From Phoronis australis (lineage: Eukaryota > Animalia > Phoronida): a stretch of DNA of 56,733 nucleotides. Made by a program: the position numbers and the translations under genes. Shown in pieces: positions 1 to 56,733 of this stretch (the stretch's first letter is position 1; each line of letters opens with the position of its first letter). The stretch lies in the NCBI GenBank assembly GCA_002633005.1, contig NMRA01000431.1, positions 63,768 through 120,500 of the forward strand, in the 5' to 3' direction. Below the pieces are notes generated by a model. That model did not search any database. It saw only the letters and a list, made by a program, of their open reading frames with translations, and had not been told where the DNA came from.

Positions 1-476
1 TTGAAATCACCTTTGAAAATACGTTAAAATGCGCTAAAACAGTTGTCCCTTCCTGGTTATCTCTTCCTGCTGTTAGGCATGCATGCTCAGATTACTGTCA
101 ACCCTCAATTTATATGAATGAGTCTTTGTCTTTGTGAATGCCCATCTCATCAAGATCTCCTATAAAGTACAAAACTTGCTTATACTTGCCTATACTTGCC
201 TTTTAGTAACATTCAATTTCAGCGAAAAGTTGCTTTATTGAGCGGGAAACTACACAAACTCTCCCGCTCGTTACTGCAGAAGACGTGAAACAAATGTTTT
301 GGCATAAATAATAATAATGTTATGGTGGACAGCTATATAATTTATTTTATCTCGTTGATGTTGTTCATGTCTAAAAAATGGGAGAAATCATTTGGACACG
401 AGCAGTCCATGGCCAGGCTACACAAGTTACTGAACTACTTTGCATGATTGTTGTATTCTAGATGATAACCCCCTTA

Positions 477-1547
477 TGGTTGTTCCAGTGAAATCTGTAT
501 GGGAGGGGGGTAGGCACTTTTTTCGCACCCACCATCCTTATTTTTCATTTATTTATTAAGCCCACCACCTGTAATTTTTTATAAGTTTGAAATGCAATCA
601 CCCGTAATTTTTTTTGTTGTTGTTCTTGTGGTTGACTGCACAGGCACTTGAGTTTATCTGTTCCTCGATAACCACTGACGTTATTCATTACTAAGAAAAT
701 ATGTTTCTTATATATGGTTATTAGCCATCGAGAAATTTGAGTGCCTGTGGTTGACTGGTGTTATGGGCATGCCAGTGGGGGGATCGGAGGGAGTGAAAAA
801 GACGGAGCTTTTTGCAAGTTGCGTTTTTGTTTTACAGGGCTTGGAATTTTCCGCGGAAACGCGGATTTCCGCTTTTTTCAAATGTTCTGTCCACGCATTT
901 TATTATATTTCCGCGTAAAAAAAATTGGATATGATGTAAAATTTCCGTGGCAAATTCCTTTCTTACCGCGGCGTTGCAGACTACGTTCACCTCGAAAAGC
1001 GGAAGTTGCTCTTAATGTTTTGGAGGAACGTAAATTGTCAACATTGCCGGGGCATCTGGGATAGCGTAGTGGAATTTTCAATGGCGTCTCGTGTTATTGT
1101 AAACCGTGGCGACAAATACTACGGCTCTGCAGCCAAAAATGTGTGGGTTGGGAGTGGACGGACGAGCTAAAAGGACGCAGACGCATGCTAGTGACGGTGG
1201 TAACGTTTTTTTTAGTCCCGATTTTTGTCGGGGAAAGGTTCACATGGACCATTTCAAGGCTGGGTAGTGCGCATGATTTGGGCCGTAAAAGTTTCCGCGT
1301 TTTTTGTCATTGGTCATTCCAAGCCCTGGTTTTAGTTGTTGATTCTGTGCGAATTGTTTATAAAAGTTACTGAAATTACCCACCATCAAACATTTATGGC
1401 ACAATGAAACAACAAAGACCTGTAAAGTTTTATTCTTTTGAAGTACGACCATCAGCCATTTTGGATTTAAATCAAACACAACCACCCATAAATTGTTATT
1501 ACAACTGCCTTCCCCCCACTCCCACACAGATTTTACTAGAACAGCCC
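477..1547. mobile_element. PIF/Harbinger-like MITE, interrupted by a nested MITE at 835-1328
   Basis: Left end TGGTTGTTCCAGTGAAATCTGTATGGGAG matches the reverse complement of right end CTCCCACACAGATTTTACTAGAACAGCCC; TTA flanks both sides; an uninterrupted partial copy lies at 43976-44394. Confidence 0.75.
835..1328. mobile_element. Non-autonomous hAT-like MITE with 6-bp TSD
   Basis: TIR CAGGGCTTGGAAT...ATTCCAAGCCCTG; GTTTTA duplicated on both sides; second copy at 37652-38152. Confidence 0.85.
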
Positions 1548-2349
1548 TTACTACATTTTCTACAATCTACTAGTGTTTTATTTAACTCTTTTACATGAAG
1601 TCTGGCTTCTTTTTACTTCCTTTGCATTGAACAAATAGACCATTCATGTTAGTGCCCCACCCCAGCTAATCAAAAAAATTTTTAAACGCCTATGCTTGAG
1701 CTAACAACCACCTCCTGATTTTCGAGTGCACCCATCTAAGTACCATAGGGCGGTTACCCGAAGAAGTATGGTGCATTTGTTTTAAGTCTTGACTCGTTTC
1801 TCTAAAGATGGGAAATTAGGCAGACATACTGCTGTTGTTAATGAGAGTACAAAGTGCTGTAATTTTTACCCACCCATGTATGGGTGTGAGTGCATATTAC
1901 CATCAAGCCGGTGTCTGCTTCTGATGGATGTTCTGGAAATTTTGCAGACAAGTTCCTTTGGTGGATAAGACATCATGCATAAATTTTCAGACTCGTTCGA
2001 CTAGCCCCCTAGTAGAAATTTTGTTTTTTACGTTTGATTTTTGTATCTCAGGAGTTTCATGAATAGATTTCTGTTAAGGAGATAGCAGGAGCTGTCAATT
2101 GTTAAATAGATTCAATGTATTGTGGCCTCCATATCTGCTAAACCACCAAAGCAATCATGAAAATCTGATATGTGGATCTTCAGGATATTTAGTATAAGTG
2201 TTCTTATGGAAGGGGGCGTTGCTAATGTTGACTTTGGGATTAGGCCAAAGATCTCCCAGAGCAGCTAATAGCAATTATAGATTCATGCACGCATGCATGC
2301 AGGTTGTCTGAGACCGAACAATGTTCACGGATTTTGATGTTTAATGCAG

Positions 2350-2420
2350 GAATTTGAAGATGATCGTGATGCTGAAGATGCAGTGTATGAATTAAATGGA
2401 AGGCCCCTTCTGGGTGAAAG
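2350..2420 (+). CDS. SRSF4/5/6: SR splicing factor paralog A, coding exon 2 (RRM1 second half)
   Basis: cag|...|gtatgt; EFEDDRDAEDAVYELNGRPLLGER. The preceding exon lies upstream of the window. Confidence 0.96.
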
Positions 2421-5164
2421 GTATGTACTGGTCATAGGTTAGAACGAAAGACATTCTCAGCTAAGTCTAACAAAAATGTACTTTGCTTTGATTTAAATGA
2501 AGAGACAATAAACTGCAGGGCTCAACATTAACGGTGGTCTGACTGCCCAGGACAACCAAGTTGGTCCGGACAAGCTCACGGCTGAGCAGCTTGTCCGAAA
2601 GGACAAGTTAGTGAATTTTTGGAAACTATAGTAAATCTGAACGATCAGAACTTCTTTGTAGCAGTGATAACTCACTTGTTTAGCGATCAGTGTCAGTAAT
2701 ATGCGGTGCAAGGTGTTTAGATTATGCATGAGCTCATGACTGGACGCGATCCCTGGCACTTGCATTCGAATAGTTCTAGCCAGTGACGTGTTCTCATTTA
2801 AATACACGGCAGTATCTCACTTAATGTGGCAACGTTTTGATTTTAGCTAGGTACTAGCGTAGTTCCGAGTGCTTTGAACGCATGCCCGGTTCCCGATGAT
2901 TCGTCTCATTCAGAGGCCGCCTCAAACCAGTTTGCTCAATGCATTACCATACTCATCCGGGTTACGGGCCATGCTTGGCTTACTGCCTACCCCTAACTTT
3001 TCATGATCGAGACTTCCGTAAAAGTATATGTGCTTCTGTTAACGTTCGTCGCACAAAATTAAGATTCCAAAATGTGCGCAACTCGCTTAACTTTCTGCGA
3101 CAATCAATCAGTTTTAGCGGAACCGGGACCTTGCCTTACTATGGCAGTAAAATACCCGTATTCTCATGCCACTGAAGGAGACAATTGTTTCCTTTGGCTC
3201 ACGAGCAGAACTTGTGTCGGCATGTAATGATCACTGAGACAGCGCTTGTTGAATGTATTTCATTTGCTGCAGAAGAACCAACAAAACAGTACTTGACAGG
3301 GATATCACGTCCATGGCCAACCTTTCGGTGACATCCCCATGACAGTACACAAAACATAACCACCCTGAGCATTGAAATAAAAAAGGCCTGGTTCATTGTG
3401 ACAAGCCAACTTGTGTAGCTGTTCCCGTCTTGGTTAAACGCATGTTTTTAATGACTTTCACTTTTGACACCAAAATGGAAGCGCCCAACCAAAGGCAAGA
3501 GTGCAAAAAATCAATTTGTCATTAGCCCAAGGCGAACAAAAACTTATTTTTTTGAACTTCTGATTTGCTTGATGACTTTTTACAAGATGTGTTTTTGCTT
3601 CATTATTTTGGCAGCTGACCGAGTACCCTTACTAATACAATCGAAGTTAAGACTATCACACGCTCACAACCTCTGTACGTCTGGTAAAGTCACGGAACAT
3701 GAGAACGTCCTAATTAACTTTAAAAACCTGTCATTTCTCTATATGACTCCAATGAGGTCATTTTTCACAGTAGTTCACATTAAATTTAGACCCCCTATTT
3801 AATGCGACCTGGGTCGTGTTTTAATTTTAATTAGTTACCCGGGATCATTTTCAATACTGAAAACTAAGGCTTATCGGGGCACAACAAAAGTACGTCCCAA
3901 GTGAGCAGCACGTCTCCTGTATATAATGTATTTGCATTGAGCGACACAAATTAACCCTTTCACCTCCAAGTAGCTGTCGGCCATTGTGTCCCTGAACCCC
4001 AAGTAACTTTGCACAGATGGGCTGAACTGAGGTGCTTGTTTTCAAAATTCCACAGACAATCCATTTATCATTGAATTTCAAAGTGTGACACACCAAAATT
4101 TAGAGAACAGAATGAACTTTATCAACAATTTCACCAAAATTAAAAAGTCTCACTCTCTCAGGTGATGCAGGTAAGTAACACCTGTTTGTTTGTCAATTTG
4201 CCAATTCAATGTATTGTTTAAAGAAGAAAAATGATTATGAGTAACAGTGTCATCAATATTTTCCAGTACCATTTCTTAAGATACATTTTCGATCATATTT
4301 CACATCTATTAACATTTGAAGGCTATAAAGTGATTTGAATTCACCGATCGTTAAGTTCAACGATTCAAATTAGTCCACTTCCGGTTGTGACTTCGTTTGG
4401 GCGTTCAAATTAATTACCCTGACAATTTCACCGAATATTTCATCGGTATAGAAGTTTTGAAAGTACTCAACTTGCTTATCAGAACCATCATACACTCTAG
4501 AAGACTCCACATGTTCAGCAATATTATTTTAACTTTAAAATTTTGCACTTAAACCTGTAAATTAACAATTTGATATGCTTCCGATTTTGACGGACATCTG
4601 GTGGCGAATTAGAGCTTATTCAACTGGACAACAGGTGTCACTAAAAACTAGGTCACACCAGATCACATGTTAGTAGTATTTAATAAGTAGAATTGATACT
4701 AGAATTGACATTTTTATTATTAAAGGAACTTTAGTTTGATTTTCTGAGTCTGTCATGAATGCTTTGGAGGACTTCAGTTAAAAATTGGTAGGAAAGTCAA
4801 AAAGTAGGCCACACTCAGTTCAGTGTACATTTTTAAAACGTATATAAAAACACACTGACCATGTTTGGGAAAGAACAATGTTTACTTCTAACATGAAAGT
4901 TTGCATAGAGTTTGGAACTTTTGTTGTGGAGAACAGTGGGAACTGTTTCAAATATTGAAAGGGCTGTCAGGTTCTTCAATTTTCTGAAACTTTCTTGTAC
5001 AATGCTCAGTTATTGCTCAGTTACATTGCAACAGTGCTGTTCTGGTATGGATATTTTTGTGACTGATTTCGGTGGGATCTGTGATGTAGTTGTGATTTTG
5101 GTTTTCTAACAGAGAGAAAATAAGTTCTAGGAAAGCTTTCCAATAACTGCATTTGTTTTCTCAG

Positions 5165-5275
5165 GATAATTGTGGAAATGGCTCGTGGTAATCCTCGTGA
5201 CAGTCGTGGCGGTGGTGGATACAGAGATCGGTATGGACCCCCACGCAGGAGCCGGACAAGTGGTGGCCGTGACAG
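5165..5275 (+). CDS. SRSF4/5/6: SR paralog A, coding exon 3 (end of RRM1, G/R-rich linker)
   Basis: tcag|...|gtaat, phase 2-2; IIVEMARGNPRDSRGGGGYRDRYGPPRRSRTSGGRDR. Confidence 0.94.
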
Positions 5276-6500
5276 GTAATACTGATTAAAAATTAATCAG
5301 AGCTTCTGTTTTATGCACAGTTCTGTGTTGTGAATATGCTGACCATTCTGTGTTCTGTCTCTGGTTTTGATAAATTTACAGTTTCGCTTTCCGAACTTTT
5401 TTAATTATGTCTCTCTTGTTTTAGATTTCCCAGGTGTGTTGCCAAAGGTTCTGCTTAATTGTTAAAGTTTGGTTAATGTTACTGTGACGTTTTTATCTTG
5501 TGTTCATTAAATGGTTAAATGGCAAAAGGCTAAGGCTAACTGTTTCGCTGTTTTAGTTGACTCTCCACAAAGGTTTGCCTGCTAATTCAGTTGTCGTGTG
5601 TGTCTGGTTAACCATTTCCTGATGATGCATTGATGAGTGGCTGTTTTAGTGGCGCTGATGCAACTTAGTGAAATGTGTCTTGCAGCAATTCGCATAAGTC
5701 TCCTAGTGGCAGTTGACTGTTTTTTTTTTGTCTTAGGTACATCGGCAATCTAACCACCAGTCTTATTAAGTTTGATTCTAATTCTATATGCACACCTTTC
5801 AAAATCATTCCATAGAGCTACGTCAGTTCCCGTATTGAAACCAGGCAGTCGTCAGTTGTACAGTGTTAAGAACTGTCACATTAATTGTTTGTTGGTCCCT
5901 GTTACCACTCTGCATCGTTTATAGAAGGATATTAACGAGTCACCACAAAGACCAAATTGTCATGAGTCAGCCCAATTTCTGTCTAAAGCCAAGACATTTT
6001 CATGAATCAGTTTAGTCTGATTCATTTAAAATTTTCCTTTATAAATTTGACCCAGTAACTTTAAACTAAATTTTCTGCAAATTTTTGTTCATGATTTTAT
6101 GCAATATTTTGCCTGTAGTAGCACGTGTTTTGTGCTGCCTTGCAAAGGATGGGTATACTTACTGAAAAGAAGTTAGTTATAATCAGAAGAAATTCTTTAA
6201 TACTGAACACATGAAGGAGATCACTTGCTCGTGTTTTTGGGGGAGGGTTGGCAAATATGTAATTTGTAAGTAGTTTGACCAGTCTTCATAAAACAGCCTT
6301 GTCTAGAGTTAGAAGAAAAACTATAGGATCAAGATGATATGGGGGTTTAAGCTATCTTTCAATACTTAAATTGAGTTTCATTCACTTATGAATTGCTTAT
6401 ATATGTAACATAGCGTATTATTACTACCGTATATTCTCCATTATCCTGTCAAAGGGTTCTACTTCAAACCTTCGTCATATCTGTTTTATTTCCTTAGTAG

Positions 6501-6570
6501 GTATGGGCCACCAACGAGAACTGAGTTCCGCCTCGCAGTTCAGAACCTGTCGTCCAGAGTCAGCTGGCAG
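6501..6570 (+). CDS. SRSF4/5/6: SR paralog A, coding exon 4 (start of RRM2/RRMH)
   Basis: tagtag|...|gtagga; [23 protein letters not shown]. Confidence 0.97.
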
Positions 6571-8829
6571 GTAGGAACAACCTTTGTAGAATGAATGAAA
6601 GTTGGTTTAAGTCCCTGTTCTATTACACAAGATAGCATGCATTTGGTTCAAAATCAAATTCACTAAGGAATAATAGCTGTTGGTCAAGTCCACCAATCGC
6701 TTATTTAGCATTCCCATTGAGAATAAAGTGATAAATATCTTTGGTGTTTACAAATACAAACTTTACATTACAGTTGTTCCAAGTATTTTAAGATTATGTC
6801 TCCTTATCATCAAGTCTACATTTTGCCAAGTATCTTCCAACTATAGCATTAAACTCCATAAAAATATACATTTTCTGAAAATAAAAAGGCTGGAGAATTC
6901 TTATTTATGGCTGTAGCAAACTGCCAGTAATTTAGTCTCATAACAATGTGTTTTCAGAAAAAAGTATAGCAAAAGTCACTTCCATAGCATAACAAAAATT
7001 CTATCGGTCCCAAGTTTTATTGGCCTATTGTGCCATAGTAAAACATTTTAAAGCAATTCGTAGCAGCATTTGGGTGCGCGATGCATTAAGTGGACTATAT
7101 GAAAGTTTCATTTGAATTTGTTGAGGTATTTGTGAACCGTGATGTTTCTAAGTTAACAGAAGGCTCCCACTTAACCGTTACCACTTTATTCCGCTAAAAA
7201 ATAAAAGAATGATAGTTAAGGAAACTGATTAAGGTTACGTGTGCCTTCCTCATCTCCAGGTTGCTAAGTACTTAGTTACGTTAGTATCAAATAAAAGGCT
7301 GTCAAGGCCAATCTGTCCATGTCACTCAACCCTGTGCCATTGTCATGGTCACATAATCAGGCGTTTTTGGTAAAAAGTCCTTTGATCAGTGTTGATGTGA
7401 TTTTCTGTTAAAAGGTTCATGAAATACTCAATGTGTGTCTGAAATCTTCCATATTTTGAATGGATTCATTTCCTTCAACATTAAGCATTTTTCTAAGAAT
7501 AATCTCACTGATTTTAAACGAAAAGTAAAAGTAATGTACATCAAATGATGAATGTTCCAATTGAGTGGCTGTGCTTTTAGACATCTTAATGATGAATGCT
7601 CTAATTATACGTTATTGAGAGGCTGTGCTTCGGGGACAATGCAAACATGGTTCAAATCTTTGAACACTTTCTTGAGTTACGATGTTACCAAGTTTTGCCC
7701 AAGCAGCAATGCCTAAAAATTCAATTTTGTGTGTATTTCAATTCAGATTGTGTGATTTACTATAGTTGGCATCAATATTGGGTCAGCAGGTCACCTTCGA
7801 GTAGTTCACTGGCAGTTTTTGCAGCAGTTGTGTGAAGAAGCATCACACAATTTGGGGTAGGATTTGCATCAAATTGATGAAGTTGTGGTGAATTTTCTAA
7901 TCCAATGATGTAGACCTTTGGATGCTTTGGGAGTGGGCTTCAGCTGGATTTGAGTCTAGCATGCTGTCAGTTTATATGTGGACCTCATCTCCTGTTCAGG
8001 CAAAGGCTTTCCTTCACAGTTTGATTTTCACGACATCACAATGAAACATAAGGTAAATGACTTAGCACTCAATTTGGTGACTCACTAGTGCGACCTCAGA
8101 TTTTGTTTGGCGACCTGTAAAAAATCTCAGATCGCCACGAAGCCGTCGCCACATCCAAGCACTCGCTCAAAATACTGGTTGGTATCATTAATCAAAAATC
8201 ATGTTCGTCTGCCCTAGGAGATGGGCCTACATGGAGGATATTGGACTCGAAAGGGGGATTGGTCGTCAATGATCAGGAGGGTAGTTCCAAATTTTTCATT
8301 TGGGCAAAAAATAGTTGCAATTCTTGTGTGTTTTGCTCCATGTGCAGCCCATATTTTTAAAACGTTATTGTGAAATAGGGCTACACGTAAGCTTAATTAG
8401 ATTTCTAATTTTTAGGTCAAATTTGTGTGTTACACACACACCTTTTTGAACGTGTACTGAATATTATGCAGACAATATGTTGCAAAATAATCTCGTACCT
8501 GGGACTTCGCTTGGGGTATTGAGTTTTGAAAATAACATGACTTAATGTGAGCTCTTTCATCGAATAACCTTTCTTAAAAAAATTTATAAACTTAGTAATT
8601 TAGTCTGATCCAAAAGTCAGTGACAGAATCCCTCAATATGACTCCTCATTCTGGGATATGTGCATGATGAAACTAGTAATTAAAACATTGGTGCAGGCTA
8701 TTGACATGCTTGATCATGGAGCGCAATTTTGATAAACCCTAAACCAAATCAAAGTTCAGCATACAGTGTATAGCATAATTTTTCTCATTTTTACTTGGCA
8801 TGCTTATTAATCGATAGCCATGATTTAAG

Positions 8830-9184
8830 CTTGCAGCACCATCTTGAGACAGGTGAGGTTGGCTATAGGGGTCAAGGGTACAGACCTTCTTGGCGCGCTC
8901 ACGCGAGAGGTGGCCTTTCTGGGAAACCCTTCAGGATCCTCTCTCACACTCTTTGACGAGGGGTGCCTCGTTCAAGGTGGCTGGCACTCTGCCGGTGTGC
9001 ACGCTAGGCCTTGCCGTGCCTCTTGTGATAATCGTCATCTTGTCTGGCTCGTTATGGGTCTGGCCCAGTCATCTTGTGATCTAAATTGACCGGTCTTCCT
9101 TACTGCCTGTGCTCTGAGGTTCTGGCTAAAGAGGCTTACTCGATCCAATCTGGGCTTAGCACTAGGTCTCTTGACATAACTGAG
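8830..9184 (+). other. Putative poison (PTC-containing) cassette exon of SR paralog A; 5' boundary uncertain (AGs end at 8817, 8829, 8836, 8852)
   Basis: Intronic block conserved with 36297-36666 in paralog B; donor GAG|GTAAAG; in-frame stop from every candidate acceptor. Confidence 0.75.
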
Positions 9185-9471
9185 GTAAAGTGAAAGTGAT
9201 TTAAAACCCAGCTATATTTTCATTACATAGTTGATTAGCATGAGTCGATTAAAATCACAAGTCAAATGTCGGAGTTGAAAAACAGGCTTGTACAATGAGG
9301 CAAGGTATTTCTGGGCTGATGACGAAGTGTGAGAGGCCTGGAACCACGCTAACGCTGATGAGATGACGAGATGACTGCTATATCATGTCTCTATGTTTGA
9401 ACAGTCTCTCTCTCTGCAATGATGTTTTGTTTGTGTGTGTTCCTTTCATTAGCCTTTCGTACACATTTCAG

Positions 9472-9545
9472 GACCTCAAAGACTACATGCGCCAGGCTGG
9501 AGACGTGACATACGCCGATGCTCATAAAAACCGAACTGGTGAGGG
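9472..9545 (+). CDS. SRSF4/5/6: SR paralog A, coding exon 5 (RRM2)
   Basis: ttcag|...|gtaagt; [25 protein letters not shown], completing the SWQDLKD signature. Confidence 0.97.
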
Positions 9546-10818
9546 GTAAGTGTCCTGACTGGAGATGCACATCACAAAAGCATAGCCCTCTGGTTACGAC
9601 CATGGTTGACTTAGCATTGCTTATTTGTCAAACATTCTATATTTTGTGAAACTTCATAGCAGTGAGTTTTCCTGTAGACAGAGCATTGTTAATTAATTAG
9701 CTGGTAACCTGTTAATTCTTTAGACTATTTCTTGAAACATAATCGCAATCAACCCTGTGATAGGTAATTTACAATGAAATAGTGACGCCGATTCAATTAT
9801 TTTGCGGAAATTTACGATTGACAACATGGTTCTCATGATTTTCTGCCATAAATTGTTATTGTCTGACATTTACTTGGTGTAATCACAACAGCTTGTGATT
9901 GCTCCAAAGCACAGCCATGCTTTTATTCGAAAGTGACCGAAATGTGAATTCCGGCATAGAAATTCCCCACTACTCTGTCTTTTGACAGCCAAATCTTCTT
10001 GAGTAAGGACTGTCCAATTTCTTTAGTTTAGGGATACCCCTTCACGCGCCAGACCATATTCCTCTTACTATGCACCTTGAAAGTGACGTTTAGCATCACT
10101 TACGGGCATGACTTCAAATTTGGGCCCCACCAATTCAAAAGGAAAGTTGAGTCCTGGTTTCTAGTTTTGTTTTAGTGACTGCTCACAACACCAAAATAAA
10201 TACTTTTGTTGCTGTAGAGATTCATGTAGAGGTGATGCGTTGGAGCGCGACAAATTTGAAAATTTAAGTTCACTGAGTGCTAAGCGTTGCATTGCATATT
10301 GAAGCTACTCAAAATAGCTTGAATTATTGTATAAAATGATGTGTACATTTACTTAAAACTTGTTAGACATGAGGGCTGTTCTTGTGAATTGAAGTATAGT
10401 TAAATAATTGAACTTGAAATTATTTTTAACATTTCCTGTTATAAGTGTCTGTTACACTATGCTTGAGTGCATTAGGGTTTACGCAGGTGAGTTTCTAGTT
10501 GATGTTCACAGTCGATGACCTTAAGGTTTGAGGTTCAAGCAAAATATCTAAATTTAAAGTTGAGACTCAGAAGTTATAGTTTTATGCTGGGGTCACCAAG
10601 TGCATTAAGTCGCAATATGAACCATTACATGTGAGACATTCATATTTTTGATTAAGGTGCAATATGCATTTGGGATTTTTGCTCTATTGTCTAGTGCTGC
10701 TGTTCCTGGTAATAGGCAAAATGTTGTGATGTGAAGATGTAAGGAAAGATTAGCAGTGGTACTATTCATTAAAAGCAGGTGTTGTGTGCATTTGGTGATC
10801 ATGTTTCTTGTCTTTTAG

Positions 10819-10935
10819 TGTTGTGGAATTTGCTACGTACCATGATATGACAAACGCCTTGAAGAAACTGCATGACACTGATATTAGTGGCAAGAAGATC
10901 AAACTGGTGGAGGATAACCCAAAACGAAGAAGAAG
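10819..10935 (+). CDS. SRSF4/5/6: SR paralog A, coding exon 6 (end of RRM2)
   Basis: tttag|...|gtaaat; VVEFATYHDMTNALKKLHDTDISGKKIKLVEDNPKRRR. Confidence 0.95.
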
Positions 10936-11029
10936 GTAAATGACCTGATGTCTCTTGCTTGTCATATCAAATGACTGCGTAGTCAGTTCTGTATTCACCT
11001 GCCTCCGCTCAGTTACTCATATGTTCAAA

Positions 11030-12686
11030 GCGTCCGTCTGTCCGATATCCGTCCGTCTGGCAGCGGCTGCTCTCTCCAAATTACCTTGACATGTGTTCAT
11101 GAAATTTTGCACGTGTTCCTTCCATGGATGGGACAGCATGAGTGAACTTTCAAACGGATCCGACTACCGATGTGCCCCTAGTGGCAATTTTAGTTTTTGA
11201 CGTTCACCTCTGTATCTTCAAAAGTCCTGAACAGAGCTTCATAAAATTTGGTGTATAGGCACCTATCAGTGAGATGACACTACCATCCTGTTTTCAGATG
11301 AATTTGATGTAGTTTGCGCCACCTAGTGGCCATTTTTACTGCATCCACCCCTCTATCAACCAAACTGCTCCAAGGATGATTGTGAAAATTAGCATGTATG
11401 TTTTTACTATGAAGTGGACGGCTGGCGATGATTTTCCAATGACTTCGACTACTGTGGCGCCTCCTAGTGGCAGTTTTTTTGCGCCTATGGCTGTATCCCC
11501 TAAACCGTTTGCAGGATCTTTACTAAATTTAGAAGTGTATTTATATGATGTTAACAACGGAGGATGACGACTTTCAGACGGATCTGGCTACTGGTGTGCC
11601 ACCTAGTGGCAATTGTATTTTTTTACATTTACCTCAGTCTGTATGTTCAAGTGTCCTCAAGGTATTTTCATAAAATGTGGCATACTGTCATCTCTTAATG
11701 AGATGACGCTATCTCTCCGTTTTTCAGATGGATTCGACCTATTTTGCACCACCTAGTGGCGTCCACTCCTCAATCAACCAAACCGCTTTCAAGATAATTG
11801 TGAAAATTTGCATGTATGTTTTTACTATGAAGTGGACGGCTGACGACGATTTTCCAACGAGTTTGACAATAGTGGCGCCTCCTAGTGGCATTTTTTGCGC
11901 TCATGGCTGTATATTAAACCATTTGCAGGATCTTTACTTGATTTAGCAACTGTATTTAAATGATGTTGATAATGGATGACGACGACTTTCGGATGGCTCT
12001 GACTAGTGGTGTGCCCCTAGTGGCAATTTTAGTTTTTTACGTTTACCAGCCTGCATCTTCAAAGATCCTCAACAGATTTTCATAAAATTTTGAGTATTGG
12101 CATCTATTGGTGAGATGACGCCATCATCCTGTTTTTGGACGTAACCTAGGTATTTGCGCCACCTGGTGGCCTTTTTTTGCTGTTTTCAAATCTTGTTTTT
12201 GGCGTCCACCCCTCGATCAACCAAATCATTCTAGGGATGGTTTTGAAAATTGGCGTATATGTTTTCCATGTAAAAAGGACATTTGATGATGGCGACTGAC
12301 TGCTGTGGCGCCTCCTAGTCGTAGTTTTGTTTTGTTTTGTTTTGTTTTGTTTTGTTTTGCACTCATAGCTGTATCTCCAAAACCCACTGCAGGATCCTTA
12401 TTAATTTTAGTAAGTGAATTTATATGAAGATAATAGACAACGACTTTCGGGCGGATGGCACGGACGCTGTGCCCACAAGTGGCAATTTCATTTTGTTCCG
12501 TTTTTCTTTGTTTCTCTGAAGTTCCTTGACAGATTTTTATGAAATGTGGCATGTTCCCTTTTTTGGATGGATTGTAAGTTTTTGTGCCATCTAGTGGCCA
12601 TTTTTATGATATAAATAAATAACCCCAAAAGCACACCATTTGCGATGCATTCGTGGGCGCATTTCAACATTTCGCGTTGCTCTTGT
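11030..12686 (+). mobile_element. Helentron-associated (HINE/DINE-1-like) element with internal ~140-bp tandem subrepeats, 5'-truncated
   Basis: CGTC microsatellite at the 5' side; repeated GYGCCHCCTAGTGGC units; 3' subTIR GTGGGCGCAT, short CAAC..GTTG hairpin and CTCTTGT end; close relative at 37566-39298. Confidence 0.75.
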
Positions 12687-12922
12687 AATGAATTCTTTGC
12701 AATCATCATGCCAACAAATTACCGCTGCTCTACTTTGGAACATTCCAGTGATTCGACTCCAGGATTTAAAATTGGGTCAACTAAAGCTAGCTATCCTACT
12801 CTTGCAAAAAGTGATTTTTTGTTTGCTCTTGCTGGAGCGTTACGATTATGATTTTCCTACAACAGGAGATAAGTTGAGGTTTAATGCTCAAGATTCACCT
12901 GTTAATCATTTATTCATTGCAG

Positions 12923-13244
12923 TCGAAGTCGATCACACAGTCGCAGCCGTAGTCGAAGCCGCAATCGTTCCAGGAGTAGGTCTCGCCGTCGCAGTCGTTC
13001 CAGGAGTCGATCAAAGAGCCGATCTAAGAGTCGGTCTAAGAGCAGGTCAAAGAGCAAGTCCAGAGGTCGCTCCAAGTCAAAGTCTCGCAGCCGCTCCAGG
13101 TCACGCAGCCGCAGCAAGTCTCGCAGCAAGAGCCGCAGCAGGTCAAAAAGCAAGAGCCCAGCAAAAGATACTGCTGCTGAAAATGGCGAGCAGCCAATGG
13201 AGCAGAAGGACTCGGCTGGAGACAAGGAGAAGGACGACGAGTAA
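12923..13244 (+). CDS. SRSF4/5/6: SR paralog A, last coding exon (RS domain plus acidic tail)
   Basis: ttgcag|t CGA AGT CGA...; RSRSHSRSRSRSRNRSRSRSRRRSRSRSRSKSRSKS...KSPAKDTAAENGEQPMEQKDSAGDKEKDDE then TAA. Confidence 0.96.
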
Positions 13245-13501
13245 TTGTCTTGGTATCTGAACTGTTAAGTGGTCACTTGAAACCTCAGCAAACTATAGAA
13301 ATGAGACAAAAAATACGTTATCAACTGCATCAGAAGAATAGGTTTAATAGTTTTCATTGAAATTGTACATTTTCTCATTCTCCGTGACTTATACTGTATC
13401 GTAATTTTTAGTAGTTTTAGGTCTGAGTAACGTGTATTGTTTGTTGTGGTAAAAGGTTGTACTCTGAAGATGTACTCCATAACCAGTCTCGTCTTTTTAA
13501 T

Positions 13502-13507
13502 AATAAA
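13502..13507 (+). terminator. Candidate polyadenylation signal, SR paralog A
   Basis: AATAAA ~260 nt after the stop, followed by U/GU-rich sequence. Confidence 0.55.
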
Positions 13508-14633
13508 TGAAGTATTTTTAAGTGAAATTGGAATTCTTTATTAGTACACTCACCATTTTGCTGCTTGTTTGCTTGCTGCGGTGCTGCGCATAGAAGCACA
13601 TTTTACTTTGATTGTTGAATAATCAAATTAACAGGGAACCGTTAAATTTCACATCTCTTTGTGGAGTTATTAGATATATTTAACGAGAGGACTAATTCAT
13701 CAAGAGGAACATGCAAGTATTGGGGGAGGATCTGTTTATTGAAGGGAACATATATAGGGAGACAACCAAGTTATAAAACACTTTCATAATTCTCTGACAA
13801 CTTTGAAACGAAATAAATGTCTTGCACAGAAGTTGTTTTACAGTTTTGTTTGTCAGTGAGTGCGTCTGGCTAGCTTCATTTGAAGATGACTGCGAATACA
13901 CTCAATAGGTGGTGCTTGTTGTGACATTTTGTTATTTGGTTGCTGCATGTTTTGTGAGAAAAATCCTAGAACTGAAACCTAAGCTATAATCCTTTGTGAA
14001 ATGATCCAAGTTTATTGTTGAAATGTGATATGATTGATAGTTTAAAATGGCTAGAAACCTGTGTTCCATCCTAAAAGCGGACTTGCACTGGCTGGGGTAA
14101 GGTGGTAGTAAGCCCTCTACAGTACATACAACGAATTTTTTTATTTTCGAGTGTTTAGACAGGTGCTTAGAGTCGAATTTTGGACAATTTGTCGATTGAA
14201 ATAGAATTTTATGAATGTTGCAGTTACGTTCGATTCCAGAGATCACTGTATACAATATCACGAAAGACGTCACTCTAGTCCGCTGGGGTACATGATAGTG
14301 TTGGCTTTTGCACTTCTGGAGTGAGATCTGGTGAAATGGTGTAATACGATTACACGACGACGAATCGTTGTACCCTCACTGAGGTGTTCCACAAAAGCAA
14401 TACCACAAGTCCACTAATCAGAATGTGTAGTCGGTTATCCAAAAGTCGCACATTATATAATTGAAGGCATATTCGAAATATCGATGTGTACAGTGCTGTT
14501 GGAGACACGGTTGTAGGATGCGATTGCCGTTGCAATGTGAAATCTGCCGCAACTAATAACACAGACGTAAACCACTATAACTGCATACCGCTGTGTTACT
14601 GAGGAAAATCGAATTTTTACCTTTTACTCGTAT

Positions 14634-17476
14634 CAGGCTTTCAAGCGTTCCTACTTTCCCACGTTTTGGCCTGTTCCTACTTTTTTCTGAAATTCCTAAT
14701 ATTTCCTACTTTTTTCTCATTTATCCAAACAACGTTTGAGTTATGTTTTTGGAGAAGTGAGTAATCATTGTCAGAAGCAGCACACGAAGGACCTCCAGCA
14801 CAAACTATGCTACGAAAAGACTGTTGTTGGGGAGCCAGCAGGACTTCATTCACACGTTTGAGTACAAAAGGTTTGAGTGCGTAATTCTATTGTAAATCGC
14901 CTACCATTGAAGGAATGGGTATTTTAATTTGCACAGTCCTGGGCTTTGGTCCCTGGAGTGGTCCAAAAAAGGGCCCAGTTATCCATTTAATTAAAATTTC
15001 GAGAGAGCAACATCCGTTTCAAATTTATTTCATTCACCACTAACATTAAATGATTGAACTTAAAAGACTACGGTTGATTTAGGCGCCTACTTATTAATGA
15101 CTTATTAACTTTTTCCAAAAGATAGTTTACTAACTCTGAACACCATGTCCACAACTTGAGATGCGATTTTTCATGGGATTTGCAGATAAGAGATAACAAG
15201 ACCCCCAAAAGTGAACTTGATTTCTGCTATGGATAAAACGTTTGAAATAAACAAAACCACAATTTATGACACAAAAAATCCTAGTTATTAATTAAGACGC
15301 TTATTAATGAACAACCAATTCATGATTTATTTAAATTTTAAGTGCAACAAAAACTTTTTTCCAGAAGATAGTTTAGTAACCTTGGACACCATATCCACAT
15401 CTGAATACGCAATTTTACCTGGGGTTAGTAGATAAGACGGGGGGAGTTGGTGTTTGTACCTTGAAGGACAATAAGATTCTGTTGTAGGAGGGGAACAGAA
15501 AAGAGACTCGACCTTCACGAAACAACTTGAGAGGGAGTCGTTCAAACGAGAGCTACCTGTCTTTCTCAGTCACCAAGGATTGGTCGAGCAAATTCTACAG
15601 TTGGATGGGAAGTGTATTTTGGGGTGATGGGAGATTTCACTCGGTACTTCGTTGAAGACGGAGATGTGCGATATGCACGTAATCAGTCCCATCTCACTTG
15701 GAAACCGACACCAGAGTCATTCTTCATATGATTCAGACAGTCCACACGTGGCAACATGGTCGTAAGAGCTTCTGACACCGACATTTTAGTTTTGCTCCTA
15801 CACTTCAGTGAGCCGCGATGTCTCAACAGAAGAAGTCATCAAAATCTTGCAAGATTTTGTTTGTGTGTTTTACGGAGCAGGGAAACTTGTCCCACTCAGT
15901 CATCAAGCACCGGTTCAACATAGTTGACAAAGCCTACAAACGAAAGTCAACGCTAAGCACCGATTTGAGAAGCTTAAAAGCATCGAGGGCAGCTGTGAAA
16001 CTGAACAATAGCATTTCGTATGGATAGAAGTGCAGTCGTTGCTAGACTGTGGGGTAGTGCTCATCTCTAAATCTTGTACAAAATACCCACCATTGGATGT
16101 GAAAATGTTGACAACGAATTTCGTATCATTTGATTCAGTGGAGAAAAGATGCCCACTGTTATCCCAGAGGTTCCAGTCGAAATGGAGCCAGACGACAATG
16201 GTGGCGATGGTGAGAGAGGTGATGATTAGGCCTACCTACCAAGAGAAATGGAATCATCTGATGAAGATAGTGACGACGATCACAACTTAGATGTTTGCAG
16301 TTAAATTACAAGAGAGTTAATTGTTATTGCCTTTTGGATTTCGGTTTTATCGTATGAAACAATGAACTGTGTCATGCTTCATATTTGTTGCCACTAGATA
16401 TGCTCTTTCAAGCAGCTCGGCTTTAATTTGAAGCCAGCTTATTTAGTTAGCCCAGATGTATAATACGTTTTTGTTTCATTTTTGTTGTATTTGGGAGTAA
16501 ATTGGTCATATCATCAGATGTATTTGAAATAATATGTCTTATCCTTAGTAGTAATCAAAATTGTCGTATTTCCTCTTTTATACAAGTTCATTTTGGGGGT
16601 CTTCAGTCTTATCATTTGGGTCAAAACACCCACGTTTTATCTGCAAACCCCAGGTAAAATCCAGTCTTAAAGTGAGGATTTGGTGTCCAGAATTACTAAA
16701 CAATCTTTTGAAAAAGGATTTTTGTTGCACTTAAAAGCTTAAGAAATCGTTAATTAGCCGTTAATTAACAAGTGTCTTAATCAGTTACACAAGAATTTTT
16801 TAGGTCGTAAGTTGCATTTTTGTTCATTTGAAATAATGTTTTATCCATAGTGGTAATAAAAAAATCGTATTTCCTCTTTTATTAGTTCATTTTTGAGGGT
16901 CTTCTTATCCCTTGGGGTCCAAACACCCCCGTCTTATCTACAAACCCCAGGAAAAACCGCGTGGATATGGTTTCTAAGCTATCTTTTGGAAAAAGTATTT
17001 TTGTTGCATTTAAAATTTTAAATAAATTGTTAATTAGTAGACCTTTAAGTTAATAACCCTGGGCAATTACGCGTCTTAAGTTGCATCATTTTAATTTGAG
17101 TGGTGATTTGAAATAAAATTGAAACGGATGTTCCACTCATAATTTTAATTAAATGGATTTTTGGGTCCTCTTTTGGACCCCCAGGGACCAAAAACCCTTT
17201 TCCTTCAATGGTGGGTGATGTGCAATAGAATTTCTCAATCAAACCTTTTGCACTCAAAAGTGAATGAAGTCCTGCTGGCTCTCCAACTAATGGTTAGTAC
17301 TGCCTGTGACATGAGGTGAACGTCATTGGTAAGTATATCGATGAAAACTACCCCTGAATGCCTGCTCTTGTTATTCTACTTTTTCCTGCTCTTCACTTCA
17401 CAGTTCCTACTTGTTCCTAGTGAAAATGTGTCATACTTTTTTGCTACTTTTTTACCTAAAACTGCTTGAAAGCCTG
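14634..17476. mobile_element. hAT-like MITE hosting a nested Academ element
   Basis: TIR CAGGCTTTCAAGC...GCTTGAAAGCCTG; subterminal TCCTACTTT repeats at both ends; flanks TCGTAT/TCTTAT (6 bp, 1 mismatch). Confidence 0.75.
14824..17289 (+). mobile_element. Internally deleted AcademX-like DNA transposon
   Basis: TIRs of several hundred bp ending (T)TGTTGGGGAGCCAGCAGGACTTCATTCAC / GTGAATGAAGTCCTGCTGGCTCTCCAACTA; flanks CTG/ATG; frameshifted XPG/PIN-like remnant SHLETDTRVILH...MVVRASDTDILVLLLHF at ~15690-15810 and an acidic tail at ~16170-16285. Confidence 0.7.
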
Positions 17477-17509
17477 TCTTATATAAGGATTCTAGTACCA
17501 ACCAGAACG

Positions 17510-17583
17510 CATGTGGGCGGCGCAGCACTGAAAAAAAGTGGCGGGCTGTAGCCCCCCCAAACCCCTATGGTGCGCCGCCCATG
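17510..17583. mobile_element. 74-bp MITE with 5-bp TSD
   Basis: CATG(T)GGGCGGCGCA...TGCGCCGCCCATG flanked by GAACG on both sides; family member at 50811-50952. Confidence 0.8.
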
Positions 17584-19599
17584 GAACGTGGAAATCATCT
17601 AGTGAATCGAGAGCGACGTCACGCTTTAGTGGGGTTGGTCTGTCGTCCCTGTCGAATCGGGCTAATGTATTGAGGTTTTGGAAGTGGAGCATTGCTTGCA
17701 TTGGCTGTGACTGGAGTCGGGTCATTCGGCACTTGTTCAAGATCGTATGAGCGCGGAAATGCTTTTGAATCCTAAAACGCTTCAGTGAAGATATGTGCAA
17801 CATTGACAGCCGAACAAGGGTGAATGCTGTTTTGAAAACCTATCGCAGTCGTCTATTTTGTAGTCTACCTCTCATATGTGTCCATTGGTTCCTGATTGTC
17901 TTATTTAATAAGTATGCTCGTCGGTCTTTACCCAAGAAATCCGCAGTCTTCCATGTTGCGTCACTTGTTTTTCTGGGGTCATAGGGGGGCCTAAGCCTAG
18001 TTTCGGTGATGATTCGCGGCATTTTATTTGCAGTGTACATCGGGCGTCGTTCTGTGCTAGCCATGATTTATGATTCCGTGTCTTCTTGGATCCAAAGTCA
18101 AAGAGGTTGATTGGACCCGCCGAATTTTGGGAACCCGCTGATCCACTGTTTGGAAGTGTTGCCCGCTAGTTTGTGAGCGGCTATAAGTGCCTGCAAAGGA
18201 AACAAAAAAAAAAAACATAAATAAAATGTAACCAAGTTCACTGAAGCATCGTTATTTCTTACAAAATTAGCTTCTAATTATGAAAAAATCATCTGCAAAT
18301 CAGCCTAACTAAACATGTAAATCAGAAACCGACAAATTCATTGTTGATTAAAATAGTTTAGGCAATTCCCGAAGGCATGCTCTGAACTGGGGAACATGGG
18401 AGACGATCGAGGCATCCCACAGAGATTGGGAATCACTCCAAGAAAATTTCTGAATTTATTCGTGTTGACCTGTGTTTAATTTTGGTTCCGTTTTGGACGC
18501 CGGGCAGCTATTGCGGTTCATTAGTGATTGAACTCCAAAAATCGGTGAAATCTTGTAATGGACACTGATGTACGGTATTCTGTAATATAAAATCGCCCCT
18601 TCGACTGGCAACAATTAACAAGAAACGATCTTTAAAATTAAGAAATGCTATTCTGATTATACCGGCATGGTTGGGGGGTAAGTATTTACACTTTGTCGTT
18701 CAACCGTCGGCTGCCACCAACGCGGACCCCTTTCAAGAGCTGGGCTGGCCCCTAAACATGAAAGGATAATTCAGTGGCGTATTTACGTTTTCAGTAAGGG
18801 AGAGGGTTCAGGATTCCCGCAAAGTCGAATCCTAGGCGCATGACATTTCTGTGCCATCCTGGTAAGTTTCTGGCACTTAACATGTCTCTGGAGTTTTTCT
18901 TAAGATAATTAAAAACCCTTCTCGATTTCGTCACATGAACTTGGCTCATAAGTTTCGTGAAACCATATTGTGCACATCTGCTTATGAGTCACGTCACCAG
19001 CAAAAATTTTTGTTGGAACATCTGCATACACACACCTTTTCAGTTAGCATGCGAAAAGTCGTATACGAAAAAGTGTGGTGTGTATACAGGGGTTTAGACA
19101 ACTTCCAAATATTCAAAAGCATAAGGAGCACCGACGGGGCGTAAAAAATTGAATATCAGCAGCCTCAAGTTGTTTAAGAACGAATACCTGTACTGTTAGT
19201 CAGGAATTAACATGTGTTCTGTCTCGTTACAAGAAAAACTGGCGAACGGTGGTGCTCTCAGCTCATAGCCTATTATTAAAAGCGACAATGAATAATTAAG
19301 TATCACTTTATTTAGCTGAATCACGTTGACAACAATTGAAAAACGTCAAATGTATCGGGAAACAAATCATCAGAAAACAGTTTCACGAAATCAAAACATC
19401 CTGTGCACAGTGTCGATCTGTCGCGGGACCAAACAGTGCTGGCTGAGATAAATAGTTTTACAAAGCACACTTTGGTAAAAAAAAATCACAAGACTAGTTC
19501 GCCGGGGGACCAGAAGTACGCTGAAACTCAGTCAACATCTACACAAATCAAGCTGGCCTTGTCCGTCGCGAGACCTAAAGTGTACTATGCAAAAAAATT

Positions 19600-19990
19600 T
19601 GAATCGAAAACCTCTTTATAGACACTTTTTAATCCCCAGTGGTTACTCATACGTTAGTGTTATCCTTCTGTTGTCTAGACTACCGAGGAATCTGTATATC
19701 GGATCCAATGGTTTGCTCCTCTTGGAACCATTCTACCCAGATATCATCATCGATCATGTTTGTTGCACTTCGAAAGCTGCTGTGTCAATGAGCTTGTAAG
19801 CCTCTACAATGTCAGCATCTCTTTTCGCAATTCAGTTGGCACTAAGACCCTTAAGGTTGCCTAGTCCATTCAAAAGACTTACATGCGCAACTAAATTTGA
19901 TCCGTTCATCATGGACTACTTTCAAACCTTGACGATGTATCCCAGGACCTATTTGCATCTCTTGCAATTTTCGAAATAAACGTCCCAATG
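19600..19990 (-). pseudogene. Decayed hAT transposase fragment (THAP12/PRKRIR-ZMYM1-like)
   Basis: Minus-strand translation with stops and frameshifts: LKGLSAN*IAKRDADIVEAYKLID...IQIPR*SRQQKDNTN, resembling the LS.kLQ...Di..A...I and PR...rQ..r.N blocks of this hAT group. Confidence 0.5.
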
Positions 19991-21079
19991 TCTGAACGCT
20001 TGAAACCCGAAGTAATAACATCAAATAAATGCCCATGGGCATGAGCGTTTCATAGGGTGGGCCTTTTTGCGGAAATTCTAGAAGACGGCAGTGTGCTTAT
20101 TGCAACTGGAAAGACTAGGTGTTGTGGTCGGAACTAGGGCTCATTAGGAGGCCTATTGAAAGGACAGCCTCCCCGCAATTTCTGGTACTGTACACTGTTC
20201 GCGAATGCGGTCACTTTGTCAATGTGAGTCCCCCTTTGGTCATTCCTTGTATAGACATAACTTGTTAGAGTGCATCTTCAAACGGACTCGCGACTAGTCC
20301 ACGGCGCCCGCCACAATAGCAATTCTTCGGAAAAAGAATATTTTTTTTCAAAAATATTACACGTACATGTTCACTGCATGATACTTTTACTATACATCGG
20401 TTACAAATGTGTGGAGTGTAATAGAATGACACGGCATAACAGATGAGGTAAAAACGTTGCACGTCAATTCGCCTGAATATGAGGGTTGTGGCAACACAGT
20501 ATAATCAAATCAAAACATGTCTTAGAGTAAAGAAGCTAGCCTAAAGAAATCAGCTATAGAACTGCTCTTTTAGCGGTGGATCCATCTAAAATGCTTTACT
20601 ACTTCAGAATTAGTGTCGACGGAAACGCCCGCACAATCAACTTAGAAGTTGACTTGATCTCGGCGCGCTTTGCCGATGAACCACAATTCACACATGCAAA
20701 AAATTATATTTTCAGAGTGAACCCCCCCCCCCTCAATTTTCCAAGTTTGGTTTAGTTGGGGTTCACACACGCTAGCGGTGCCGTTTTTGTTTTGCTGGAG
20801 ACGTTTTTTTATTTTATTTTTTTTTTTAAATTTTGGGTCCTGGCCCAAGGGGGGGGGTTTAAACCCCCTGAACCCCCCCCCGTAGATCCGCCACTGCCGA
20901 TATATAATTTCAAAAAAAAAAACAGGGAATGATGCCGTCTGACAGGTTCTCGTTTTTATTAAGCCAATATAGCCCTACAATTTCGGGAAAGATATCGCGG
21001 ACAACCAATTACCCGGTGTACTTGGGCCAGCAGAGTGCTGTGAGAGTGTGAGCACATGAGCACCAGTCATGCACTCAAA

Positions 21080-21159
21080 GGAATAACTTCAGGTGGCACT
21101 ACAGTCTTGCCGCCTTGAATTTCATTGTGCAAGCCCCGTACAATCAGCTAACTGGCAAG
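21080..21159 (+). other. Candidate non-coding first exon of SR paralog B (start approximate)
   Basis: The paralog B ATG directly follows an acceptor (ttttgtttcag|ATG), so an upstream exon is needed; a strong donor CAAG|GTAAGA at 21159/21160 lies in non-repetitive, relatively GC-rich sequence. Confidence 0.4.
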
Positions 21160-21572
21160 GTAAGAAGTGTGGAGTGTGAAATTTTTGTGTTTCATTATTG
21201 GCGTTGTCTCTCTATGTAACATATCAATAACAAATCTCAGAGCATCTATAAGTTTGTGTCTTCGCGTCTTTAACTACTGCCGTCGGAAATAGGTCTACGG
21301 GAACGACTGAGACCGCATGTAGGCCTACTGCCGCGTACTGCATGCCGAGAGTCGAGGTCTCGAGGGCACTGTCCAGTGCCAGTGCCAGTCCAGTGGCATG
21401 CGAGTTTCACCACAGGCACCTTTGATCAGCCCTCAACTATACACTAAATAAAGAGATTTCTCTTTATTATAGTATATGGTCGAGGGCTTCTTAAAGGTGC
21501 GTGTGGTTTCACTTATCAAATTAGACAGTGCCACGAACTAGCAGTAGAGACGTTGGCCATCAGGCCATCCAT

Positions 21573-22461
21573 TAGGCAATGACCATCGCCTCTGTTGGCC
21601 CGAAGCAGAGGCGATGTAGAGGCTATAGGCGCTCTGTACGCCGGAAGCTTTTCGGCGAATTATGCCTCGCACCGACTAAACCATCAAAGTCACGTTGTTA
21701 CAAATACCTTTTGCGCATAGAGGAACACCTTAGGAGGTTGTCGATGTGTTTAATTCCTTCCAACTCGAACAAATACTCCCGTTATGAAACTTTTTCTTCG
21801 AGCAGTCCCTATTTCAGTTCCCAAAATCGTGAACTCACCATTTTTATACTGCGCACGCTCCAATTCATGACCTCAATCTTTAAATAGGCCAAAGGTGAGC
21901 CATTGCGGTCTTGTCAGTCAAATGTTAGTTTCCAAAATGCCATCACTTATACTTGTCTTTAATTGGCGTTACTGGAAACTGATTGTATTTCAACGAATCA
22001 TTGTTTGTATTTGATAAAAACAAATGCTGTTGATATGACATTTAATAGTCTTTTTGCACATATTTGACATTTTAATGTTTAACAACACGGCAAATGCACG
22101 GCTGGTTCCCGGCAGCACGTACGCGAAGGGCGGGAACTTCAGCTTTCAAAGTTCGCCGGTAGGTCCGCAACTTCTGACCTTCGGCCTGGTTAAAAAAAAT
22201 GAAAAAGTTGAGTTCACGATTTTGGGAACTGAAATAGGGACTGCTCGAAGAAAAAGTTTCATAACGGGAGTATTTGTTCGAGTTGGAAGGAATTAAACAC
22301 ATCGACAACCTCCTAAGGTGTTCCTCTATGCGCAAAAGGTATTTGTAACAACGTGACTTCGGTGCGAGGCATAATTCGCCGAAAAGCTTCCGGCGTACAG
22401 AGCGCCTATAGCCTCTACATCGCCTCTGCTTCGGGCCAACAGAGGTGATGGTCATTGCCTA
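21573..22461. mobile_element. Fold-back non-autonomous element, AcademH-like
   Basis: Near-perfect TIRs of >270 bp starting TAGGCAATGACCATC and ending GTCATTGCCTA; perfect 9-bp TSD GCCATCCAT. Confidence 0.85.
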
Positions 22462-22798
22462 GCCATCCATAGGCCCTGCCTAAATACGCCGGAAGCTTTT
22501 CGGCGAATTAGGCCTCACAGTGATCAAACTATCAAAATAAGGTTGCTAAATAGGATGGTCGAAGTCGGCCATTTTGTGTTTGGATTTGTGATTTTGCCCA
22601 CAGGCGCTTGAGTTTATCTGTTCGTTGATCGCAAATGACGTCACTGAGGTTGGACAGAATTTTCTACTCAGATGTGCATGTAGGTAATTACATCGTCCTG
22701 GATGCCACAGGCATACAGGTCAGGGGCTATAGTACATCCCCACAAAAAGTTATTCATTTCAAAATGCATTAAATGAAACCAAATGAACCATACATATA

Positions 22799-23593
22799 CA
22801 CCGGTGACCTAAAGTCGTGAATACAAGCAGTTGATTGTCATACTACCCAGTGCCCGTTTGCAACTGCTCATGTGATGTCATGGACATATATCAGCGTTCA
22901 CAAATATACGTGTTTTGACAATCTTAATCCTTGTTTGTATCCGTAAGAAGAGTTTTAAAACGGTCGCTGATATCGCCGGCCATTTTGAATGAGGACCTAA
23001 AGTCGTGAACGTTTCGTTTAGACGGAAATGCACGAAGTAAGACCACACAAATCAACTACAGTGCTTACAGTTACTCTAGATGACATAAAAATACATTTCA
23101 TTGTTTATTAATTCAGTTTCAATTGAAATAAATTGTTATGTTTTACACCCAACTTTGATGTGCACAGACGTTTCCAATGAGATTGTTCACGTAAAACGCT
23201 AAGAACCCAGCATCAATTATCGCCCTGTATTTTATTGTTTTGGCCTTACAAAACTTGATCGACCCTGGGACATTTTGATACATTGTTCAAACTACCCCTA
23301 GAGCGCGTGTTTGAGTAAATCTAAGCGATAAATATTTCCGAAAATATAGCCCAAAAATGCACAAAAAAGTGAATTAGTGAAATATGCCATTTTTAAGATA
23401 CATGTGAAAAAAGAAGCCACTCACTCACTGTTTGTTATCCTATTGTGAATATGAACACGACTGGGTATTCGTTTGACGTTCGTGAGCAGACGAACGCTAG
23501 AAACTTCAACGCCAGATGTCGCAGCACTGCCCAGAAGAGGAAATAAGATCGTTCACGACTTTAGGGCACTCACGACTTTAGGACCTCTGACGG
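22799..23593. mobile_element. Tc1/mariner-like MITE
   Basis: Imperfect TIRs sharing GWCCTAAAGTCGTGA / TCACGACTTTAGG, also repeated subterminally; TA at both flanks. Confidence 0.55.
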
Positions 23594-23845
23594 TATAGGA
23601 ACATGGGGTTATAATTAACGCATACTATGACTCTGGATACAATTTAGTCTGCAAAACTTGAACAAATCGATGAAAATCTGTCACGGTTTGCTCGAATTTC
23701 TCTTACTGTGTGCCATTTTGAGGTACTTCTGTGAAATCACGCATGTTGACGAATGAAAAGTCCAAGGGACACATATCTTACAAATTTCAACTGATACCTT
23801 CTCATGCTATTTTTCAAATGTCACACGCTAATGTCACCTGATGAT

Positions 23846-25805
23846 GATACCTGGCAAATACAAAGCAGCTCTTGTTAATCCGACCGTTATCTGCATGGTT
23901 GTTGCCAAATTCAAGTTCAAAAGAACACTAACCGAGAACAGCCCTCCCGATGACTTGTAAGCAAGTCGCGTGAACATGGGATATGCAGAATCGATCTTTG
24001 GCGCGTTTCATTGGCTAATACTTTCGGCCACTTTTGTAAATTCCCGGATTCGCCGAAGAAAGTTTCGGGCCACTGCTTAACACGCGATAAAACTTCACAA
24101 AACAACGGTGTTTCTACTAATTCTGAAGCGATCAACTTACCAAAGTCTGTGGTGGACAAAAATGTTTATTTTTCACATAAGATATCCTTATTACATGTAT
24201 CAAATATCCACGATAATATCCCTGATATTATACTGCGGCACCGTCAGTTAGCGCGCAAGCGGTCGCGGCAGACATTCGTAACTTAGACTGAGATGTGCTT
24301 CTGCTTTTTGACGTATTAAGACAGCTAAAGTGAAAATGACAACCTTACTAATCGCCAAATGACGGTCACGTCATTACTTTCAGTTGCCAAGAAATTCTCA
24401 ACCCTTTACTTGTTTCTGGGGCTACGTGCGCGAAATATGATTTGTCTTTCACACGTTGTTGCCAATGTAAAGTGTAGGCCTACTCCAGCGATTCAAGTGC
24501 GTGAACTCGCGCGTGCGCATCACTTCAAAGAACAGCGACAGTCCTAAATGAAAGAGTATACCGGCTTGGCTCTGGTTTATTTGAAAATGAACTCAGATTC
24601 CCAGCGGTTATAAAAGACCCGATGTCCCGGGACTGATATAACCCAGAACTGACGTTTTCCTGTTGCGATGTTTCCCGAGGTCGATGTTCTGTAAACCCTG
24701 TATTCTATGCCTGTAGTAAGCTATTGCAACTAAACTGGCACGAGATGCGAAATTGTGGTTCAAGTTAACGAACTTTTCATTCTTCTCTTTATACANNNNN
24801 NNNNNNNNNNNNNNNNNNNNNNNNNNNNNNNNNNNNNNNNNNNGGTAACGATATCGCAAAAGTCACCCATACTAGATGGAGTTTGCCTTGCAAAATCGTA
24901 TAATTATAACGTTTCTTACCATTGCAGCGTTTTAATATCTTATTACCGCAAACACTGAGGTTAACGACTATGCTCACGCACAAGCCTACTACCTACCTTT
25001 AAAGCATTTCATAATAAGCGCTCACTGATCTATTAAATGTCCCCCCTTAAATTTTTAGAATTTCCAATTAAGCGCCCACAGTTCAAGCTAGCGCCCATCA
25101 TAGCGCACTACAGACGACTGCGTGTGGTTTAAAATTGACACGCAGCTTATATGGTGTGTCACTTTCATTTTACACAACTTCAGTCTTCTGAAACGTCTTT
25201 TCACAATATGTAAAAACCAAATCTCGGCTTTGTTTTATACCACGGAAAGAAAGTTAACACTAGTGACATTCGTGTCGTTTTGTGACTGACCTATTTTTCC
25301 CATACTTGGAATATTGAGGTACAAACTCGCCGTTACCCGAGTTAGTTTGAATCGTTAATGACTTTGATGACAGCCAGTAGCAGGCCAGATCTAACAAAAT
25401 CCCGGATACTTTTTCAACGTGCATTTTCTCCCTTTTCACATCGCAAATTTAGCTACTCGAATGCACAAGTCAGTTACATGTAGAGAGCACTGATTCAGCT
25501 TTCACGTCGGCAACTTGCCTTGCGCTCTAGAGTCGTTCAATGGCGGTCGTAAAGAATAGTAAGGCCGTACCTGCATGAATGAAGTCAATTTTGAGATCAA
25601 AATTTGTGAGTATTTAACGCTGCAGGTAAGAGCATAATCTAAACATTTTCTCAATGATCTAAAAAATCTATTTTGGCGCATAAAAATGGCGGGAAAATTT
25701 TGCGACTTGGCATTAACGAATGCGAGCTGGATTTTGAAAATGCGACCTGGGATTTTGGCTAGGTCGCAAAATGCGACCTGGCGATTTTAATAGCGTCGAG
25801 CCCTG
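23846..25805. mobile_element. 5'-truncated copy of the CAGGGCTCGAC hAT-like element, spanning an assembly gap
   Basis: Colinear similarity to 41886-43130; ends GCGTCGAGCCCTG; subterminal TGCGACCT repeats. Confidence 0.7.
24796..24843. other. Assembly gap
   Basis: Run of N. Confidence 1.
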
Positions 25806-25809
25806 CCAC

Positions 25810-27510
25810 CACATTGGTTATTGGTTTCCTCACTATGAGGATCATTTAAGTTTACATTTAAATCGCTAAAAGTCTTACCTGGTTGTCACCAGTCTTGCAC
25901 ATCTGAGTTAAACGGAGCTTTAGGTGGTCTACGTGAACCGTAATCAAGGGTCCCGATCTCTCAGCTTGAATTTTATACAAAAATTCGGTTATCTTTTTAG
26001 TAACGAGATAGGACCCTCTCCAACCCAACCCCTATTTCAGATTAGCATTGGGTGGATACCAACGAAAGACCAAATCACCCTCTTTAAACGCTCTGAGTTT
26101 AAGTTTAGAATCGTAACGTGACTTTTGTCTGGACGCACTCGCTTTTAGTTTCTCACGAGCTAACTCGTGTGTCACAGAAACATGGACTTAAACCACTCTA
26201 CGTAAGCAGTCAAACATGGTACGTCTGACTGATGTCGGGAATTATTGGGGTTTTCCAGCATGACATCAATGGGAAGAGACACCTCGTGTCCAAATAACAT
26301 TGGAAAGGGAGAAAACCCTGTACTGTCATGCACCGTGGAATGGTACGCCAGCATATTATCGTAAGGCAGGTGATTGTCCCAATTTTAGCGGTTCTCGTCA
26401 AAAAACATGGCAAGCATTTGCTGAACTGTGGTCTGTGTGGCGTAGTTCTGATTTTCGAGATTTCGAGCAAGGAACAGAGTTGAGACATAAGTTCACTCTC
26501 AAATTTTCTGCCTTGATCAGTTTGTATGAATTTAGGAGTACCAAATGGACAAATAACTTCTTTAACGAGAGTGTCAGCAACAGTGTAGGCCGTATGGTCA
26601 GGTAGACTGAAAGCACTTGTTGAAATAATCGCCAACTACCATGATGTACTCAGGTAATGGCCCCAAGATATCGATGGCAATTCGTTGGAAGGGATCACCC
26701 TCTCTGCTTTGCTTTAGAGGGGCCCATCCATGCCCTGGTCCAGGCTTGCGGTGTGGGCACATGTCGTATTTTCAACACCACCATGTGACATCACGAAGTA
26801 GACCTGGCCAATAGTAGCGGGACCTCACAGCTTCCTGGGTTCTCTCCGGAGGTGACCAGCTGTCCTGTTATGTAGGGCTTTCAATATATCTGAACGCAAC
26901 GTCTGAGATATGACCAGCACCCAACGTTCTCCGATCCCACAATTGGCGATCCATCTGTGGTATAGTAAACTGTCGCATATTTCAAGTAAATTCCATTCGC
27001 TGAATAGCCTCTTCACCTGATTACTATGTTCAGCTTTAGCCGTACGTCCTAACTCGCCGTTAGGACCAGCAAAGACATCTGAGAATTTGATTATTAAGGC
27101 TTTAACTTGAGTGGCTTGGTCGAAATTAAGACCTTTGATCGCGCTCTTATACAAAGATTCTAAATGGTTGGCCAGTGGATCGTTTTCCAACCCTGATGAT
27201 TTGCTGCGGTCACTTGTCACCGCACCACTCATACATTTACTGGACAGTGGACCGTTTTGCAACCCTCAAGGTTTGCTGCGGCCACCTGTCACCACGCCAC
27301 CCGTACATTTGCGGTTCGGACGTAGAGATATCTGTACCCCTCGATAAAAGTGAAGTCCTTTTGGGGAAGGTTAAACGTTGGACAACTAGTTCGTTTCATG
27401 AAATTTAGACCCAAAACAATTGGTACGACTACGTTGATATCAGCGACAAGAAATTAATGTGAAAATTCCAAATTTTCCACACTAAACGAGATTTCAAAGT
27501 TGTGGTAGTT
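25810..27510 (-). mobile_element. Decayed Ty3/Gypsy LTR retrotransposon pol fragment (protease end, integrase; RT/RNase H absent)
   Basis: FLVADINVVVPIVLGLNF (protease end); KFSDVFAGPNGELGRT (pre-RT linker); HNRTAGHL (IN zinc finger); PFQRIAIDILGPLP; FGTPKFIQTDQGRKFES; MLAYHSTVHDSTGFSPFPMLFG; many frameshifts. Confidence 0.88.
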
Positions 27511-28062
27511 CAGTAAGGACATTTTCTATTGATTTACAGGGTCTTTTCACTAAGCGCGTTGTCCCTCAACTAAACAACTGAAATTATTCTGAAAATTGGT
27601 GGTGAATTCACTATGTGTATTTTGGAAACTGTTTCATAGGCAAGTAAGTAGGAAAAGTATCCATGCGCGAACCCAGGGGGGGCTTGAATGAGTTCTCCAT
27701 TTGGCAAAGTGGGCAAAAAGGTCCTGAGAGAAACCAAATATCCGAGAAAACGAGACAAAAGTCCACTGAAGAGGCAAGAATTCGGCAAAAGCTCTGAATG
27801 CTGAGCAAATCCGTTTTTTTTTTTTAGTGAAAGGTTCACTGCGAAAAATTTAACCCCCCCTCCTATAGTTTTGGGTAAATTTGGTCTGTACTCAAAAATC
27901 TGCAAATTTGCTGAAAAATCTGCAAATCGGGTGTTCAGAGTTTACACCAATGCAGTTTTGGTGGTACACAGGTCTGTGTCCATGAGAGAGGCCAACCATT
28001 GGTTTATTACAAATATTTTGAGAATCAATGGTCGTATAATTGTCATGGGCATTTTGTTTCAG

Positions 28063-28194
28063 ATGAGTAGAGGTGGTACTCGTGTTTACATAGGCCATCT
28101 GTCTAACAGTGTCAGAGAAGAAGACGTGCAGCGTTTCTTTCGAGATTATGGCAGAATAAATGAAGTCAATTTGAAAAATGGCTATGGTTTTGTG
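28063..28194 (+). CDS. SRSF4/5/6: SR paralog B, coding exon 1 (RRM1 first half)
   Basis: cag|ATG...|gtaagt; MSRGGTRVYIGHLSNSVREEDVQRFFRDYGRINEVNLKNGYGFV with RNP2 and RNP1. Confidence 0.97.
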
Positions 28195-28351
28195 GTAAGT
28201 AACTCACATTTTAATGTTGCCTACTGGTGTGGATTTAGCTAAGGGTTGAGTGCTGATATGTAATACCAATTAATGATTATCCATGTTCAAGTTTGGTATT
28301 ACAGTCTAACATTGCGACAATGTTAGAATTCATTGAAAAATAAAAAAGGGC

Positions 28352-30584
28352 GGTTATTGTTTACAATCCGACTCCAATAACATATATACTTGATGTTAAT
28401 ATTTTCCAAGCTCTCTCACCTTGGTGATCTTAGTGATTCCAAAAATGTATTACTCGTACTCATTAGGCTCGTCTTATTCATGCATTCACTGTTTTTACAA
28501 GGCGTTCATTTGCGGCATCCCATCTCGAGTGACCACCATTATAAAACTGCGACACCTCTCGGCAGGAATGATAACTGTAATGATCACGCAAGTGTCAGAC
28601 GACCCCAAAATTGGTTAGTATATTGAAGATACTGCGTGGCATATTAGGGAAACTCTGAGTGAAAAACAATAAGTCACTTATAAAGGATTGCCTCTTCAAA
28701 ACCTCTTTAGAAAAAACACGAGAATGCGTGTTCTTGCGCCCAAATATCGTTCTCGAAAACACTTGACATCTCGGACATGTGTGTCGTCTCAGAGACAAAA
28801 ACTGTTTCAAACAAGTGGAATTAGGTAATAAGATAATTACTATCACTGGCAGACTAAAATACGCGAACACAGAAATACATTCTGATTGAACTACCTTCAC
28901 TTAACTGCTGAAAGGTGTCGCACTTTTAAAAATGGCTGCCTCACTAAATTCGCATTGCAAATGAACACCTAGGAAAAACTCAAAAACTGTTAATACCGTA
29001 TTCACCCTAATAAGCGCCCATGACGCTTAGAAAAATTTGCTTCAGGAATTCGCTTATTATAGCCCAAAAGTGGTTGAAACCTGGTTTCTGAAACAGGTGA
29101 AATCGTAAGCTAGAATTCATCAAATTTACGCTCTGTGACGCATCTGTGACGGAGTTTCTACAAAATTGCTGTGCATTTCTATCAAACTTTGTTGTTAAAT
29201 TACGATCATCTTTCAGAAAATTCCCGGTAGTGTGAAAACTCACCAACTGATGCGTCGCTGCCTGCCGATTGCCGATAGGTCAACTTGAATTCTTGAGTAA
29301 AAATATAGTTTCGACTCAACAAATTACCTAAAGTCCTTAAGTTTTCAAAATAACGTCCCTAGGATTTTTAAGTTCCTGTGGAGTTTGGATTAATTGCATA
29401 TTAAGTCCAAATTTGGGCTAGATTGTACTCTGCAACACGAGAAAAATCTCTGGATGAACACACATGTTGTTGTCACGTGATGTTTGTTTTGAAGTTCATC
29501 TGCGTGTTGTGTGAGTGAACGAGTGTGTGCGTGTCATCAGAGTTAATTTGCCAGAGTAAACGCGATATAAAGATCTAGATGTGCATTATAACTAAGGAAA
29601 TTAACACAAGCAGTAAAGCAGAACATGTTTTATTTAGCACTTGTTGATCTGATCTGCTAAAAAACGTTGGAGAATTGTCTCGGTAAGGCTGATGTCATTG
29701 AGTTGCCGGGTGACTGGATGCTTGACAGTCTAACAGTTATTTTTGGGGAGATTCGGTGGAGGGGGGTATAAGGGTGCGGAAGTGTTCACTATCAGTGGGT
29801 CATTTTAACTTTAAAAACAACAATTACGACAAATTTAATAGTTCCCCCTTAAAAATAACACAAGCGTTTTCTACGGTATTGGAAACTTTCGGAAATAAGT
29901 GCCAGTATTTATTTCTTGCCTATGCTATGCTACCTGTTTCATGACGGTAGTTCCTGAAGACTAATCTTCGATGACAAGTACTTGAATGTAGCACGCGCTT
30001 CCTGGCCACGTGAACAAAGGTAAAGTTGTTATTAGTCTTCGATTCGCAGTTTTCTTGTGTAGAAAGAAATTTGGATTCCTGTTGAGGGAGAAGATCTGTA
30101 CGTACGGGAAAGATACAATACAATCCCTGTGACGAGTACACTGCGTCTGTTCTGAAAGGCCAGACCATAATAGGACACGTCTCTCGCAAGATCAGCAAAA
30201 CTTGCGTTCTTTTTGAAGCACGGCGGAAGTTTGAAGTGAATAGTCATGGCTATATGCTGACATGGCGGCGAGGCTCGTGGTCTACAAATTTCGTGCACAA
30301 TGATTTTTTCACGACTGTCGGATCTTATTGATAAATTGAAGACTTTACTGTAGAATTTTAGAACTGTAGGTAAAGCATTTTTCGCATGTACATGGTGTTC
30401 ATGGTCTGGGCGCTTATTTTAGAACGTCTACGGGCGCTTATAGGGGCACGGGCGCTTATTAGGGCGAATACAGTAAGAAGCGACCATTCAGTACAAGTAA
30501 TACATTTTTGGAATAACTGACTTGAGGATTCAGAAAATAGTATCAAGTATGTACGTTAATGGAGTCTGATTGTAAACAATAGCC
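28352..30584. mobile_element. Merlin-like non-autonomous element hosting a mariner-type MITE
   Basis: ~40-bp TIR GGTTATTGTTTACAATCCGACTCCA / TGGAGTCTGATTGTAAACAATAGCC; GG..CC ends; perfect 8-bp TSD AAAAGGGC. Confidence 0.75.
28996..30473. mobile_element. Tc1/mariner(pogo)-like non-autonomous element
   Basis: TA|CCGTATTCACCCTAATAAGCGCCC...GGGCGCTTATTAGGGCGAATACAG|TA; homologous copies at 30930-31270 and 55391-56498. Confidence 0.85.
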
Positions 30585-30929
30585 AAAAGGGCATTTTGGC
30601 AATTACTTTTCTCTGAACTTGTTGAGATCTTACGGTTTGGTATTCCTGGAATTTTGCCACAATATTGCCACAAGTTGACATATCTCTTGTTAGTGTTGTG
30701 TTTCATGTCTTCTGCTAGTGTTGTGTTTCATGTCTTCTGCTAGTGTTGTTACTGTTTGCAGTGTTCTTCATCACCTATTTTGACTCGACGCGGTAACGAG
30801 TTTGAATTTTGCAGCGTCAAGTTTGGGGAAGCATCAAGTTTAAAAATTTTGGCTGGCTTGGTACTTCATCCCTCAGCATCTAATCAGAGCCTGATTTTAC
30901 CAACAGTAAACATAGTTCACTTTACAGTA

Positions 30930-31270
30930 CCGTATTGGCCATAATAAGTCGCCTGGGGTGGTTAGTAGAATTCGTTTCAGGGGGAGGGGGAGGCACTTAT
31001 TGAATATTGTAACCCAAGGTGGTTGAAACCCGGTCTCCAAAACGGATGAAATCGGAAGCTAGGATTCATCAAATTTACGGTCCGGGATGTATCTGTAGCC
31101 TATGACAGACTTTCTACAAAACGGTGACGCATTGCTATCAAATTACGTTGTTAACTTACGATCATTTTAGAGAAAATTATACTGAAATCCCAGGGCGAAA
31201 ACTCGCCCTGCCTTGCGGTCGTCGACAGGGCAGCTTGAATTAAAATATAGTTTCGACTTGACTAATTACC
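30930..31270. mobile_element. Partial copy of the CCGTA mariner-like element
   Basis: TACCGTATTGGCCATAATAAG start; colinear with 28996-29330. Confidence 0.7.
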
Positions 31271-31835
31271 CATCTAATTTTAGTTATGAATTTTCTAAGA
31301 TTTGCATTTTCTATAACCTCTTAAGTATTGCGCAATGCAGAAATCTTAAGACGTAAGCATACATACTTAGTTTACCATTGCAATCGACCTTAGTTTCTCA
31401 TTATTGGAAAGCACATTCCTTCAACCTTTGTTTAAATTCAGACAGAAAAGTTGCTTACCACTCACTGAACCCAAACATAGCCACATCCATATTTACATAA
31501 CAGATGTCTTTGCATGTGAGTCGTTCTACCATGTTCGTCACATACTCTCAACAGTTCGTATGTTTCTTTTGGAAGCCTGTCACTGGACATTTTCTACCAC
31601 TAGTTGATACATCTTATAAAGTAAATGACATGCAATTCTCCAAGAACTGCACTGTTTGAAGTATTACTACTGATTCTTAATATTTGTTAAAAGGTTGCCT
31701 GTACATTCTCAATGGCTTTGTGAGCCCTAATACAGTATGGGTGCTATTGTTTTATTAAAACTTGTTGCATAGTCCATATCAATGATACTAGGTTGGTACT
31801 TTAAATCTGTCTTAAGTCTGCTGTATTGCATTCAG

Positions 31836-31906
31836 GAATTTGATGATGACAGAGATGCAGATGATGCAGTTGATGATCTGAATGGCAAATCTTTACTTGG
31901 AGAGAG
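31836..31906 (+). CDS. SRSF4/5/6: SR paralog B, coding exon 2
   Basis: ttcag|...|gtgagt; EFDDDRDADDAVDDLNGKSLLGER; 71 nt as in paralog A. Confidence 0.97.
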
Positions 31907-32374
31907 GTGAGTTGTACTCTACACGTCAGGAAAGTGTTGCGTAATAGTATAAAGTAGCCATGGTTACCCAACTGTGCACAAATTGGTGCCTGATGTTATT
32001 TTGAAATTTTATGTGTAGACTGAAATTTTTTTATTCGGGTTTGGCATCGTTTTCATGTAAGCAATCAAACTGACTTTCTCAAGTTTTAAGACTTAAACTA
32101 CGAGACTTTCTGTCAAATCATTGTGTTTGTGGAAGTCGTGATATGACCATGTTGCAAAAATGTTAACACCAGTTGCTGTATAAAATGGCTTTAAAATTAT
32201 CTATGGTATTTGATGAATTTCTTTAAAACTATCTATGCTATATGATGACTTTCTTTCGGGGCTGAGACATTGTGTTGAAAATCTTTCCCAACATAGTCTG
32301 ATAGCATTTTGATTACACAACCTTTACCAGCTTGCATCTGGCATGCTGTTAAACCACCTTTGGTTCTTTCACAG

Positions 32375-32488
32375 AGTTGTTCTGGAGCACGCCCGTGGCC
32401 AGCCTCGGGGTTCAGACCGTGACCGCTATAGAGATTTTCGAGATCGGGACTATGGTCGAGGCAGTCGCCGGCCATCTTGGATGGACAA
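32375..32488 (+). CDS. SRSF4/5/6: SR paralog B, coding exon 3
   Basis: acag|...|gtaagt; VVLEHARGQPRGSDRDRYRDFRDRDYGRGSRRPSWMDK. Confidence 0.95.
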
Positions 32489-33256
32489 GTAAGTCAATTT
32501 TCTAAATGTTAGCTAGTGAACTGAAATGTTCATGACACTTCTGCCATTTTCAAGTCAGTTAGCCCTTACCATTTCTGCCCACACCTATTGACACGCGTGA
32601 TGAACATCTTTCGGGGCTGATTGTTACTGCTGTAAACCAATCCCAATATGTTCTGATATGTCTTATGTGTTGTGATCTCCATTTAATCCAAACTACATTG
32701 CAGTGTTCACACCTCCTTACATTGGGTCCAGGGAACCTACCTTCCACAATGTTTCGAATCCATTACAAGTTCTTGGGATTTGTGAAAACAGGAATCATTA
32801 AAGCAGCACAAAATGTTGCACATTTTATATTAAAAATGAGACGAATCTGCTGCTACTTAGTAGAAAATATGAGAGCATTACCAAGAAATGAAACGGATGG
32901 TTTTTAGTCCTGGTTCTTTAAACTCGTCTTCCATCACAACTTTTGATGCAGACCACTGACTGTTATAAAATTACTCTCTAAGCTGTTCCTCAGTAAAAAT
33001 AGATGGAATTCTCAGTCCTGGAAAGAACTGACATTTCGTTATTGCTCGAGATCAAACTTGACAAGTTGACGTGTCATTTTATTTGTCGAGCATGGTCTGT
33101 AACCATACTGAACCGTCAGTTCTTTCTGTGATCGAAAATCACTTGTAATCTGAAGAACAAATTGGTACTAATTTTATAGCAGTAAGTGGTCTAAATCAAA
33201 AGTAAGTTTCTTTGGATAAAGGTTGGCTTATAGACACTTGAAGCTTTATTTTTAAC

Positions 33257-33570
33257 TATTTAAGGTAAGTGTGTAAGTTGGTGTGCTCATTATATCAATA
33301 TGCATGTTTATCTAGTTATTTAGGGTAAGTGTGTGTAAGTTGGTGTGCTCATTAGATCAATATGCATGTTTATCTAGTTATTTAGGGTAAGTGTGTGTAA
33401 GTTAGTGTGCTCATTATATCAATATGCATGTTTATCTAGTTATTTAGGGTAAGTGTGTGTAAGTTAGTGTGCTCATTATATCAATATGCATGTTTATCTA
33501 GTTATTTAGGGTAAGTGTGTGTAAGTTGGTGTGCTCATTAGATCAATATGCATGTTTATCGTTATTTAGG
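33257..33570 (+). repeat. Minisatellite, 62-bp unit, ~5 copies
   Basis: Unit TATTTAGGGTAAGTGTGTGTAAGTTGGTGTGCTCATTAGATCAATATGCATGTTTATCTAGT. Confidence 0.95.
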
Positions 33571-33711
33571 TCAAATGACGCAGCAGCCTCAGGCGATCTC
33601 TGGGCATGGTTACATTTTGTTCACTCAATGAGATTACTGTGTCTTCTGGTACGGCCGACCAATGTGTTTTTACTAACTTTTTGTTTTAGTTGGTTTCCGT
33701 CTTTGTTTCAG

Positions 33712-33781
33712 GTACGGCCCTCCTACCAGAACAGATTATCGTGTTGTTGTAAAGAATCTGTCTTCCCGTGTCAGCTGGCAG
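33712..33781 (+). CDS. SRSF4/5/6: SR paralog B, coding exon 4
   Basis: TACTAAC branch site at 33671; tttcag|...|gtatgt; [23 protein letters not shown]. Confidence 0.97.
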
Positions 33782-34021
33782 GTATGTCCAACATTTTTTT
33801 CGAAGGTTTTGTTGTTTCTCCCAGGAATTCTCTGAAATGTCTACAATTAACTGTCTGTTAAAAATTTAGATTGAAGCTGAAAACAATGCGTAATTGTGAT
33901 TTTATCTCACAATTTCCATTTAGCAACACGTGGAATAGTAAGGTGAAACCTTGGTCGATACGTAAAGTTCTACAAATAACAGAATTTGAGGAAGTAGTGG
34001 TGGCTGATCATGTGTGACTGA

Positions 34022-34112
34022 TGGCTGTACCAGGTGGTGCAGGCAAGCATATTTGGCTGTACCAGGTGGTGCAGGCAAGCATATTTGGCTGTACCAGGTG
34101 GTGCAGGCAAGC
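34022..34112 (+). repeat. Tandem repeat, 32-bp unit, ~2.8 copies
   Basis: GGCTGTACCAGGTGGTGCAGGCAAGCATATTT starting at 34023, 34055 and 34087. Confidence 0.9.
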
Positions 34113-34529
34113 GTAATTGGCTTCATGAAAAGGTCATTTTACTGTCTATGTGATTAGGCATGATGCGTTTATATAAAAGTAGAATTACCTCCTCATCATC
34201 AGTAGTCATGTTGCTACTTCTAAGTCTCCCATTGAACCTCTTTCATCAAATTTTTGTCTATGGCAGTAAGTAGTAAACCTTTCCACAATATTCTCATAAC
34301 TGGTTTTTTGCTTGTTTTGAAAACCCTCAACTCGTAAATCTATTAATTCAGTATAGATGAGGTGAAGTCTAAGCTCGTGCACCATTAAGGTACTTCAGTG
34401 ATCCTCATTTGCATGGTTATGGTAAATTTGTCATTACTCAACTTTTATGATGCAGCATCTTCCTTTGAATTCTCTTGCCTACAATTTAAACCATAAGTCA
34501 AAGGAACCTGGGATCCTTACTAACTTACA

Positions 34530-36030
34530 TTTTTATGCGCCCACATATATATATGTGGTCGCATATTGTCGTCACTTTATCCAGGCGTCCTTGTGTCTTG
34601 CTATATCTCAAAAACTTCTGATTGTATTTTTAAAAAATTGAGCACAAGGGTGTTGGGCATCACTAGAACTTCTCAATTTGCCCCAACCCCTGGGGTCAGG
34701 GTGCGAGGCTTTTTCAGTATTTTTGGGGAAGAGCATTTCTGGATGATAATTAGGGAACGGGTTGACAGATTTCAATGAAACTTGACACGAAGGTGTTTGA
34801 TATCAATGCAGCAGCACTATTAAATTCTCAGGCAGATTCAACCACTATAGCACCTCCTGGTGGCCATTTTGTTCTCGATGAAGGGCTTTTCGAGTGTTGT
34901 TTTTGGGAAAAGAGTGTTTCTGAATGATATCTAGGAAATTGATGGGCGTATTAATTGAACATTGAAACTTGACACAAAGGTATATTGTGAGATTGCAGCA
35001 GCACCATTTGTTTTTTCAACCGGATTTGATTACTGCAGTACCTCCTAGTGGTCATTTTGTGCAAGAGTGTTTCCGAATGATGTCTAGAGAATTTATTGAT
35101 GGATGTCAATCAAACTTGGCACAAAGGTGTGTGATATCGATGACTTGGCACCATTAGATTTTTGGCAGATTCGAGTAAGGTAGCACCTCCTAGTGGCCAT
35201 TTTGTTATCAGCAAGTGTTGTTCGGCAGAAGAACTTTACCAGATGATACTTAGAGAACTGATGAGTATATTTCATTGAAACTTGACACAGGTATGTGGTG
35301 AGATTGCGGTGGCACCATTTGTTTTTTCGGGAGGACTCGACAACTACAGTGCCCCTTATTGGCCTTTTTGTGTGAGAACGTTTCCGTGTGATACATAGTG
35401 AACTGAATGAAGGATTTCAATGAAAGTTGACAAAGGAGGTTTGTGATGAGAATGCAGCTGCACCATTAAATGTTCAGTCGGATTCGACTAATGTAGCACC
35501 TCCTAGTGGCCATTTTGTTTTCGTCATGGTCTTTTCAAGTGCTGTTTGAGTAAGAGCATTTCCGAATGATATTTGGAGAATCAATCGATAGATTTCATTG
35601 AAACTTGACATAGAGGTATATTATGAGACTGCGCGGCAGTATTTGATTTTTGGCCAGATTCGACAACTGCAGTGACTTAGTGGCTATTTGGTGTGAGAGG
35701 TTTGTGATGTTTTCAACATGGGCTTTGAAGTGTTTGGGGAATAGTGTTTCAGAATGATATCTAAAGAACCAATTAACAAATTTGATTAAACTTGACTCAG
35801 AGGTTTATTATGAGACTGCTTTTGAAGTGTTATTTCAGGGAAGATTATATCTATAGAACTGTTTGGCAGATTTCAATGAAACTATACTCAGAAGCATATG
35901 AGTACAGTGCGCTGGCACCATTTGATATTTGGGCTGCTTTGACTACTTCAGCACCTCCTGGTGGCCCTTAAAAACATATCGTCTGCGATGCTCCGTGGGT
36001 GCATGTCAACGCTCCAGCGTTGCTCTTGTT
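34530..36030 (+). mobile_element. Full-length HINE/Helentron-associated element (second subfamily)
   Basis: 5' TTTTTATGCGCCCACATAT..ATATGTGGTCGCAT palindrome; tandem subunits with GCACCTCCTAGTGGCC; 3' GTGGGTGCAT, CAACGCT..AGCGTTG hairpin and CTCTTGTT. Confidence 0.78.
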
Positions 36031-36296
36031 TGAAATGACGAGTAATTAAAACTGCTCCATTTTGTAACATCTATTTGTGAAAAGCAAACATTTCTCAGTA
36101 CTACAGGACAACATAATTGAACTGTTGTGCAAGACATTCTGTGGCTAACATCGAAATTTAGCTGAAATAGCTCAGGTTGTATTTGATGTATAACTGGTTA
36201 GCCACAGTGTATTTTTCTCCTAAAACAAAGTTCCTTAAAGTATGTTAGTAACCTTTGCTATGTGACTGCTATTTAATTGTGAGCAATGCCTTTAAG

Positions 36297-36666
36297 CTTG
36301 CAGTACCGCCATGACAGGTGATGTATGGTGCGAGAATGGCAGCACAGACTTAGCCACTGATGTTCTCTATCATTCTTACCCTCGAGATGTACCCCATTAG
36401 ACGATGATCCAAGGTGCCAAGCACCACCTAGATGATTGATGTGATCTCTAGACGCCATCCTCACTATACTGTGTGTGTGTGGACCATCGTCTTGCCATGC
36501 TTGTGACTTGGCCGTGGTCCATTTGTGAGGGATGAGTTCCCTTAGCTGACGAAGCCTGGCATTGATCTAAATTACACTGATGCTCTCTCATCCACTCTGA
36601 TGTTCTTGCCAGAGGGTGCTTACTCAATCCAATCTGGGGCATATGTCTAGATCATGAAACAAGGAG
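36297..36666 (+). other. Putative poison cassette exon of SR paralog B; 5' boundary uncertain (AGs end at 36283, 36296, 36303, 36317)
   Basis: Homologous to 8830-9184; donor GAG|GTAAAG; early in-frame stops from all candidate acceptors. Confidence 0.75.
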
Positions 36667-36939
36667 GTAAAGTGAAAATGATTAAAACCAGCAATTTGGT
36701 TGAATTCAGTTTTTGAGTTGCATGGTTTATGTGTTCTAAGAACAAAGGCAGTCTAGGAATGAACATAACTTGTTTACAGTTCACAGTAAAACTGAAGTCA
36801 ACGCCAGTGCCAGGATGGGTGATGTTGGGCCCTCATTTAACAACATGGCAGTCAGATTATCAACATGTTGTGGGTGTGTGTGTGTGTACGCTGGGATATT
36901 ACCATTAATCACCTGTCTCTACAAAATATTCCATTACAG

Positions 36940-37013
36940 GATCTGAAAGACTATATGAGGCAAGCTGGTGAAGTGACCTATGCTGATGCTCACAAACACA
37001 CAAAGGGCGAAGG
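36940..37013 (+). CDS. SRSF4/5/6: SR paralog B, coding exon 5
   Basis: tacag|...|gtgaga; [25 protein letters not shown]. Confidence 0.97.
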
Positions 37014-37565
37014 GTGAGACTTTGTGTTCATTGTTGGAATGTGAAGAAAGAAATTTGATAGTTTACCATTTGTCTGCCCTAATAAGGGAAGTATGTTTAC
37101 TATCAAAATTGTAATTCCAGGTTTTGCATAAAGCGAAGTTTTTACTTTGGTTTTCTTTTTATTTTATGTTTCTCTATGATTTGTGTTTGGGTAAACATGA
37201 AAGTTCAGCGTAATGTCCACCTGGATAATTTCCCAATTTTCACTCGTAACTGCCCATGTTTGGCTTACTGCCTACCCCCAATTGATATAATCCAGGTTTA
37301 TTTGAAAGTGTCCGTGTTTTTTGCAAATGTCCATCACGTGCAAATTTTTGCTCCCAAAATATACGATGCTCACGTATCTTAAAGTAACAGTCAAGAGATT
37401 GAGCAATACCCTGCCTTGGAGTTACACTTGTATGGTGCTTCTAAAAAGATTCCATGTATGCTTTGCCTGTGACTTTATTGGCAATAATGATTGGATGAGC
37501 ATGGGAATGTTTTGAAACTCTGTGTTGAGACTTAAAGGTTGGCAAGTTAACTGGCAAGATGTAGC

Positions 37566-39298
37566 TTTATTATGCGCCCACATATTTATATGTGGACGCA
37601 TTGTGCCATCATCTCCGTCCGGGCGGCATCCGCTGCTCTATCTCCAAAACCCAGGGCTTGGAATTTTCACGGAAACGAGGATTTCCGCTTTTTTCAAATG
37701 TTCTGTCTGCGTATTTTATTATATTTCCGCGTAAAAAAATCGGATTTGATATAAAATTTCCGCGGCAAATTTCTTTCTTACCGCCGCGTTGCCGACGACT
37801 TTCACCTCGAAAAGCGGAAGTTGCTCTTTATGTTTCGGAGGAACGTAAATTGTCAACATTGCCGGGGCATCTGGGATAGTGTGGTGGATTTCCTCAATGG
37901 CGGCTCGTGTGATTGTAAACCGCGGCGACAAGTACTACGACTCTGCAGCCAAAAATGTTTGGAGGCGGGAGTGGCGGACGAGCTAAGACAGACGCACGCT
38001 TCCGGAGGTGATCCCGTATTTTTAAATTTTTTTTTAGTCCTCTCGATTTTTGTCGGCATAAGGTCCACACCGACTTTTTCAAGGCTGCCTGCGCGCATGT
38101 TTCGGGCCGTAAAAATTTCCGCGTTTTTCGCCATTTGTCATTCCAAGCCCTGAAAACCCTTTGACATCCGTTCATGAAATTTGGCACACATGTTCCATTC
38201 ATGAATGGGAGGACATGAGCGAACTTTCGGACGGTTCCAACTACTGGTGTGCCCCTAGTTTATTACGTTTATCTTTGTATCTTCAAAAGTCCTGAACGGA
38301 TTTTCATGAAATTTGGTATGTAGGCACCTATTAGTGAGATGACGCTGTCCTCCTGTTTTCGGATGGATTCGACGTAGTTTGTGCCACCTAGTGGCCATTT
38401 TTACTGTTTTCGACCAAATCGCTCAAAGGATGGATGATTGTGAAAATTGGCATGTATGTGCTTACTATGAAGAGGACGGTTGATGATGATTTTCTGACGA
38501 TTTTGAATACTGTGGCGCCTCCTAGTGGCAGTTTTGTTTTTTGCGCCTATGGCTGTATCTCCTAAACTGTTCGTAGGATCTTTACGAAATTTTGTAAGTA
38601 TATTTATATGATGTTAACAACGGACGACGACGACTTTTGGACAGATCCGATTACCGGTGTGCCCCCTAGTGGCAATTTTATTTTTTATGTTTACCTTTGT
38701 ATCTTCAAAAGTCCTTAACGGATTTTCATGAAATTTAATATGTAGGCACCTATTGGTGAGGTAACGCTGTCTGCCCGTTTTCAGATGGATTCACGTAGTT
38801 TGCCCTACGTAGTGGCCATTTTTTGCTGTTTTCAAATCCTGTTTTTGATGTCCACCCCTGTATCAACCAAATCACTTGAAAATTGGCATATATGTTCTTA
38901 GTGTGAAGTTGACCTTTGATGATGGTGACTGACTACTGTGGCGCTTCCTAGTGGTAGTTTTGTTTTGCACCCATAGTTGTATCTCCTAAACCCACTGCAG
39001 GATCTTTATTAAATTTAGTAAGTGTATTTATATGAAGATAACAACAGACGACGACTTTCAGGCGGATCCAACGGACACTGTGCCCACTAGTGGCAATTTC
39101 ATTTTATTCTGTTTTCCTTTGTTTCTCTGAAGTTCCTTGACAGATTTTTATGAAATATGACATGCTCCTGTTTTTGGATGGAATGTATGTTTTTGCGCCA
39201 TCTAGTGGCCATTTTTATGATACAAATAAATAACCCTAAAAGCACACCATTTGCAATGCATTCATGGACGCACTTCAACGCTCCGCGTTGCTCTTGTT
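37566..39298 (+). mobile_element. HINE/Helentron-associated element, same subfamily as 11030-12686, with nested MITE
   Basis: 5' TTATGCGCCCACATAT..TATGTGGACGCA; tandem CCTAGTGGC subunits; 3' CAACGCTCCGCGTTG hairpin and CTCTTGTT. Confidence 0.8.
37652..38152. mobile_element. hAT-like MITE with 6-bp TSD (second copy)
   Basis: CAGGGCTTGGAAT...ATTCCAAGCCCTG with AAAACC on both sides. Confidence 0.88.
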
Positions 39299-39750
39299 TG
39301 GAAATCCTTTTTACTTTGTTCAAGCGTGAAAATAAATCTGTATAATTTGATGCCTGCACACGAGTCTGGCGTGTTTACTTGAATTGACTGTTCCAGAAAG
39401 TGTCCACTTCTGACTTAGAAAACTTAATTTTTAAATATACTTCATTGCAAGCTTTAATGCCCACCCTCAAGTAGCCTAGGCGTTAACCCAGTTGAGTGTG
39501 GTATATCCATAAGATTTGGTAACACTCAATGCAAGCTGAGCCAGTTGCAACTATATATACAACACTCAGATGGAACAGGGTCTACTGCTGTTTGAATTGT
39601 GATCTTGTCACAAATTCAAATTTTGATGTCTCGCTTTTGTGACAGTTTTATTTCAACATGGTTGAAGTTGACTATAATGAATGTTGATGCCTAAATATAA
39701 CCCACGGGTTACTTGTGAGCTATCATTCATTAATTTAAATTGCTTTTCAG

Positions 39751-39876
39751 AGTAGTGGAATTTGCCTCTCACTCTGATATGAAAGACGCCATCCGTAAGC
39801 TGGATGGCACAAGAATACAGGATCGCAAGATTGAAGTAAGGGAAGATAAATCCAATCATAGCAGCAGGAGAAGGGG
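39751..39876 (+). CDS. SRSF4/5/6: SR paralog B, coding exon 6
   Basis: ttttcag|...|gtgagc; VVEFASHSDMKDAIRKLDGTRIQDRKIEVREDKSNHSSRRR. Confidence 0.95.
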
Positions 39877-40660
39877 GTGAGCTTGTGTTCATCTTTGTCA
39901 ATATTAACATATTTAGACTTACAAGGCCAGCATTGTTGGTTGTGGTCTCCACCCAAGCTCATTTGGAAACTTGCTGCTTAAAGCAATAAGTGCTGTCCAC
40001 ATCTATTTCAACTTGGTCTCGATTTTTTTTTTGAAAGCCCTAGAATGCCCGTAAGTAAGGTTTAAAATGCCATGGCTTGCCAAGTGAGGCATAATTCAGT
40101 GCTTGTGCGATTGCCCCCAGTGTTTTTTTTTTGTTTCAAACAAGGTGTTCTATTGGAAACACTGCATCAATTTAAAAAAGCAAAGACCAGAACCAGCTAT
40201 GCTTTAAATAATTAATAACTGGAAGGTCTCAAAGAATTTGCAAGAATATTGCATTGACTGGTTAAAATGTACAAAACTGTACATAACAAACAAGCTAATA
40301 ACATCAGCCAATCAAGTTATGGGAACATGAAAACAAAATGTGTTAAGTTGATTTTACATTGTGCTTGGGGCTCTTGCAGTATAGGTCAAAGATGTGTGGA
40401 AAACTGCCTGTGGCTGATAAACGGCATATTAGACTTAACGCCATTGAAAAAAAGAGCGGAGAATGAAAGAAATTCACCTTCTTAACATGATACAAAGGCT
40501 GACTTGACACAAATTTATACGAAGGACAATTTCACCTATTTACAATTTATTGATGAACAGTGTATTAAAGGTTTAAAGACTTTCTGGTCAATATCTTGGA
40601 ACAATTCATCTGTTTAACACAAATTTTAGGTTTTCTGTTGGATGTTATTGTTTATTGTAG

Positions 40661-40919
40661 TGATTCAAGGTCTCGATCGCGCAGCCGATCTAGAAGCCGT
40701 TCTCGCAGGCGTAGCCGCAGCCGATCCAAGAGCAAGTCAAGGTCACGCAGTCGTGGCTCAAAGTCACACTCGAAGTCTCGCAGTCGTTCTCGCTCTCGCA
40801 GCAAAAGTGGCGGTAGGTCTGAGAGCAGAAGTAAGTCACCTGAGAAGAGGAAATCTGCTAAAAATGGTGATGAGTCTTCAGGCAGTCGGAATGAGGAGCG
40901 AGAGAAAAGTGCAGAGTGA
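40661..40919 (+). CDS. SRSF4/5/6: SR paralog B, last coding exon (RS domain)
   Basis: ttgtag|t GAT TCA AGG; DSRSRSRSRSRSRSRRRSRSRSKSKSRS...KSPEKRKSAKNGDESSGSRNEEREKSAE then TGA. Confidence 0.96.
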
Positions 40920-41090
40920 TATATCAAACATTTACGACTGCTTGTTGACTGGATGTCAACCATTGCTTTGGACTGGACTGTGTGTTGAACAGGGGGGCCT
41001 TCCAGTTCCCCTATTCACTTGATGCTGGTTTCGCAGCTGAAAGTGTAGCAGCTTTTATATGACTTGATTTACTGTTGTGAACTGTGTAAC

Positions 41091-41096
41091 AATAAA
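41091..41096 (+). terminator. Candidate polyadenylation signal, SR paralog B
   Basis: AATAAA ~170 nt after the stop, followed by U-rich sequence. Confidence 0.6.
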
Positions 41097-41739
41097 GTAT
41101 TATTTTACTATATTATTCATGTTTTCAGTTTACTGATAACTTGGAATTTCCGTCCCTTGTTCCCGGGGGGTAGACATCAAATTAATGCAGGACTGACATC
41201 AGTTTGGCTCGCTCTAGCTGCTTCCCATTGGCGAATTCTGAGCGGCACTGGCGATGTCAGAGCTAAGTCTGTTCACCAACTTGGGGAATGCTTTCACAAC
41301 TTGACTATGGAAATTAATGTAGGGAAACCTACTCGAGTGTCAATCACAGTCGGCTCTAATCAAGTCGACATTCTTACATGATCCGAGTCCTAAAAAATAG
41401 CAAGCGAATGTTCAATTTCATGTCGAAGACTCGCCCTGAAAACACTTTTACCAGCATGACAGCGTTTTCCCGTTCAGTGACTACCAGACGTAGGGGGTTC
41501 TGATAACACCTAGCTTCTCTGTTAACTACCGAGCACCGTCTTTTTTCTGTTACGACAACAAGCAGGCCAATTATCTACCAGGCTTATTACAGACCACCTG
41601 TGAACACAGTCAAACTAGGGTGAATTGTTGTATTCGGGAAGAATATAGATTGTAATTTCGGTTGCAGTTGGGCGATTTGACGATTCAAAAACTAAACATG
41701 ATCACCATTTGATAAAGATTTCAGAAATGCTATTGGTTT

Positions 41740-43130
41740 CAGGGCTCGACATAACGAGCTGCAGGTCGCAAATGCGACCTGAAATTTGGAAATGCGAGCT
41801 GAAATTTTGTCCAGCTCGCATTAAGTCGCAAAATGCGACCTGGAATTTCCAGCGTATGCGAGCTGAGTTTTTAAACTTCGCGGCAGATACTTGGGAAATG
41901 TTGAGCAACTCAGGTGATTCCGACCGTTATTTGGTTGTTGCCAAATCAAGTTAAAAAAAATTCATTGAGAAAAGCGCTCCCGATGACTTGTAAACATGTC
42001 GCATGAACAAGGGAATACAGAATTGGTCTGACGCATTTTATTGACCAATACCTTCGGCCTTTTGCAAATTTCCGGATGTGCCCAAGAAAGTTTCGGACCT
42101 CCGAATAACACGTGATAATACGTCAGAAAGCAGCGGTGTTTCTACTAATTCTTAAACGACGAAATTACCAAGCTTTGTGGTGGAAAACATTTATTTTTCA
42201 CGTAAGGTGTCCTTAATATCAAATTACGGCAACACCCACGGCAATATGCCTGGTCGCACTGCGGCACTGGTCGGTTCCACTGTTAGCGCCGGAAAGCGGT
42301 CCCGGCAGACAATCGTCGTGACTTGGAAAAATGCGTCTCGTTTTTTATTGCGAAAGACAGCAAATGTGAAAATGACATCCGAATTAATCGCCAAACGACG
42401 GGCATGCCTTTACGCGCTTTCGGCAGAATAGTAGAAACCCGCACCGTCGGAAATCATTTCGAGGCTTTTTATTTCATGGGAAACTAATTGACTACGTACC
42501 GGTAAACAGAATAAGTCCCACATTTTTTGTTGTGAAATTTGCAGTGAATTGTTTCTGCGTATCAATATGTCATTCAGCGAGTAGGGCAACGTTTCACGAA
42601 TTTCTTCCGACAAGATGTTTTTTCAAAAGTCAAGTCGAAAAGTTTGGCCTGCGAACAAATGGAAGGAATTCGCACTCAGAGTTATCAATCTTTGGATCTT
42701 TAACGACTTTGATGACAGTCATATAGCAAGTCAGTCCTAGAAAAGTCGCGGATACTTTTTCAACAAGTATTTTCTTCTTTTTCACGTTGCACACTTAGCT
42801 AATCGAATGCATTTAACTTTCACGTCGGCAACTGCCTTGCTCTCCAGGGTCTTTCACTGGATGGCGCCAGTGAAGAATGGTAACGAGGTGCATGCATGAT
42901 ATGCTTGTAAGAACTCAGTTTTGCGACCTGAAATTTGTGAGTATTCAACGTCGCAGGAGCATAATCTAGGCATTTTCTGATGACGTAAAAGCCAATTTTG
43001 GTCCGTAAAAATGACGGGAAATTTTCGCGACCTGGAATTTGTGAATGCGAGCTGGATTTTGAAAATGCGACCTAGGATTTTGGCTCGGTCTCAAAATGCG
43101 ACCTGTCGATTTTCATAGCGTCGAGCCCTG
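41740..43130. mobile_element. hAT-like non-autonomous element with 5-bp TSD
   Basis: TIR CAGGGCTCGAC...GTCGAGCCCTG; subterminal TGCGACCT/AGGTCGCA repeats; GGTTT on both flanks. Confidence 0.85.
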
Positions 43131-43975
43131 GGTTTATGTTCAAATATGTTACAACTTTTATTTTTAACAGCAAAGCCCAGTCATGGTAGATACGATTTTA
43201 TTGGAGATTAGAGCATTATCGAACAAAAGAGAGCTGGCCCTCCATCCCTAAATGTCAGAATGGAGTTTATCATCTGTGTAGGATATTGGCTACAGGGGTT
43301 AACTTCCCAACTTGTTGGGCTACAGAATCTAACAAGTTGGGAGCAACGGGAAAATGCCGTAATGGTCTTGGTAATGGCGATTTCTGGCTTCATACCGCTT
43401 GTCTGCAAGTGACAATGTCGACGACTAGAAGACTATTTCGGAGACAAACTTGACCAAGTCTCAATAACTTACACTGGTGACGTGGTGGTAGCCGGTTGGA
43501 CGGCATTAATTACTCAGGGGATAAAACTGGACTGAGTTAAGCTGTCTCAGTCATGCAATTTTAACTCAATTGAGCTGTCTCAATCACTTTGTAATTTGAA
43601 CTCAAGGTGTAAAATCATTATTTTCAAATTACGTGAATCTCCCAATTCATTTCTAACTTTACCAATTTTCAGCGTATAATTTTTGTCAAAAATTGTTTGA
43701 GGATTGACATTGACAGGTTTTCTTGTCAAGGTGTAAAAGGCGCGGAAAGAACGAGTGTGTTATCTATTTTTAAAGCAAAATACGTCGCATGTCGTACCTA
43801 GCCAGCTAAATGATGCGAGTGTAAGAAGTTATTGAGCGACTGGGACGTGTTTGAATTTTGGCGGTGGCCGAAAGAAAGCAAGGTACAAAGTGAATGTCAG
43901 TTCGTTACTTAATGAGTTTTATATTACCTGTTCTGCACGATTAAGCTTTATTTTGCTAGCCACAAGTTATGTTTA

Positions 43976-44394
43976 GGGCTGTTCCAGTAAAATCTGTATG
44001 GGAGGGGGGGAAGGCACCTTTTTTTCGCACCCACCACCCATAATTTTCATTTATTTCTTCAGCCTACTACCCGTAATTTTTTATAAGTTTGAAATGCAAC
44101 CACCCGTAATTTTTTTTTTTTTTTGTGGTTGACTGCACAGGTGCTTGAGTTTATCTGTTCCTCCATCACCACTAACGTCATTCATTACTAAGAAAACGTA
44201 TGTTTCTTATATATGGTTATTAGCCATCAAGAAATTCGAGCATCTGTGGTTAAATGGTGTTATGGGCATGCCGATGAGGAGATCGGAGGGAGTGAAAAAG
44301 TCGGAGCTCTTTGCAAGTTGCATTTTTGTTTCAGTTTTTGATTCTGTGTAGATTGTTTATAAAATTTACTAAACTTACCCACCATCAAACATTN
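43976..44394. mobile_element. Left part of the Harbinger-like MITE (empty site for the 835-1328 insertion)
   Basis: TTA|GGGCTGTTCCAGTAAAATCTG; colinear with 477-834 plus 1329-1395; similarity ends at an N. Confidence 0.8.
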
Positions 44395-47099
44395 TTGGAC
44401 GCAAATGTCTTGCTCATCAAACTGGCCACGTGGCCGGCATACCCCCGCCGTAACCCAGGGATAGAGGGGAACTCCTGCCCAATTTTCTAAGGTCAACATC
44501 ATTTAAATTCCCGTGGCCAGCGTACCCTCGCAGTAACTCTGGTATAGGGAGAACCTCTGCCCAAACTTGTTAGGTCATAATGAAACTCATGTTGGCTGAC
44601 ATCCCCTCCAACTTATTCGGTTACTATATGACCTTGGAACGTTGATAATTTTAAGGCAAACGTCTTATCTTGTAGTACATTATGAAAAGGACCTGTGCAT
44701 AACATGAAAAATAAAACGTTGGGTCCGTAGAACTGTACTTTTATCAATTGTGGGGTTAGGAAAAGAGAAAGTTTTTGACTAATAATTTTTTAAAATGGCT
44801 AAAAGTTTTCAGATGCTGTAGCCATTTTGGCTAAAACCCATAAAAGTGTAGCGCGAGCCCAGATTAGGATATACCTGAGCATAGCTGTGTAGGTTTTCAA
44901 AGTGTTGCTGATTTTTAACATATTATATTTCTCCATTATAAATGAGCTCAACGCTAAAAATCTTGGGGTTTTGAAGGCTGAAAATCCAGTAATTGAACGA
45001 CGCAAGTCGTTTTCTTGAGACCACCGAAATCTCTCAGTAAAAGCATGCTTAGCATAGTGGGATATCATCGGATTTGGAAAATGTGTTGAGAGCAGAACTT
45101 CAGCCTAACGTTCCAGGGAATTGGGTGACATTTAGAAAATGGTAAAAGGAACTTCCGTTTTGTCACACCTACTTAGCACTTGAAACATGAGCATTGATCA
45201 CTAATATGGCGAGATATCGCGACTTGCTGGGCCAATTGGTCTGGTGGAAGAAACTGACCTTGCTGACCTTGAAATGGCGACATGATTAGCTTTACCGTAA
45301 AATTTTAGTTGTAATGAACATTTTTTGTTTATGATGAAAATTCATTAAGATCTAAGCCTAGAAAGCATATCTGGGCGTTGAACAGGAGTTGAAACTGTAT
45401 ATAATGGTGTATCTCACCGTTCCAGAAAAGTATTAAAAATGTTCAAGTTTGCTGTTGAAATGTTCAGATTTTTAGCATAAAGCGATTGTTTCTTAATTAG
45501 AGAAACACCTTCAGATATTATGTCCACTGTTTTATTCAATTCTGATGTTTTATTTAGAGCAGCCATCATTCTTCCCTCATAGTGATTCTCATGAACACCA
45601 TCATTATCTCATTTATTCGATTCTGTTCTCAGAGATGTATTTTTCTCATCAACTGAAATTCAGATCTCCTGAACTTGTTTATATCTCATTGGCTGCTTTT
45701 TGTCTCTCACAAATGACATTCTTTTCTTCCAAATAGTTATTTTGTGGAGTCATTTTATGTTATGGTTACGCGGTGCTTTATTCAGAAGCAAAACTGATGT
45801 TGACAGGCAGTGAAATTCAGGAAGATTGTTTTAATTTATACATATTGTAGTGAATTTGTAAAACACCTAGGCCAATGGAGAAAACAACATGGGGTCCTTA
45901 TAATGATGCATTAGTGATGTTCTCTATCTACATGTCAAAAGGGATGCTGAACCCAGTTTTGACCCATTAACAGATACTGAAAACGACTTTCCCATCCCCT
46001 TCTCTGAAACAATGCCGTGTTACCGTCAACAACTAAAAAGTTGGGAGCATTGAAATTTTAAAACATACAAATCTGCTAAATAACGGGGCAAGCATGACCT
46101 ACGATTTAGGTGAGACAGACAGCTGCAGGGAAAGACCACCAGTTCGTGACTCGGAGAGTGCAAATTGTTACTTGAATCTTGCTTTTAATACTCGAGTGGG
46201 ACACAAGTGATGCATTAATTAATACAGAACCATTGGTTGAAATCGTCGGATTAGTGATCCTTTTAATGGCCAATATCATGACCGCTATACATGAAGAAGT
46301 GAATACAGACGAGCAGAAACAATTGCATCTTATAATTTCATGATTTGTCCTTAAATGGTATTGTATCGACTTTACAAACTGTCCCTCAGTTTTCTAAACA
46401 CAGTATACCTCGAATAATTGGTCACTTTCAGTAGTCAGGTTAGTACCGTGACGGCTGATGATTACTGGGCACCTGTGGTGCGCTTGGTCAGCAGTCTGGA
46501 AACCTTACACGAACGATATACCGACATCCCGATTGTGTTTCCAATTACCTATTGTCTCAGCACGCACAGTGTTGAAACTATTTCTGGCAAACTGACTGCC
46601 TATGGCGACCTGGGTCACAAGCTAGATTCTATTCATTCAGGATGGTCTCATGTAACACTAAGTTCAGTCACAAGACTAACTTGTGTACACCCAGCACGGG
46701 GTATAGTGTAAAACTAAATCCCGCCGCTGTCTGTGTATGGAGATACACCCTCACCGCATCATCAGGTTAGTTCATCAATATTACACATGTAGACCACCTG
46801 GGGTCGCTACCGTCGACTGCCTGCAGCTACTCGAGATACTTATTTTATCACTGAATAGTTAGTCCAAATAGTGTTTACTATTTATATATATATGTATAGA
46901 TTTGACTTGTAATTTTACATGTTAAAGTTTCCAAATGTCTAATGCTTCATGTATGTATCTCAGTATCTATCTTGCCTGTTTAAGTTTGTTTAAACTTTTT
47001 ATCCGTTTATCTTACCCACCCTTTGTGAATTTTTTCATGTGCGCTATTTCAATGAACTTGTATGACGACCGATATCCTAGGACCAATCAAAGAATAACA

Positions 47100-49853
47100 C
47101 ATGTAAATATCCATTTATGGCCAACGTAAGCCAGTTTTCTGCTGGCGCAGCTCTTGATCCTGCTCCTCTATTATCTAGTTATGGAGGTGAGAATGCACTA
47201 GACTTCTGTCTCTTATATAAGTCCCTTGAATGTTGCACCGAGGCTCCAATTACCAAATCCCATTTTTTGATACAGAAGGAGTTAAAAACTTTCTTGAACT
47301 AAATAAATCAAGTCTAACCGTGTTAAGTATTAACATTCAATCACTTAACGCAAAATTCACTCAATTTGAATCATTCCTGCACAACATTCATTCTAAAGAA
47401 TTATTTTTCGACATTATCTTAATACAAGAACCATGGTTAACCACGACCAGCTGCCTTTCAGTCTTTCAAATTGACGGTTACAACATGTACTCCAAACCTG
47501 CATCTGGCTTATGTTCAACACACGGTGGCCTTATCACTTACGTAACTGATAATCTTCATGTCAAAAAAATCCAAGTTCTTGATACTTATTTTACGTTCGA
47601 AGGCCTACTCACTTTTATCTCTATTAACAACAAAAGCATCTGCGTCGGTAACTTTTACAGACCACTGACTTCACTTGTTAGAACCTTTGACGTACGTGTT
47701 TCTGTCCCATCATCGAAAACCTTCAAAATCAGCGTAAAACACTGATTTTAGGGGGAGATTATAACTTAAATCTTCTAGAGACACAAACAAATAATAAAGT
47801 TCAAACATTCCTGGATTTTATGACTAATCACAATTTAAGACCTTCAATTACATATCCTACACGTCTTAGCCCCACATCAGCAACTTTAATAGATAACTTC
47901 TTTACATTCACATCATACGGTCACATTCATACACACTCTGGTATTCTTCTCTCTTTGATTTCAGACCACTGTCCTATCTTCATTGCTTCAAAATCGATAA
48001 AGAAAATCTACCCTAAACGCCCTACTTTCGTCTCAAAATATTCTTACACACCGCAAACAAAAACTCACTTTCTCAATAGCTTACGGAACTGCAATATCAT
48101 GAAAAAGCTAGACCGCAGCCTAGATTGTGACCCCAATCACAACTACGCAATACTCAGTGATACTTTGACATATCTCACGAAAAAACACTGGTCCAAAAAT
48201 GTTAGATATAATAAACACAAACACGCGCTTAACTCGTGGATTACACCTGGTATTTTAATTTCCATTCGTTACCGAGATAAACTGTACAAACAGACCAAGA
48301 CAACCCCTCGCAACACACAATCCTACGCTACATGCCACAACAATCTTAAAGTATACAACAAGATTCTCAAAAAAAACTATAGATTCCGCCAAGCAATCTC
48401 ACTATTATGACACATTCGAAAAAGGGAAGTCTGACATAAATAAAACATGGGATACAATAAAGACAGTTATGAACAACGGCGTTCGAACAAAAAATGACAC
48501 CCCAGAATGTCTCTTACGTTCAGATAACACTAAAACCAGTGACCTACCCGAAATGGCAAGTTTATTCAACACCTACTTTACCCAAATTGGCCCATCCCTT
48601 TGTGAATCAATAACTATGATAAAAAACAAGAATTTCAAAGACTATCTTCCCACGCCGAACAAATTTAAGTTCTCTTTCAAACCAATTAATAATAAACATG
48701 TACTAGATATTATAAGAGACATGGACGCAAAAAATAGCACTGGTCATGACAATTTATCATCTAAAATTATCAAACTAAGCAGTCCTTTTATAACTGAACC
48801 TCTCACGACCATCATCAACCAGTGCTTGCACACTGGTATATTTCCAGATGCTCTAAAGATTGCTAAGGTGATCCCAGTTTTTAAACAACATGGTTTGGAC
48901 CGAGAGCACCCGGGCAATTATAGACCCATTTCTATTCTTCCAACAATCTCAAAAATATAGAAAAAATTATCCATAATTAACTTTCAACTTTCCTAAATGA
49001 AAATGATATACTTAATAAACACCAATATGGTTTCAGGAAATGTCATTCTACAGAACTTGCTTCGCTTGAACTTTTAGACCGCATTTGTTCCCATCTTGAT
49101 AATGACATGAATCCCCTGGTCATTTTTCTAGATCTCTCGAAAGCTTTCGACACAGTAGACCACCAAATACTCTTGCAAAATATAAATCACTATGGTATTA
49201 CTGGAGTTGAATATACTCTGTTTAAAAGTTATCTCTCAAACCGCACCGAATATGTTTCACTAAGTGACACAACTTCCAGTTGGTTACCAATATCTACCGG
49301 AGTTCCCCAAGGCTCTGTCCTTGGCCCACTTCTCTTCCTAGTACAACCCAAAATTTTAATTCCTCCGTCCAACAAATTGTCATCAAGAGCCTGTATTAGA
49401 TTTCAGATTCCTAGACTTATAAACAACAACGAAATACCAGTCTCTGCTCTAAATATAATAAAAACGCATTCTTTGCAAGCATTCTCCAGGTTCTTAACCA
49501 ATTTTATTATTAGCAACTACGATCCAGTTTGTCATATTTCCAATTGCTTCATATGTAACAGTGTCTAATTGTATTCTCAAAATCTCCTGAGCTGTGCCAG
49601 TTTACTTCTTGGTTCCTGGCGTGTCTGTCGTTTTCAGCACTAATTCACTGTTTTCTTAAGTATTCCTACTGATCCATTTGTTTATCTTGTACAGGGGACC
49701 TTCTTATTAGCGGTCAATAACCTTTAGAAGGCCTCCTAACTGAAATCAAATTTTAATCAATGTATTATTATTATGTAATGTAAATAAAAGCATTTCTCTC
49801 GCTCTCTCTCCCTCTCCCCCTCCCCCCCTCCCTCTCCCTCTCTCTCTCTCTCT
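47100..49853 (+). mobile_element. CR1/L2-group LINE ORF2 pseudogene (APE plus partial RT) with 3' UTR and CT-rich tail
   Basis: APE motifs SINIQSL, ILIQEPWL, NFYRP, GDYN, TLIDNFF, SDHCPI; RT motifs GIFPDALKIAKVIPVFK, NYRPISILP, QYGFR, FLDLSKAFDTVDH, GVPQGSVLGPLLFL; C-terminal CHISNCFIC; stops and frameshifts; AATAAA then (CT)n. Confidence 0.93.
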
Positions 49854-50810
49854 GTCTTGATGTAATAGTGGATGAAAAAGCTTGATGATCGCCACAACCC
49901 AATACACAGATTAAGTTGTCTGGACAGCAGAAATACTGTCCAATTTTTCTAAAGCAGTCCAGGTGACAATTTGTACAAAAAGAAGAATCTACATTGTATG
50001 TTCTGGAGCAAGAATGGCGATTTTAAAGTGAAATTATGTAATGTACGGGAATTAGTAATGGTGAGCTACATTTATTCAAAATGTAAATAAATCTGTATTG
50101 ACAAAAAGATATCAAATCCAAATTGATTTACGCGACAATAGACTATCCGACGTATACTGTACTTCACAGCGCCCTCGTGTGATCAGAATGACGCTGCTAG
50201 TACTGCAGTGGTAATAAAAAGCTCTCAAGACTACAAATCCAGTATGAGGCACATGACTGAAATAGTAGAGTAAAACTTGTACAAGTATGGCTTACATAGT
50301 TGAATCAACTCAACTTGTAGATTAATGGTATTGGAACTGGTTAACAATTTTTTTCCAGTGCTGTACATTTATCCAGTTAGCTAGTAAGTGAACTTGCCTC
50401 TTCAGATAGAAAAGGGATTTTGTCATAAGTTGAACTTGACCTTTGCTAGTTTTACTGTTATTAAAGCAGCTATAAACAAACGTTCCATCCAAGAAGCAAA
50501 CTTTTGAGTTCGACCACTTACCACTGTAACATTGGTCTCTGCTTTGTTCATTAACTTACTTGGATGAGAAGTGATTTTTGGGTTTGCAAATAAATGACAG
50601 TTGGTTATTCTTCGAGACCATAACGCGACACATCCAGACAAGCCAACCTGTAGAGCCAGGGCAGATTTCAGTAACGCTAGGACCTTACAAGAAAAGCAAG
50701 GCTTCACGAGATTACACGAGGCGTTACCACGTAGGCTTTACGTGGCAACACCTGATTTTGGCTAGATTTTCTAACCCCAAGACAACTATTGAACTCTACC
50801 CAGATCTCAA

Positions 50811-50952
50811 CATGGGCGGCGTAGCACTGAAAAAAAGTGGGGGGCTATAGCTCCCAGCCCCCCTGTAGACCCCATAGACCATGGCGCTACGGTAGAACTG
50901 AAAAAAGTGGGGGCTATGCCCCCCCCCATCCCCCTATGGTGCGCCGCCCATG
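50811..50952. mobile_element. MITE with 5-bp TSD
   Basis: CATGGGCGGCG...CGCCGCCCATG with CTCAA on both sides. Confidence 0.82.
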
Positions 50953-51593
50953 CTCAAGCAACAACAAACTGTTCATTCAAAGCTATGAAATCAACTCCAA
51001 TTTTAACAATTTGAGACCAGAAGTGGTTTAAATCAAAAGATGTTTTTTTTTGTGTTGGGAATTTATACTAAAATTTTATTTAAGAAACATATTTGATAAC
51101 AAAGGTGGCCAATTACCTAAAACAATATTCAAAAGGGATCAGATGATGCATCACCAGATTTTTTAAGCTGTTAACCAGGGTTCTGTCAAAGAAACTAAGT
51201 TTTGATAGAGCATCTGTCACTACAAAACGGGTCTGCACTAGTTTCTTACCCAGTATGAAAAGTGATTTCTGAGCTTGTCAAGAGCTGACAGTTCATTTAG
51301 CTTGAGGCTAGGTTTGGCACACAAGATGTCCTGCTGTGATCAGATCTACTTGTTGAGACTGTTGTCAATGACTGACATCAAATTTGACCAAAGAGCGAGT
51401 TGATAACATAGTAAGAGGTCTAAATCCAACACTTGTTGATAGATAGCAGGTTTCTTGCACCTTTTCACGCCATTTGACTGAGTATCAACAGCTTTGTTGA
51501 CATGCTTATGATGATACTACAAAAACGGATCAAAAGTTCAAGATCATAAACCATAAAGTTAGATCAAAAAGGCTGATGTGTCTAAAATTGCTG

Positions 51594-52739
51594 TCAGACC
51601 ATTTTACTATTGATCAGTTCAAATTCTTCCCGTCGTCTAACAGTAAGTGACCTTCTTCGAAATCGGACAACCAATAAAAACAGAGCAAGGCCAACAATGC
51701 GCACAATTGTTAGCCTCAAGCAGACGTCTGTGAAATAAAACCAGTAATAGTAGTCCAAGCTCCTAGTGCACATGTGCCTATGCTTGTAGTAAATGTCTTT
51801 AAAAGCGTGAAGTTCTTCAGCTGTTGTAAACAACTTGAGAGCAGCAGTATGTACGATGGCACTGCTTAAGTTTAAGTCATTTTTCATGCTATAATTCTGT
51901 GCATATTTCAAGAACTTCTTAACTGTAGGCTGTCGCCAGAATTTCACATTACTTATTTCGAAGCTATCATGAAAAGCTTCGTTCTCCTTTACTCCCTGCA
52001 TTAAATTAGATTTCTTAATTTTGTTCTCTTTGACAAACTTTTCTACTAGAAATTTTACATCATTTGAACATTGACTTTTCTCAGTCACCACGAGTGTGTA
52101 GCCATATAGTTGTTTATGACTTTTCATATAAGAAAAGAGATCATAGCCAGTTGCATGAAATAACATTGAGTCATCGTCCATTTTCCATAAGTAGTCCACA
52201 TTATCAAATACAGGGTGGTCAAAAACCTCTGCCATGTGAAAAAGGTTCCACTGGTGATCATGAACATTCCTTAAACAATTCTGAACTGGTGCACTTTCAA
52301 CTTTTAGGTCATCTTGTAGCAGTGATGCATTGACTTGCTGGAAGAAGACGGGAGAACTGCTTCTTATTTTTATATCAACCATGTGCCAGTTTGGAAAATG
52401 GTTGTCATGAAATATCACCACAGGATACTGGTAGTGATTTGTGAAAAAGTTTTCAAGACGCCGTAAAGAGTAATGCTTCAGTCTGTAGACAGCATCTTCA
52501 TCTGAAGAGACTGCAAAGTATATTACAGCATGGGGCCGTCCAGTAAACTTCCATGAGTTCATGAGACGATTGAAACCACCAAGTTCCAATGTTGAGTCTA
52601 TGCTGCGTCGAGTGAGGTGGCTTGAGATGTTGAATACGACTTCTCCAAACAATTCATAGAAACTGTATCCAACGAACAAACCGAGTGACACCATGACCAA
52701 GGCACTTCCAAAGCGCAGTAGTTTCCATCTTAAAGACAT
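51594..52739 (-). CDS. Divergent glycosyltransferase family 15 (KRE2/MNT1 alpha-1,2-mannosyltransferase-like) protein, 381 aa, single coding exon
   Basis: Intact ORF; minus-strand acceptor ttttacag|aaaATG (exon starts 52742); GT15-like blocks SLRRLENFF..YPVVIFHD, FDHPVFDNVDYLWKMDDDS, YDLFSYM..YGY, DSFEISNVKFWR, LHAFKDIYYKH; hydrophobic segments at both termini; AATAAA on - strand at ~51075-51080. Confidence 0.8.
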   Translation of the reverse strand: MSLRWKLLRFGSALVMVSLGLFVGYSFYELFGEVVFNISSHLTRRSIDSTLELGGFNRLMNSWKFTGRPHAVIYFAVSSDEDAVYRLKHYSLRRLENFFTNHYQYPVVIFHDNHFPNWHMVDIKIRSSSPVFFQQVNASLLQDDLKVESAPVQNCLRNVHDHQWNLFHMAEVFDHPVFDNVDYLWKMDDDSMLFHATGYDLFSYMKSHKQLYGYTLVVTEKSQCSNDVKFLVEKFVKENKIKKSNLMQGVKENEAFHDSFEISNVKFWRQPTVKKFLKYAQNYSMKNDLNLSSAIVHTAALKLFTTAEELHAFKDIYYKHRHMCTRSLDYYYWFYFTDVCLRLTIVRIVGLALFLLVVRFRRRSLTVRRREEFELINSKMV

Positions 52740-53612
52740 TTTCTGTAAAATAAAAAAATAAAGTTGTTTTAGTGTTGAGTCAGGACAGCATAACACAGGC
52801 GCAGACAGCTGGCATTTAGAGTGCCAGTTTCGTCTCAGTACTGAATGATAGGTACACCCGATGACGGGCTTGCAGTTATTAATAATAAATTAATTAGAAT
52901 CACACAAGTACAGAGAAATAACAGAACATAAAAACACAAGACAAAAGTACAAGTGCCAAGACTAATAACATAAAAACTTGTGATTGCCAGGTTCTCATCA
53001 GGAATGATTATATTTGACCACAGATACTAGTTAGTTTATGATTTAACTAGTGCGGGGAATGTTTACAAAAGACACATCAACTCTTCCCATACGAAAAGAC
53101 AATGTTTGCCGAATAAGAACAGGTTTATGCATTGCCAGTGCTTCCTAGTTAGTAGATTCGGTTAGCTCAGTGTGCTGGCCTAGTTCAGACGGTTGGATTG
53201 TCAGTGACTTCCAAGTCTCATCACTAAGGATACTGCTAAGTGTAGTGCTAACACCTGCACCTCTAGACACTCAGCACCGACTGGGCTGGCTATCCAGCCC
53301 CGGCCTTACTGGACTTTAATTGAGGTGAGAGTGACAAGACGATCGGAAGCTGAGGACGACTAACGAGTACCTACGTATAGACAAAACAACACTGGACGGC
53401 CTGGGCTCAGCCTCAGTCAATTGGTGACGTACTAAGCTGATGCAGGTAAGACAATTGGTAAAAAGCAGAATGGAATCACACAAATAATATTTTTGCGGCT
53501 TATGTCAGTCAGACACTACCAGATTAAGCCACGGCACCATAGACATAGTACATGACGGCACCATAGTCATACACTATATATATGTTGTCTATAATCTACG
53601 CCTACGGCACTG

Positions 53613-53676
53613 TAGGCAATGACCATCGCCTCTGTTGGCCCGAAGCAGAGGCGATGGTCATTGCCTAACAACCCTA
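53613..53676. mobile_element. 64-bp collapsed derivative of the AcademH-like element
   Basis: 55-bp hairpin made of the termini of 21573-22461 plus ACAACCCTA, flanked by 9-bp ACGGCACTG repeats. Confidence 0.8.
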
Positions 53677-54779
53677 ACGGCACTGAAGACTATCAATGCT
53701 ACATCTATTCTAAGCCGTAAACTGCTAGTAGGAGGCCTAGTAGTATTTTAGTGAAAGTACCACATNATATAGCAAAATACATTCAATAAATCGTGAAAAG
53801 TTGCCGATTCTACAAGATTGTTCAATTTTGAGATTTTTTAAAGTTTAAAATTACTTTTTTGAATATGCATTTACTAATACAGGAGCATTAATGTTTCAGT
53901 GACCTTTCTATGATGATGTTATGACATCCTGAAAGTTTCAGAGTTCTATGTGTGTCCTTTTTTAAAATATAGGGTCTTGAAGTTGCACTCAGAGTGAAAA
54001 ACGCAGCGTCACAAACCAGAAAAAAACTAAGTCGAGTTGTTTTTTTCCAATTTTGAACACCTTAGTAATCATCACAGGTACAACTTATCACAAATTTAGC
54101 TGATTAGTCTTAAAATACAAGACAGTAAGAACAAGTTAGCTCATTTTTAGCAGTTTATAAACTATATTGTTAAAATAATTCAAGCTTAAACTCTTGGTTG
54201 ACTACAATTCCGAATTTTAAACACCGAATTCCAGAAAAAGGGCCTATTTTTGGGCGACAAAAATGCCTGTAGCATCAAAANTGGTTGACCACAATTCCGA
54301 ATTTTAAACACCGAATTCCAGAAAAAGGGCCTATTTTTGGGCGACAAAAATGCCTGTAACATCAAAACCCCTCAACCGTTTTTAAAAATTCAAAAAGCAG
54401 CAAATTATACTCAATGAGGGCTTTCATTTGAATGCCTCTTCATGTAATTTTGTTAAACTTGAAATTTTGGTTTGCTCACCCTACTATCAATGCTACATCT
54501 ATTCTAAGCCGTAAACTGCTAGTAGGAGGCCTAGTAGTATTTTAGTGAAAGTACCACATGCTAGTATGAACAACAGGCACTCGATCTCCCACGATCACCA
54601 GTAATGTTTCTTATAATGGTTGAGTCGTCGAGAAATTCGTCTGCCTGTGGTAAGAATGTTCAACTCGTAGACATCACATACATGTTCAACAAGAACGTTG
54701 TTCACACATTGGACACGAGGTGTCGCTTGTGGTAAACTACTTTGCGATTGTCGCTTTGAGTGAAAGACGCGTGAAAGAA

Positions 54780-54872
54780 ATGACTGCGTCCGAGCTTCAG
54801 CAATTGAAAGCTGAAGAGAAAATGCTGATTTCAATTGCAAGCAAGTTAAATGATCAATTGAATCGGTTGAAA
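54780..54872 (+). CDS. SNAPC5: snRNA-activating protein complex subunit 5 (SNAP19), first coding exon
   Basis: MTASELQQLKAEEKMLISIASKLNDQLNRLK|gtaagt matches the SNAPC5 N-terminal L..L..EE..L.....L.DQLNRLK(VEE) pattern; the next exon is not seen in the window. Confidence 0.88.
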
Positions 54873-55390
54873 GTAAGTTTGTGGATGCAAAGAGGAGGGG
54901 GGAGGTTGTCATGTGAAAGTCAAAGGCAGCCAATACGTAACCAAGGAGTGTAGGCTAGTATTCACCTCTTTCACGAACGCGGGGCGCTGCTGTCGTGTTG
55001 ATCGAAAACCAGGCCCCTTGACTGCAAGGTGTTGTGGTCAAAAGACTTATCAACGTTACCAAAAATCAAGTTGTCTGATGTTGAATCGATCTCCAAAAAA
55101 CATACCAATACTTACGGCAACTAGACTTTTACCCTCCTCAGCCATTCCTTAGTAGTTTTCCCTCTTTTGAAAAAGTGTGGAAGTCAGGGATATATAATAA
55201 TATACCCAGGCTTTTAGTTTTAGTCTTGAAAAACCCTGCTCGCCAGCTGGGCGAGTGCCGGAGCCAGAAAATCTACTCGCCAAGCGCGAAGTTCGGTCAC
55301 CCGGCCGTTGGCGCCAGTCACCACAAACTTGCTGCTAATTTAAATAAAAATCATCGTTTCGTGCACTGATGTCACCATCTATTAGGGCTA

Positions 55391-56498
55391 CCGTATTCGC
55401 TCTAATAAGTGCCCAGGGGGACTCTTTTTGTAGCCTACGGCAGTTAAAACCTGGTCTCCGAAACGGGTGAAATCGGAAGCTAGGATTCATCAAATTTACG
55501 CGCTGTGACGTATGTGTAACCTATGACAGACTAGCTACAAAACTGTGGTGCATTGCTATCAAACTCTGTTGTTAAATTACGATCTTTTTAAAAAAATCAT
55601 TGTGCTGAAATCCCAGGGCGAAAACTTGCCGACTGATGCGTCGCTGCTTTGCGATCGTCGATAGGGCAACTTGAATTCTTGAGTAAAAATAGTTTCGACT
55701 CAAATTACCTGAAATCCTCCCAAATAGCCTTTCCTAAGATTCTTGAGTTCCTGTGGACTCGGAGTTGGGATTAACCGCAGATTAAGTCAAAATCTGCGCT
55801 AGATCGCACCCCGCGACGAGAAAAATCTGGACGAACACATATGTTGTTGTCACGTGACGTTTGTATTGAAGTGAATCGGCTGGTGTGCACCGAGTGAGCG
55901 AGCGCGTGCGTGTCATCAGTGTTCATTTGCCAGAGTAGCAGGCCCAATGAGCTGTATAATGTAGTATATTTATCTCATTGAGCAGGCCCACATGTTATAT
56001 GTGGGCCCTAGCGCGCGCTTCTTGGCCAAGTTCCGATTCGCGGTTTTTATAATTTTTCGTGTACAAAACAATCTGGATTCCTGTTGTGGGAGAGGATCTG
56101 TACGGGAAAGATACAATACCAATCCCGTTGACCTGAGTACGCTGCGCCTGTTCTGATCAGGGCCAGACCATGTAGTGTGACACTTTCCTCGCAAGATCAG
56201 CAAATCTTTTGCATTCTTTTTGAAGCACTGCGGAATGGTTTGAAGTGTACAGCCACGGCTAAATACCGACATAGCGGCGAGGCTCGTGGTCTACTAGAAA
56301 TTACGCGCACAATGATTTTTCAGAGCTGTCGGATATTATTGATAAATTGAATACATTTACTGTAGAATTTTAGAACTGTGAGGTAAGACATTTTTCGCAC
56401 TGATATATACACATTCATGGACTGGGCGCTTATTTTAGCGAAGTCTGAAAACGAGTGGGGACGCTTATAGGGGCATGGGCGCTTATTAGGACGAATGT
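55391..56498. mobile_element. Mariner-like CCGTA element in SNAPC5 intron 1
   Basis: TA|CCGTATTCGCTCTAATAAGTGCCC...GGGCGCTTATTAGGACGAAT; colinear with 28996-30473. Confidence 0.82.
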
Positions 56499-56733
56499 TA
56501 TAAAAATAATTTTGGCTAAAATGACATTGTACATTACAATAAGAAATCAGTTCCATGAAATATGGTATTTTATTTGCTATGAGCACATGGACCGGTCTTC
56601 CACCTTTCTCCCCTTTTCTTCGTTTCGGACTAGTCCACAAATTCTTTGTGCACGACCACACACTGTGTTTTTTTGACGAATCGCGTAACGGGTGACATGT
56701 ACTGAATCGGTAGGGTCGCACTGCGCCGATGTT

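What the first reader, a model, noticed from the sequence alone, without database searches (positions are those of the whole stretch)
8801..9212. Hidden conserved poison exon in SR paralog A, shared with paralog B
Seen: by eye, the paralogs' introns share only transposons and this block, which sits in the same intron (SWQ|DLKD). Matching segments, A vs B: TGCTTATTAATCGATAGCCATGATTTAAGCTTGCAGCACC..GACAGGTGA vs TGCTATTTAATTGTGAGCAATGCCTTTAAGCTTGCAGTACC..GACAGGTGA; TGATCTAAATT in both; CTCTGAGGTTCTGGCT..GCTTACTCGATCCAATCTGGG vs CTCTGATGTTCTTGCC..GCTTACTCAATCCAATCTGGG; GAG|GTAAAGTGAAAGTGATTTAAAACCCAGC vs GAG|GTAAAGTGAAAATGATTAAAACCAGC. Every candidate acceptor yields an in-frame stop (from TTAAG|: LAAPS* in A, LAVPP* in B). 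Known: unproductive splicing coupled to NMD at this intron of SRSF5-type genes is an ancient autoregulatory mechanism. Inference: a functional AS-NMD cassette under purifying selection that the ORF track cannot show.
Basis: partly seen in the sequence, partly recalled or inferred. Interest (0 to 1): 0.85.

Follow-up and report, generated by a model that had tools for sequence, protein, structure and literature searches.

The report
Poison exon in twin SR genes
Two neighbouring copies of an SRSF5-type splicing-factor gene keep a matching hidden stop-codon exon in the same intron; RNA reads show it spliced in at both ends in one copy and only at its far end in the other, where the intron is often left in, so it is likely the already known brake that would divert surplus messages away from making protein.

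Summary
Real, expressed, and a known kind. The block is a noncoding exon in the SWQ|DLKD intron of two tandem SRSF5/B52-type genes: A 8830-9184 (355 nt; acceptor inferred from B), B 36297-36666 (370 nt). Its two ends are 76-78% identical between paralogs, against 69% for coding exons and 32% at fourfold sites; 0 of 200 shuffles reach either end's score. The middle is not significantly conserved. Stranded RNA reads show both junctions in B (13 and 37 reads, 36 skipping). In A they show only the predicted 9184->9472 joint (24 against 631 skipping); 6570->8830 is below the listing floor, and the whole intron is covered at 13-19x against 0.2-2.5x for neighbouring introns. The stop sits at codon 6 in both, over 500 nt before the last junction. 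NMD and autoregulation are inferred, not shown. The event, with flanking retention and survival in paralogs, is published for animals from anemone to human (PMC4379411). One earlier scan note on yeast NPL3 cites the same paper; none reported this exon. What is new: one more species, short candidate cis-elements, strongly unequal use by the paralogs, and a sample-specific 9-nt microexon in A.

The parts
8830..9184 (+). Poison exon of gene A, 355 nt, stop at codon 6 (8845-8847). Donor 9184 shown by reads; acceptor 8830 inferred from homology with B
   Evidence: GC 54% vs 36-40% in flanks
8801..8859 (+). Conserved acceptor-side block: upstream TTAAT (branch-point-like, inferred), AAG| acceptor with poor pyrimidine tract, the stop, and a conserved internal donor-like CAG|GTGA at 8852 with no listed joints
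9112..9212 (+). Conserved donor-side block, including the used donor GAG|GTAAAG and about 25 nt of conserved intron behind it
6571..9471 (+). Host intron of gene A (SWQ|DLKD), covered on the sense strand on both sides of the exon
2350..13244 (+). Gene A coding exons 2350-2420, 5165-5275, 6501-6570, 9472-9545, 10819-10935, 12923-13244; first coding exon not found in the window
   Evidence: joints from 5275 to 10819 joint table, 2420|5165 and 10935|12923 from its loose ends
5425..5433 (+). 9-nt in-frame microexon of gene A (adds Arg-Phe-Pro to the inter-RRM linker), sample-specific
36297..36666 (+). Poison exon of gene B, 370 nt, stop at codon 6 (36312-36314); both junctions shown by reads
33782..36939 (+). 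Host intron of gene B (SWQ|DLKD), covered on the sense strand along its length
28063..40919 (+). Gene B coding exons 28063-28194, 31836-31906, 32375-32488, 33712-33781, 36940-37013, 39751-39876, 40670-40919 (281 aa; two RRMs plus RS domain)
   Evidence: only the joints around the poison intron and 37013|39751 were checked on reads

Best explanation
The block is a noncoding, stop-carrying cassette exon in the SWQ|DLKD intron of two tandem SRSF5-type splicing-factor genes, spliced in at both ends in gene B and at its donor end in gene A, and it likely works as the ancient SRSF5 unproductive-splicing switch. Shown: three RNA fates exist at this intron. The exon is skipped (full SR protein), the exon is included (stop at codon 6, 528 nt in A and 552 nt in B before the last junction), or one or both flanking intron halves are left in (stops at 6592 and 33833). 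Shown: only the exon's ends are conserved between paralogs whose fourfold sites look saturated. Inferred from the mammalian gene: included transcripts would be destroyed by NMD, intron-holding transcripts would be held in the nucleus, and SR protein level, from the gene itself or its paralog, would set the choice through the conserved end blocks, giving negative feedback. Inferred: the exon predates the duplication and was kept in both copies by purifying selection.
For: B: joints 33781->36297 in 2, 5, 6 reads, 36666->36940 in 11, 15, 11, skip in 14, 7, 15, all GT..AG. A: 9184->9472 in 4, 4, 16 reads plus a contig from a second study; skip 278, 194, 159. Mean depth of A's intron upstream of the exon is 13.5, 15.6, 19.3, against 0.6-2.5 and 0.2-1.0 for the neighbouring introns, on the same strand as the exons. 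End blocks 45/59 and 79/101 identical, against coding 205/297 and fourfold sites 10/31. Run X1 differs from the window at 15 of 552 positions upstream of A's block and 2 of 382 within it (p=0.013). 5 of 16 public homologues with the RRM2 SWQ motif leave the normal sequence exactly after SWQ; 4 of these were looked up and are an ant SRp55, two wasp models and a cuttlefish SRSF4/5/6. Same event published for vertebrates, lancelet, urchin, fly, worm and anemone (PMC4379411). Mouse Srsf5's poison exon is flanked by detained introns and its NMD isoform is stabilised by Upf1 knockdown (PMC4281565).
Against: No 6570->8830 joint is listed for A in any of 4 runs. At B's acceptor:donor ratio about 1.4, 1.4 and 5.6 reads were expected, and the chance that all three stay under the floor of 3 is about 0.06, so inclusion in A is neither shown nor excluded. 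B's upstream joint is flagged 'between: not known' by the tool. B shows no drop in polymorphism over the exon (4 of 307 vs 5 of 249, p=0.52; 9 of 10 differences were listed). B's included form is about as abundant as the skipped form without NMD inhibition, which is high for an efficient NMD target. The three raw-read runs are one study, 18-19% of each was read, and library selection is unspecified. No NMD or protein-dose experiment was available.
Confidence: 0.82

Rival explanations
1. In gene A the block acts almost only as a decoy exon: its splice sites engage the intron's ends without splicing, so the intron is held and the RNA stays in the nucleus, with NMD playing little part.
For: A shows whole-intron coverage at 7 times or more that of the upstream neighbour intron and no listed upstream joint. 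A 971-nt contig runs unspliced from 8249 through the acceptor to 9184 and then joins 9472. A spare donor-like site is conserved inside the exon, and multiple competing sites are a proposed decoy feature (PMC6097662). Mouse Srsf5 intron-detaining transcripts are not NMD substrates.
Against: The same acceptor is used in B (13 reads). Its absence in A is compatible with sampling plus decay (p about 0.06). The stop is kept at the same codon in both genes. Retention beside an included poison exon is the normal picture in published SRSF5 genes (Table S1).
Confidence: 0.12
2. The exon makes a functional truncated protein (RRM1 plus a piece of RRM2) or an early-polyadenylated RNA, not a decay substrate.
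For: Single early-polyadenylated mRNAs were seen in frog and zebrafish SRSF5. B's included form is abundant. AATAAA/ATTAAA hexamers occur in both introns.
Against: The exon is spliced onward to the next coding exon in both genes. No pile of molecule ends is listed within either exon (table 6). Only 5 residues are added before the stop. No protein-level conservation of the exon body.
Confidence: 0.04
3. The shared block is a dispersed repeat or a structured small RNA sitting in both introns, and the splicing is incidental.
For: The introns are rich in repeats. No genome was held, so copy number could not be counted.
Against: Each diagnostic motif occurs exactly twice in the 56.7 kb, once per gene. 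Conservation peaks on the two splice sites that reads use. No foreign reads or loose ends are listed on the block, unlike true repeats at 8082-8139 and 34528-34574 (both loose-end tables were cut short). No Rfam match at gathering score. Folding z-scores are +0.45 to +0.58 for 4 of 4 segments.
Confidence: 0.02

Closest known systems
SRSF5 (SRp40)/B52 intron-5 poison cassette exon with retention of the flanking introns (Lareau and Brenner 2015, PMC4379411; read parts 1-3 of 5, abstract to methods, and the text of the supplement PDF, figures not visible)
   Same: Same subfamily. Stop-carrying alternative exon inside an RRM2 intron, retention on either side, noncoding conservation. Table S1 lists the event as kept in paralogs of chicken, frog, zebrafish and anemone (NV1, 2, 4, 6), and tandem worm rsp-1/rsp-2 with retention.
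   Different: Another species (unnamed here). A tandem pair with saturated-looking fourfold sites leaves a short footprint of candidate elements, which that paper says were not dissected. Use differs sharply between copies (poison donor 3.7% in A, 51% in B). No NMD test here.
Mouse Srsf5 NMD-switch exon flanked by detained introns (Boutz et al. 2015, PMC4281565; passages only)
   Same: One intron far more abundant than its neighbours, around a poison exon of an SRSF5-type gene.
   Different: Nuclear location, Upf1 insensitivity, Clk response and Srsf4 binding were shown there and are untested here.
Decoy exons of SF3B1, OGT and ARGLU1 (Parra et al. 2018, PMC6097662; passages only)
   Same: Conserved cryptic noncoding exon in a retained intron over 1 kb, rare junction reads, extra splice-site-like motifs.
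   Different: In B the exon is included at a high rate. A causal role in retention is untested.
Paralog cross-regulation by poison exons (SRSF3 on SRSF5, PTBP1/2, hnRNP L/LL, hnRNP D/DL; review PMC11062102, passages only)
   Same: Paralogous RNA-binding proteins with unproductive exons; unequal use of the exon in A and B would fit.
   Different: Cross-regulation is only a hypothesis here.

Membership tests
SRSF4/5/6 subfamily of SR proteins | Two RRMs, the second with the SWQDLKD motif, then an RS domain | tested here: met
   Spliced translations. Pfam RRM_1 on 5 of 9 exon peptides, 2 above cut-off. Best PDB match is human SRSF6 for 3 of 3 exons tried. Of 10 close public proteins looked up, 7 are named SRSF5b, SRp55, SRSF6 or SFRS4_5_6, 2 hypothetical, 1 unnamed.
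SRSF5/B52-type gene (not SRSF4/6-type) | Intron at SWQ|DLKD shared with other invertebrate members | tested here: met
   Phase-0 intron there in both genes. 5 of 16 SWQ-bearing homologues break at exactly that point, including ant SRp55 with an insert between SWQ and DLKD.
SRSF5/B52-type gene (not SRSF4/6-type) | [quoted passage not shown] | tested here: inconclusive
   It counts as intron 5 in B if there is one untranslated first exon (the ATG directly follows an acceptor), matching 'between exons 5 and 6' (PMC10796970). Human exon borders were not fetched and the paper's figure is not held; that human intron 5 lies at SWQ|DLKD is recalled. The protein tree did not resolve orthology.
Poison cassette exon (AS-NMD) | Both junctions used in RNA (gene B) | tested here: met
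   13 upstream and 37 downstream reads across 3 of 3 raw-read runs.
Poison cassette exon (AS-NMD) | Both junctions used in RNA (gene A) | tested here: inconclusive
   Donor joint in 4 of 4 runs; acceptor joint listed in 0 of 4, with a floor of 3 reads from 2 starts and 1%.
Poison cassette exon (AS-NMD) | In-frame stop more than about 50 nt before the last exon junction | tested here: met
   528 nt in A and 552 nt in B; rule as stated in PMC4281565.
Poison cassette exon (AS-NMD) | Included isoform stabilised when NMD is blocked | not testable with these tools
   None of the 4 runs offered is described as NMD-inhibited.
Poison cassette exon (AS-NMD) | Inclusion responds to the level of the SR protein | not testable with these tools
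   No perturbation data.
Poison cassette exon (AS-NMD) | Noncoding sequence under constraint | tested here: met
   Ends 76-78% identical vs 32% at fourfold sites. Polymorphism lower in A (p=0.013), not in B (p=0.52).
Detained intron / decoy exon | Intron much more abundant than its neighbours | tested here: met
   A: 13.5-19.3x vs 0.2-2.5x. B: covered throughout, zero depth in the first 100 nt of the next intron.
Detained intron / decoy exon | Nuclear, polyadenylated, NMD-insensitive; retention lost when the exon's splice sites are mutated | not testable with these tools
   Needs fractionation and minigenes.

The most novel reading that the evidence does not exclude
The two tandem genes are cross-wired through one shared cis-code: abundant protein from A holds B about half unproductive by forcing its poison exon in, while in A the same block works mainly as a detention decoy. 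The few short motifs that survive between the paralogs (weak AAG acceptor, internal decoy donor, donor-side 100-nt block) are the minimal, bilaterian-wide sensor of the SRSF5 switch, hinted at by a cuttlefish gene model whose post-SWQ insert best matches this same block.
Probability: 0.2. Interest if true: 0.6.

Novelty: new member of a known kind. Interest (0 to 1): 0.33.

Why it matters
It confirms from raw reads, in another animal, one of the oldest known regulated splicing events, and fixes two unannotatable exons. The practical value is the footprint. In mammals the exon is conserved along its length, so the working elements are hidden. Here two diverged paralogs keep only about 160 nt, which gives a short list to mutate, and the pair uses the exon very unequally in the same samples. 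PMC4379411 states that the sequence requirements had not been dissected as of 2015. It would not surprise a specialist.

Tried and rejected
Whole-genome copy count: no genome held. Metagenome scan with a gapped donor-block pattern: 42 loci, 0 of 42 with BLASTN similarity to the block or TBLASTN similarity to the proteins. Conserved RNA structure, including a hairpin hiding the donor: 4 of 4 segments fold no better than shuffles, consensus only -8.2 kcal/mol; rejected. Rfam: 0 matches at gathering score. Hidden coding: longest stop-free runs 27-97 aa across 12 frames with no shared long frame; TBLASTX gives only 6-11 aa pieces; rejected. Word-index protein search with B's first coding exon: 2 candidates, none passing. 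Tree of 16 rows: A and B pair at 81/81, below the tool's bar, backbone open, bootstrap not settled; no age or phylum can be read from it. Deep nucleotide homology through back-translated post-SWQ inserts of 4 public models (the fifth, 5 residues, was left out): the cuttlefish insert's best match falls in the donor-side block in both A (ends 9128) and B (ends 36618), but 5 of 60 and 47 of 60 intron shuffles score as well (8 and 57 of 300 exon-only); one wasp insert matched B's exon middle at 5 of 300; a lead only. The run search listed no indexed holder on record as RNA; the raw-read runs were laid directly. Paper searches that found no report of a paralog-shared exon in this setting: (0 papers for poison exon + SRSF5 + amphioxus); for the microexon (1 paper, on mouse gonads, listing seen only). 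PMC3173450 passages held nothing on this intron. Earlier-findings look-ups by place and by sequence were empty.

Full report
Setting. The window holds two same-strand SR genes. Joining exons by coordinates gives open frames with two RRMs, SWQ|DLKD and an RS tail: gene A 2350-13244, whose first coding exon is not in the window, and gene B 28063-40919. Exon peptides match Pfam RRM_1 (5 of 9), and human SRSF6 is the best solved match for 3 of 3 exons tried. The proteins are 58% identical over 142 RRM-region residues. Over four alignable exons they share 205 of 297 nt, 69 of 97 residues and 10 of 31 fourfold sites, which looks saturated. No genome is held for the window.

Observation. The best local match between the two whole SWQ|DLKD introns is A 9112-9208 with B 36595-36689 (score 69; shuffles 26.5 +/- 2.5, 0 of 200). 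The next is A 8801-8859 with B 36267-36324 (38; 0 of 200). The shared 11-mer is weak alone (32 of 1000). Four other intron pairs and the 3' UTRs show nothing, and the exon middles are not significantly alike (41 of 500). The end blocks are 45/59 and 79/101 identical, above the coding exons. Each diagnostic motif occurs twice in the window, once per gene, with 0-0.02 expected. The exons are GC-rich (54% and 48%) against 36-40% in the flanks. Of 21 AGs scanned in A, 19 give a stop inside the exon; two late ones would not.

RNA. Four runs were offered: one contig set, and three stranded raw-read runs from one other study, 18-19% of each read. In B the reads give 33781->36297 (2, 5, 6), 36666->36940 (11, 15, 11) and the skip (14, 7, 15), all GT..AG. 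In A the reads give 9184->9472 (4, 4, 16, plus a contig) and the skip (278, 194, 159), but no joint from 6570 into the block is listed. At B's ratio, the chance that all three runs stay under the 3-read floor is about 0.06. A's intron is covered on the exon strand along its whole length: mean 13.5, 15.6 and 19.3 upstream of the exon (one bin includes a repeat), against 0.6-2.5 and 0.2-1.0 for the neighbouring introns. A 971-nt contig runs unspliced from 8249 to 9184 and then joins 9472. B's intron is covered too, and a B contig holds the downstream half unspliced. The poison donor supplies 24 of 655 joints into the next exon in A and 37 of 73 in B (p about 6e-26).

Constraint within the species. 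The contig run differs from the window at 15 of 552 positions upstream of A's block and 2 of 382 inside it (p=0.013), both in the unconserved middle. B shows no such drop (p=0.52; 9 of 10 differences listed). Conservation is in sequence, not fold: z-scores +0.45 to +0.58, and no Rfam match.

Mechanism. Shown: skipping, inclusion (B; donor end only in A) and retention, each unproductive form carrying an early stop. Inclusion puts it at codon 6, 528 or 552 nt before the last junction; retention puts it at 6592 or 33833. Inferred: NMD of the included form, nuclear holding of the retained form, and control by SR protein level through the conserved ends. The exon's sites look weak (AAG acceptor, pyrimidine fraction 0.53-0.59 against 0.53-0.82 for 13 coding acceptors; donor 6 of 9 matches to the recalled consensus), and a donor-like CAG|GTGA is conserved just after the stop with no listed use. 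That suits a regulated or decoy exon but does not prove one.

What is known. [quoted passage not shown] Boutz 2015 (PMC4281565; passages) shows mouse Srsf5's poison exon flanked by detained introns that escape NMD. Parra 2018 (PMC6097662; passages) gives the decoy model. PMC10796970 (passages) places the exon between exons 5 and 6. PMC11062102 (passages) lists paralog cross-regulation as common. Independently, 5 of 16 public homologues with the SWQ motif leave the normal sequence right after it; named ones are ant, wasp and cuttlefish models. That human intron 5 lies at SWQ|DLKD is recalled, not fetched. The protein tree pairs A and B weakly (81/81) and resolves nothing deeper.

Verdict. It is a new member of a known kind. 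What remains of interest is the short paralog footprint, the unequal use in A and B, an unproven hint that the donor-side block extends to a mollusc, and a sample-specific microexon in A. Interest 0.33.

Noticed in passing
window 5425-5433 (+): 9-nt in-frame microexon in gene A, AG|...|GT bounded, adding Arg-Phe-Pro between the RRMs. Included in 72 and 59 reads in runs X2 and X3 (121 and 63 skip it) and in 0 of 156 in X4. One paper search found nothing relevant. Gene B was not checked on reads at this intron.
   Followed up: partly
window 6495-6500 (+): Tandem TAGTAG acceptor in gene A: both 6498 and 6501 are used, with or without the microexon, adding or omitting a Ser.
   Followed up: partly
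window 8850-8858 and 36315-36323 (+): Donor-like CAG|GTGA conserved just after the stop in both exons; no joint from it is listed in any run.
   Followed up: partly
window 51594-52889 (-): Uninterrupted 431-aa frame with a Glyco_transf_15 match (PF01793, E 1.2e-19), a family I recall mainly from fungi. A homologue search scored 7999 candidates and none passed 1e-5. Origin unexamined.
   Followed up: partly
window 11086-12686, 38161-39297, 34720-36035 (+): Long internally repetitive elements. The first two are 73-77% alike and sit in non-homologous introns of A and B; the third shares only short matches with them.
   Followed up: no
window 48981-49568 (+) and 26210-26635 (-): Broken retroelement remains: RVT_1 (E 1e-15) and an integrase core match below cut-off (E 1.2e-5).
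   Followed up: no
window 21573-22461, 53613-53668, 14826-17287, about 24797-24845: Inverted-repeat pairs suggesting small DNA transposons, and an assembly gap of about 50 N between the two genes.
   Followed up: no
proteins P0005, P0018, P0021, P0040, P0096: Public gene models that run off or insert sequence exactly after SWQ; probably poison exons or retained introns annotated as coding.
   Followed up: partly
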